Assembly (NCBI GenBank): GCA_016748015.1
Contig: JAAOMT010000441.1
Coordinates: 449,128-513,127 of the forward strand
DNA length: 64,000 bases
From: Geosiphon pyriformis uo1
Lineage: Eukaryota; Fungi; Glomeromycota
Reading direction: 5' to 3'
In this document: positions 1-64,000 of the stretch, in pieces
Layout: each line of letters starts with the position of its first letter
Position numbering within the stretch: position 1 is the first letter of the stretch
Position numbers and translations under genes: made by a program
Notes under the pieces: generated by a model
Databases searched by the model: none
What the model was told of the DNA's origin: nothing
Seen by the model: the letters and a program-made list of their open reading frames with translations, nothing else

Positions 1-748
1 GCAAAAAGAGCATATTGTTGCACCCAGAGACCAGACAAGACAAGAAGAGCATTCCACTTTCTGGTCCAATTAACCATGATGTCATCCACTTTGAGCTTCA
101 CTTTATTAGGTTCCAAAATAAGAGAATTACCAACAACCAAATAGTCTAGAACAACTTTGCAAAAGGGCTGCTCCAAGATGCTCTGAATCATCTCACTTTT
201 GTCTGTACTGAACTTCACCATACACTTATCAATTGTATCTCTGATAGCAGATCTTTTGGCCACTTCAGATTCATAATATTTGGACTTTCTATATTGCTTT
301 CTAACCTTCAAAAGATGACTTATCAAGCCAGCAGAACTCACACCATCCCCGACCATACCAAAAACTTTGGAAGCTTTGGAAGGGTCAACTTTAAACCAAG
401 TGTCAGCTGGATGATTAAAGCCCAATGTATCATCCAGTCTCAGCACCTTTAATAACTTAACAACTAACAGCTCTAACCTGGAAAATTTAGAAGAAAGTTT
501 ATTCTTAACACAATCAAATTCACTATACCAATGTCTTGAAAAAATTTCTTCAGCAGAAGTAGTCATGGCTTCAGCTAGCACCCCCCATATTCCATCTAAG
601 TTGCCATCATTTTCAGCTGTCTTGAACCCATCCAGAGAATCCAAAAGTGCACACTCAGAAAGTTCTTTGAAATGTGCCCACTTTTTCTCATCAGCATCTT
701 TAATCTTAAACTTCCAGTGATCCTTATTAGCATGTTTGCAGATGCTGT
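1..748 (-). pseudogene. LINE-A ORF2 fragment (post-endonuclease region), continuing off the left edge; interrupted by Ty3 copy 1
   Basis: Minus strand reads ...SICKHANKDHWKFKI...ESEVAKRSAIRDTIDKC...ILEQPFCKVVLDYLVV...NWTRKW, collinear with ORF2 of the LINE at 45.7-52.6 kb (QANKDHxKFKI; SVLEKPFRKVVLDHLIV; RWTRKR). Confidence 0.9.
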
Positions 749-960
749 TATTACCAGACAAAATTAGAGATATTATTTAGCATAAAATTATCTTATAATT
801 CCTATCATTAATTAGCATATATTATCGTTTCAAATTATCACTTATTACATTAGCAAAAATGTCCGAAATTATCATTTAATTAATAACCCAAATTGTACAC
901 AACACAAATGTAACCTAATTGCAATGATCAATCATGCAATACCCTGAACTATGTAATATT

Positions 961-1100
961 CAAAAGTTCGCCAAAATTTATAGAAATTTGCCGAAATAAT
1001 TGATAGTTCACCGAAATATCTAATAGTTCACCGAAATATCTAATAGTTCACAGAAATAACTTGTAGTTTGCCGAAATTTATCTTTAGTTCAGCAAAATTG
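961..1100 (+). repeat. 20-bp tandem array in LTR U3 (core GTTCRCCGAAA); 7 units here, 6 in the other LTRs
   Basis: Units begin at 961, 981, 1001, 1021, 1041, 1061 and ~1081. Confidence 0.85.
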
Positions 1101-1148
1101 TAAAAAATAACAAAGTTCAAGTTCATAGAATAGTGTTATGACAAGTTG

Positions 1149-1156
1149 TATAAAAG
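1149..1156 (+). promoter_or_regulatory. Putative LTR TATA box (TATAAAAG)
   Basis: GTTGTATAAAAGAAGAGC is identical in all four LTRs and lies just downstream of the repeat array. Confidence 0.6.
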
Positions 1157-1747
1157 AAGAGCTTCTCTCTTCGAGAAAATGTATCTTATTTTAGATTTAA
1201 CAATTAGAATCATCCTTTACACACAAAACGAAATAAATATCAAATAATTTGAAAAATCAAATCCTGAATCATTTCACTTTTGAAATTAACTAATTTCTAC
1301 AAAACAGTTTGAAATTGATTAGCTACCAATTTCAGTAAACTGTTAGTGACTTCAGGCCTGGATAGAAAATGTTTCTCTTAACAAAATTCTATTTCTTTTA
1401 CATTTCTTTTATTTTTCTTTTCTTTTCTTTTTATAATCATTAGAGTAGCCTACAGACAAGATTTCTGTAGAAGAGTTGACTTTCACAGCAAAGTAGCTAT
1501 ACATTTTAGTGAGCTTCCAGATGAGCAATTTCTGGGAAAGAGTTGACGTTTACTACAACGTAACTATATAAAGTAACTGGCACAGAATTGGTCATTCCAC
1601 TTATAAGCCCAGCAGTTCAAATTATAGAAGATAATTTGAAGATAAATTTAGTGATTGGAGGTTCAACCACATCCAGAAAACGGGAATTCACAGCAAACAA
1701 GCATTGACAACATTTAAGAAAAAAGACCAAAAACCTCCAGTAACATT

Positions 1748-1758
1748 TGGTGCTCTCC
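1748..1758 (+). promoter_or_regulatory. Primer-binding site (TGGTGCTCTCC)
   Basis: TGG starts 2 nt after the LTR end; copy 2 has TGGTGCTCT at 15686-15694. Complementary to a tRNA 3' end ...GAGAGCACCA. Confidence 0.75.
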
Positions 1759-1790
1759 CATGGAAACAACACAGCAAAAACAACTTCAAA

Positions 1791-4700
1791 GTGGTGACCA
1801 CACCAGACACAACAACTCTAGAGTATTACCAATCAATTTATACCCACTGCAAGCAAAGATTCAACATTCCAGACAGAATTAAAGTTGTCAAGAAATCAGT
1901 ATACCAATACATTGAAAACTGCATCAACAATTATCTTTTTGGAAATTACAATATTTCAGAAGTTAGAAGCAACCTTTACAATAATTTAACACACTATTCA
2001 CAGTTGGGAACTGAAGACCTTAATAGTGAAACACTTGCCACTTACTTTCACAAACTTAATTTTAACATTATCAAATACTGTGAAAAAACATATCCAGTGC
2101 AGTCTTAATACACTATTGATTTTGAATTGGAAACAGAAACAAGCAACAAAGGCAAAAACAAATTAAAGCAATATTCAAGAACCACCCCAAATACTCCAAC
2201 ACNNNNNNNNNNNNNNNNNNNNAAATCAGTATACCAATACATTGAAAACTGCATCAACAATTATCTTTTTGGAAATTACAATATTTCAGAAGTTAGAAGC
2301 AACCTTTACAATAATTTAACACACTATTCACAGTTGGGAACTGAAGACCTTAATAGTGAAACACTTGCCACTTACTTTCACAAACTTAATTTTAACATTA
2401 TCAAATACTGTGAAAAAACATATCCAGTGCAGTCTTAATACACTATTGATTTTGAATTGGAAACAGAAACAAGCAACAAAGGCAAAAACAAATTAAAGCA
2501 ATATTCAAGAACCACCCCAAATACTCCAACACTACCAAAAACAACTGCCAAACATTTACAAACACCTGAACAAGGAACCAGCTCAAAACTTCTATTTACT
2601 ATCACATCTTTTCTAGCTTCACTTGCACAAGCACAAACACCTAATTCACTCTTGAATCGATTTACAAGACCAGAAGATTTTACATCACTCAAAAGTCCCA
2701 CCAGACAACAAGAATCCCTTCAAACTAGTTTCAATCTCCTTGATTTTCTAGCTGAAAATCAAAGTGAACACTCTGAGACAGCAGCAAATGAAAAAAACAA
2801 CTCTGAAATAACTGAAAAAGAATCAATAGACAGTAAAAATAAAGAAGACGAAATAACAACATACATCGCAAAAATCCCTGAATTCAATGGAGAAGATATT
2901 GAGACCAGTCCCCAAGAATGGCTTGACCAAGTTACTAAAGCTGGAGATGCAAATAGATGGAATGCTGCCAGAATGTTAAGAACAATTCCCTACTTTCTCA
3001 AAGGAACAGCAGGAGAATAGTTTGAAAACTTGGCTGCCCCATTCAATGATTGAAACGCTTTCAAAGCAGCCTTTCTTGAACAGTTCACCGACAATAATAC
3101 TTCCATCACCCTTTGCAATTGTTTTTGAAATATCAAACAAGAACCCTCTGAATCTGTTATGACTTATATTGGGAAATTCAACAAACTTCTCAGACAAATT
3201 CGCCAACTCGAAACAAACGATTATTATTCCAATGCTTAAATCTTGGATCAATTTATTGCTGGTCTAAAAGATAAACTAATTAAAAAGGTTCGCCCACATG
3301 TGCCAGAAGATTTAAACTCTGCCATACAGCATGCGAAAAGATACGAAATGGCCATGGAAGAGACCAACCACACAAAACTTGTAAATTTGGCAATTGGAAA
3401 AACCAGCTTAGCAGCTGAGGAAAAAATTGACCAACTCACAAAGAAAGTTGAAAACTATTTCACCAATCAACAACAACAGCAACCCCAAAGATATCAACCA
3501 CCCCAAAGACGAAATCAAAATAACTTTGCACCACTTTCCAATATCCAGCCTTAGAATTGCCATTACTGTAGAATCTCTGGCTACTGGAGAAGAGATTGCA
3601 AAAAGCTACAACAAGACCAACAAAATAGAAGTAATCAATGTTACCCTCCACTACAACAATCTTATTATCAACCGCCACCACCAGCTTACTATCCACCAAG
3701 ACCCCAATACCAAAATAACTATTATCAGCCTGCCTCACAGCCAATCCAACAGCAATACCAACAACTGCTCATCCAACATTATCAAGTACCTGTTCAAAGA
3801 CTGCTTACACAGAATCCATTCATACCACAAAACCAATACCAAGTAAACAACAATAGAATCAGTTCGAATAACCAATTGGTTTCTCGAAATACCACTCAAC
3901 CAAGACCCAACCACTACCACACTCAATCCAGTTATTTAACAATGCCAGAAGAACAGGATTTTCACCATACTGTACTCTCGGAAGGTAGAGCTGCAGCACA
4001 ACAACAACAAAATCCTTCCTATACTCCCACTACAATTCCACCAGCCAGAATTGCTGAAAACACTAACCTTTCAAATATATTCCCTTTTAAGTTCAAAGCA
4101 AATAAGTCACCATTTCTGCTTAGCAATGCAGCCGCCAATGAACAAAAAGCAATCACGGCCATGTACACTAAAGCCGAAGTTGAAGGAAAAACAATTTACT
4201 TGATCCTAGACAGTGGATCCGCCGGAAGCATTATCACCTACCAGTTAATGCAACAGTTGAAAAGAAATGTCAACCGACCAGCTCAAACAGTAATCGTCAC
4301 TGCCGATGGCATGAAAAAGACCCCAGTAGGAGAAATTGACAATTTTCCATTCACTCTTGATGGAATCACCATTCCAGTCAAAGTTCTTGTAATGGACGCA
4401 CCCTAGTACCAAGCTCTCATCAGAAATGATTGGCTTCAAAAAGCCAATGCTAATCTGAATTGGAAAACACAAGAATTAACAATTTCTTACCAAGGACAAC
4501 ATGCCCGGGTACCTGTCATTTGTGGTACATTCAACAAATGCTCTGAAAAAGCCCTGGCTTTTGAATTCGAACTGGAAGAGGAAAAACCCCTCATTAAAAC
4601 ATTCATGGCTCTGGGATTAACGTCCAATTGGGCTGATGAAACAGAACAAGAACATTTTACCCCACACACTAAATCCGAAATCTCTGGATGGAATATATCT

Positions 4701-7700
4701 TACTCAAAACCCAAACCAAGGAAACAACGCCCCTATATTCCTCTTAAATATAAGAACTGTCACAAGAAACTATTGTCAATGGGAGCCTGCATTTCACCTG
4801 AAGAAGAATATGAGAATCATACTTGTTATTACTGCAAGGCTTGCCACAGAGAATGATGGGGCCATCTAATAAAAAGAAGTGGAAAATAGGACAACACCCC
4901 TTGTTTGACTTGTGGAGATATGCTACCAGAAGAATGCAATTAGATTGATGTAGCCATGAGAGGAGGAGTCTGCAATCAGACCTGCCAATATGCTTTATCA
5001 ATTTCAGAAAAAGTAAAAAGAGGAACACCCTTTAATGCAGCATACAACAGTGCTTTTAACAAACTTTATCACTACCCCCATGATGCCAAAATGATTTTCG
5101 ACCTAGCAATGGCATTAATTAATAGAGCTACCAAAGAAGATGTTCACCAAATGAAGGAAGCAGAATACATTGAATACACCATGAAATTAGCTGGATTTGA
5201 TTACGAAGACGAAGTAAAAATCTACCACCAAATTGCAAGTCACACCTACCCAACCCAAGAAGCTCAAATTCAATGATTAGAGCAAATGAACATTAGGCTA
5301 TGTGAAGAATGTATTATGCCTTGTGATGAACAGTGGTGTTCTGAATGCTATGCTCTTAGCATTCCCTTGTCCAGCAAAAATGATAAATATGAAATTGAAT
5401 TTGGAGAACTTGAAGTGACAGAAGAAATTGAGACAACACCCATCTATCTCATCAATAATCAGCCTGCTTTACAACTCAAATATTTCAACAACAATGGACA
5501 AGGAACAGAAAAAGCCCACAAGATCAATGTTGGATATGATCTAAGATATCCAGGAAAAGATACTCTTACTCTCAAACCCAAATCTCTCACAAAAATCAAC
5601 CTCAAAATTGCCCTCAAAATCCCACCAGAAGCAATGGTTCAAATTGCTTCTCGATCATCCTTGGCAAGCAAAGGAATCAATGTTAGAGGAGGAATCATCA
5701 ATGCTGGATACACAGGAGACATTACAGTCATGTTACAAAATAAAACTGATAAATCTTTCAAAATTGGATATGCTGAAAAAATTGCTTAAGCTATCTATTT
5801 ACCCTTAATCAATATTTTGGGTTTACAATTAGTTAATCAAAGAGAACAGTTGGGAAAAAGCGAAAGAGGAATACAAGGTTTTGGTTCAACTGGACGTTTC
5901 ACAGTTCCAGTAAACATAGCTCTCAATGAACAGAAAGAATCTCACCAGATTTTACAACTTCCACAACCAATTACCATTTCACCCTTTGGAGAACACCCTG
6001 AAATTTACATTTGTAAAAAGCCAACAACCACACAACAAATTTTTGAATCAAACAAACAAATCTACTTGAAACATAATATCTTGATCCCAAACATTTATAT
6101 TCCAGAAGGAACAAAGAAAGTCTGAGTTACTTTTTACAATCCCAACAATTATCCTATAGTTTTATTAAATAACTTAGAAATTGGAATCATTCACAGTAAT
6201 ATCTTTCAACAAGAATTACCCCAAACAGTCCCCGATTTTTCTGAAATTATTGGACATTCACTACCAAAAATCAACTCAAACCCCAGCTCTGAAAACTACC
6301 ATATTGTTATGGAAAAACTATCTCGAATCAACATGGGACAACTTGAACCACAACAACAAAACCAGCTCAAAAAACTAATTGCAGATTTTGCCGATATCTT
6401 TGCCAAAAACAACAATGACTTAGAAAGAACCGATTTGGTGCAACACTAATACAAGAGATGCCAAACCAAGGCGACAACAAGCCTACCGAGTTGCTCCAGA
6501 AAGCCACCAATTTATCCAAAAAGAAGTACAACAGATGCTTAACAATGGGCTTATCCAACCATCAATGAGTCCATGGGCCTCACCAGTGGTCCTGGTTAAA
6601 AAGAAAAATGGAAAGATACGATTTTGTGTTGATTATCGACAACTCAACAGTGTCACTATTGAGGATGCTTACCCTCTTCCGTGAATCGATGACATGTTAG
6701 ATGCCCTTGGAAAATCTAAATACTTTTCAACATTAAACCTAGAAAGCGGATACTGGCAAGTTGCCATGGATCCCAAGGACTGCCCCAAAACAGCATTCAC
6801 AACACAAGGAAGAAACTACAAATTCAATGTAATGCCCTTTGGATTATGCAATGCGCCAGCAACATTCCAAAGACTCATGGATGTTGTATATGCTGGACTC
6901 CTTTGGAAATCAGTAGTTGTCTATCTTGATAACACTGATGTTTATTCTCCATCTTTCGAACTTTATTTAATTCACCTGTGAGAAGTTTTTCAACAATTAC
7001 GTAGAGCAGGATTAAAACTAAACATTGAAAAATGCCATTTTGGAAAAACAAGTTTGGTCTTTCTTGGTCACATAGTTAATGAAGAAGGAGTCAAACCAGA
7101 TCCAGGAAAAATCAGTGCTGTTAAGAACTTCAAAGTTCCACAAAATACTACAGAACTAAGAGGATTCATAGGATTAGCATCCTACTATCGGAAGTTTATC
7201 AAAGAATTCTTGGAAATTGCAAAACCCCTCAACCAGCTCACCACCAAAAACGTTGAATACAAATGGACTACCAAACACCAAAAAGCTTTTGAAATCCTCA
7301 AGAAAAAACTAACAACAGCTCCAATCCTCGCCTACCCAGATTTCAACAACCGATTTCGACTAGCTACAGATGCTTCATATACTGCCTTTGGTGCCATCTT
7401 ATCACAACTAAATGACAATGGAAATGAGCAAGTAATTGCCTATGCTAGCAGAACATTAAAACCAGCTGAGAAAAACTACTCTGCCACAGAACTAGAAACA
7501 GCAGCTGTAATTTGGGCCCTACACCACTTCAACCTTTATCTCAGGCCTAAAAAATTCGATATTATCACTGATAATATTGGACTCAAATGGCTTCAGAACA
7601 AAAATACTCAGCTGAATGCAAAACAAACCCAATGGACAGGATTTCTAGCAAACTATTAATACATAGTACATCACAAACCAGGAAAACTCCACACCAATGT

Positions 7701-7731
7701 TAACTGTCTCTCCAGAATGAGACAAGATTAG
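1791..7731 (+). pseudogene. gag-PR-Cys-rich-dUTPase-RT-RNase H polyprotein of copy 1
   Basis: ORF pieces 2457, 3243, 3876, 4605, 4956, 5286 and 5817 share one frame. Motifs: capsid IPEFNG..WL; knuckle CHYCxISGxWxRDC; PR ILDSGSA; dUTPase GYDL/RSS/GYTGDI/GFGSTG; [39 protein letters not shown]; RH TDAS, YSATELE; ends SRMRQD-TAG. Many nonsense codons and one frameshift near 6447. Confidence 0.92.
5500..5900 (+). pseudogene. dUTPase domain within Ty3 copy 1 polyprotein
   Basis: All five trimeric dUTPase motifs recognisable: VGYDL, ASRSSLA, GGII(N)AGYTGDI, KIA(Q>stop)AI, RGIQGFGSTG. Confidence 0.92.
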
Positions 7732-7783
7732 AAAAACACAAAAACCAACACTCAACTTAACCAACCAAAAAAGCCAACAAACA

Positions 7784-9168
7784 ATAAATTCGAAAAACTA
7801 CAATGATCTCAAACAATATTTGGAAACATTAACAATCCCAACAGATTGGTCTTCAGAGGAAAAACATCGACTACAACAACAAGCCAAACAATATTTTCTA
7901 CACAACAACATTATTTATTACCGAAATTTCAAAAACTCAGACAAACCACTCAGATTAATACAAGAACAGGAAAAAGAAACTATATTATACAACATGCACT
8001 CAGATCCTTCATCAGCCCACTTCAGAAAAGACAGCACCACCCAAAGAACACTAGAATACTACTTTTGGCCTCAAATAAGAAAAGACATTCACGAATATGT
8101 CGAATCTTGTGATAGTTGTCAAAAAAGAGGAGGAACTTGCCCTACAGAACCTTTAAATCCAATCAAAGTTGAACAGTCTTTTGACAGAGTTGGTATCGAT
8201 TTAGTCAGACCACTACCTATCACAAACCAAGGAAACCACTACATTACAGTAGCCGTAGACTATCTCACCAAATAGCCTGAAGCCAGAGCCATTCAATGGG
8301 CAGATGCAAAATCAGTAGCAAACTTCATCTACAAAGACATCATTGTAGACATAGATGCCCAATAGAACTTTTATCTGATCAAGGAACACATTTCATGAAC
8401 AATTTAATCTAGGAAATTTGTGGACAATTTAATGTCAAGAGACCATTATCTTCATTCTACCATCCACAAACAAATGGACTGGTAGAATGGTTCAACAGAA
8501 CATTGTGTGAATCATTAGCCAAAGTTTCAACTGATTTTGAGCAAGAATGGAATCTCTTTATTCCATCAGTGTTACTAGCATATAGGACACTAAAACAAGA
8601 TATCACAAAACACACACCATTTGATTTAACTTACGGAAGGACGGCAACATTACCAATTAGTTTCACAGTGGAAACATACCCAGTACAACCAATCAATGAA
8701 AACAATTTCCAAGAAACGCTTCAACAAAGAGCCTACACTCTGCTTAGCACATTGGAAGAAAAACGACAAATAGCAGCCACTCATATTGAACACTCCCAAG
8801 CTCAACAAAAAGAATGGCATGATGACAAATTGCCTCCAGTCACCAATGAATTTAAAATTGGAAACAAAGTTCTCTTACATAGAACTAAAGCCGAAAAACA
8901 ATAAAATGGAAAATTTGAAAATAAATGGGATGGACCATTCTTTATCCATGAAGTTTTAGGCAACAGATCATATAAGCTAAGACTTGATGACAAAATTCTA
9001 GCAAAAGTTGCACATGGAGATCGTTTGAAACACTATAATTCCAGAAACAATTCTGAACTATTAATTCCACAAATTGGTACACATTTCCCTTTAATCAATT
9101 CCAAAGACATTCCCCAAAATTTAGAACCAATAGTTGTCATTGAACAGCCTCACAACTTGAATACTTAA
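7784..9168 (+). pseudogene. Integrase of copy 1 (separate ORF; start ATG mutated to ATA)
   Basis: HHCC (HSDPSSAH...CDSC), D (RVGIDL), D (LSDQG), E (GLVE), GPF motif (WDGPFFI). 1-nt deletion near 8343. No chromodomain. Confidence 0.9.
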
Positions 9169-9289
9169 TTTAAATTTATTATTATAGTTATCTTCTTATA
9201 ATTTAGAAACAATCTCACAAAAACAAAACAAAAATAACATAAAAACCCATGCACCAAAAATAATTTTCTTTTATTTCAAATTGCTTATA

Positions 9290-10009
9290 ATGACTATTCC
9301 TCAAAACATTCAACAATTATCCCAAAAACTAATGTTGGTTTTAAAAACAATACCCAAATTATCCATTACTGTTACTGAAAACCACATTAATTATACCCAA
9401 ACAGAAGTAGTTACAAATTTAGCCCCAAATTCACAAAAATATCACCCGTATAAGAAGAACACAAGAAGTTATACTGGAATTTACCTGCCAGAACTTTTAA
9501 AACTTGCTTTAAGAGAAAACCTAATGCTCACTTTGATTAGTATTCCACCAAATGCTACAATTCAACAAAGACTTCAACTGTGTTTCAATGAGGAAAATAC
9601 TGAATATCCTTCAATCTATAGATATTTTCACATTGGAAAAACACTCTACAAATGGAAACTGGAACTTACAACAGCAAACCTCACAAAAAAAGCTATTCAG
9701 AAACAACTTCACAACAAATTCAAGACAACAGCTGAATCAACAAACAGTCGCTACAGGCTTAGAGCTGCTCTTAGACTTTATGACTTATTCCACACCTGTG
9801 AAAACATACTACAAAACCCAAATTTTCAACCTTTGAAGATTCAATACATTGGAAAGCTCACAGAACTGAAATTTCAACAATTTTCAGACCAAATTTCTTC
9901 AATAATTTTGGATTATTATCTGGAAATGACAAACAGTACTTGGACTTTGACAGAGCTCAGTCTTGAAGAGGAGGTTATGTTACCAGACAAAATTAGAGAT
10001 ATTATTTAG
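9290..10009 (+). CDS. ORF3, uncharacterised 239-aa accessory protein in env position (intact frame)
   Basis: ATG at 9290; uninterrupted to TAG inside the 3' LTR. Same length (720 nt) as the homolog in copy 2. Confidence 0.8.
   Translation: MTIPQNIQQLSQKLMLVLKTIPKLSITVTENHINYTQTEVVTNLAPNSQKYHPYKKNTRSYTGIYLPELLKLALRENLMLTLISIPPNATIQQRLQLCFNEENTEYPSIYRYFHIGKTLYKWKLELTTANLTKKAIQKQLHNKFKTTAESTNSRYRLRAALRLYDLFHTCENILQNPNFQPLKIQYIGKLTELKFQQFSDQISSIILDYYLEMTNSTWTLTELSLEEEVMLPDKIRDII
9965..9974 (+). promoter_or_regulatory. Polypurine tract (GAAGAGGAGG)
   Basis: Ends 3 nt before the 3' LTR; GAGAAGGAAG at 23291-23300 in copy 2. Confidence 0.8.
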
Positions 10010-10954
10010 CATAAAATTATCTTATAATTCCTATTATTAATTAGCATATATTATCATTTCAAATTATCACTTATTACATTAGCAAAAATGTCCGAAATTA
10101 TCATTTAATTAATAACCCAAATTGTACATAACACAAATGTAACCTAATTGTGATGATCAATCATGCAATACCCCGAACTATGTAACATTCAAAAGTTTGC
10201 CAAAATTTATAGAAATTTGCTGAAATAATTGATAGTTCACTGAAATATCTAATAGTTCACAGAAATAACTTGTAGTTCGCCAAAATTTATCTTTAGTTCA
10301 GCAAAATTGTAAAAAATAACAAAATTCAAGTTCATAGAATAGTGTTACGACAAGTTGTATAAAAGAAGAGCTTTTCTCTTCGAAAAAATGTATCTTACTT
10401 TAGATTTAACAATTAGAATTATCCTTTACACACAAAACGAAATAAATATCAAATAATTTGAAAAATCAAATCCTGAATCATTTCACTTTTGAAATTAACT
10501 AATTCCTACAAAACAGTTTGAAATTGATTAGCTACCAATTTCAGTAAACTGTTAGTGACTCCAGGCCTGAATAGAAAATATTTTTCTTAACAAAATTCTA
10601 TTTCTTTTACATTTCTTTTATTTTTCTTTTCTTTTCTTTTTATAATCATTAGGGTAGCCTACAGACAAGATTTTTGTAGAAGAGTTGACTTTTACAGCAA
10701 AGTAGCTATACATTTTAGTGAGCTTCCAGATGAGCAATTTCTGGGAAAGAGTTGACGTTTACTACAACATAACTATATAAAGTAACTGGCATGGAATTGG
10801 CCATTCCACTTATAAGCCCAACAGTTCAAATTATAGGAGATAATTTGAAGATAAATTTAGTGATTGGAGGTTCAACCACATCCAGAAAACAGGAATTTAC
10901 AGCAAACAAGCATCAACAACATTTAAGAAAAGAGACCAAAAACCTCTGGTAACA
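9978..10954 (+). repeat. 3' LTR of copy 1 (977 bp)
   Basis: TGTTACCAGA...TCTGGTAACA, a perfect 10-bp terminal inverted repeat. Confidence 0.95.
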
Positions 10955-11682
10955 CTGTTCAAACAAGCATTCAGAAGACCATCCAGCCCAATAGACATCA
11001 AGACAGCCAAGTGATCTGTGTCAAAAAATTCTGAGACAAAACCAACATCATGATTTACAACAGCTGAAATCAAAGAGTCACTAACTAGAATATAGTCCAA
11101 AACCTTGCTAATGCCTCTTGAATTGCTCCAAGTAGGAATCCTAGCTAGAGAATGGCCACCAAAAACATTAACTAGACCCAAACCTAAGCATTTTCTAAGA
11201 CTCACCCTCTTGACTGAATTGTCTTTATTAAAGTCCCCACCCAAAACAACAAAAATACTTTTGTTAACAGTATCAGCAATGAATGAATTGATAACAAAAG
11301 CCTGAGCAAAATGGTCACCACCAGACACACAAGCATAAAGCCCAATGATAGACACAGAGAGCTTGTTCTTAAACAAAAGACAAATTGAAAGAACTTTGCC
11401 CTTTACCTCCTCAACTTTGAAAACATGACAAGCCAGAGAATCATTCACAAAAATGGCCACACCAGCCCCACAAAACCCAACATCCAGACCAAACATAAAA
11501 ACCCAAACACTCTCAAATTTTTTCATAATCCAAGGTTGTGAACTGGAACACAACTTGGTTTCTGTAACAATCAAGATTGAACTACCAGATTCCTTATACC
11601 AATGAAAAATGTTCTTCTGTTTTGCAGGATTGTTCATTCCCCTAATATTACACATGGCAATTTTCCAAATAAAACTGGTCAT
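10955..11682 (-). pseudogene. LINE-A ORF2 N-terminal APE endonuclease
   Basis: MTSFIWKIAMCNIRGMN...VTETKL...GGDFN...TWSN...LDYI...TDH. ATG at 11682 overlaps the ORF1 stop. Confidence 0.92.
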
Positions 11683-13506
11683 TGTGACAAAGAGATAACC
11701 AAAGAACCTGAGCCAGCACACAACTGATCCAACTTAGCCAAAATCAAACCAACAGAGATGTTGAGGGCAACCAACTTCAACTCTAGACCACCAACTTTGG
11801 AAGTCAAGACTTTGGAACTACTCAGACCCAAGAGCAGATCAGTAACACCCAGAGAGAAAGAAGTAGGCTGAACAAAAAGATCATCAACTGCCATGTCAAA
11901 ATCCAAGTCGGAGTTTGTAACCACAAGAAAAACAGAGGTTGGAGACTGAGAAACAACCACAGAAGGAACCATTTGAGAGGAGGGTGCCAAGAGTGCCAAA
12001 CCAATATTGTCAAGACGAGAAAGAATGTTCAAAATTTGATCAGACAGAAGCCCTACAGAGCATTCTAAAAGCGCTAAGCGAACACTCAAAGGAGAATTGA
12101 CCACAGATATAGAGGGAGGTGCCTCACCTGAACTTAAAGTACTGGAAGGCGGGGAACCGGAACCAGAACCAGCATGAAAACCATGAGAGACTAAAGCAAC
12201 TGAGACCACTTGAGCCCAAGATTTGCCACCAAAGGCAACAGGACGAGAGATTAGTACATTTTTCTTTACATACAATTTGGCCAGCTGGAAATAAGTATCT
12301 AGGTTGGCAGGTCTTATAAAAAACTTTGAAGATTTAAGAGCTGATGCAACCTCAGCATCACATTTCAAGGCAGAATGACCGAACTTCCCACACTATTCAC
12401 AGTAAACCAAATTCAGCCTAGCCCATGAGAGTTTTACACCACCAAAAATTGGCTCCGTACGAAAAGCTAACTCCAAAACCTCATCAGAATCAAAACAAAC
12501 AACAGCACAGCAGACCCTATTACCAGTCTCTAATAACCAATTTATGACACAAGTCTTTTCACCAGCCCCTTCAAGAAGATCCCCAAAATCATGAGCAGTA
12601 GTTCCTACTGGCAAAATAAACAAAAGCGCCCTGAACTGATTTCTAGATGCCCAAGTTTCATGATAGCCCACCGCCATAGCCACACGAACCAAATCTTTAC
12701 CAATCAGGAAGGACCACCTAGCAGCCAAAAACACAGCCTGTTCCAGTTCAGCAAATTCCACCACAGCCTTTTGCCATAAACCAATTAACTGGATTTTAAT
12801 CGACTTAATTTTTCCAAACTCGGATACTGTGGCGATAATCATTTCCTTGATTACTACGGCCTGATCTGAGTAAATTCTTTGTCTTTTAAGATCACTGTTT
12901 ACTATGATGTTATTTTCTCTGGCCAATAACACGGCCTTTTCCATGCTTTCTGACAAAGTAAACATTGATTTGATGATCCCTTCAAATTTTAAGGAAGTAG
13001 TGGCCCCCCCAAAACCATTGATTTCTGAAAATAATTTCCTTATGACCTAAGTTTTAGCTGTTGCCGATTTCCCTTCTACAGCCAAAAGATTGATATTCAA
13101 AGCAAAAGATTTCTTCACAGCTACTTCCACCAGAGTTTTAACAATTTTGGGGTCCACTCACATCTTTTCTAAAGAGAAAGACAAATGGAAAGAAAGAGAA
13201 ACTTCCTTCTCATCATCTATGTCATAATTAATAGAGCCAAAAAGGGAACTGATAGCCACACCAGTATTAAAACACTTTGCATTAGGTGTATTCATTTGGG
13301 AGTCAGAAGTGGCTCTACTATCAAAGTCTTCTCCATCCGTATCCATGCTAGTAAGTTGCCCATTCACACTAACAGGCCCACTATCTTTAAGATTCTTATC
13401 CGCACTTGAAAGTTTAAGGCTTTTTGACTTTTTGAGTTAAACCACCACCAATTGAACTAGTGGTCAAGACTCTGGCAGACCTTCTCTTAGCACTAGGACC
13501 ACTCAT
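11679..13506 (-). pseudogene. LINE-A ORF1 (RRM-like, zinc knuckle, C-terminal coiled region); 5' limit approximate
   Basis: VSEFGKIKSIKIQLIGLWQKAVVEF, CExCGKFGHSALKC and RPVAFGGKSWAQV, homologous to ORF1 at 45832-47790. Confidence 0.85.
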
Positions 13507-14069
13507 AGTGGTAGCTGGTCTAACAACAAAAGGGTTTGATTCTTGTGAAATAGTGGAAGACAGTATGCAAAAACAGAAAAAAACTTCTTTCAAAATTTGA
13601 CTTTTTTTCAGAAATTTGGAATGAAGGAAAGAAAAAAGTTTTTTCTTTAATTTTATTATAAAAATTTAGTTTTATTTTTTTATTTTTAAAGTAAACTTTT
13701 TAACTTGATTTTAATATAAAGTTTTTATTTTAAAAAAATATATAAAAATTTTTACTAATATAAAATTAATATATATAATAAATAATTTATAAATTTTTTA
13801 GTTAGTATTAACTTTTGGCTTTATATATATAAAAAATAACAATAAAGCGAATATAAATACAAAATTTGTAAACAATATTATAAAAAATTGTTTATTAAAA
13901 AAAATATTAATATATTAATTAAAATAATATAAACAATAAAACAAAAAAAATTGATCTACTATGATGTATATTATCTTAACTTACACATTTTTTACAAAAG
14001 TGCCAATTTTTTTTAAGCTGTTTTATATAATCTAATAAAGTAATTTACAAGTAATATGTAGACATATAT

Positions 14070-14701
14070 ACACATATACAGCAATATTCTATTTGGTCAA
14101 AATTTGTTTTATAATATTCACTAAATATAGACATATACTAATATTATATCAATATTTACTTTTTATTTAAAGATATTATAATTTGTTTAACTAATAGCTA
14201 ATATATACATATATACATATATACACATATATACAGTTTAAGATATTGCTAATATTAATGATATTTTAAGTAACAAATGATTATTATTTGGCCAAAATTT
14301 GTTCTATAATATCTGCTAAATATAAGCATGTACTAATATTATATTAATGTCTACTTTTTATTCAAAAATATTATAATTTGTTTATCTAATAGCAAGAATA
14401 CATACATATATATATACAGTTAAAGGTACTGCTGATATTAATAATATTTTAAATAACAAGTGGTTGTTGTTTGGTTAAAAGTTATTATATTATATTAATC
14501 AAACATAGATATATACTAATATTATATTAATGCATACATTTTATTCAAAAATATTATAACTTGTTTATCTAATAGCAAGAATATACACACACATATATAT
14601 ATAGCCAAAAATGCTATTAATATTAGTAATATTTTAAATAACAAGTAGTTGCTATTTGGCTAAAATTTGTTATATTGTATTAATCAGATATAAGTATATG
14701 C
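14070..14701. repeat. ~185-195 bp tandem repeat (about 4 units; the 4th continues at 24290)
   Basis: Anchor CTAATATTATAT recurs at 14138, 14333, 14516 and across 14701/24290. Length variation lies in an (AT)/(AC) tract. Confidence 0.85.
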
Positions 14702-15683
14702 TGTTACCAGACAAAATTAGAGATATTATTTAGCATAAAATTATCTTATAATTCCTATCATTAATTAGCATATATTATCATTTCAAATGATCACTTATTA
14801 TATTAGCAAAAATGTCTGAAATTATCATTTAATTAATAACCCAAATTGTATACAACACAAATATAACCTAATTGCGATGATCAATCATGCAATACCCCAA
14901 ACTATGTAACATTCAAAAGTTTGCCGAAATTTATAGAAATTCACCGAAATAATTGATAGTTCACCGAAATATCTAATAGTTTGCAGAAATAACTTGTAGT
15001 TTGCCAAAATGTATCTTCAGTTCAGCAAAATTGTAGAAAATAGCAAAGTTCAAGTTTATAGAATAGTGTTATAACAAGTTGTATAAAAGAAGAGCTTCTC
15101 TCTTCGAGAAAATGTATCTTACTTTAGATTTATCTCTTAAAACCGTTCTTATACACACAAAAAAAAATAAATATCAAATAATTCGAAAAACCAAATTCTT
15201 TAATTATTGTACTTGGAAAATCCCCAAAACCCAACTAACATTTCGAAATTGATTAGCTACCAATTTCAGTAAACTGTTAGTGACTCCAGGCCTAGATAGA
15301 AAACGTTTTCCTTGATAAAATCCTATTTCTTTTACACTTCTTTTATTTTTCTTTTCTTTTCTTATTACAATCATTAGGGTAGCCTACAGATGAGATTCCT
15401 GTAGAAGAGTTGACTTTCACAGCAAAGTAACTACACATTTTTAGTGAGCTTCCAGATGAGCAATTCCTGGGAAAGAGTTGACATTTACTACAACATAACT
15501 ACATAAAGTAACTGGCAAGGAATTGGCCATTCCACACATAAGCCCAGCAAATTCAAATTATAGGAGATAATTTGAAGATAAATTCAGTTACTGGAAGTTC
15601 AACCACATCCAAAAAACGTGAATTCACAGTAAATAAGTATTAACAACATTACAGAAAAGAGACCAAAAAAACCTCTGATAATA
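14702..15683 (+). repeat. 5' LTR of copy 2
   Basis: TGTTACCAGA...TCTGATAATA (transition-mutated end). Confidence 0.95.
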
Positions 15684-15730
15684 TTTGGTGCTCTTCTACA
15701 GAAACAACACAGCAAAAAAACAACTTCAAA

Positions 15731-18700
15731 GTGGTGATCACACCAGACACAACAACTTTAGTGTATTACCAATCAATTTACACCCACTGCAAGCAAAGAT
15801 TCAACATTCCAGACAGAATTGAAGTTGTCAAGAAATCAGTATACCAATACATTGAAAACCACATTAACAATTATCTTTTTGGAAATTACAATATCTCAGA
15901 AGTTAGAAGCAACCTTTACAATAATTTAGCACACTATTTACAGTTGGGAACTAAAGACCTTAATAGTGAAACACTTGCCACTTACTTTCACAAACTTAAG
16001 TTTAACATTATCAAATACTGTGAAGAAACATATCCAATGCAGTCTCAATACACTATTGATTTTGAATCAGAAACAGAAACAAGCAACAAAGGCAAAAACA
16101 AATTAAAGCAATATTCAAGAACCACCCCAAATACTTCAACACTACCAAAAACAACTGCCAAACATTTACAAACACCTGAACAAGGAACCAGCTCAAAACT
16201 TCTACTTACTATTACATCTTTTCCAGCTTCACTTGCACAAACACAAACACCTAATTCACTCTTAAATCGATTTGCAAGACCAGAAGATTTTACATCACTC
16301 AGAAGTCCCACCAGACAACAAGAATCCCTTCAAACTAGTTTCAATCTCCTTGATTTTCTAGCTGAAAATCAAAGTGAACACTCTGAGACAGCAGCAAATG
16401 AAGAAAACAACTCTGAAATAACTGAAGAAGAATCAATAAACAGTGAAAATGAAGAAGACGAAATGACAACATACATCGTAAAAATTCCTGAATTCAATGG
16501 AGAAGATATTGAGACCAGTCCCCAAGAATGGCTCAACCAAGTTACTAAAGCTGGAGATGCAAATGGATGGAATGCTGCCAGAATGTTAAGAACAATACCC
16601 TACTTTTTTAAAGGAACAGCAAGAAAATGGTTTGAAAATCTTGCTGCCCCATTCAATGATTGGAATGCTTTCAAAGCAGTCTTCCTTGAACAGTTCATTG
16701 ACAATAATACTTCCATCACTTTTCGCAATCATTTTCGAAATATCAAACAAGAACCCTCCGAATCTGTTATGACTTATATTGGAAAATTCAACAAACTTCT
16801 CAGATGGATTCGCCAACTCGAGACAAACAATTATTATTCTGATGCTCAAATTTTGGATCAATTTATCACTGATCTAAAAGATAAACTAATTAAAAAGGTT
16901 CGCCCACACGCGCCAAAAGATTTAAACTCTGCCATACAGCATGCAAAAAGATATGAAATGGCCATGAAAAAAGCCAATCGTACAAAACTTGTAAATTTGG
17001 CAATTGGAGAAACCAGCTCAGCAGCTGAGAAAAAAATTGACCAACTCACAAAGAAGGTCGAAAACTATTTTACCAACCAACAACAACAACAACCCCAAAG
17101 ATATCAACCACCCCAAAGACAAAATCAAAATAACTTTGCACCACTTTCCAATAACCAGCCCCAGAATTGCCATTACTGTGAAATCTCTGGCCACTGGAAA
17201 AGAGATTGCAGAAAGCTGCAATGAAACCAACAAAATAGAGATAATCAATATTACTCTCCACCACAGCAATCTTATTATCAATCATTACCACCAGCTTACT
17301 ATTCACCAAGACCCCAATACCAAAATAACTATTATCAGCCCATCCCACAACCAATCCAACAGCAATACCAATAACCACCCACTCAACATTATCAAGTACC
17401 TACTCGAAGACTGATTACACAAAATCAATTTACACCACAAAACTGATACCAAGTAAACAACAGTAGAATCAGTTTGAACAACCAATTAGTTCCCCGAAAT
17501 ACCACTTAAACAAGACCCAACCATTACTACACTCAACCCAGTTATTTAACAATGCTGGAAAAACAGGATTTTCACCATACTGCACTCTCGGAAGGTAGAG
17601 CTGCAGCACAACAACAATGAAACCTTTCTCATAACCACACCACTATTCTACCAGCCTGAATTGCTGAAAATGCCAATCTCTCTAATATCTTTTCTTTTGA
17701 ATTTGAAGCAAATGAATCACCATTCTTGCTTAGCAATGCAGCGGCTAATGAGCAAAAAGTCATCACTGCAATGTACACAGAAGCTGAAATAAAAGAAAAG
17801 CCAATTCGCTTGATTCTAGACAGTGGATCTGCTGGAAGCATTATTACCTACCAGTTAATGCAACAGTTGAAAAAAAATGTTGACTGACCAGCTCAAACAG
17901 TAATTGTCACTGCCGATGGCATGAAAAAGACCCCAGTAGGAGAAATTGACAATTTTCTATTTACTTTTGATGGAATCACCATTCCAGTCAAAGTTCTTGT
18001 AATGAACACACTCCAGTACCAAGCTCTTGTCGGAAATGATTGGCTTCAAAAAGCCAATGCTAATCTGAATTGGGAAACACAAGAGTTAACAATCTCCTAC
18101 CAAGGACAACACGCCTGGGTATCTGCCATTTGTGGTACATTCAACAAACGCTCTAAAAAAGCCCCAGCTTTTGAATTTGAACCAGAAAAAGAAAAACCAA
18201 TAATCGAAACATTCATGGCTCTTGGATCAACGTCCAACTGGGCCGATGAAACAGAACAAGAATATTTTACCCCACACACTAAACCTGAAACCTCTGGATG
18301 GAATATACCTTACTCAAAACCCAAACCAAGGAAACAACGCCCCTATATTCCCCTTAAATGTAAGGACTGTCACAAAAAACTATCATCAATGGGAGCCTGC
18401 ATTTTGCCTGAAGAAGAATATGAGAATCATATTTGTTATTACTGCAAGGCTTGCCACAGAGAGCGATGGGGCCATCTAATAAAAAGGAGCGGAAAATGGG
18501 ACAACACCCTTTGTTTGACTTGTGAAGATATGCTACCAGAAGAATGCAATTGGATTAATGTAGCAATGAGAGGAGGCGTCTGTGATCAGACTTGCCAATA
18601 TGCTTTATCAATTTCAGAAAAAGTAAAAAGAGGAACACCCTTTAATATAGCATATAATAGTGCTCTCAACAAACTTTATCACTACCCTCATGATGCCGAG

Positions 18701-21066
18701 ATGATTTTCGACTTAGCAATGGCATTAATTAATGGAGCTACCAAAAAAGATGTTCATCAAATGAAGGAAGCAGAATACATTGAATACACTATGGAATTAG
18801 CTGGATTCAATTACGAAGATGAAGTAGAAGTCTACCACCAAATTGCAAGTCACACCTACCCAACTCAAGAAGCTCAAATTCAATGATTAGAGCAAATGAA
18901 CATTAGGCTATGTGAAGAATGCATTATGCCTTGCAATAAACAATGGTGTTCTGAATGCTATGCTCTTAGTATCCCTTTGCCCAGCGAAAATGATGAGAAT
19001 GAAATTGAATTCAGAGAACCTGAAGAAATGGAAGAAATTGAAACAACACCCATCTACCTTATTGAAAATCAGCCTGCCTTACAACTTAAATACTTCAACA
19101 ACAACGGACAAGGAATAAAACCTGAAAAAACACACGAAATTGATGCTGAATATGACCTAAGATATTCAGGCAAGGATACTCTTGTTCTCAAACCCAAATC
19201 TCTCACAAAAATTAACCTCAAAATTGCATTCGAAATCCTGCCAGGAGCAATGATTCAAATTGCCTCCCAGTCCTCTCTGGCAAGCAAAGAAATCAATGTT
19301 AGAGGAGGAATAATTGATGCTGGATATACTGGAGACATAACAGTGATGCTTCAAAATGAAACTGACAAACCATTCAAGATCAAACATGCTGAGAAAATTG
19401 CCCAAGCTATTTACCTATCCTTAATCAACATTTCGGGTTTGCAACTAGTCAATCAAAGAGAACAATTAGGAAAAAGCGATAGAGGAACCCAAGATTTTGG
19501 TTCAACTGGACGATTCACAGTTCCAGTTAATATAGCTCTTAACACACAGAACAAATCCCACCAGATTCTCAGACTTTCACAACCAATTACCATCTCACCC
19601 TTTGGAGAACATCCGGAAATCTACACTTGCACAAAGCCAACAACCACACAACAAATTTTTGAGTCCAATGAACAAGTCTGCTTGGAACATAATATTTTGA
19701 TCCCAAACATTTATATTCCAGAAGGAACAAAGAAAGTCCAAGTTACTTTTTACAACCCCAATAATTACCCCATAATTTTATTAAATAATTTAGANNNNNN
19801 NNNNNNNNNNNNNNNNNNNNNNNNNNNNNNNNNNNNNNNNNNNNNNNNNNNNNNNNNNNNNNNNNNNNNNNNNNNNNNNNNNNNNNNNNNNNNNNNNNNN
19901 NNNNNNNNNNNNNNNNNNNNNNNNNNNNNNNNNNNNNNNNNNNNNNNNNNNNNNNNNNNNNNNNNNNNNNNNNNNNNNNNNNNNNNNNNNNNNNNNNNNN
20001 NNNNNNNNNNNNNNNNNNNNNNNNNNNNNNNNNNNNNNNNNNNNNNNNNNNNNNNNNNNNNNNNNNNNNNNNNNNNNNNNNNNNNNNNNNNNNNNNNNNN
20101 NNNNNNNNNNNNNNNNNNNNNNNNNNNNNNNNNNNNNNNNNNNNNNNNNNNNNNNNNNNNNNNNNNNNNNNNNNNNNNNNNNNNNNNNNNNNNNNNNNNN
20201 NNNNNNNNNNNNNNNNNNNNNNNNNNNNNNNNNNNNNNNNNNNNNNNNNNNNNNNNNNNNNNNNNNNNNNNNNNNNNNNNNNNNNNNNNNNNNNNNNNNN
20301 NNNNNNNNNNNNNNNNNNNNNNNNNNNNNNNNNNNNNNNNNNNNNNNNNNNNNNNNNNNNNNNNNNNNGCTACTTCAGAAAAACAAGTTTAGCTTTTCTT
20401 GGTCACATTGTTAGCAAAGATGGAATTAAACCAGACCCCGGAAAAATCAGTACTGTCAAGAACTTCAAGACTTCACAAAATACCACAGAATTAAGAAGAT
20501 TTATTGGATTAGCATCCTATTACCGAAAATTCATCAAAAGATTCTCAGAAATTGCAAAACCCCTCAACCAGCTCACTACTAAAAATGTCGAATACAAATG
20601 GACAGAAGAACACCAAAATGCCTTCGAGATACTTAAGGAAAAACTCACAACAGCTCCAATTCTTGCCTATCCAGATTTCAGCAACTGATTCCAGTTAGCA
20701 ACTGACACCTTTTATACTGCATTTGGTGTCATTCTATTATAGTTAGATGACAATGGAAATGAGCGAATAATTGCTTATGCTAGTAGAACATTAAAGTCAG
20801 CCGAAAAGAACTACCCCGCAACAGAATTAGAAACCACAACAGTAATTTGGGCCCTACATCACTTCAACCTTTACCTCAGACCCAAAGAATTTGATATTAT
20901 CACTGATAATATTGGACTTAAATGGCTTCAAAACAAAAACACCCAGCTAAATACAAAACAAACCTGATGAACAGGATTTTTAGCTAATTACCAATACATC
21001 ATACACTACAAACCAGGAAAACTCCACACCAACGTTGATTGTCTCTCAAGGATGAGGCAAGATTAA
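15731..21066 (+). pseudogene. gag-PR-Cys-rich-dUTPase-RT-RNase H polyprotein of copy 2
   Basis: ORFs 15731, 17921 and 18896 share one frame. Motifs CHYCEISGHWKRDC, ILDSGSA, GGIIDAGYTGDI, KIAQAI; RH ends SRMRQD-TAA at 21064-21066. Confidence 0.92.
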
Positions 21067-21115
21067 AAAACAAAACCAACACCCATTTGAATTAACAGCA
21101 TCAAAACAACAAACA

Positions 21116-22501
21116 ATGAACCCCGAAAACTACAACAATTTCAAACAATATTTGAAGACATTAACAATCCCAACAGATTGGTTCCCAGATAAAAAACATT
21201 GGTTACAACAACAAGCCAAACAATATTTTCTACACAACAACATTATCTATCATCGAAATTTCAAAAACCCAACCAAACCACTCAGATTAATACAAAAACA
21301 AAAAAAAGAGACCATTTTATACAATATGCACTCAGATCCTTCATCAGCACACTTCGAAAAAGATAGCACTACCCAAAGAACACTAGAATACTACTTTTGG
21401 CCTTGAATGAAAAAAGACATTCACAAATATGTCGAATCTTGTGATAGTTGTCAAAGAAGAAAAGGAACTCGCCCTACAGAATCTTTAAATCCAATCAAAG
21501 TTGGACAGCCTTTTAACAGAGTTGGTATCAATTTAGTTGGACCACTATCTATTACCACTCAAGGAAACCGTTATATTGCAGTAGCTATAGATTATCTTAC
21601 TAAATGGCCTGAAGCCAGAGCCATTCAACGAGCAGATGCAAAATCAGTAGTAAATTTCATCTACGAAGACATCATTTGTAGACATAGATGTCCAATTGAA
21701 CTTTTATCTGATCAGGGAACACACTTTGTGAACAACCTGATACAAGAAATTTGTGAACAATTCAATGTCAAAAGACCTTTGTCTTCGCCCTACCATCCAC
21801 AAACAAATGGACTTGTAGAACATTTTAACAGAACATTGTGTGAGTCATTAGCCAAAGTCTCAACCGATTTTGAGCAAGAATGGGATCTCTTTATTCCATC
21901 AGTGTTACTAGCATATAGGACATTAAAACAAAATACCACGAAACACACACCATTTGATTTAACTTATGGAAGGATGGCAACATTACCAATTAGTTTCACA
22001 GTGGAAACATACCCAGCACAACCGATCGATAAAAACAATTTCCAAGAAATGCTTCAGCGAAGAGCCTATACTCTGCTTAGCACATTGAAAGGAAAACAAC
22101 AAATAGCAGCCACTCATATTGAACACTCTCAAGCTCAACAAAAAGAATGGCATGATGACAAATTGCTTTCAGTCACCAATAAATTCAAAATTAGAAACAA
22201 AGTTCTCTTATACAGAACTAAAGCTGAAAAACAATGGAGTGGAAAATTTGAAAATAAATGGGATGGACCATTCTTTATCCATGAAGTCCTAGGCAATGGA
22301 TCATATAAGCTAAGACTTGATGACAAAATCCTAGCAAAAGTTGCACATGGAGATCGTTTGAAACACTATCATTCCAGAAACAATCCTAAACCATTAATTC
22401 CACAAATTGGTACACATTCCTTTTTGATCAGTCCCGAAGATATTCCCTGAAACTTAGAACCAATAGTTGTCATTGAACAACCTTCCAATCTGAACACTTA
22501 A
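21116..22501 (+). pseudogene. Integrase of copy 2 (own ATG, ~461 codons, two internal TGA)
   Basis: MNPENYNNFKQYL...HSDPSSAH...CDSC...LLSDQG...PYHPQTNGLVE...WDGPFFI...LEPIVVIEQP. Confidence 0.92.
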
Positions 22502-22615
22502 TTTAATTTTACTAGTTATTCTCTTATAATTTAGAACAATCTCACAAAAACAAAACAAAAATAACATAAAAACCCATAAACCAAAAATAAATTTTTATTT
22601 TTTCAAGTGCTTATA

Positions 22616-23335
22616 ATGACTATTTCTTAAAACATTCAACAATTATCCCAAAAACTAATGTTAGCTTTAAAAACAATACACAAATTATTCATTACTGTTA
22701 CTGGAAACCACATAAATTATACCTAAACAGAAGTAGTTACAAATTTAGCCCCAAATTCATGAAAATATCACCCGTATAAAAAGAACACAAGAAGTTATAC
22801 TGGAATTCACCTGCCAGAACTTTTAAAGCTTGCTTTAAGAGAAAACCTAATGCTCACTCCGATTAGTATCCCACCAAATGCTACAAGTCAACAAAAACTT
22901 CAACTGTGTCTCAATGAAGAAAACACTGAATATCCTTCAATCTATAGATATTTTCACATTGGAAAAACACTCTACGAACGGAAACTGGAACTTACAACAG
23001 CAAACCTCACAAAAGAAGCTATTCAGAAACAACTCCACAACAAATTCAAGACAACAGCTGGATCAACAAACAGTCACTATAGGCTTAGAACTGCTCTTAG
23101 ACTTTATGACCTATTCCACACCTGTGAAAACGTACTACAAAACCCAATTTTTCAACCTTTGAAGATCCAATACATTGGAAAGCTTACAGAACTGAAATTT
23201 CAACAATTTTCAGACCAAATTTCTTCAATAATTTTGGATTATTATCTGGAAATAACAGACAGTACTTGGACTTCGACAGAGCTTAGTCTTGAGAAGGAAG
23301 TTATGTTACCAGACAAAATTAGAGATATTATTTAG
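22616..23335 (+). pseudogene. ORF3 of copy 2 (three premature stops)
   Basis: ATG at 22616; collinear with 9290-10009 without indels. Stops are TAA/TGA at codons that are CAA in copy 1. Confidence 0.85.
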
Positions 23336-24285
23336 CATGAAATTATCTTATAATTCCTATTATTAATTAGCATATATTATCATTTCAAATGATCACTTAT
23401 TACATTAGCAAAAATGTCCGAAATTATCATTTAATTAATAACCCAAATTGTACACAACACAAATGTAATCTAATTGTGATGATCAATCATGCAATACCCC
23501 AAACTATGTAACATTCAAAAGTTCGCTGAAATTTATAGAAATTTGCCAAAATAATTGATAGTTCACCGAAATATCTAATAGTTTGCAGAAATAACTTGTA
23601 GTTTACCGAAATGTATCTTTAGTTCAGTGAAATTGTAGAAAATAGCAAAGTTCAAGTTTATAGAATAGTGTTATGACAAGTTGTATAAAAGAAGAGCTTC
23701 TCTTTTCGAGAAAATGTATCTTACTTTAGATTTATCTTTTAAAACCATTCCTATACACACAAAAAAAAATAAATATCAAATAATTCAAAAAACTAAATTC
23801 TTTAATTATTGTACTTGGAAAATTCCCAAAACCCAACTAACATTTCGAAATTGATTAGCTACCAATTTCAGTAAACTGTTAGTGATTCCAGGCCTGGATA
23901 GAAAACGTTTTCCTTGATAAAATTCTATTTCTTTTACACTTCTTTTATTTTTCTTTTTTTTTCTTATTACAATTATTAGGGTAGCCTACAGACGAGATTT
24001 CTGTAGAAGAGTTGACTTTCATAGCAAAGTAACTACACATTTTTAGTAAGCTTCCAGACAAACAATTCCTGGGAAAGAGTTGACATTTACTACAACGTAA
24101 CTACATAAAGTAACTGGCAAGGAATTGGCCATTCTACATATAAGCCCAGCAAGTTCAAATTATAGAAGATAATTTGAAGATAAATTCAGTTACTGGAGGT
24201 TCAACCACATCCAGAAAACGTGAATTCACAGCAAATAAGTATTAACAACATTACAGAAAAGAGACCAAAAAAACCTCTGGTAACA
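23304..24285 (+). repeat. 3' LTR of copy 2
   Basis: TGTTACCAGA...TCTGGTAACA. Confidence 0.95.
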
Positions 24286-27200
24286 ATGCTAATATTATAT
24301 TAATATCTACTTTTTATTTAAAAATACTACAACTTGTTTATCTAACAAAGCAGAAACATGTCTATAAGATTTATACTTCTTAACAATTTTAAATGTATTA
24401 GATTTATTGTAGCCAAAACTATATGCAGAAATATAATGAAAAGTCTTTTATAAATAGGCTCAAACATACTTAATAGAAATATTATTCAGAATTTTTAAAA
24501 CTCTTTTTTCTAATAAGACAAATTTGTAGTCATAACTTGTTCAAGCTTCTTATTTTATCTTTCTTCAAATTTGCTCAATAAAATTACATTCACAATAGAA
24601 CTTAAAATATAACAAAAACCCATGTTTACTAATTGTTTTTATGATTTGTTGCAATTGTATTTTCTCAGCCAAAAAGTCTGGTTGACTTGTAATATAATAT
24701 TGAGTACAGCATACTAAAAAAATATTAATTTCAGATAAAATAAGTAGTGTTTCAGTTTTATTATAATCATAATTGTTATCTGAATTCTTATCTTTTTTGG
24801 ATTGTTTTTTTGTATATATAAGACACAGACTATTAATTTACAAATTTCATTTTTGTAAGATATGACACAATTTTTTTGGCTTATTATTTTTATTTTGCAT
24901 ATTTTGGCTAATCTTTATTTTATCTTGAATAAATTATGTTATATAGTATTTTTGTTGTTTGTTTTTTCTTTTAAAATTCAGTTTTGTTAAAATTAAAGCA
25001 TTATTTACATAGATATTATGATTGAATAATTAATTAAAGCAAAATATTTTTTTACAGTTAAGATAAAAATATTTAAAAAGGCAAATTACTTTTTATACTA
25101 ATTAGTTAATTATATTATTACTTTTCTATTAGCTATCTCAGAATATTCTTAACTTGATAATAACTCTAGTTTTTGTTGGAAGATTTAGTTTTTTGCTATT
25201 ATTATTACTAATATGTAATGCTTTATAACAAAAACACATAAAATTAAAGACTATTAAATTTTAACTCTTACTTTTTTTCTTAATGCATGTTTTTTTTTTA
25301 TAAGCCATATATTGGGTTGATTATTAAAAGCATAAAAATATGTTTTATTATAAGTAACTAGAATATGTTCTATAAAGTCAAAAAATATATTTAAAATTGG
25401 TAATATTATTAATTTTTCATTTTCTGGTTCAAATAATTTCATAAAATAAGTATATTATATTATTTTTGTTGTAAATATTTGGTAATATATTATAACATTC
25501 TCTTATTTATATTCATCATAATAAATGTTTTGTCTATCTTTACAAAATATATAATTTTATTTTACATATATCAAATTATAGTAAATTCTAAAACATAATA
25601 ATTATTAATATTAAAGTATTGTGAAATAACCTTATTATAAAGAAAGATTTATAACAATAATACTTTTTAGTTCTTAAATTTTGTATTGTGAAGTTATTTT
25701 AAGCATGTTTTTTTAATATTTTTATTTATAAGCAATAAAATATGCTTGTTTTAAAATCTTGAAAAAAGTTAATTATAAAAAAAAAAGTAGTTTGCTTATT
25801 TATATAAACAATGAGCAGTCTATTTATTTTCCAGATTTTTTTGTTTTTCAAAAACAGAAAGTACAATATAACTGCTACTTTTAACTTTGGTTTTTCCATT
25901 TAATATATATATAAAGTATAAAATTAAGTACTGCATACAAAAATAATCAAAAGTGCTTAAGAATAAAACTTAACATTTTTATTCATTATATAAAATACTA
26001 AGTTTTTTTTGCAAAAAACAAAGCTTTTTTTTTATATTACAGTTAGCTTCATTTTTTTTCTTTATAATTGCTATTTAATTCTGGTTTTTTGTTTTGATAG
26101 CAGATTATAAGAGCAAAAAAAGTGGTAATTGACTTGCATGTTTTTGCAATTTATATATGTTTCTTTTCTATTCTTTTTTTGCACTTTAAACTGCTTTGAA
26201 ATTTACTTATATATATCTTTCTTAGATAATATCCAGCTGAATTTTTTTATTTTAAGAGTTTTTGTTTATTCTTATAAATTAAAAAATCAAGTTTTGTATT
26301 TGAAATTATATTTTTATTTTCACCTAGTTGTAATATTGCTTTTACTTTTAATTTTTTTTGTCTTTTTTTCATATTTTGATCTTTTTTATTTTTAATCAAA
26401 TAAATAAAAATAATTAGCACATAAATATAAAATTATACAAAAAGAAATGTTAATATATACATACAAATAAGACATTTTGTATTTAAAAAGCTATTGATAT
26501 GAAAAAAAAATAAAACTATTATATTACTTAAAGTATGTACAGTATACATCTATATTTTTGAGCAATTACACAAGATAATATACACATGACCTTCTCATAT
26601 AATTTGTAGTAAGAGGTCCAATTTGTTTATAAGCTATATAAAAGAAAATAATTTTAAAATACTATAATTCTATCAATACTTGTTCAATTATTAAAAGGGA
26701 AAACAAGTTTTAATCCTTAAAAGCAGCTTAAAAAAACTTGTTTTATAGTTTTTGTCTTCTTATACTGTATAAAATGTTTTAGTATTTTGAATTCAGATCT
26801 TAAAATATGTGAGTTAAGATAATATGTACCATATATATTATAGAAATTTTTAACCAAAAAATACTTAAAACTTTTTAAGCAAAAAAATATTTTATTACAA
26901 AAAACTTGTATTAATTATATTTAAAATAATAATAATAATAAAGTTAATTTGGTGATAAAATATAATATAAAGTTCAAAACAAATTTTTAAAAAATTTTTA
27001 AATAATATGTTTAGTTTGGTTTAGTTTTTCAATAAAATTAAGCAATTTGAATAAAATTAAAAGTATTTGTAACAATACAAAAAAACAATATTATTATTTG
27101 TAAAAGTATTGAATTAAATTTTATGGTTCTTAATTTAAATTTAAATGTAATAATAATTTTGGTTTAATTAAAGATTTTATTATAAAACTATGAGTAGTTG

Positions 27201-28551
27201 ATTTTGACAATACAGAACAAGAAAAGGTTGCGGTCGAAAAGTTTGAAAAACAAAATTGAAGTATCTTCTCATGGCACATTTCATGGTTCATTTCAAAGGT
27301 TTCAATCATCTTTTCTTTCAATTTCTGAGGAACTCTTACACTGAAAAAAAACTTGATTAAAGAATTAATTATTATAAGTTCATTAAGAGAACGTAAGAAA
27401 AATCATATTTCCTTTTGGAATAAAAGGTAAAAAAGAAAAGTTTTAAAAAAAGGTTTGGTCTATTTCCTCAAGCAAAGGTGTGAATTATATATGAAAAGAA
27501 AGGAAAAAGGAAAGAAAGAAGGAATATAAACCAAACTCGCGAGAACTAAATTAAAGAAAACCATCCTGACCTTGACCTTTTTATTGATGATAACCATCAA
27601 GAAATTTTAGGAACAAAAAGAAACTTTTACTAAACGTTTTAGACAAAATATATTTATTTTCCAGATTTTAAATTTCAATCGCCATCTCCAAAATCCTAAT
27701 ATTTATCATGTCAAGACTTGTGTTAGTGATTTAAAGAATAAAGACTTTTACAAAAGCTACTCATGGATATCGAGACTAAGGTAAAAAGAAGAGATAATAG
27801 CAAAATATGAAAGCAAGGAATAGTGGGTTATGCTTTTAATTCGCTTACTCTAATTATTTTATATGTGAAATAAAATCTTCGAGCTTGATACTTCGGGTGA
27901 CGTAAAATATTCACTTTGCCTGATTTTGTTACAGCACGTCCCATATTGTATATTTCAAGTGTTTTAAAATTTATGTTAAGTCTAATTTTTATAACTTATT
28001 ATTAACTAAAAATACATAATCTGTAAAATAAAATAACACTTCTTAAATTTGAAATTTTAACAATGAAATAAAAATATTAATACCAAAAAACACGGTACAT
28101 ATATTCCAAAAATGATGGTCAGAAACAGATCAATTAAATGAAAAAATAAAAAGTTTTATTAAACTTTTATCACTTTAAAATTCTATAACACCTTTCAGGT
28201 ATCAAGAACTTTTAATAAATCATTGTTTCAGATTTTGTAGCTTAAAAAAAAGATTAATCAAGAAAATTCTTGCTGACTCTGTGACTATGTGCTAAATTTT
28301 GTCATCTTTAAGCGTTTTTCGCTTCTGATTGAAAACGTAATTGACAATTTCGCCTCGAGATTATTTATAAAAAGGCTATCGATCCTCCAAATCCTGCTAT
28401 ATATCAATCACCTTTTATCCTGCAAAATAAACGTCTAGCGGCGAATTTGCCATATATTTATCCAATTAGAGTGATTCATTTTAAATGAATTTCTAGAAGC
28501 TTCCCACATACCATCCGGGGATGCTTTTTACCAATTCTCGCCCACTCACAC

Positions 28552-30427
28552 TTATTTCAGACCGGCAGCTTCACCGATTTTGCGAAGTTCTGTGAGGGGA
28601 TCGTCAGGAATATGAGTTTGGGGATTAGTATTTGCTAATTGGGGATGCCCTTTTTCGTGCTTTTCGATGTCTTTATCCTCATGTTTATTAGACTTTGGGG
28701 ACTGAGCTGTGCTTTGTTGGTCAATTGACGCTGTAGTGTGAGCAGGCTCTTCTTCGGTTGACTGACCCAATTTCAAATTGGCATTTTGTGCGGCTTCACT
28801 GTTGTCCGAGACAAAGGATGACGCGAGTTTACGGATTTGTGAACGGCTTTCGTCAACTTCATTAGTGAGCGAAGAATGTTTATTGGTCTCTGGAGTAAAA
28901 GTATTTGGTGACTTTTGACCTGTTACTCTCTCGGTTTCTTCTTCTATTCCCCTAGCCTTATTGTTACCTTCGCTTTTAGGCTGCTAGAGAAAAATATTGT
29001 AATTTTTGAAGTTTTAATGAACTATGGTGAATAGGGTACTTGGTGTTTTTGAATTATAACTTAAATTTACCAATTCACCAACTTGGTCTTGAAACCCCTT
29101 GTAGAAAAATGCCGAGCTTGAATAGTCATGAAAGAAAAATCAAACGAGAATGAAATATTTCACGACTTACAATGCCGGCGTTAAGTTTTTCCCCAATGCT
29201 TTGTGCACTTTCTTTTACTCTCTCGCCTTTTTCTTGGACGTTTTCTCTTGCCTTGGAACCTTCTTTTTCGACAGTTTTCTTCATTTGATTTCCTGTGTTA
29301 CTTGCTTTTTCTTTGATCTGATTGACATTTTCTTGAGCACTTTCTTTCAACTCGCTTCCTTTTTCTTTGAAATTTTCCTTCATATTTTGCATTTCCTCTG
29401 TGGCGTTACCCGTTAAATTTCTCGTCTTTTCTTTTGCCTCTCTAGCTTCTTCTTGGGCGCTTTTTTTCACATTTTGCGCCTTCTCTTTTGTAGTATCCGC
29501 CAAATTTTCCGCTTTTTCTTTGGCCTTATCTTTTATTTGCTTTCCTTTTTCCATCATATCATTTACAATCTCCTTCGGACTATCTAATTTAGAGGAAACC
29601 TTTTCTTTGGCTTCATTTGATTTCTGTTGTAAATTTTCTCTCGCATTAACACCTATTATAGCATCTGCTGATTGTCGAACTTTCTCTTTCACATAATCCA
29701 CAGCCTGCTTTCCTCTAGTAGGAATGTCCTCAAATTCAGTTTCACCTTTCTCATGTCCTTTTCGGGGAGTGTTTTCATTTACGTGATTACCTTGATTTTC
29801 ATTTAAATGACTACCTCCTTGCATTGATTCTTTAATTTGTCCTGCTTTTTCTTTTGCCTCTTCTTTTACCTCACCGCTTTTCTCTTTAAGATACTGTCCA
29901 CGTCCTTTTATTGATTTTGCAGCAGAAACCGACTGTGTATCTAGTCCCTCTGGACGCATTACCCTTGCTGCTGCGTCATATACTTTATGCTTTACATTTT
30001 CTACAAAGTTTTTTGCAGCATTCGCAGCCTCCTCAACTGTTGCTGGTAAAGAAACACCCGAAGTATGGCTGTCGTCAGCATTATCCGGCTGATTATTTCG
30101 CTGGGTAGGTGGTATATCGTCTTTGGTCAGATGCTCATGCGCTTTATTGATAGCGTGACCTTCAGTGAATGGCTTATCACGAGTGTACCCGACACCGAGC
30201 GGATTTTCATCTTTTGGTCCAAGTAGGTGAGGTGGGTCACGTGATCCTTCAGTATCTTTAACCTGTTTTTTTTGACCGATTGTTGTATAGAGTCGATTTG
30301 TGTAAGAACGCGTCAGAACGGTAATAGTGTTAATACGCGGAATACGATGTGAAGATAATCGTATGTGTAAATTTGATTGGAAGTGACGAGTCTGTCGAAG
30401 TGATGATAATAATAGGCGACTTTTCAT
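28552..30427 (-). CDS. LEA (group 3)-like hydrophilin with predicted mitochondrial presequence; exons 30427-29171 and 28983-28552 (~562 aa)
   Basis: Arg/Ser-rich, acid-free N-terminus MKSRLLLSSLRQTRHF. K/E/A-rich repeats (AKEKAENLADTTKEKAQNVKKSAQEEA). GTAAGT donor at 29170 and phase-compatible TAG acceptor at 28984; exon model uncertain. Confidence 0.7.
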
Positions 30428-31424
30428 TGTGATTTCAAGATTATTTAGCCCAAGTGAATTCAATGTAAGAAAAAAAGAAAGCATATAGATTTTATATAAA
30501 TTTTTTTGGTGTTGTAAAAGAAACTTGGAAGCTGTGGCATCAATAATAATAATAATAATCATCATCATCATCATCATTACTCATAACTTCATCATTTTTA
30601 CAAAGCGGCATGATAAACTAACATAATAATAAGGGGAAATGCGGTAATGCAGCAAGAGTTGTGTGTGAAAAATTCGTCATTATCATTTCACACTTTTTGC
30701 GAATCAGCCACCTGTTAGCCCAAATTCCGATTAGCAAGGAAAATGATTGGCACTATTTTAAAAGTTTTTGTTTTTGATGTCTTTTTTTTTTTTTTTTAAA
30801 TAAATTTCTTCGATTGTCATTTCATCAGGTTGATTATTAGTTCAAGAATTGAAATAGCTCATGGGGCAAGAAATTTGTTATTTAAGATTGGTTTTAGTAT
30901 GCCGAAAAAAACTTTAGGCTTAACATTAATCATTGGAAAAATGATTATTTATTTTCTGAGTCATGATGCCAAAATATCTTATAGTAGGACAGCGAAAAGG
31001 AATTGAAAAAAAGAATGGGTTAAACATATATACGATATAAATTTTAGGTTGTCATACAAATAATTCACCTTTCACAAATAAACATGAAATTCTTGTATGA
31101 CACATAGGCAAATACGAATTATAAACCTTAAATTAGATTACTGGAAAAAAACACTTGAAATGATTAAATTTGTTAAAAAAGTATCAAGACTTTCAAATGA
31201 GTCCCAATACTAAAAAGCAAAACCTTATATTCATTGATTCTATTTTGGAATATACAATTCCACTAGATATTAATAAAAAGTGATGAAATAAAATAAGATT
31301 ATTTCATTTCATCGATCAGATTCCATTTAAATTCCTAATCATCATGTTCAAATTCCATCGGTGACTTTCTATGTAGCAGAGGCTGAATTATCATAAATTT
31401 GAAAAATCTTCCATGATGATCATA

Positions 31425-31468
31425 ATAACAATAACAATAACAACAATAATAATAATAATAATAATAAC

Positions 31469-31500
<32 letters not shown>
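31425..31500. repeat. (AAT/AAC)n microsatellite
   Basis: Read directly from the sequence. Confidence 0.9.
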
Positions 31501-31734
31501 GTTATCTAACCGTTAAAATTCTAAACAATCCTTTTCCTAAAATGTGGAAATTATCAAAAATGCCTCACCAGAAAAGGAATAATAAATAGGTTACATTATT
31601 GCCCTTACTTTAGAACTGCTTGAATCACATTCTATCAATCAGGAATCTTCGCGACCTTAAACAAATATAAAGAGACGGCAAATCATTTAATTACTAAGAT
31701 TTTCGAGGCCGATCGGATTCATCTAGTAAAAAGG

Positions 31735-33087
31735 TTATACGGCTAAGCCAAATACATTCACTACAACATCCATGTTTTTCAAATCGGGATTATGGTATTT
31801 GGCGTAACCTGAAATAAATTATAGTTTTTATAAAAAGAGATAAAGGCAAAGATGACCCATAAATGAAAGAATTTCTTTTCACTTACCATCACATCGAGCA
31901 TCCCAAAAACAAAAACTCGTTGAATGAAGACCAGCGTCAGTTTTTTGAACTATTGTACAAGTAACTTTTATAGACGAGAAATCAAGAATGGTTTGTCAAA
32001 GTTAGATCTAAAAAATCTAAAAATCGTACTCCAAATGACATGATAAGAGCCTTTAGAATTCATAAAAAATTGGCCAAATTGATATTTATCATAATACGTA
32101 CCAATGTATTTGAAATCTTTGTTCAGACCACACAAACGTTTCACACAAGTGCTCACAATAGCGGTATTCCATGTAGAAACTCGCGTGTGTAAATAGGCAG
32201 AATCCTGTATAATGCTCTCAGTAACCTGTTTTGTTCCATTATAAAATTGTAGATTCAATTTATTTTAGGTTTATTTAACAAAGTTTAAGATATAAGATAA
32301 TCATGATTAAGAGAATAAATAATCAAGATTGAAATTTTCAGACCCTCTTAAAATGAATCTCCATGTATTTATGAGCTCTTCCCATAAATCTTGAAGTCCA
32401 GCCTTATTTATATGGGCATTAACCTACTTCTTTGATGACTTCCAGAACCTCATCCACATCAAAAATCTTTTTTGGATTGCGGGGGAAATCATCATAGGAA
32501 GGACGAGCAGAGTGTCCAGGTGTGAACGGTCTGCTAATACTATACTGTGATCCGGAACTTGGTCGAGTTTTGTATCCAGTCTCTTCAGTGGAGGGATCCA
32601 GAGGCCTTTCTGCTGAATTATTCTCTCTTAAGACGGCTTCAACAGCATCATCCAATTTTTTATTCTCCGATAGTGGATTATCCGAAGGCTCATTTGTTGG
32701 GAAATATTCTAAAGGCCCGTTCAAGGTATATTGTTTTCCAACAGTGAAAGCGGCGGGAAAATTAGGAGTTGATTCAGTACTCGGCTCGACGCTCTCAGGT
32801 TCCTAGTTGGGCGATCCCCATTTTGAGAAAAAGACTCCATCAAAATCAGTAAGGTATTTATAAGATGAAATAGCCAAGAAAAAACCCAAAGGAAAGTTTA
32901 AAGGAAAAAGTGCCTTTCAGGGCGAGTTTAAATCTAATCACAAGAGTTCTTCGAAGTGAACTAGAACCACTGTATTAAATAGCTTTAATAAAATATAAAA
33001 TAGAAGGCTTCAAAACCTCTCAAATACTTTATATGAGTTGCAATCAAGGGAATTTATACATACCTCAACAAATTGCGTTTGGGACAT
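31735..33087 (-). CDS. Tctex-1 (DYNLT) family dynein light chain with ~120-aa N-terminal extension; exons 33087-33064, 32802-32428, 32225-32102, 31964-31887, 31808-31735 (224 aa)
   Basis: Spliced C-terminus FDVDEVLEVIKE|VTESIIQDSAYLHTRVSTWNT...FKYI|VTCTIVQKTDAGLHSTSFCFWDARCD|G...VNVFGLAV matches the Tctex-1 signature (FKYIVTCxIxQKxxAGLHxxSxCFWD). All introns GT-AG and phases sum to 675 nt. First exon less certain. Confidence 0.88.
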
Positions 33088-35299
33088 GTTTTAATTCCCT
33101 TGACACCACGATAGAATGTGTGTGTCGATCAAGATAATCTTGAATTTATATAATTTCAATTCTATATATTACAGAAACCTTGTATAATTTTTCATGGGCT
33201 TAAAATAAAAATAAGAATATCTCAAAATTTTCAAATAATCATAATTTTGTTAAGGTCTTTTGAAGCTAATAATTTTTTTTTTTAAAATATTATCTGTTTA
33301 TTAATAAATTGTGTAAATTTGTGAATTGTTTAATAATCATTTTTTCGTTTGAAAATATTTATTTGTCATTTTAAAAGCATATGGATTGTAAATATTGTAA
33401 AATTGTAACAAATATAGGTATATGTTACATTGTATAAATATTATTAAATTTTGTATTTAATGTTTTTTGATAATAATATTTAATCTAATTCTAAATAATA
33501 TTAATGTAAATTCTATTTTAATACAGTTGTAAACAATTTCTAATAAACTGTTAAAAATAAAAATAAAAAATAAATAAAATCAAGATCATACTTTTAATTA
33601 AAATTGTAAATAAATTTTTTGTTTTTAAAATTTTTTAAAATGTAAAAATATTGTTATTCTAATAATATATTTTATAACATAAATTGTAATTAAAATAAAA
33701 TATATATACAAAAAAATGTTTTAATTAATTATAATTAATAAATAAAAATCATATAAAATATTTTCAAAATATAATAATAATAATAATATAATATAATTAA
33801 TAATACCAATTTTTAATAAAAATAATTATATTAATGTAATTTATAATAATATTATTATTAATTTTTGTTGTTATTATTATTATTGGTATTATTTTATTTG
33901 TAATTTTAATTATATTAAAATTTATATTTTAAATTTAATATTTTTATGGTTTATTAAAATTATAATTTATTATATTATAATAATAAAATATAATTATATA
34001 TATATTTCTATTTAAAAATTAAATTAAATTAAATTAACAACAATTAAATAAATTAAATTATACAATAATAAACAACAATTAAATAAATTAAATTATACAA
34101 TAATAAACAATATTACTATTATTAATTAACATAATCTATTATTTAACTAGTATTTTAAAAAATAATTTATTTAAAAAAATCTCAAAAAAAAATTTAAAAT
34201 ATTTATTTAGCTATATGTTTTAAATACTTATTAATTTTATTTTATATTATTATTATTATTATTAACTTTAATTATATATATATTTTATAATAAAAACTAT
34301 TATTATTCGAATAGAAAAGCCAATTCAAAAGCTATTAAAAAAATGTAATTAAAACATAATAACATAAAAAAAACATGATAATACAAAATAACACAAAATA
34401 ATATATAATAATTTAAGATAATATAAGATAATATACAATAACATAAAATAATACAGAATAACTAGCCATAATATAGAATAACTAATTATAGTATAAAAAA
34501 ACAAAGCAACAACAAAAATAGTAAGTAATAATTAGTAATAACAAATAATTAAAAATATTCTTATAAAATTAAAAAATATATATAAAAATAAATAGTTTTA
34601 ATAAATAAAAAACCATTTTCTTAAAAATATATTTTAGCTTTAAAACTTGATAAATCTCTTTTATATTATTTTTTTTATATTTTTATATTTATAATTAAAT
34701 AAAAATATTGTTAATCTACTTGTATATAATTTCAGAATTTGTGTTGTTAAAGTTAAATTAATTATGTTTTTTATTCTTGTTTCAAATTAGATGTTCTTAA
34801 TATAAATAGCTTTAAAACTTTAATAACTTAAACTAATTATTCTTAATTATAATAATTAATAATACTAATTTTTTTTTATTTTAATTTCAAATTTTTTATT
34901 CTTTTTTTTAGTAAAGTAGTAATATTAAGAAAATTAATTGTTTAAGAATAGATTTTATGATAATTTGGTAAAAAAAAGAAGCTTTTTCTAAGTTTGAATA
35001 TTAATTTTATCTTGTTAACTTACCAGAAAAATAAAAAAACAATACTAAATTTTAGCAATTGTATTTAACTAATTCAGAGAAGATAGCTTACATATATTTA
35101 ATTATAAATAATTAAATTATATTTTTGTGTCTTATAACCAAAAAACTCTATAAGTAAATTCAGATATATTAAAAATCTTTAGATACTGATAATTTTGTTT
35201 TGTCTTTTATATTAAACAAAAAAAATTTTTTAAGTTTCTTTACTTAAATATAAAATACTAAATATTATTATTATATCCTATTAAGTTTACTCATAATAT

Positions 35300-36880
35300 T
35301 TAGTGCTTTTTGTAAAATTATAAAATTTACAAAGACAAACCATTTTAGAAATTCACAAAAATAGCAACTATTGAAACTATAAAAAAAGATCATTTATCAT
35401 TCAAAAGAATATTATTTTAACACTTTAAAAAAAACTTGGAAATACCAACAGAAACTATTACTGCCAAAAGTAATTTTTGTCATTATGTATATGTTAAAAT
35501 CAACTATCTATTAGGCTAAACAACTAATATAAAAAAACTCAAAAAACAAATTCATTAACAATTATTAGCATATTCAATTTCAACTACTATATAAATTATA
35601 ACTGAAATCTTTGTCTTAATTGATAAAAAAACGAGATATATATCCAAAATTGGTACTCTCAATAGAAAAAAAAACAAACATCAAAACTTAACTTCAAAAA
35701 ATCTAAGTTTAAATCAAACAATAATACACAAATTACACAAAAAAAAACTTTATATACAGTTAATAAAAAATCAAAATTTTTTTTATTAACAATCTTTTTA
35801 TATTATTAGACTTCAAAAAGCAAAATTTTGCTCAATTAATTTACCAAATCACAAACAAAAACTCTGAAAACTTCTAGAAATCTGTATTTTTAGGATTTTA
35901 ACCAAAATTTTTGAACTAAATTTCTAAGAAATTACAGAGCTATATTTGAAAATTTTATTTTAGTACTCAATAATTCAGTTAGAAACACTTCTTTTTAAAC
36001 ACAATTTTTAGCATTGTTTTTAACCAAATTAACAATTATCTTCTTAGAAACAGTATCTATATTACAAGTTATTATTATTACCAACAAAAAAAAACAATTA
36101 GTATTAAGTTTAATAAAGTAATCAGACATATCTCTGTTAATATTCTTTTTGTTAACAATTAAACAAATCTCTATTACTCAAATTATGGCTTACAGAAATA
36201 TTGCTAAACTAAAAAAATTCTTTGGTAAAAAAAAAATACATATATTTAAATTGTAAAAGCCAAAAAAACAATTACTGTTAACAATTGAGATAAAGCCAAA
36301 ACAATATAAGCTTTACTCTTCTTTTTAATTAAAACTGCAGATTTATAATACCAAGTTTTAATAAAAAACCAACTGATTTTGCTATCTTTAAACTCATCTT
36401 TTTATAGTATTTTTATAACTCAAATATATTTATTAGACTGCAAAATTAATTCAACATAATAAAACAAAAAGATTATAAAACTATAATTATTTATTTTGAA
36501 AGATTTAATCAAATTTTCTACCAAATTCAGATAATTGAAAGAAATTATTACATCTTAAATCAAATTTTTAACTAATTTATTAAAAAACTAAGGAACAATA
36601 TCTTTCAATCCATTAGACTTTAATATTCTAACAACTTACAAAAGACTATAATACTTGTTTGTAACTTTGAATTAGTAAAACAAAAAACCAACCATGTCTA
36701 AATCATTAACTTAATCATAAATAAAATTTCAAACATAGACACAAAGCTTACTTAATTAAATAAAAAATTAACTCAGAAAATTAAAAAATTCTTAACAAAA
36801 AATTATAGAACTTATTAGTTATTACAACAAAAAAACTTAAACAATAGATCTTAACAATAACAAAACTGTTAACAATAGCA
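35300..36880 (+). pseudogene. Heavily decayed gag of a second Ty3/Gypsy family
   Basis: Relic reading MAYRNIAKLKKFFG (~36185), ALLFFLIKTADL, and IERNYYILNQIFN-FIKKLR, paralleling IAKIPEFNG / IPYFLKGTA / NYYSDAQILDQFI in copies 1 and 2. Confidence 0.65.
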
Positions 36881-36889
36881 ATAAGATTT

Positions 36890-39800
36890 TAATGTTTGGT
36901 CTAGTTTGGTTTAAGTTCAATTAAACCACTGAATTAAACCAAATTTAAACTGAAGATTTGACAAAATTTTAAACTTGAACTTAAAATTACTGAACTTAAA
37001 CTGAATCTGAACACATACAATAAGTTTGGTTCAAGTTTGATTCGAAGTTCATAAATATGTTCAAGTTTAACTATTAAAAACATTATATTATATTATATTG
37101 TATTATTATTTAATTTTTTTTTCAATAATTTCTGTATTTATAATTGAAAACACTGTGCTGCTTTTATAGTTTTAAGCACTAAGTGAAACTTTATATCTGT
37201 AATCATATTTTTACTTGCAAAAAAGACATGTTTAAAAGCAACAAATAATCTTTGGATTGCCAAATAATTACAATTTATACATATAAGATAAAAAAATTAT
37301 GTTTGATATGTCTAAATATTAAATTATTAATAAAATTTTAATTTAAATAAATATTTTTTATAATATATCTTCCACTATGCTATTATATTTATTTCTTTAT
37401 TGGCCATTTTTTCAGAAATATAATAATCAATTTTATCAAGTTTTTTTTCCTCATTATTGTTAAAATTTATTTTTAATATAAATTATATAACTTATACTAT
37501 AATATTATTAAAATTGCCATTTAATAATAAACTGTTATTTAATGTTAGTATAATATCTAGTATGTATTTTGTTTTAAAAAATATATACATTCTAAAGATT
37601 TATTTATTATGTAAGAGTTGGAAATAAAACCATTTAAATAAATTAATAATTTATAATTTTTTTGTTTTATCAATATTGTCATCCAAAAAATTTTTTTTGT
37701 GAAATAATAAAATTTTTTTTTTAAATTCAATGCAATGCAAAATATTACAGTTGTATTTGTTTTAAAGTAATATTCAACTAATTTTTCTTTTATTGTTTTA
37801 GCTGTTATAACAAATAATAAATCTAATATTAAATGTGTTAAATAAATAAATAAATAAATACAATTAAGATTATAATGTTTTATTAGATTTATTATTATCA
37901 ACTGTGTTTTTGATGTAATTAAGAATGATATTAAAAATAATAATAATTAAAAAGACAGTATTATTTAAACTAGTTGACATTTTGATTATAATATTCTTAA
38001 ATAGTTCAAGAAATTTAGCAATTTTATCAAAGACAGTTCACTAATTATGTAAAATAATATATTAATAAAGTTCAATATAAGTGTTAGTAAGGTATTTAAT
38101 GCCTATAAATTTACAGTTAAAATTTTTGTATTTAAAATATATGGAATCAAAAATAAACAACTTGCTAATTTAAGAGATAATCTATTTCTGACTATGTCAT
38201 AAGTAAAATTCTACCAGATAAAACAATTTAGAATAAATTTATGATATTTAATTTAACATACATTACAAATATGTTCAAGGAATTTAAAATATTAGAATAA
38301 GATATAGATTGCAGAGTTAAATTTTCTAATTTTTAATTTATACAAAGTTTACATTAGGAAAATTTCAAGTAAATATATTTGGTTTGAATTTTTAACAAAT
38401 ATTTTAAAAACATTATTTTTTATTTCATCTAGAGCCACTACTATGTTTAGAATATAATTAGAGCATTAAAATTAAAGATCTTTTAAGCTCTATTAAATGT
38501 TTTTTTCTTCTAATTTTCTCACTAACTTTTTTAAAAAAGTACTATTATTTGTAGTATTATCAAGAGTAATAGCAAGAAACTATTAAAAAAAATTATATTA
38601 TAATTAATAAAATTAATGATAAACTTATATAAAAAAAAAAAGTAAGTGTAATTTTTTCTTAATCTTTTTTTTAAAACTTTTTGACTGAAAATTCGACCTA
38701 AAACAATGATAAAAATTATTTAAGCTAATATTAAAAAAATGCAGTTTTTGATGATATGAACACTATGATAACTTTAAGTTTCAGATAATATTAATACCAA
38801 AAATTTAGTTCTGAAGCAATGATGAAAACCAATTTAAGTCAACATTGAAAAAATGTAATTTTTAATGATATGAACATTATAATAACTTTGAGTCTTAAAT
38901 AATACTAATATTAAAAATTCAGCTTTGGAGCAATGATAAAAACCAACTTAAATTAATATTGAAAAAATGTAATTTCTGATGATATAGGCACTGTAATAAC
39001 TTTGAATTTCAGATGATACTAATATGTTACATAGTATGCCAATCTTATTATTGGTTATTAACTAATTCAAATTTATATAAAAATATATGTATGTACTTTT
39101 AATATAATTTTATAATCTTTTAATACTTTTAAAAAATCTGTTTACAATGTTTATTCTATCATATTATTTACTTATTAATTCAAAATTAATTATTGTTTAT
39201 TAAAAGTCTCAATTGTCATTAATATAATAACCAGTAATAAAAACAAAGACTTTGTTATTGAAAAATGTTCAGAGATCTGATATAAAAAATTTTGGACTTG
39301 ATAGTATCTAATTATACTTATTATATTATAAATATAAGTGAAAAAAAAGAGATATTTTATAATAAAAGCAGTGCTTACTTTTAATTCTTGTTTATCTAAA
39401 ACATAGAGTTCTATAACTCTATTTTTAATTGTATTAGCACAAAAAAATTGAGAAATGAAATTCAAATATTGAAATATTTTAATTAATTTAGGATTTTTTA
39501 CTATAAAAAGTGGTTATTGACAATTAATAAGCCAAATAATAATTATGTTACAAAGTTTTTTATTATTAATATTAATAGCAGTTACTACAGAAAACTAAAA
39601 CAGTTTTTTAATTAGATTGGTCAAAAATTATAAAAAAAAATAGCAATCTTACTTATCAAAATATATTTTTAATTAACTTGCAATTTTTTTGGACATTTTG
39701 TTTTTTTTTATAATATTCTTCTATTATAATATATACTGTTTAGTGGAAAGTCTCTAAATAGTGCTATAAAGATTTAATAGTGTTTATAGTTTTACAAAAA

Positions 39801-40280
39801 AATAGTTTATACACATATTTTGAAACTGTATATTTAGCTGTTTTTTTTTATTTACTTAAACTTATCAAAATAGTTTTATATTTTATTCTAAAAACTACAT
39901 CTACCAAATATATTAATATTTAGATTATTTGGATTATTAAATTTTGTTTTTAAAATTTTAAATCTTTAATAATATTGAATGATATCAACAATAAATTTAT
40001 TTTGGTAAGTTGAAGAGTAAAGTTGTTATATATGCATAGTTTTATATACTTTTTTAACTGATTATAATAATTAAACAAAGTAATAATTAATAAATAAATA
40101 ATATAAATTATATTTTTTTTAATTCCATTAAACTTAAACAAGTTTGTAAACTTTGAACCAAACTTAAGCCAAACTTAAACTTGTCAAAAAAGTTTAATAC
40201 CAAACTTAAACTAAACTTACTTTGAAAAATTAGTTTAATTCAAGTTTGGTTTATAATTTTAACTGAACTTAAACAACACC
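36890..40280 (-). mobile_element. Decayed hAT-like DNA transposon with (GGTTC/GAACC)-derived subterminal repeats; limits approximate
   Basis: Minus-strand relic at ~37190-37280 reads CNYLAIQRLFVAFKHVFFASKNMITD, a degraded hAT dimerisation motif (YLAIxxSSVASERxFS). Clusters of GTTTGGTTTAAGTTCAA/AACTGAACTTAAAC at 36890-37070 and 40130-40305. Confidence 0.6.
38700..39025. repeat. ~114-bp tandem repeat, 3 units
   Basis: CAATGAT(A/G)AAAA anchors at 38704, 38817 and 38931; units differ mainly by transitions. Confidence 0.85.
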
Positions 40281-40319
40281 CAAAGTTTGGTTTGGTTTAA
40301 TTTAATTAAAATTTTAATA

Positions 40320-41600
40320 ACAGTCAAAATTAAAAAAATAAAAAATAAAACAATTTTGAACACCAATCTGAAAAATTATTTTACTAATCTCAAACATAGT
40401 ACAACCAAAAAGAAAGTAAACCAACTTAATCTTAAACTTATTACAAAACAAAATAGTTTTATTTTAATTTACTAAAAAAAAATCCTAATATTATTTTTAC
40501 TTATTAATACTAATTAATAATTTAAAGCAGACATAACAGTATCTAACTTTTTGAAATGAACAACAACATATTGTCAAACACCAATAGACTTTAATATAAC
40601 ATAGATAATTTTACCAAACTTACTAAATACTGTTTTAATATTAGTAACAAATATATTCAAAAACATATTATACAGTATAACAGGAGTAAAAAAAAAAATA
40701 TTTTTAGAAACTACTAAAGACTTGGCAATTTTAAAAGTAACAAATAAATAGAACTTATAAACTCAATCAGAAAAGCAGTTTCTAAAAACTTTTAAAAAGC
40801 AAACCCCATACAGAAAAGCTTTATATTGTTTTTTACAACTAATTTTGTATTTAAAAAACCATGTATAAACTGAAAAACAGTTTTAATATAAGCCAATTTA
40901 ATTTTAAAAGTAGTATTAAACACCAAAATAAAGACTATTTACTCAATAAATCTTTGATAACCAGTTATAGTTTTCCAAGTACTATTAGTGACAGCATTAA
41001 AAACCAGAGAAAATAATGATAAATTAGTTTTTATTTGGTCAATTCAGTTCTTAAAAACAAGTAATTCAATAAAAAACTATTGCTTTGCTTTTAAAATCGG
41101 CAAAAATTTGCTAAAAAACACCATATTTAACAATATAGCTAGTAATTAATCTTGGTTTATTTTATATAACATATTAAATAATACAATAAAAATTTTATTT
41201 GAAATTTTATTTGAAATTACAAAAAAATTTAGTGTAACAATAGCAAAAGCAAACAACAATTCTTATTTTTTAAAATTCTTGGCTTTTTTGGCCATTTTTA
41301 AAAAAGTGGTAATAGTATTAAATATAGCAGCAATAATTAAAAAAACCAGTTTGTTAACTAGTTTACTATTAAAAACTTTTGGGCTTTTAGTAAAAATAAA
41401 GATAATATTAGAACTAATTCAAGTATGTCTCTTTGAAGGAATTTTGACTAATAAAAAACTAGCCAAAAATAAAAAAAAAATGCTTTAATAATCATTAAAA
41501 ACAATTACAATTTAGAAAAAAAATCTTTAAGATGTTTTGCTTAGTAGTTTTTACAACAGAAAAAACTTTTTTAGTTAAAACTTTATCAAATATCTTAAAA
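40320..41600 (-). pseudogene. Decayed repeat copy, probably LINE ORF1 (family C)
   Basis: Reverse complement of 41076-41290 aligns with 42625-42870 (shared AAGATTAATTACTA...ATTGTTAAATATGGTGTTTTTTA). LINE ORF1 identity is inferred. Confidence 0.5.
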
Positions 41601-42229
41601 AAGATATTAAGTGCAGTTTTTTATTTTTTGCTTTAGTTATAGTTATAAAATTAAGAAAATAAAAAGTAATTTTATTAATAAAAAATTATATAAATTACTA
41701 CCTAATATAATATACTTTACTAATTATTATCTTTTTTTTCTTATTATTTAAATTAAATGTTTTTATACTAAATTTAATGTTTTTTATATATATTTTTTAT
41801 TTCAATCTATTTTATTTTTTTAATAGCATTTTTTATTTATAAAATAAAATTAAAAAAAATAAGAAAAAACAATCAAAAAATAAATATTAGAAGTAATAAA
41901 TAAGAATAAAATCAATTTAATATATTCTAACTCTTTTTTTAATTACTAATTTACATCTAGTATATAATATTTATTCTTATATAAAAATCAATTTTGAAAA
42001 AATATTTGATAAATTATGTTCTTATTTTTTTATAGATTATTTTTATATATAAAAAATTGTTAATTAATCAATTAATTTTATAAAAAAATGTTTTTTGTAA
42101 GAAATTATTCTTTTATAGAAGGTTTTTTTTATACAAGTCTAACTGTAGTTTAAAATATTACATAATTTAATTATTATATTTAATTATACTTATATATTAT
42201 ATAAATTAATTTATATTTTTAATTTGTTT

Positions 42230-44100
42230 AATAAAAGTATTTTTTTTTCTATTTTTATGATTATGATTAAAGTAAAAAGTAAAAAAGTTTCAAATATTAC
42301 TTTTTTTATAGTAACTAATAAAGTTTTAACAAAAAAAAATCTTTTTATTATCAAAACAATTAAGCAAAATATTCTAACAATTTTTTTTTTAAATATTAAT
42401 AATAAAAAGCTGTTTTTAATAATTTTTAAAGTATTTTTTTTATCATTGATTAATAGTTTTTCTTTAGTTAAAGTTTTTTTAAGAGACATATTTAAGTTAA
42501 TCCCAATATTATTTTTATTTTCTTTAAAGATTTTAAAGTTTTTAACAACAAACTAATTAAAAAGTTAATCTTTTTTGTTTTTATTACTAATACTATTATT
42601 ACTATTATTATCACTTTACAAATAACAAAAAAACCAAAAGTTAAAAAAACAGCAACAGTTACTTATATTGCTATTATTATATCAATTTTTTTGTGATTTT
42701 AGATAAAATTTTAAATAAAGTTTTTCTAATAATAATTAGTTTTTTCTTAATATAAGCAACAATAATAATAGCATATTTTTTAAAATATGTTAAGATTAAT
42801 TACTAATTGTATTGTTAAATATGGTGTTTTTTACCAAATTATTGCTAATTTTGAAAACAAAACAACTTATTAGATTATTTAATCTTAAAAATTGGATTGA
42901 TTAAATAGAAACTAAATTAATTTTTGCTTTTTTGTTTTTTGATACTATTTTTAATAGTGTTTAAAAAACAATTTTTAATTATTAAAAGTTTTTTAAATAA
43001 ATAATTTCTATTTTAATGTTTAGTTTTATTTTTAAGATTAAATTGGTTTTTTGTTTATTTTTTGTTTTATCTGTTACTTGGTTTTGTTAAGTTTAAATTA
43101 GTTTTTAAAAACAATATCAAATTGTGTTATGTGAATTTTGCTTTTAAGGCTTTTTTGGTTATTGTTATCAATATTATTATTAATGATTTTTTTTATAACT
43201 ATATTTAAGATGGTAAAATTTTCTGTAATAGCTTTTGGTTTCTTTTTTCTTATATTTTTTAATAATATTAAAAATGCTTTTGGTATTTTTGATGTTATCT
43301 TTATTAAATTAAAATCTGCTAATTTGTGATAATATGCTGTTGTTAATTTAAAGACTTTTTTTTTGCTGTTATTATTTTTAATAACTAATTTATATTAATA
43401 AAAAAACAGTATTTAAATTCTTTTTTTCTTAATTAAAGAGTGATTATTATTTTTAAAGACTTATTTAAAAAACCAAATTGAATAATTGTTTTTTAGTTAT
43501 GTTTTTGAAATCAATAATATGATTTTTTAGATTAATAGCCATATTTGCTTTATTTTTTATTCTTTTTATTCTTATTATTATTATATTTTATTGTTATTAT
43601 TTTTGAATCTTATAAAATATTAAAACTTATTGTAATAAAAACTAGGACTTTGTACAAATATTATATTTGGTAGGAAACTTTTAAGTATTATCACTATTAT
43701 AAATATCAAAGTTTAAACTATTTATTTGCTAAATACAAAGTATTTTTTTTTTTTTTTTAAGTTGTCTTTCAAACTTGTTGTTAGCTTTAAGTTTTTTATG
43801 TCTTTTTTTGTAAATAAAAAGTTTTATATTAAGACTTTTGCTTTTTTGGCTTTTTTTTTTGTTGTTTTTTTGGTTATTTTTGTTGTTAATCTTGTTGTTA
43901 AATTTAAATTGAATTTTTTGAAAACTCAAATCTTAAGCTTGGTTGTTATAATAAAATTTGTTATTAAGTCTATTAGTTTTTTGGTTATTTTAATTACCAA
44001 TTTTTTAAATAATAATACTAATAAGACTTTTTAGATAAAAAAAATCTGTTTTTTATAAAATATATATTTAATAATTTTGTTAATTTTTTGATAAATGTTT
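42230..44100 (+). pseudogene. Decayed repeat copy, probably LINE ORF1 (family C), inverted relative to 40320-41600
   Basis: Homology to the minus-strand copy; T-rich sense strand like the intact LINE. Confidence 0.5.
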
Positions 44101-45831
44101 CTAAGAACATTGTCTGTTTTAAGTCTAAAATTGATTTTAGTAAAATAAATTATAATAAAATATTAGCTATTAAATTTTTTTTGAGTAAAAACATTATTAA
44201 TATATATTATAGTTTTGTGGTATATGTTAAATTTTAATATTAAAAGTAATATTAAGTCAATTAAATTGTTTTTTAGTAAGTTTATTTTTAATTTTAGAAA
44301 TTTAAAAGAATTAGTAAGCTAAATATACTTTTTGTTTTTTTTGTTTTAATATAATATTATTATAATTAACTTAAATAACTAATTATATGTAAAAAACATA
44401 TAAGTTATACTTAATTTAAATTACTTAATTTGATGTATTATACTAAGTAATAGTTAAATTTTATTTATTAAATATAATAAAAAAAAATCAATTTATTAAT
44501 TAAATAATAATATTTAAATAATAAGTAATAATTTAAAATAATAATTAAAAAGATAATTTTATATTAATTAATAATTCAATTTTTTATTTATAGTATTAAA
44601 TAATAACAATTAAGTTATTAAATTAATTTTAAACAATAGTTTAATAAACAATATTATTATAAAACAATTTATAAACCAATTAAATTGCCAAGTTAATTAT
44701 ATTATAAATGTTTATATTATTACTATTAATAGAATTTTTAAAATATTAATTGGCAAAATTGACAATATTTTTGAAATTAACAAAATTATTATATTTATTA
44801 AAATTATTTATAAAAATTATATAATATTATATATTTATTAGAAATAATTTGTTATTAAAAACCAAAATTATTTTTTATTAAACTATATATAAAAACTGCA
44901 AATTTAGTTTAATAAACAATATATATAAGTATTAAAATTTGTAATTATTTTTAAACAACAATTATATAAGACTAACTGCTTATTAAATTTAAAAAATTAA
45001 AAAAACAATTAATGTTTATATTAATTTATTATTATTATTACTAATTTAAAAAATAATTTATATTATTAAAACATTTACTTTTAAATATATAATTTTAATT
45101 ATGTTAATATTCAAAATTAAAATATAAAAAACATAAAAAAAAACTGTTTTTTATAAAAATATTATTATAAATAAATTCATTAAATTATGTTTTATAATTT
45201 AGTGTTAATAATTTTCAATATTATTTGAAAATTTTAATAAATTTAAAGATTTTTAACTTTGAGTTTTTTGTATAAAAGACAAATATTCAATAATTTAATA
45301 GTTTTTAATACTTGATATTTTATTTTTTTAGCAAAATAGCCAATTTATTTTGGTGTTTTTTATTTTTTTAATAAATATTTAATTTTTAATAAATTAATTT
45401 TACATTTATGTTTTGTATTTTTTATCAAGCAATTCTTAATATTATAATTTTAGTGCTTATTTTTTCATTAATTAGTTTAATAAAAAAACACAACAAAAAC
45501 AAAAAACAATAAAAATTAGTATTTTGTTAATAGTTATAATTAAAAAATATTGGTTTAATATAATAGAATTTGTTAAATTATGTTTTTGACATTTGTTGCT
45601 TTATAAAATAATATAAATTATTGATATAATTATCAATTCAGTTGTTAATTTAGTTGTTAATTAATAATTGATTTAATTTATTTATTTTAAATATATACTT
45701 ATAAAAAAATTTTTTTGGTTGATTCCCTGATCATAACGAGAGCATAGAGTAGTCAAAGAAATATCTTCCTTTTCCCTTATTTTCTTCTGTTCTCTTTAGT
45801 TATTTCTTTACATACACCTTTGTTCGTGACC

Positions 45832-47790
45832 ATAGATCCAGTAGGCTCTTCTGCTGGTGGGTCAGCATCTAGTTCAGCTGGTGTGAGAATCCATTCTGAC
45901 ACTAAAAAAAAGGCGCGCGTTGAGAGTGTTTATGCTCGTGGTCCATCTTACAAGAAAGCGAAGAAACCTGATTGTTTTGGTGTTGTTGTGGATTTGTTGG
46001 CTGGCTCTTTGCCTGTGGACATGCTACATGGTGGCATTGACGACCAGAAGAAATCTTGGGGTAGCGAAATGGACAGTGAGGAATCAAGTGTTGGCAGAAC
46101 TTCTGACATTGAGACCATGAAGAACACGATTGTGGAAGAAACAAGCTACATCGATTCTGACACTTCTGGGGATAACGAACTAATGGGTAATGCTACACCA
46201 AAGGGTTTGAGAATAAGAATGTACATATTTGAATGCCCACTTAAGCAGCCTTCTTTCGTTGATGTGGGTGGTGCTGGCGATGTTTTGAAGCTCCCTCCTC
46301 ACACGTTTAATAGATCCAATTAGTTGTTGCCAGTCGTGTCATGTGATCGGAAGATTCGGAGCTTTATTTTGGTGAAATTTTTTGCGTTGGATATTGAACT
46401 TTCTGCTGTTCCTAAGAAAACTGTTAGTGATAAGTTGATTTGTGTGAAAAAAATTTTTTATCAAGTTGATGGTTTTGGGGGGGCTTCGACTCCCTCAAAA
46501 TTTCCTAGAATAATAAGGTTATCATTTACATCTGAAAAAAGTTTGATTAAGGCAAGGGATATGGCAATTTGTGAAAAAATTTTGGTAAATAATGATCTAA
46601 GAAAAGTAAACAGCCGTTCGGATCGGGAAGTGATTGTCAAGGAAATCCCAGTAGATCTTCCCAAATTGGCGATTGAGGCAGTGTTTTCCAAGTTTGGCAA
46701 GATTATTTCAATCAAAGTGCAGCTTATTGGTCTTTGGCAAAAGACCCTAGTGGAATATAAATCATCTGAGATAGCTGATTTGGTCACGGCTAAATGGTCT
46801 GTGCTCATAGAAAAAGATTCTGTTTGCATGGCAAAGGCAAATGTTGATAAACAAACATAGATATCTAGGGATCAGCATCGGGTGTTGCTTTACACTCTTC
46901 CAGTTGGCACTACTGCTCATGATTTGTCTGCATTGGTGGAGGCCTATGGTAGAAAAACTTGTTTTATTGGCCGTAAACCATCTTCATATGTTCGTAATCG
47001 GTGTGCTGTAATTTGTTTTGAAAGTGAGGCATCCAAGCTGGCTGCTATTGGTTCAGTTCCAGTTTTCAAAGGTGTGGGCTTGCGTTGGGCTGGTCTTTCT
47101 TTGGCCAGTTGCACTCATTGCAAACTGTTTGGTCATACTGCTGTTGATTGCTCTGTGAGTAGGGGGTTTGGGGGTCGTGGGAAACGTGTGGTGACTTCTC
47201 AGGATAGGGTACGGTTGGCCAATATTTATAGGAAGAAGCAGGCACCAATTGTCTGTTCAGTTTCTTTTGGTGGAAAAACATGGGCCCAAGTGGCAGGCAG
47301 CTCTTCCTCTCGTGTTGTCTCTTCAGGTGCTCCTGGTGTTGGTTTGATCTCTGGTTCGAAGACTTTCTCAATGGATCTCTTCTTATCTGGTGCTGCTGAT
47401 CTAGGTGGTCACCTAGCTGTGCTGAAACACTTCATGGAAATTCTTTTGGACCAAGTCTCGCTCATTTTAAAGAAATTAAGTTTCGTTGACTTGGTGTCAT
47501 TGGCACCCTCTCTCTCAGCTCTTCCTTTGGTGTCTCCAACTGCCATTGTTTTAGATATGGACTCAGGTTTGGCTTTGGATAGTACGTTGTTATCATCTGC
47601 CTCTTCTCCTCCCAATATTGGTAAGTCGATTGTTGATTTCAGTCCGAGCAGTTCTAAGGTTTTGACTGCCAAGATTGGTGGTTTGGAGTCGAACATAGTG
47701 GCTCTTGAGACTTCAGTTCACTCAGTTTTGGATAGATTGGATCATCTGTGTTCTGGATTGGGTTCGTTGGCTTTTCCTCCATCTCAATGA
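45832..47790 (+). pseudogene. LINE-B ORF1 (RRM-like region plus CCHC knuckle); start probably ATG>ATA at 45832
   Basis: ORFs 45820, 46324 and 46882 share one frame. VIVKEIPVDL...FSKFGKIISIKVQLIGLWQK; CTHCKLFGHTAVDC. Confidence 0.88.
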
Positions 47791-50700
47791 GTAGTTTGGT
47801 TTGGAAATTTGCTATGTGCAACGTTTAGGGTATCAATGTTCCTGCAAAGCAAGCAAATGTTGTTTGTTGGCATGTAAACTCGGGGAATATGGTTTTTTTT
47901 ATCACTGAGACTAAGTTAAGGTCCTCTTCTGGGCCATGAATAAAGGACAAATTTGATGGAGTGCGAATATTTTTTTCTGGCTTGGATAAGGGTTTTATGG
48001 GTGCTGAGGTTGCAATTGTTATGAACACTTCTTTGGCCCATCATGTATCTAAGGTGGAGGAAATTTCTGGTTGGGTTATTTCTGTTCGGCTCCTGTTTAA
48101 GGGCAAGCTCTCGGTTACTGTTTTGGGGTTGTATGCTGGTGCCTCCTCTGGGGCTAGATTTGGTCAGGCTTCTGAAGTTAACTTTCTCATTGCAAAGGCA
48201 GTCAACTTCAGCAATTTTGTTATCTTGGGTGGGGATTTTAATGAGAATGGATCTGGTAGAAGTGCTAGTTTCAAGTTTTGTTTGAGTTTGGGTTTGGTCA
48301 ATTCATTTGTTGGTCATTATTTGGCTAATTTTTATACGTAGAACAATTCGAGAGGGGTTGGGAAAATGATTGATTACATTTTTATTGGTAGTAATTTGTC
48401 TTCTGCTGTTGCTGGTCATCAAGTTGTCTCTGTTTCAGATTTCTTTAACACCAATCACAAGGCAGTTGTGGTTTCAGTCGGTTTGGGTGGGCTTTTAGAT
48501 GTACAATTGAATAGTTTGCGCAAGCAGGCAAATAAAGATCATTGAAAGTTCAAAATCAAGAATGCTGACTGTGTTGGATGGGCTAAGTTTAAGGATCTCT
48601 CATCAGCTAAACTTTTGTCTTTGGGTGAAGTGTTCTCTGGTGCCGAAATACATGGTAATGTGGATGCTATGTGGGCAGTTTTGGTGAGAACTGTGATGGA
48701 TTCTGCTGATGTGACATTTTCAAGACATTGGTTTAATGAATTCAAGTGTTCGAGAAACAAACATTCTTCTAGGTTTTTTGGTCTGGAATTGTTGATGGCC
48801 AAGATTGTCAAAAAATTTTGCTCTGGTGACTTGCTGGGTGCTAATTGTCTTGTGAGTAAATGGTCAACTCTAGATGACACGAAGACTCGTGCTTTCAAGG
48901 ACTTGGTTGGCTTGGGTGTTAAATCTAATGTTGTTGTTAAGCATTTGTCATTGGTTCGCAGAAAGTACAGGAGGTCAAAAATGTTTGAGTCAAGGTTGGC
49001 TGAGGAAGATTCGGTTAGGAAGGCGATTGAGAAGCACATGGATAATTTCTGTTCGGATAAGGGTAGTATGATTAGGAGTGTATTGGAAAAGCCTTTTCGC
49101 AAGGTTGTGTTGGATCACTTGATAGTTGATGATGATCTGGTTTTGTTGCCTGAAGAGGTGAAGTCCAGTGTGGATAGAATAATGGAGAGATGGACGAGGA
49201 AACGCTCCATGCAGTCAGTGCTTCCTGGTCTTTGGGCTCGTCAGTATGCGCCTTTGGACTATGTTTGGGATGATGCTTTTTTGGGTGTTATGAGTGCAAT
49301 CAGTATGGGCGAGTTACTTTCTGTTGTTGGTGGTCTTCTTGATGGCAAGACTGCTGGTTTGTCTGGTGTTCCTAATGAGTTGTGGAAACATAGTGGTGAG
49401 GTGGTTTTGGGGTGTCTGTTGGCACTGTTTAATAAATGTTTGTCTGTTGGTGTGGTGCCTGTTTTGTGGAAGAGGGCTTGGGTGTCAATGATTCCTAAGC
49501 CTTATGACTGAGATGGAGTTCTTACGAACACTCAGCCCATTGCTTTGATTGAGACTGCCAGGAAGATTCTTTCCAAGGTTCTGTCTGATTGTATTTCAAT
49601 GGCTTGTAGCAAGTTCAATGTTCTTCAGGGTGACAACTTTTTGGTGCTGAAGAGTACATCAACACAATCTCCGGTGTTTGCTGTTGGGTCGGTGATTGAG
49701 GATGCCATTGAGAAGGATAGGAAGTTATGGTTGGTCTTGCAAGATATGCGGAAAGCTTACAATTCAGTTGGGTGGCATTATTTAAGAGCTAGTTTGCGGC
49801 GTGTCAAGATGTGTGAGAGGTTCATAAGGTTTTTTGGTGGTATTCATGAGGATAGAGTTAATAGGGTGATGACTGACTTTGATTTGTCTGGTGGTTATAA
49901 GGTGCATGATGGGCTGGATCAGGATGAGGTCTTTTCGCCATTTCTTTGGAGAATTTTTTATGATCCACTTTTGTGTGAAGTTAAGAGGCACAAACAATTG
50001 TGTGGATACTGAATTGATACTAAGTTTGTTTCAAAATCTGGCAGAATTGAGAGTGGTGGTAGTTTAACATTGTATTTTTCGGCTGGCGCATTTGTTGATG
50101 ATACAATCTGGGTTGGAAATTGTCAAGCTTCTACTCAATATGCTCTGAACATTGTCAGTGAATTTTTTGTGATTAATGATATTTCTATCAATAGTGAGAA
50201 GATGGTAGCTATTCTCATCAATCAAGGCATTAAAGTTGTTTTACTGAACATTTGTGGTCAGCCAATTTCTATTGCCAAGAAAGGGGAAGCACATCGGTAT
50301 CTGGGTATTTTTCTGTCAACTGAAGGGCTTTCCAAGCCAAGTGTTGCCAAGGCTCATGCGGATGTACATTTCTTTGTCAATGTTGTGCTTAGAAAGGCTA
50401 TTACAGATAAACAATTCTCCTATCTGGTGTCGGCTGTTTTGCAGCCTATTGTTAGCTATTGTATTCAGTTCAGTTTTGTCTCATCTAATGTTTGTCACAG
50501 GTGAGATGTCTTGGTTAGAAAGGGTCTTAGGTCCAAGGCTTGTCTCCCCCGTGATTTTCCTGACACTGCTTTGCATTATCCCTTATTGTATGGCCTAAAG
50601 TCTTTTGAGCAGGTGCAGTCAGAAGGGAAAGTTGCTGCTTTGATGGTGTTCTCTAATGTCTTTGGTATTCTTGGACATTTGTTTAGACATAGGTTTTTGG

Positions 50701-52472
50701 ATTTACAGGTTTTTGGTTGGGCTCCTTTGGATCCTTTGCAGTTTCCGGTCAGGTTGCGTGTTAGTCTGGTAAACAATTTTTTGGCTGGGATGGTGAAGAT
50801 TTTTCTGGGCAATGAGCTTGCTTTGGTGAACAACCTCCCCACTGCATTTCATAATCCTGGTCGGTTTCTGTTGTCCTCTGTTCTTGGAAAGTCTCTGTAT
50901 TTTGATTTGGTCAAATCTCTTAAATGTTTTGGTGTCGCTTTTGGTAATCAGCTTTTTGATAAGAATGGCATTTTGTTGGATTGGAAAACTTTTTGTCGTT
51001 GGAAAAGGTTGGATCTGCATGGCCCTGTGCCTCACTGGTTCATGGTTTCTTCTGAGTTTTTGAAGGGTCAGGGTTACTTATTTTCTGGTTCTATTGGCTC
51101 TGCGGAAAAGCTTGGTTTGGACATTTTAGGGTCTGAGGAATTTTCTGTGGTAAAAAATGGAGTGCATGATATTTGGTTGGGCTTTTTTGAAGTTTTTACA
51201 GATGGGTCTTTGAGGAAGGCAGGCTCTGCTGAGGTCATCTGTGGTGCTGCTGCATACTTTCCTGTCTTGGATAAAAGCATTGGTGTTGCTGTTCGTGGCC
51301 TTTTGTCATCTACTATGGCCGAGTTACAGACTGTCGCTTTGGCTTTGGAGTGTGTTCCTTCTTCAAGTACTGTGGTGTTATGTCTTGACAGCCAGGCTGC
51401 TATTGATGCATGTGTGTCTGAGATGTCTTTGGTTGCCTCTGATTTCCGTAATCAATGCTGGCTGAAAAGGCGTCATATTTTCAATTTGGTCAAGGATAAG
51501 GATCTTAGCATGAGTTGGGTTAAGGTGAAAGGACACTCTGGGATTCCTAGTAATATGAAAGCTGACTTGGCTGCTGGGGCTGCCTCTGGGTCTCCTTTTT
51601 CCCTTTGTGCTGATGTGCATGAACATTTTTTGGTTGCTGAGGGTGTTGCTGTTTCTGGTAATGTCTGTCATTTTGTCAGGAATATTTTTCAATCGATTTG
51701 TTGTGCTTATTGGGAAGCTGGGCCTGATTGTAACATAGTTCTGGATGTGATGATTGGTTGCATAAACTGGGTTGTCATGGCAAAGGTGTGGCATCCTGAT
51801 TCTCATATGCTTGCTGGGTTCACTAGCCACGCATCCTTAACACTTCGCACTTATGTTATGAAGGCTGTGCATAGGAGATTGCCAGTGGTGGTAAGGAAGA
51901 GGTTGTATGATAAGTGCTACTCTAGTGTATTGTGTTTGTTTTGTGGTAAGGTGGAGTTTTCTGACCATGCTTTTACTTGTGTTCATGAGTCTGGCATCTG
52001 TGGTGAGATTTTGGTGGAGGCTTCTGCCTGTTGGTCAGCCTTGGTTGGTGGTTCTCCTGCTTCTGCCATGTTGCGAGTTTTGTCTCAATGTTCCATTGAT
52101 GTTGGGCTGTACACTTTGGTGTGCAAAAGATTTGTGCTGGAGGAGTAGTATAAGGAGGCTTGTGGTATTTTTGAGGATAGAAAGGTGGCTGCTGCTTGGA
52201 TTGTTGATTATGTCAGGTTTGTTGTTGGGTTATATCGTGCTAAAGTATGGTTGGCTAGGGCCAGCCACCGGGTGGTAATGGAGAAGGCTGGTCTGGTCTG
52301 TGACGTTGGTGTTGTTTCTGAGCTCCTTTGTGGTGTGTCTTCAGTTTTGTCTGATGGTGTTGTGAAATTGCTTGGTATGGCCAATTCCTTTGCTGTTAGC
52401 TTTGGTCATCAGAAGCCTTATTGTTTTTTTTCTGGTCTGGGTGGCAGTGTGTGGGTAATTATAGATGTGTAG
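47787..52472 (+). pseudogene. LINE-B ORF2: APE endonuclease, RT, RNase H, CCHC (~1561 codons, no frameshift)
   Basis: ITETKL, GGDFN, IDYI; RT QDMRKAYNSV, AFVDD, YLG; RH FTDGSL, AELQ, LDSQAA, VKGHSG; CLFCGKVEFSDHAFTC. All ORF pieces are in the same frame. Confidence 0.93.
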
Positions 52473-53077
52473 TGTTGCCTTGTCTGGCCTGAGTGGCTAG
52501 CCACATGTAGAAAGTGCATGAGTCGTGTTTAGTTTGAGCCTCTTAGTTTGGTTCTATGTACTAGATAGCAATTGGGCTACACTTATTAAATGTGTTAATA
52601 AAAAAAAAAAAATTTTTTTAATTTTTTTTAAAATTATTAAAAGTTTTAAGAATAAAAATATCAAATAAGTATATAAATATATAAATTTTTAATAAAATTA
52701 ATAATTGAATTAAAACAGATAACACTAATTTTTATTTGTTTATTAATTTTATTATGATTTTTTTTGGATCATTATATAATTTATTATAATTTTAAAATTA
52801 ATATTGTTTTATTTAATTTTTAATTATTATTATTATTATTTATTTACTTAATTGATTATTTATTAACAAATTACGCTTAGTTTCAAAGTTTTTTAAAATA
52901 TTATTATTAAATTTGAAAATAAGATTGCAATTATGTAATAATTAAGTATCATATTAGATGTAATTTATTGAATTTTTATTTTTATTAAAACTAAACTTTA
53001 TATTTCTTATTTGTAATTTTTAAATAATATTTACGTACATAATTTAATTAATACATTTATTATTTTATTTGTAAAAT

Positions 53078-53510
53078 TTTTTTATTCGCTTTAGAGTGTA
53101 GTCCTTCCACAGTCCACTTATAGATATCTATAGTAGATGTGAATCACACATTTTTCTACACTATATTAGATTAGACAAATTTAGACTTTAAGATTTGTTA
53201 CTTTGTATCTGAAAAGCAAACATAAGTGTTTTCAAGTGTCTTACCCTATGACAGCTGTAAAGCTCCATTAAAACCGAATCCACTATATTCAATAAGCCGC
53301 GAGCCTCCAATTCAGTCTGAGTTTTGGCCAGAGGTTTCCATATTAAATCTTGGTGTTTTGTTTACCAAAAGCGCAACCAATTCCATAGTTTTGGATTTCA
53401 CCAGAGCCAAATCCAGGAATAACTTGATGACTTCCCTATACAAACTCTTTGAGACCAAATCTCTGGCCAAGAATGAATAAGAAAAGCCCTCTTCTAATTC
53501 CGCATTTTTA
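53078..53510 (-). mobile_element. 5'-truncated 3' remnant of a diverged LINE
   Basis: Minus strand reads FLARDLVSKSLYREVIKLF...IWKPLAKTQTELEARGLL, resembling the LINE-B ORF2 C-terminus (CKRFVLEExYKEACGIF...VWLARASHRVVMEKAGLV). AATAAAAAAA tail at ~53078-53087. Confidence 0.55.
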
Positions 53511-54007
53511 AAATGGTTTAAGTCCTTTAATATGATACTAACATAGATGCGGACCCTGTCTATGCCAATATTTTAATCAATAATAAAATAATGAATTTAA
53601 TGATAAAATATTTATAATAATTTTATTTATAAAATAGACATATAATATTAAAAGTAATTACAAAAATAATCACATAATTATTAATTATGAAAATAAAAAT
53701 GATTAATAATTCATTTAATTTAATTTCAATTCAATTTTTTCTATTAAAACTTTACGTTTCTGCAAGATTTTTATATAATCTTGTAACATAATTTCAAGTG
53801 TAGAAAGCGCATGATCCATACCTATAGTACGACTTTGTTTTATATATAATTAGTTAAAGTATATTAAATAAAATTCAAATTTGCCTAAAAAGCTACTTTT
53901 TAATATTTTTTATTAACTTCGATTAATTGAATAAAAAAAAATTCAATATTTGTTTTATATACATTTTCCAAAAAATATTGTTTAAAAGAAAACGTAATAC
54001 AAATTTT

Positions 54008-54009
<2 letters not shown>

Positions 54010-54067
<58 letters not shown>
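54010..54067. repeat. (AAT)n microsatellite
   Basis: Read directly from the sequence. Confidence 0.95.
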
Positions 54068-54455
54068 CAGGTGGCTAGTCACACGTAGAAAGTGCGTGAG
54101 TTTAGTCTATTGCGATACATGTACATGTCTCACAATAATGGAACTTATAAATTTATTTTTCAAAAAATAGTATTTATTTAATTATAATAATAATTTAATA
54201 ATAATAAAAATAAATTTTATACAATTTTATTATTTAATATGCTTTTTGTAAAATAATTAAAATATAAATTATATCTTGAAAAACTTGAGTTTAAAAAAAC
54301 TCGATTCTTATATAAATTTTAATTTATTATCTTTTGTGTTACGTTAAACCACTAAATTGTGAGTCATGATTTCACTGTCCACCAATTTTAAAAAAAAACT
54401 TCAGGATCGAATTATTTTTACGATTTTCATCTACTCATTCCTGAACTTATAACTT

Positions 54456-56896
54456 ATGAGTTTTTCTCTGGCAGTTTTTTCATTTTCAAGCCGTATTTTG
54501 TGGGCAGGCTGCATAAGGGGTTATGGAGGTGTGAAGGGTTTACATAAGACGAAACATCTCTTGGCCACTTCTTACCACTCAACAGTGACTTCGAGCCCTA
54601 ATTTTTATCGTAAATTCTTTTCTAATAATTCATGGACTTCTCAGCGTACTCTTAAAGCTAAACCTACCTTTAACGGGTCCTCACACAACATCCCTTTGAA
54701 GAATCTATATACAATTAAAACCTCAAGTAGTATAGTCAAAGCGCCTTTTTTAGATTACAAGGGCAGTCCTATAAACATCTTCAAATTAAGTCGGCCTTTT
54801 AATAGAAATAAAATACTTCCAAATTTTGATTTTTATTCCAAAAGTAAAGTTAAAAAAGCGAGTAAATCGAAAAGTAAGGTGATTTTAGGGCTTTTTAGTG
54901 TTGCTACTGGTACAATATTTTTGGTCACTTGGGACACACCTTATAGAGATAAAATAAAATTATGGTGTGCTGGAGCTTTCCGATCTGCTGTGACTATAAT
55001 TTCATGGTACGCGAATGTTGATCAGATCCATTTTCTTTAAATTACTTGAGCACATTCGATTTCAACTTTCCGAATAATAACTTCAAGGGCTATTCAAATT
55101 TTTCTGTCGGCTCAGTGTTCTATGCATGCTGGACTATAAATTCCTACATATGCGTTATGCTAGCAAAGGATATGAGTCTGAGGAATACAAGGAAGCTCGT
55201 AATCTGGTCCATCTTCGATGTGCGAATCGACTTTTAAGATTATGTAGATTGAATACTGGGGTATACGTAAAAGGTTTGAATAATTAGTTTACAACCAAAA
55301 ATGAGATAATGTATAAATTTTTGTCTTGGATTTGCAAAATTTCAGTTCTAATCTTTTTTGAACCTAATTCTCAAAAGCGGGACAGCATATCGCTTCGCTG
55401 ACTTATGTAGTCCCAAAACAGTATACTGATGTTCTTTCGGTGCTTCAGGATAAGGCCCCGTATAGGCCAATGAATGAAGTCGAAGCAATAATATCTCAAG
55501 AATTCAACGGCTTAGGCTCCAAAGATTTGTTCACCGAATTTGATGAGACGCCGCTAGCTGCTGCTTCATTGGCTCAAGTCCATAGAGGTAACATCAATAC
55601 TGTGATTAGATACATATACATATCGTTTTCTCAATATTTCAATTATTTTTTCATGATTAACTTAACCTAACCTATCTAACCTAATCATGGTGTTAATTAG
55701 CAAGAAGTAAGGATGGCCATGAGGTCGCTGTTAAAGTACAGTATCCAGACGTGGCACGCTTATTTAATGTGGATGTATGGACAATGCAGACCATGTCTGA
55801 TATGATAACATTTTTCTTCCCTGAATTCGAGTTGTCTTGGATAGTAACCGAGTTCAAGCAGAACTTAATAGCTGAATTTAATTTCGAAGCTGAGGCACGA
55901 AATGCTGAATTGACTAAGCAAAGGTTTCTGCATCGAGGTGAATCATTTTTCGTCCCAAAAATTTATCGAGAACTCAGCACTAAAAGAGTCCTCACAATGG
56001 AATTTGTACATGGAATTAAAATTAATGATCTTGAAGGACTGAGGATTTTGGGTGTTGATCCCACTTGGGTTCGAAATCAGTTACTCGAAGTTTTTGCCGA
56101 AATGATTTTTTGTCACGGAGTTGTACATTGTGATCCACATCCTGGAAATGCACTAGTGACCATATCACCAATTACTAGGAAGCCACAATTAGTACTTTTG
56201 GATCATGGGTTGTATCGTGAACTTTCTGATGATTTTAGAAAGACCTATTGCTCTTTATGGAAGGCACTTGTCTTAAATGACATTGATTCTCTTGCCGAAT
56301 CTGCACGTATCTTGGGGGTCGGCCAATATACAAATTTCCTCCCATTAATTTTCACACAACGAATACCTGATTCACTCTCAATACTTGGAGAAGATATGTC
56401 GCCGGAAGAACGTGCTATAGTGCACCATCAATTAAAGAATGTGAAATTGAGTGATTTATTAGATTTCTTGGAGCGTTTACCTCGTGACATGCTTTTAGTA
56501 TTTCGTACGATTAATCTATTGCGTGGGATTCACAAGCAATTAGGCGGTACACCAATGGAAGTTTTTAGTTTAAACGCAAAATATGCCACACGAGGTTTCT
56601 GGTGTGAGACCAGAGAAGAGAAGCGTCTACGATCTCGAAAAGAAAATGAATTGAGAAAACATGTAAAGTTTACAGAAAACTTGACTAATAATGGAGAAGA
56701 TGTAACGCTTGGATCTATAAGAAAGTGGTATTTGTTTGGTGGTGCGCCAAATCTTAGGCGTAGTTTAGGATATTTAAAAGATCAACTTTGGTTAACCATT
56801 CGTCTTCAAGGAGCTGAACTAATAATAAAGTGCTTGCGATGGTGGTATCGTATTTCAATTACTAATAGTTTTCCTAATACGCCTGTGTTTCAATAA
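54456..56896 (+). CDS. ABC1/UbiB-family atypical kinase (ADCK1/MCP2-like), probably mitochondrial; exons ~54456-55006, 55116-55273, 55378-55588, 55701-56896
   Basis: Spliced YVK|AGQ (KxGQ), AAASLAQVHR, VAVKVQYP, HCDPHPGN, LLDHGLY. GT-AG introns; basic N-terminus. Confidence 0.9.
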
Positions 56897-57377
56897 ACAA
56901 TTTAGATCTTGCACACAATTTGATAAAGATGTTTTAGGAACACTAATTTAACTTCGAGTTATTTTACAAACGGAGGAGCCTTCACTTCATTGCCCACTGG
57001 GATTTATTATCAATAGCAAAATAAGTTATTAGGAAAGCCGGTTTATAGGAATTCAAATATTCGCCCAAAAGACAGTTTCTTCCAATTTCCGCCTCGCCTA
57101 TTGATACTAAAAATAATAATCGGAAACTACAACTTATGAAACATTTGTAAAATCGCCTGAATCCAATTACAAGTTTTCCGATGACATTTATTATGAAAAA
57201 AGTTTCATATTTCAAATATTAAATAATATGCAGTGCATATATTAGAAATTCTACTAAAAATATTAATAATGGCACTCGAGTGTTTTTTGTATAAAAAATG
57301 CTAAAGGGCTTCCATGATACAAATAATAATCAAATTCCGATTCCGATTCCTCTTAAAGTGCCAATATTTGAACCAAT

Positions 57378-59421
57378 TTAATTTACATCTCTTAGTATAC
57401 GCTCTATGTCGTCCCAGCTGTCCGTTGGGACTCTAATGATTTCCCGACCAAAATGATTTTCAAATGATTTTACAAGATTCCAAGTTCGTTGATCGTGGAC
57501 AAAATTAATAGATGCACCTTTTCGGCCGAATCTACCAGTACGTCCAATACGGTGAAGGTAAGTTTCATAATCGGGGTTACCACCCATGTCAGTTGGTAGA
57601 TCATAGTTGATAACGAGGTTCACCTGTAATACATCAATACCTTTTCACATAATTTTTTTCGATTAGTTATGTTCAATTAAATTGTAACTTATAACTAAAA
57701 GGAATTTAAAAATACCCCGTGAAAGAACATTAGTGGCAATCAGCACTTTAGCTTCACCGCGACGAAAAGCATCCATCACTTCATCGCGTTCATTAGGTAA
57801 AAGGCCCCCATGTATATTGATGACTTTGTGACCATTTTCAACCATTCTTCGCGCAATCGTGTCAGCAGTCTCTCGTTTCTATGTTGATTAAAAATATTTA
57901 AAAGTCAGAAAAGAAAAACATAAGAGTGAAATAAGTCGGGATTCACGGGAAATATAATTTTGAAACGTACTTGAACAAAAATAATACTTTGTCCAATAGT
58001 TAATAAAGTGTATAAAGCATCGAGGATTTCAAATTTGTGATCCGCGCTTTTGCAATCCATAAAGAATTGAGAAATAGCATCTACAGACAATTCGTTTTGT
58101 TTCAACTTGAATTGATTTGCGTTTGGAGCAAATCTCTCTGCAAAAGCCCGCACTTGCGGCGGGAAAGTCGCGGAGAAAAGCACAATTTGACATTGCTTTG
58201 GTACCATGCTAGGATTTCAAAAAAAATTGAATTATCATTCTAAGAAGTTTATCAAATTCGATCTACCACTCACTTTTTGATCCTAATACTCTGCTCACCC
58301 AAACTCTGCTGATCTAACATATTGTCCGCTTCATCTAAGACAAAGATTTTGAGATGCCGAGTTTCTACGAGTCTTTTTCTAATCATTTCTGCCATAGTAC
58401 CGGGAGTACCAATGATTAGGTGAGCTGTTACTCTTTGGTCTCGATTGTAGCCATCTTTGATGGCTTCTGCGAGAGTGACGCTTGTAAACTTGCCCATTTG
58501 TTTCACAACAGATATGATCTGCCGTGCAAGCTCACGGGTAGGCGCCAGACACATTGCCTTACATAGAGTGAAAGTCAAGATGATTAAATAAGTCCCCTAA
58601 ACGAATAAATACAAAGTAGTCCAATCTTTTGGGGTCGAGTTGGACAATCCATTACTTGTGTTGTGGGAGAATTGTAATCAATGCGACTGAGCATCGTCAA
58701 AACAAAAGCAGCAGTTTTACCGGTACCCGACTGAGATTGTCCAATCATATGTTGGGGACTAATTTGGAAAATTTATTCAAGGATGAAACTTAATAATCTC
58801 TTTTCCACCTGTAACAACCTTACTATCAGACAATTCTTACGTACGGTTCATTAAGAAGCAAGGGCAAAGCCTTTTCTTGGATTTTTGAAGGCTTTGAAAA
58901 ACCCATTTCATAGATCCCCTTTAGTAAATTAGGCTGTCTAAATAAAAGTTATCCTTCAGTAATTTAGAAATAACTAAAAAGAATGTAAAACACTAATACG
59001 TGATAAAGGCTTACAATCCCAACTCTTCGAAAGTTTTTACAGAAAGTAACTCAGAACCAAGGTTGACAGGCTTGACCTCGACTTCGTGAGCCGACTCTTG
59101 CAGTTCACTGTGTTTTACTTAACGTAATCATAAAAAAGTTAGTTTTCCTCTTCCACTATAGTTAAAAGGCATTGATTTGTGTAATGAAAAAGAAACTTAC
59201 TTTCTTCGGTCTTCATTTCGCCTATTTTCTCCGTCAATGAATCAACAGCTAAAATTGAAAATTAAACATATTTCTTGATTAAAAAAATGTGCCTGGGATC
59301 CTCAGATCCCAAAGACTTGAAAAGCACAATTGAAATGACGTTGAATATGAAACTAGCGAAATTAACCTCCATTACTTGATTCCGACTTTAATGGTATGGT
59401 TCTTGGTGTGGGAGAGGACAT
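57378..59421 (-). CDS. DBP5: DEAD-box RNA helicase Dbp5/DDX19 (mRNA export), about 9 exons
   Basis: [80 protein letters not shown]. Confidence 0.93.
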
Positions 59422-61056
59422 CTTAATCTTTCGACTGTTGAACGAAAAAAATATGTGCATTGAAACTGTTATAATTAGAGTCATTGTGATTCTTTTGACC
59501 AATCATCATTGGCCAATATATAAATTAAAAACCAATAATATATATTTAAGTATTGTATTTTTTGTTTTGTAAATATTCAATTTCTAAATATTATAATAAT
59601 TATTTTATGTGCATTACTTTATTTAGAATTTTACCCAATTATATAACATAATACTTTTTATAATTAATCATATATAATTATAATTATGTAATTTAATTAT
59701 ATTAATTTACATATTATATTATATTATAATATATTATATCAAAGTATAAAATTAAAATTACGTTTTAAATTAATTTATTATTTATGATAAATTATTTTAA
59801 CTTAAGAGTAATTTAATATTCAGATTATAATTAAATAAAATTTTTAATATTTTAAGTTTGGTTACTACATAATTTAACTTTTTAATAAATAATTTTTTAT
59901 TTTATTTTGGCATTTAATAGCCATATTTTGTTTGATACATAATTAAAAATAATTATAAAAATTTTACAATTTTAATAATAGCTAATTTTGTAAATTTTAA
60001 ATATAAAATTGTTATATATAATTTACTTTAATTAATTTATTCAAAAATAACAATTTAATAAAATTTTACTTAATTTTAAGTTATTAATAATTTAATTTAA
60101 TTATTTAAACCATAATTTACTGTATTTACAAACAAAATTTGCTCTGATAATTATGTTAAAAATACAAATAAATATGTAAATTAATGGTTCTTTTATATTT
60201 AATACAAATAAAACTTAAATATTTATTATTATAGATTTTTTTATTTAGCAATAAATAATTTGTAATATAAAATTTTTTAAAATATAAATATATAAATTAA
60301 TTATTTTAATGCTAATAAATCTGATTATATATGTAAATTTAATCATATTTTTTGTTAATTTATATTATTTATTAAGCATAATTATTAGTTTTATAAATAT
60401 AATAAACAAAATAATATATATAATATAAAATAAAATTGTTATTTTAGTTTTTTAAGTATTTTATATAATATTATATAAAATAATCTAAATAAAATATTTT
60501 GGTTTAAAAATTATCTTAAAAAATCATATAACTTTTGATTTATATATGTAATATAAAACAAATAATAATAATAATAATGTAATTTGACCAGTTTTATTTT
60601 GTATAACTGTTATTGTTTTTTATACAACTTGTTATATTTGTATTTTTTTATAATTGTGATTTTTTTATGTAATATTTACATTTTTTGAAGTTTTTATGCA
60701 ATAAAAAAGTCCAAAAAAACCAGTTTTATTAAAGATAAAAACCAAAATTTATATACAAAATATAAGTTATAAGTTTTAAGTATTAAAAAATAATAAATTA
60801 TGATAAAACCAATTATTTAAACAAAAATTATTTAAGATTATAATTTATTAATATTTCAATTTATAATATATTAATTTTTTTTAATAATAATATATAATTT
60901 TTTTAATATTAAAATTTAAAATTAACAGCTATAAACCAAAAAAAAACATTTAAATAAGTGCTAATAAATAATAATAAAAAATACATATAAAATCTTAAAA
61001 ATTTTTTCTATATTTTTATTGGTAAATTTTATTTGTTTTTAGTATTACAATTTTTT

Positions 61057-62412
61057 TATATTTTTATTAATGTATTTAATAAGTAAAGTTCAACCACTAT
61101 CTAGTACATAGAACTAAACTAAATGGCTCAAACTAAATATGATTCACATACTTTCTATATGTGACTAGCCACTCAGGCCAGATAAGGCAACACTACACAC
61201 CTATATTAATATGAAGACTACTATCCAGACCAGAAAAAAAAATAAGACCTGTGATAACCAAAGCTAACAGTAAAAGATTCTAACACACCAAGAAATCTGA
61301 TTATACTATCTGATAACACAGATTCTATACAACATAAAAGATCTGACAACACATCATTATTACCAACCAAACCAGCCTTCTCTATATACACCCTAAACTC
61401 AGATCTTATCAACTATACTTTAGAATAATACAGCTCAACCAACCACCCAACTAAATCAACAACAAAGCTAACAGTTCTCTCTTTCTTATCAAAGACCTCA
61501 ACAGTCTTTCCACACCAATCCTTTAACATGAAACTCTTACATATTATTGAATACAAACCAATATCTAATTGACAAAGATCAAGCACCTGAGAAACAGCAA
61601 AAGAAAACAAGCAATAAATACCAACCAAGAAAGCCCAAAATGCAGAAGCCTCAAACAAAATTTTTCTTCAAATGTCAACATTCTGAGCACAAGTAAAGAC
61701 ATGATCTGGCAATTCCACCTCACTACATAACAAACAAAGCACACCAGAATACTCCTTATTATAAAGTCTCTTACAGACAACAACAGGCAGTCTATGATGT
61801 ACAGTTTTCATCATATATGTGTACAAAATAACTAACTTCTAACTAGTAAACCCTGCAAGCATATATGAATTCGAGTACCACACCCTTAAGGTGGTAACCC
61901 AATCTACATTATCAACTGACATCCTTGAAATCATATTGCAATCAGGACCTGTCTTCCAACAAGTCTAACAAACAGACCTAAATACATCTTGAACAAAGTA
62001 ACGAGTATTGCCAAACACAACTATGTCTTTAGTCATCAAAAAATGTTTCTGTACATTCATGGGTAAAAAAACAAGAGAGCCTGCTGCTTTTCCGGCTAAA
62101 GTATCAGCCTTTATATTACCAACAACCCCAGAATGACCCTTGACCTTAATCCAACACATAGTAAAATTTTTATTCCAGATTAAATTAAAAATATGTTTCC
62201 TTTTTACTCAACAATAATTCCAAAAGTCTGAAGAGGCAAGTAATATCTTAAACACACATGCATCAATAACAGCTTGACTGTCAAGATATAAATCTACATT
62301 ACAAGAAGACAAAACACACTCCAAAGCCAAGACAACTACTTGTAATTCAGTCATAATAGAAGAAAGAAGGCCCTAAACACCTATGTCAACACTCATGTCC
62401 AAAACCAGAAAA
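61057..62412 (-). mobile_element. 5'-truncated LINE-B-family copy (RNase H to 3' end)
   Basis: WIKVKGHSGVVGNIKAD; C-terminus and 3' UTR match 51.3-52.6 kb. Candidate TSD TACAATTTTTT at 61046-61056 and 62413-62423. Confidence 0.88.
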
Positions 62413-64000
62413 TACAATTTTTTCTTAATATAAAATATTTAAATTAAAATTGTAAATAGTATATTATTATTAATTTTTTATAAAATATTTTATTTATAAT
62501 TTTTACAATTTTTGTTAATATACATAATTACTTATTATATTTTAATATTTAATATTATATTTTAATATATTAAAATATTAAAAATAAAATTTTTTTAATT
62601 AACATTCAAAAAAATTATTAAAAGCAAAATTTTTAATTAAATTTATTTTTAATTATAATTTTTTAAACATAATACAAAAATTCAAAATTTATATTAATAA
62701 AAAGCTAAATATATTGTACTTGGTAATAATATTTTTTAACTATAAATTATATAATTACTAATGAATTGTTAAGTTCAAACTAAATAATAAAAACTAATTT
62801 ATCTGCTTATTTTAAATATTATTAGTACAAATTGTTTTTTAGTTAAAATATTATAATATTGTTTTAAATAATAATATTATAAAAACCAATTTGTATTAAA
62901 TATTATTTTTGTTTTTTTTTGTTACATAAGTTTTTGTATTAAACAAAACAATTAAGTTATATAAATAAATTTTAAAATATACAAAAAAAACAATAATAAT
63001 AAAAACATATATTTAATTTATTATATTTTTTATATTAGTAAAAATATATTAAAAAATTTTAAATTTAAGTTCTATAATTAATATAATAGTTTTATTTATG
63101 ACTTTTTTATATGTTATAACAACTTATATAAAAAAATTTTTATAAATAATGATTTTAGTTTATTAAAAATACTTAAATATTAAAAATTATTTAATTAGAG
63201 TCTTTTAATTAATAAGTATAAATTCATATCTATTATTTTTATATTTTAACTATATTATTAAATATATATTAATAGCAAATAGTAATTTGTGTAATTTTGT
63301 TAATATATTAGATTTAAAACTTTAAAATAAAACTTAATAAAATAATTTTTTTGAATATTAAACTAAGTTTTACTTTTTAAAAATAATATTAATTAATTAT
63401 AATATTTTTTTAAAATCAATAAACAAATAATTAAATATTTTATTTTCTATATATTGTTTATAATATAATTAGAAATAGCACATTATTTATATTTTGTTTT
63501 AAAATAAATAAATACTGTAAATAATTATGTCAAAATAAATAAAATTTAATATAAATATTTAAATAAATCTAATATTTTATTATCTTTAAAATTTTAATAT
63601 TAACATAATATATAAATTTATTAAAAATTTATATAACATTAAACAAATTTTTTTGAAATTAATAATCATTAAAATAGCAAAAAAAAAATTAAAAAATCTT
63701 AAAAAATTAAAAATATATAATTTAAAAATACATATCTGTATTTCATAATAGTAGTTAATTTTATTTTTTATTTTTATTTATATATGTTTAATATATCTTA
63801 TAGTATTATTTATTATTATTATTTTAAAATAATAATGTACTTAAAAATTACAGAATTTTATATTTAATAATACTTATTTAATAATATAATAATAAGTAAA
63901 AAGACAATAATATAATTATAAATATTTGTTGTTTTATAAACTAAAAATTAACAAAAAATTATTTAAATAAAATATTAATATTAAATTTCTTAACTATACT

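Follow-up and report, generated by a model that had tools for sequence, protein, structure and literature searches.

Two LTR elements in one window

The window, a 64,000-nt stretch of the Geosiphon pyriformis genome, carries two Gypsy-type LTR elements on the forward strand, element A (749-10954) and element B (14702-24285), each flanked by a 4-bp target site duplication (TSD). Both encode an N-terminal extension, Gag, protease (PR), a Cys cluster, dUTPase, reverse transcriptase (RT) and RNase H (RH), followed by a stop, an integrase (IN), another stop, and a third open reading frame, ORF3. The elements and all their modules lie where the initial annotation had placed them. Element A is bounded by CTGT (745-748 and 10955-10958); its 5' LTR (749-1745), which contains a 20-bp duplication, is 95.9% identical to its 3' LTR (9978-10954). 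The primer binding site (PBS) of A (1748-1765) begins TGGTGC, a start shared with six relatives, and its polypurine tract (PPT) lies at 9964-9973; no tRNA genes were found within the window. Element B is bounded by ATGC (14698-14701 and 24286-24289), and its LTRs (14702-15683 and 23304-24285) are 95.1% identical. Depending on the segment, A and B share 88-95% identity. Because A interrupts a minus-strand LINE and B a tandem repeat of approximately 185 bp, they are independent insertions with different TSDs and hosts, as had been proposed.

A and B are dead copies. All differences within the LTR pairs are transitions of the deamination type (40/40 in A, 48/48 in B), the frames of both contain many premature stops, and decay has altered LTR ends (in A the 5' end, in B the 3' end of the 5' LTR). 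Each also contains an assembly gap, at 2203-2222 in A, with 310 bp of flank duplicated, and at 19795-20368 in B, over the RT core. Matches to Pfam comprise Retrotrans_gag, zf-CCHC (weak), aspartyl protease, dUTPase, RVT_1, RT_RNaseH, Integrase_H2C2, and rve, and no Pfam family matched ORF3 or the N-terminal extension. An Rfam scan of window positions 1-25000 returned nothing useful.

The first open reading frame

In element A, a single decayed frame (1758-6449, forward strand) encodes the N-terminal extension, Gag (CA and CCHC), a Q/P-rich linker, PR, the Cys cluster, and dUTPase; RT-RH follows at 6451-7731, shifted by a 5-nt deletion at approximately 6448. The equivalent decayed frame of B spans 15692-19794, with the N-terminal extension reaching 16463, Gag beginning at the Met at 16464, the Cys cluster at approximately 18332-18980, and dUTPase at approximately 19120-19510. 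Beyond the gap, the end of RT and RH occupy 20369-21066. The initial annotation had described an in-frame fusion of gag and pol. This stands as far as dUTPase, up to which all modules share one frame in both copies, but the dUTPase-RT join is intact in neither, being broken by a frameshift at approximately 6449 in A and by the assembly gap in B. In one high-depth family contig (depth 1028), an additional five letters at 6448 bring RT into frame, which supports a putative dUTPase-RT fusion.

Gag matches Retrotrans_gag (E 1e-12), while its zf-CCHC match (E 0.007) falls below the cut-off; a CX2CX4HX4C knuckle is visible in B. The Cys cluster is present in both copies and may bind zinc. Among the transitions that separate A from B, the synonymous share is 0.72 in RH, 0.60 in dUTPase, and 0.54 in the Cys cluster, against a neutral 0.33-0.35, and is weaker in IN (0.41 and 0.51) and ORF3 (0.41). 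The main block of the N-terminal extension has no synonymous enrichment between A and B (4/21), though approximately 250 codons remain open in frame with Gag despite the AT-rich DNA. The copies differ at its presumed start: the PBS of A contains an ATG, after which 2 nt are missing, whereas B keeps the frame and lacks the ATG.

A conserved stop separates RNase H from integrase

RH ends at the same stop codon in both copies, at 7729-7731 in A and 21064-21066 in B. IN lies in the +1 frame relative to RH and starts 52 nt (A) or 49 nt (B) after this stop. The spacer of A (7732-7783, 52 nt) is A/C-rich and lacks an ATG. The stand-alone IN of A (7784-9168, forward strand) has a start decayed to ATA and a 1-nt deletion at 8343, while that of B (21116-22501, forward strand) has its own ATG and encodes H2C2, a DDE core, GPF and, by eye, a YPYY-like N-terminus. 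In family contigs from one sequencing run, possibly of the window's own sample, no alternative letter occurs at the stop (7729-7731) at a variant threshold of 3%, and the ATG that starts IN is present in approximately 95% of the depth (G at 7786 in 35029/36807). A 1-nt indel segregates in the spacer (19858/49487 of depth).

The split extends well beyond this family. An IN query matched 1227 proteins of 244-777 aa; among the 120 homologues listed of these (43-53% identity), 119 have an initial Met, in most cases at a shared position, and five are named Rhizophagus irregularis. Eighty soil-metagenome loci were kept of 542 confirmed, and 37 include RH upstream of IN. RH and IN are fused in none of the 37 (0/37); the IN ATG is distributed over the three frames relative to RH as 11/13/12, and one locus has no ATG. 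Spacers range from -20 to 943 nt, the 943-nt case following a premature stop. In 11/36 relatives the IN ATG overlaps the RH stop or sits at most 2 nt away, in 17/36 it lies 24-97 nt downstream, and in 8/36 the spacer exceeds 150 nt.

Since these loci were recruited by a profile of stand-alone INs and are biased towards split elements, the search was repeated from the RT side, giving 83 proteins with one full RT-RH among the 120 long proteins listed. IN is present in 0/18 of these at 54% identity or above, 6/32 at 52-54%, 17/28 at 50-52%, and 4/5 below that. Fifty of the 56 proteins without IN end within 30 aa past RH, to which truncation at contig ends may contribute. Three Rhizophagus clarus gene models (P0302, P0313, and P0320) join RH to IN and lack the last RH motif; P0303 is a true RH-IN fusion, nested in the split group in both the RT and IN trees. 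Relatives with long open frames, for example L019, L024, and L037, are also split. Viral contigs yielded nothing close, the best match (30% identity) being a fused element, L081.

The proposal that this layout comes from an active progenitor, not from decay, is borne out by the same stop and IN start kept in the family contigs, and by the split in relatives. The break in pol before IN was likewise confirmed in both copies, the family contigs, and the 37 relatives, and a continuous RT-RH-IN frame was seen in neither the family contigs nor those relatives. The RH/IN split is ancestral and marks a wide lineage.

The other modules are more variable. dUTPase, the Cys cluster, and the N-terminal extension had no match in the 80 metagenome loci, and the extension did not align to a His/Cys-rich N-terminal domain found in relatives. 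dUTPase occurs in five, and a NUDIX domain in three, of the 120 listed RT-side proteins, and two dUTPase-bearing proteins share a clade (support 98) with the window element in the RT-RH tree. Gag and Pol occupy separate frames in some relatives, and PR and RT are separated by a stop in others. The N-terminal extension, Cys cluster, and dUTPase thus differ between families, while the stand-alone IN and, mostly, ORF3 are constant.

ORF3 is conserved and lacks Env features

ORF3 of element A (9290-10009, forward strand) is intact, encodes 239 aa, spans the PPT, and extends 32 nt into the 3' LTR; that of B (22616-23335, forward strand) also enters the 3' LTR and is decayed, with three stops. At least 199 protein clusters match ORF3. 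Among the 120 homologues listed, 119 are named, all as Geosiphon pyriformis and all filed as 'hypothetical proteins'; the Geosiphon homologues form two subfamilies, at approximately 85% and 63% identity. A profile of Geosiphon ORF3s (39 rows) and one of 17 metagenome ORFs, with no sequence in common, match each other at 94.5% (E 8e-8). A wider profile matches downstream of IN in 26 of the 42 loci with at least 500 nt there, 23 of these 26 having helped to build it, and finds nothing in the other 16. The narrow profile gave 36 matches, six of them distant, among 50% representatives. In 13/24 loci checked, and likewise in the window, no more than 45 nt separate the ORF3 stop from a PPT-TGT junction. 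The conservation of ORF3, which the initial annotation had left to be checked, takes the form of homology across the lineage. Between the A and B copies, the synonymous share of ORF3 differences hardly exceeds the neutral value (0.41 vs 0.35).

The window ORF3 has no membrane span (top 19-residue hydropathy 1.01), in agreement with its earlier description as a non-membrane protein. It has a pI of 9.2, and most ORF3 cores are basic (4/30 are acidic). The ORF3 of one relative (L001) is predicted to be all-helical, with eight helices (pLDDT 94), while the window ORF3, modelled from Geosiphon rows alone, reached a pLDDT of 41. Foldseek searches of PDB and BFVD with the L001 model found no match at E 0.001, and its best VIA hit (Z 5.1, rmsd 3.2 over 69 residues) was to generic helical repeats. 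The absence of a clear structural match for this predicted model does not show a new fold. Atlas comparisons gave leads only, a closterovirus coat and a RegA-like repressor, with 126-158 shared features.

ORF3 was also considered as an Env, that is, an errantivirus-like fusion glycoprotein, and this was rejected on the hydropathy value of 1.01, the all-helical model of the relative, and the lack of a Pfam match. Because ORF3 lacks Env features, the label 'virus-like' given to these elements at the outset is without support.

Together with the integrase data, these results establish with high confidence the layout of three ORFs, the conservation of both the stop and the IN start, and the homology of ORF3 across the lineage.

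Phylogeny of the split elements

RT-RH and IN trees were built from database matches alone, without GyDB, REXdb, or Repbase references. In a 133-row RT-RH tree, split elements formed several supported clades in a polytomy; P0335, which had been scored split wrongly in this tree, was left out of the later ones. With 58 hand-picked RT-RH rows, 35 split elements and P0303 cluster at an SH-aLRT of 84. The IN tree groups 29 split rows at 92 and, at 99, all 30 split rows together with P0303 and an Athila-like IN (P0280), the latter on a long branch. A 40-row test did not reject a single clade for the split elements (p-AU 0.77), which is not proof of one clade. The trees suggest that the split elements are probably one lineage.

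Comparison with known elements

The window elements resemble Ty3/Gypsy elements (Metaviridae) in their TG..CA LTRs, PBS, PPT, 4-bp TSD, CA and CCHC Gag, domain order PR-RT-RH-IN, and GPF motif (KWDGPFF in both copies), and the best solved-structure match of the IN profile is Ty3 (E 4e-50). They differ in having IN outside Pol and a conserved soluble ORF3 after it. On these sequence comparisons they appear to be Gypsy-type elements but not canonical members of the Metaviridae. A chromovirus assignment was rejected: IN has no chromodomain match, and chromodomain-bearing matches such as P0250 fall outside the group.

A dUTPase between PR and RT, as found here, is described for fungal Gypsy elements in the available text of PMC2864245, and the same placement is given for PosPlaTy3-5 of Postia, Phanerochaete elements, Tuber Tmt1, and bdelloid elements in the portions available of PMC2864245, PMC6431247, and PMC5408684. 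Those sources, in the same portions, describe no separate IN for dUTPase-bearing fungal or rotifer Gypsy elements. Rotifer elements resemble the window in having extra ORF3s (PMC5408684, available text); these are Env-like, GDSL, or DEDDy, whereas the window ORF3 has no Pfam match. The published accounts available also include third ORFs and, in Tat, an extra RNase H encoded by its own ORF. The accessory modules that had been counted towards novelty do not carry it: dUTPase is already published, and it went undetected in the 80 loci, as did the N-terminal extension and Cys cluster.

YPYY-type integrases are listed in the available text of PMC2836005 for Ginger1 transposases, Athila/Tat, Cer1, Gypsy-1-I_RO, and DGLT-A1. 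The window elements share with them GPY/F, TGT termini, and a 4-bp TSD (PMC2836005, same portions), and by eye the window IN has Y-P-Y-Y-like spacing in a candidate YPYY-like motif of approximately 40 aa before H2C2. While the Athila-like IN P0280 joins the split group (SH-aLRT 99, long branch), the Athila-like RT lies outside it. Gypsy-1-I_RO could be an already filed member of the lineage. Ginger1 differs in its 40-270 bp TIRs, CCGG/CCGT targets, and lack of RT (PMC2836005, same portions), and the window elements were rejected as Ginger1 DNA transposons, their IN lying inside LTRs beside RT with TSDs of CTGT and ATGC. Troyka/Kuafuorterviruses are likewise a Gypsy-like LTR lineage of unusual type that was noticed only late. 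According to the available text of PMC12440569 and PMC11673190, Troyka elements are metazoan, with CG termini, a 3-bp TSD, a single Gag-Pol that includes IN, no GPY/F, and a CX2CX8-10HX4C knuckle. Membership of Troyka was rejected on the TG..CA ends, 4-bp TSD, GPY/F, and CX2CX4HX4C knuckle of the window elements.

A separate IN ORF is not described in the open literature as available, a scope that leaves aside Repbase Reports and subscription journals, nor in the portions available of PMC11952901, PMC10508981, PMC3248453, PMC6317226, and bioRxiv 10.1101/2021.03.30.436303. No family with this organisation was found within that literature, and the proposal of a distinct, possibly undescribed LTR lineage is upheld by the lineage-wide split and ORF3.

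Expression of integrase and ORF3

We propose, at slightly better than even confidence, that IN is made by ribosomes that terminate at the end of RNase H and then reinitiate at the following AUG of the same RNA. Translation of Gag-PR-dUTPase-RT-RH would end at the stop, and ribosomes would restart at the downstream IN AUG. A purine occupies position -3 of the IN start in 43/48 loci. Eighteen short RH-IN spacers contain 4 ATGs where 15.5 are expected (0/2000 shuffles), and these AUG-poor spacers therefore favour stop-and-restart translation. In six long spacers ATGs occur at chance level (30 vs 31.9 expected), so no single mechanism can account for all of the lineage. This count left out the 11 overlap cases, L011, and L055, and took L039 from a later stop; the loci include relatives and so are not independent. 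Against restart, ATG depletion equally fits the 5' end of a subgenomic or spliced RNA, and the window IN starts 49-52 nt past the RH stop, with no overlap. The main rival is translation of IN and ORF3 from subgenomic RNAs that are spliced or started internally, as is the case for foamy virus Pol and retroviral Env. Some relatives have long, ATG-rich spacers that suit this route, and the AT-rich IN-ORF3 spacer of the window has TAG acceptor-like sites by eye; rotifer ORF3s typically come from spliced messages (PMC5408684, available text). We consider it less likely, as 11/36 relatives have an IN ATG that overlaps or adjoins the RH stop, a spacing that splicing does not need, and no conserved acceptor is apparent by eye upstream of IN over 48 starts.

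Internal ribosome entry, guided by RNA structure or an A-rich leader before the AUG, is improbable as the source of IN. A structured motif of approximately 45 nt does lie directly 5' of the IN ATG in 16/80 loci, with changes on both sides in 7/9 of its pairs, 94% of cells pairing, and no Rfam match in the seven loci scanned. It is absent, however, from window positions 1-25000 (best E 2) and from 64/80 loci, and its structure was drawn from the same sequences with stem pairing used as a filter, which biases the pair counts towards it. We give still less credence to a minor RT-RH-IN fusion that persists via frameshift, readthrough, or a stop-removing intron. In both window copies an open +1 frame runs into IN from a point 9 nt upstream of the RH stop, their spacers differ by a net 3 nt, and the joined R. 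clarus models and the nesting of fused P0303 in the split group point the same way. Yet relatives have spacers in all three frames, from -20 to over 700 nt, 1-nt spacer indels segregate within the family, the IN Met is conserved, and the final RH motif is missing from the joined models. That the split reflects decay or misassembly of a canonical Gypsy element is hardly credible: although both copies are heavily mutated and C-to-T changes readily create stops, the identical stop recurs in both copies and the family contigs, and the long open relatives L019, L024, and L037 are split.

Under stop-and-restart translation, the element would otherwise follow tRNA-primed copy-and-paste of the ordinary type via a Gag particle. 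Restart would yield less IN than Gag and RT-RH, taking the place of a frameshift, the usual means of setting enzyme dose. Untied from Gag, IN may bind its own RNA to enter the particle or meet the cDNA later. ORF3, being soluble, mostly basic, and helical, is a candidate nucleic-acid-binding helper in IN delivery, and may itself be translated through a second restart or from a spliced message.

Implications

LTR sequence makes up 41.2% of the G. pyriformis genome according to the available text of PMC11952901. What appears to be new here is the combination of a stand-alone IN with a conserved soluble ORF3 throughout a lineage; dUTPase and gag-pol fusion were already known. A wider reading, possible though doubtful, is that these elements form an undescribed major LTR clade, abundant in Glomeromycotina and soils, with a free Ginger1-like IN intermediate between DNA transposases and Gypsy integrases, an ORF3 helper of new fold, and a hot spot of translation control between RH and IN. 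If true, overlapping stop and start codons, spacers free of AUG, and a new structured RNA would all belong to this hot spot.

The integrase of textbook retroviruses and LTR retrotransposons enters the particle as part of Gag-Pol. A successful lineage without this link needs another route to dose and deliver its integrase. For annotation, gene calls of stand-alone INs can pass for DNA transposases, and ORF3s carry the label 'hypothetical protein'. Relatives with open frames, including those in the model symbiont Rhizophagus irregularis, make the delivery of IN testable.

Sequence context of the elements in the window

The two decayed Gypsy-type LTR elements, A and B, have each inserted into another repeat. 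A decayed LINE with an AP endonuclease, on the minus strand, is split by element A (3-748 and 10955-13046), and a tandem repeat of ~185 bp is split by element B (14024-14769 and 24286-24345). A separate tandem repeat of 114 bp lies at 38711-39052. A second decayed LINE, encoding RT and RNase H, occupies 45748-52700 on the plus strand, with an inverted partial relative at 60974-62372 on the minus strand. Three nested inverted-repeat arm pairs sharing a centre near 41950 form a decayed palindrome of ~3.3 kb (40309-43589). Two host genes are present, encoding a LEA/apolipoprotein-like repeat protein (29126-30580, minus strand) and an ABC1 atypical kinase (55697-56896, plus strand).

In the window's LTR pairs, transitions occur in every CpN context and are over-represented at CpG, given how often CpG occurs. 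Methylation-driven deamination probably explains this pattern better than CpA-specific RIP.

Putative expression signals and accessory domains in the relatives

In seven related soil-metagenome loci, an in-frame stop separates PR from RT (L005:2882, L006:870, L028:902, L030:3290, L056:3358, L069:1585, and L077:929). Its context is TGA-CTA in six and TAG-CAA-TTA in one, sequences that correspond to readthrough contexts of alphaviruses and tobamoviruses. The PR/RT boundary is an unusual site for such putative readthrough. A structured RNA motif of ~45 nt, showing compensatory changes, lies directly 5' of the IN ATG in 16 of the 80 loci (L015:579-630, L019:4457-4507, and 14 others). Rfam gave no match in the seven loci scanned, and the motif was not found in positions 1-25000 of the window.

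In two loci, IN and ORF3 are separated by ~1.1-1.2 kb (L039:6987-8225 and L042:2599-3694), with a charged ORF on the reverse strand. The contig ends of L024, L039, L046, and L056 overlap, giving circularly permuted whole elements with a single LTR; these are either collapsed repeats or one-LTR circles.

L014, L019, L024, L030, L037, L042, L046, and L056 have in common an N-terminal domain, before Gag, in which CxxC and an FWxW-like motif occur along with His residues; this domain differs from the N-extension of the window elements. A post-RH extension of 235-343 aa with a common Cys/His-rich motif is found in L019, L024, L029, L037, and L042, four of which were scanned against Pfam with no significant family. 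Finally, a NUDIX/MutT domain replaces the dUTPase in the pol of P0293, P0311, and P0314, proteins from the RT-side database search, and constitutes the third ORF of L009 (1945-2889). Nucleotide-sanitising enzymes have thus been captured repeatedly.

Follow-up and report, generated by a model that had tools for sequence, protein, structure and literature searches.

ORF3, an open reading frame of 239 codons located between the integrase gene and the 3′ LTR of a retrotransposon from Geosiphon pyriformis uo1, is real and represents a conserved third gene in a lineage of fungal Ty3/gypsy elements; as comparison of its distant relatives indicates, it is under selection at the protein level. The analysis is based on a stretch of 64,000 nucleotides, referred to as the window, and followed up an earlier note, which had located this ORF in the env slot of the element and had proposed a nuclear accessory factor such as a trans-activator or an anti-silencing protein. 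The ORF with the motifs quoted there is indeed present as described, and a non-Env gene encoded by the element with a plausible nuclear role remains of that proposal, whereas no fold or family match supports trans-activation or anti-silencing in particular. Our favored reading, which we put forward tentatively and rate somewhat short of probable, is that ORF3 encodes a soluble nuclear DNA-binding accessory protein or regulator of the element.

The carrier element is three-cistronic, comprising gag-pol, a free-standing integrase and ORF3. Two copies are found in the window, the first of which covers positions 749-10954 as a whole, and the individual features are compiled in Table 1. Both copies have paired LTRs and 4-bp target-site duplications, and the Pfam domains of the two copies taken together follow the Ty3/gypsy order of gag, PR, dUTPase, RT-RNase H and IN, with matches to PR, dUTPase and RT_RNaseH in copy 1 and to gag in copy 2. 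The dUTPase domain lies between PR and RT in both of them (about 5514-5790 and 19120-19510). Integrase is usually part of the Pol polyprotein in Ty3/gypsy elements, but here it forms a separate ORF after the pol stop in all three elements that were seen as DNA, i.e. copy 1, copy 2 and L025, a metagenomic locus with a distant ORF3 homologue. The pol stop and the integrase start are 26-52 nt apart (7729-7784 in copy 1, 21064-21116 in copy 2 and 772-799 in L025), and integrase begins with ATG in copy 2 (21116) and L025 and with ATA in copy 1. A Pfam search of the IN stretch of either copy returned no chromodomain at E ≤ 0.01.

Table 1 Features of the two element copies in the window, with emphasis on copy 1 and its ORF3.
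Feature	Position	Strand	Remarks
Target-site duplication of copy 1, 4 bp	745-748 and 10955-10958
5′ LTR of copy 1	749..1745	+	LTR pair of copy 1 differs by 4.2%
gag-PR-dUTPase-RT-RNase H region of copy 1, decayed	1746..7731	+	PBS-like site upstream
Stop of the copy 1 pol frame	7729-7731	+	Immediately 3′ of RNase H
Integrase of copy 1, own ORF in another frame than pol	7784..9168	+	H2C2, rve and Tf2-like SH3 domains
AT-rich non-coding spacer of copy 1	9169..9289	+	3 gap events vs copy 2
ORF3, 239 aa	9290..10009	+	ATG 9290, TAG 10009
PY-NLS-like motif, P53-Y54	9446..9451	+
Conserved core, predicted helical, residues 105-215	9602..9934	+
Conserved cis element (pre-PPT motif, PPT and LTR start)	9953..9987	+	30/35 nt same in L025
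Polypurine tract (PPT)	about 9965-9974	+	Inside the conserved cis element 9953..9987
3′ LTR of copy 1	9978..10954	+	9-bp terminal inverted repeat
20-bp tandem array in the copy 1 3′ LTR	10220-10278	+
TATA-like box in the copy 1 3′ LTR	10358	+	3′ of the 20-bp array
Copy 2 of the element	14702..24285	+	4-bp target-site duplication; LTR pair differs by 4.9%
ORF3 of copy 2	22616..23335	+	Indel-free, three in-frame stops

Several non-coding features of the element were observed in addition. In the spacer ahead of ORF3, an A/C-rich leader comes after an AG, from which we infer a putative splice acceptor at this AG. Runs of A and C precede the start codon in the ORF3 spacers of both the window and L025 (2140-2455 in the latter) as well as in the stretches before the integrase ATG, and might possibly serve as leader or splice signals. 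The 20-bp tandem array is found in every LTR, with about 3 to 4.3 copies (copy 1 5′ LTR 991-1077; copy 2 14924-15010 and 23549-23612), and a TATA-like box is located downstream of the array in the LTRs. Beyond the two elements, the window contains decayed non-LTR (LINE-like) sequence at 10897-13046 (minus strand) and about 45700-52700, including an endonuclease (10897-11730) and an RNase H (50505-52148), and it seems that the insertion of copy 1 took place within or next to such LINE-like sequence. A 183-bp tandem repeat (14090-14693) resumes from 24286 onward beyond copy 2, which therefore inserted into this array. Two further loci are probable host genes, namely a repeat-rich LEA/apolipoprotein-like ORF at 29126-30580 (minus strand), which stays below the cut-offs for both families, and an ABC1 atypical kinase at 55697-56896 (plus strand).

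Both copies are old and dead, since the two LTRs of each pair have diverged (Table 1). That ORF3 is still open in copy 1 while gag-pol and IN carry many stops had been taken as a sign of its importance, but turned out to be a matter of chance. Over both copies, internal stops number 3 in the 478 codons of ORF3 and 18 in the roughly 2,900 codons of the three stretches of gag/pol/IN that were compared, i.e. the stop density of ORF3 is not lower than that of pol, and at the stop density of copy 1 a stop-free stretch of 239 codons has a chance of about 6-7% (0.062 with one terminal stop counted). The copy 2 homologue is 89.5% identical to the window ORF3 of copy 1 and free of indels, as had been noted, but its stops at codons 5, 37 and 49 had been left out. 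The openness of ORF3 in copy 1 is no evidence of function. A transition-based test for purifying selection did not detect any between the two window copies (N/S 0.82, p 0.6), but it lacks power, because gag gives 0.97 in it; the PR-dUTPase and IN stretches, in which divergence is greater, yield 0.51 and 0.68, respectively. The differences between the two ORF3 copies are distributed over the codon positions as 15/12/15. The divergence of copy 1 and copy 2 thus reflects post-insertion decay, in ORF3 and gag alike.

The divergence between the two copies is uneven (window 7043-9977 against copy 2: 13.7% in RH/IN, 6.1% in ORF3 and 10.2% in the LTR), which suggests that recombination between sub-lineages may have occurred. 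In copy 1, 310 nt close to the start of gag (1893-2532) are perfectly duplicated (100% identity, spacing 330 nt), which is either a recent event or an assembly artefact. The pol of copy 2 contains a run of N, several of the ORFs listed by the program in this part are artefacts, and the RT of copy 2 was left out of the comparison.

The evidence for selection on ORF3 comes from its relatives. A protein search with the window ORF3 returned 199 matches of similar length among 438 candidates; among the best 120 of these 199, all of the 119 that carry a name are G. pyriformis hypothetical proteins, and the same applies to 21 of 21 longer matches. The 120 relatives fall into subfamily A (89) and subfamily B (31), and 107 of them align without gaps, although full-length database copies are biased towards open frames, since they derive from gene calls. 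When 1.84 billion representatives were searched with a profile, 35 matches were obtained, including six distant ones (two metagenomic, four from Geosiphon). A second round yielded 63 matches (61 Geosiphon, 2 ENA metagenomes) out of 5,472 candidates. Locus scans with A1 found none among 315 candidates from metagenomes, and viral locus scans found none either. ORF3 might resemble a hypothetical-protein domain that is common in other Glomeromycota, but no search returned such proteins. In total, well over a hundred "hypothetical proteins" of G. pyriformis are, by their similarity, one and the same transposon gene.

The relatives represent six lineages, which share 21-35% identity over residues 105-212, with 70% between A and B. 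At 59 of 217 sites the majority residue of A differs from that of B, and these exchanges are milder than the 289 rare variants within the families (mean BLOSUM 0.32 vs -0.43, p 7e-4). They also tend to avoid the core, with 36 N-terminal and 23 core differences as opposed to 122 and 167 for the rare variants (p 0.01). Between more distant lineages, the ORF3 of the window and that of L025 are identical at 0.43, 0.57 and 0.40 of codon positions 1, 2 and 3, respectively (codons 1-215), where position 2 is somewhat favored by the codon alignment, which was built on the protein. Different codons are used at 36 of the 60 identical residues, and the two sequences disagree at 13 of 18 fourfold sites. 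We conclude from the pattern of substitutions that ORF3 is maintained between deep lineages by selection on the protein and not on the DNA.

The genomic position of ORF3 is conserved as well. In L025, RT-RNase H is followed by an integrase with 57-60% identity to the window integrase, then by a spacer of 316 nt and the ORF3 homologue, and finally by a PPT motif and an LTR start that are the same as in the window. Among the gene models of lineage C, integrase sequence lies N-terminally, ahead of the ORF3 part, in 17 of 39, and 7 of 141 A/B gene models contain integrase sequence. IN therefore adjoins ORF3 wherever this is checkable (both window copies, L025 and the lineage C gene models), and ORF3 represents an additional ORF of its own between pol and the 3′ LTR, which is kept across related elements.

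The end of ORF3 overlaps the DNA signals of the element. The codons of E226-E228 lie in the purine tract, M230 straddles the LTR border at 9978, and the last 10 codons and the stop belong to the 3′ LTR, so that the overlap pointed out in the earlier note is correct in its coordinates, but not as a feature of the protein, as a conserved DNA signal is simply read through. Lineages A, B, E and F have a common acidic-Met-Leu-Pro C-terminal peptide, because the conserved PPT and LTR start are read through. In lineage C, 16 of 39 models have a short xxAQF end, which is nearly what the pre-PPT motif encodes in another frame of L025, and the ORF3 of this lineage likely ends before the PPT in a different frame. 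Since the tail is dictated by the DNA and lineage C likely ends otherwise, the LTR overlap would be incidental to the protein.

ORF3 comprises, by structure prediction, an N-terminal helix with a beta-hairpin (1-38), a disordered Pro-Tyr linker (38-62) and a helical core (66-216), and it ends with the tail imposed by the DNA (about 222-239). A first AlphaFold model from an A/B-only alignment reached a pLDDT of 43 and was uninformative in the fold search. With a 28-row alignment from six lineages, the mean pLDDT over residues 1-217 was 75.9, with 79-95 in the core blocks (71-210), 54-66 in the N-terminal helix and hairpin and below 50 in the linker (38-62). The all-helical core of the model and a net charge of +9 in segment 105-170 bear out the description of a helical, basic core. 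Foldseek, in contrast, gave 0 matches at E ≤ 0.001 in PDB and BFVD with the good model, so that the suggested structural check yielded a confident core but no significant fold match. This does not make the fold new, and residues 1-73 were barely covered by the searches. The best hits of VIA-align against 48,161 chains were unrelated helical proteins at background level (Z 5.2), followed closely by the CHD1 C-terminal domain and Orc6 (both Z 5.1, background for helical bundles). A helical fragment of sigma-F was superimposed on residues 103-166 (57/57 residues, 2.3 Å) at a Z of 4.7, which is background as well and is the best match to a candidate three-helix segment predicted by the model (helices 108-128, 133-148 and 153-167). 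A homodimer prediction, run without alignment, scored 0.06.

Neither did family searches assign ORF3. No Pfam family matched the window protein at E ≤ 0.01, and in 39 members and 10 distant members there were only sub-threshold Pfam matches, apart from a fused RNase H piece. The NCBIfam family FtsQ, which matched 31 of 39 members (best E 6.7e-5; window protein 17 bits vs a cut-off of 366; PDB echo at E 0.35), was rejected as a chance match, because it was absent from the PDB search with the deeper profile and from the fold matches listed. The unnamed phrog_23683 matched 28 of 39 members (best E 1.4e-4) and covers residues 115-173, which we regard as a lead only, and the ESM Atlas neighbours of ORF3 are weak, unnamed or implausible.

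A nuclear role of ORF3 is plausible in light of its linker. For cargo of Kap104/transportin, the PY-NLS consensus is R/K/H-X2-5-PY (PMC2408616). A Pro-Tyr is present in the predicted disordered linker in 6/6 lineage representatives, five of which fit the consensus, as does the window protein. Among the matches that cover the linker, Tyr occurs in 100 of 101 and Pro in 65 of 101 (the others have L, S or F), the consensus is kept in only 56 of 101 A/B matches, and lineage B lacks the R/K/H epitope. The basic cluster follows PY in A/B and precedes it in E/F, i.e. the upstream epitope is not consistent. The PY-NLS-like motif that had been proposed thus stands in so far as the window protein fits the consensus, but there is no basic stretch upstream of its Pro-Tyr.

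With respect to DNA binding, the conserved polar residues K138 and N152 lie at a predicted helix-turn-helix junction within the basic segment, while the net charge of the whole protein varies between -3 and +20 from lineage to lineage. DUF1016_N ranked first among the Pfam families in 7 of 39 members and was found in 0 of 10 distant members; scanned singly, members reached 15.8 bits at best vs a cut-off of 32.8. In an hhalign comparison with ORF3, this family, a lead that was picked after the fact, reached 52% at a score of 30.8 vs 22.6 for the best shuffle; without A/B the score dropped to 21.4 vs 21.8 for the shuffle (probability 4-5%), lineage C alone gave no alignment, and 4 of 5 subsets agreed in register. 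The N-terminal domain of DUF1016/YhcG (PF17761; PMC1189080) has in common with ORF3 a helical stretch, about 63 residues long, which starts with a similar aromatic-Ile-Gly motif and ends in Phe/Tyr, but it is prokaryotic and fused to a PD-(D/E)XK nuclease, whereas ORF3 has no recognized nuclease domain and scores 13-16 vs 32.8 bits. The available text of PMC1189080 states no known function for the domain. We consider the DUF1016_N/HTH resemblance of ORF3 a weak lead; taken with the Pro-Tyr linker and the basic segment, it speaks weakly for a nuclear protein that binds nucleic acids.

Other explanations of ORF3 have to be weighed against a nuclear DNA-binding protein. Its env position would fit an envelope-like or membrane protein that confers infectivity. 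However, the window protein has no hydrophobic segment (best 19-residue Kyte-Doolittle mean 1.01; 2 Cys), a hydropathy scan revealed neither a signal peptide nor a membrane segment in any of 8 representatives (maximum 19-residue mean 0.44-1.29), and the representatives contain only 1-3 Cys, so there is no Cys-rich ectodomain; the model is soluble and helical, and no Env family or fold was matched. The Env reading is refuted by the sequence, i.e. by the lack of a membrane segment and the few Cys, and is hardly credible, just as the earlier note had maintained. ORF3 could also be a captured fragment of a host gene, or a frame that is open by DNA-level constraint alone, without a role for the element. 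This would be in line with the tail dictated by PPT and LTR, the decay of ORF3 after insertion like the rest of the element and the fact that the database copies were ascertained as open. Yet codon-position bias and saturated silent sites in the comparison with L025, the length and motif pattern kept in six lineages and the confidently predicted fold argue against it, and a host gene, the possible source that was to be checked, was recognized in none of the 35 profile matches (the sources of 6 of the new ones were looked up). A mere passenger is largely refuted and very improbable, and even jointly with Env it carries little weight.

Two further alternatives leave ORF3 with a function. It might be a cofactor of integration or nuclear import, which carries integrase or cDNA into the nucleus or tethers them to chromatin, and the separate integrase without a chromodomain match, the adjacency of ORF3 and IN, the conserved PY motif and the weak structural ties to the chromatin and origin proteins CHD1 and Orc6 are consistent with this idea. 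The Z-scores of the latter are, however, background for helical bundles, and the place next to IN is the usual site of extra ORFs (PMC6431247). We regard such a cofactor as rather unlikely. Alternatively, ORF3 may act on RNA or host proteins, as a suppressor of RNA silencing, as an export or translation factor for downstream cistrons or as a particle-associated protein. The three-cistron layout requires an unusual mode of expression, and many PY-NLS cargoes are RNA-binding proteins. Moreover, a related fungus silences its TEs by small RNAs (PMC8647823), and the Atlas neighbours include, at 0.91-0.93, a coat protein from a closterovirus and a translation repressor from a phage. Against this, the Atlas recognition value was below threshold with low counts of shared features, the viral fold search did not return those families and no RNA-binding family was matched. 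An RNA- or host-directed function is rather unlikely as well in our view.

Extra ORFs after pol are known in LTR retrotransposons (PMC6431247; PMC5408684). Additional ORFs of unknown function in fungal Gypsy elements, together with a dUTPase between PR and RT, resemble the situation described here (Novikova et al. 2010, PMC2864245); those elements, however, bear chromodomains, their dUTPase cases come from basidiomycetes and an ascomycete, and the likeness to ORF3 is one of layout. In bdelloid rotifers, too, gypsy-like elements that encode dUTPase have a third ORF other than Env in the env slot (Rodriguez et al. 2017, PMC5408684). The rotifer ORF3s, however, can be recognized as enzymes or membrane proteins, such as GDSL esterase and DEDDy exonuclease, whereas the window ORF3 has no family or enzyme signature. 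That a TE can encode a factor which binds tandem repeats is known from the anti-silencing VANC proteins of Arabidopsis VANDAL transposons (PMC5735166). In both cases the element codes for an accessory protein and contains short tandem repeats in its non-coding DNA, which is a functional analogy only. The VANC proteins belong to plant DNA transposons, their activity has been demonstrated, and no sequence or fold link to ORF3 was found. A description of the ORF3 family was not found in the literature covered, which did not include the original G. pyriformis genome paper or the supplement of PMC2864245, both of which may bear on novelty. The family is apparently undescribed, while extra ORFs in gypsy elements are already known as a kind.

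If ORF3 is a nuclear DNA-binding regulator, it would probably be expressed from a sub-genomic or spliced RNA, because it is the third cistron, and imported into the nucleus via its Pro-Tyr/basic linker. The basic three-helix segment (108-167) would then bind the element's own DNA, with a putative target in the LTR, e.g. the 20-bp U3 array, where the protein might activate transcription or counter methylation. This function would have belonged to active ancestors, as the window copies are dead. An anti-silencing role would fit the setting given the 20-bp array in the LTR, which varies in copy number and is of a sort frequent in VANC targets (PMC5735166), the depletion of CpG in the element (0.31-0.38) but not in a host gene (0.93) and the observation that TEs are methylated and a source of small RNAs in a related fungus (PMC8647823). 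In its boldest form, which is unlikely as a whole, the proposal would be that of a three-cistron lineage similar to complex retroviruses, whose ORF3 is a sequence-specific anti-silencing or trans-activating DNA binder with an undescribed fold, perhaps related to DUF1016_N, that aided the elements in overrunning the Geosiphon genome.

Much work has been devoted to the regulators that complex retroviruses and plant VANDAL transposons encode themselves, whereas the extra ORFs found in fungal gypsy elements are in most cases simply drawn as "unknown". ORF3 is directly testable, since it is small, predicted to be soluble and well folded, represented by six divergent lineages and provided with a candidate target in its own LTR. 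The G. pyriformis genome consists of 41.2% LTR sequence (PMC11952901). If ORF3 counters silencing, this would help to explain the LTR expansion in G. pyriformis, and ORF3 would represent a fungal counterpart to VANC.
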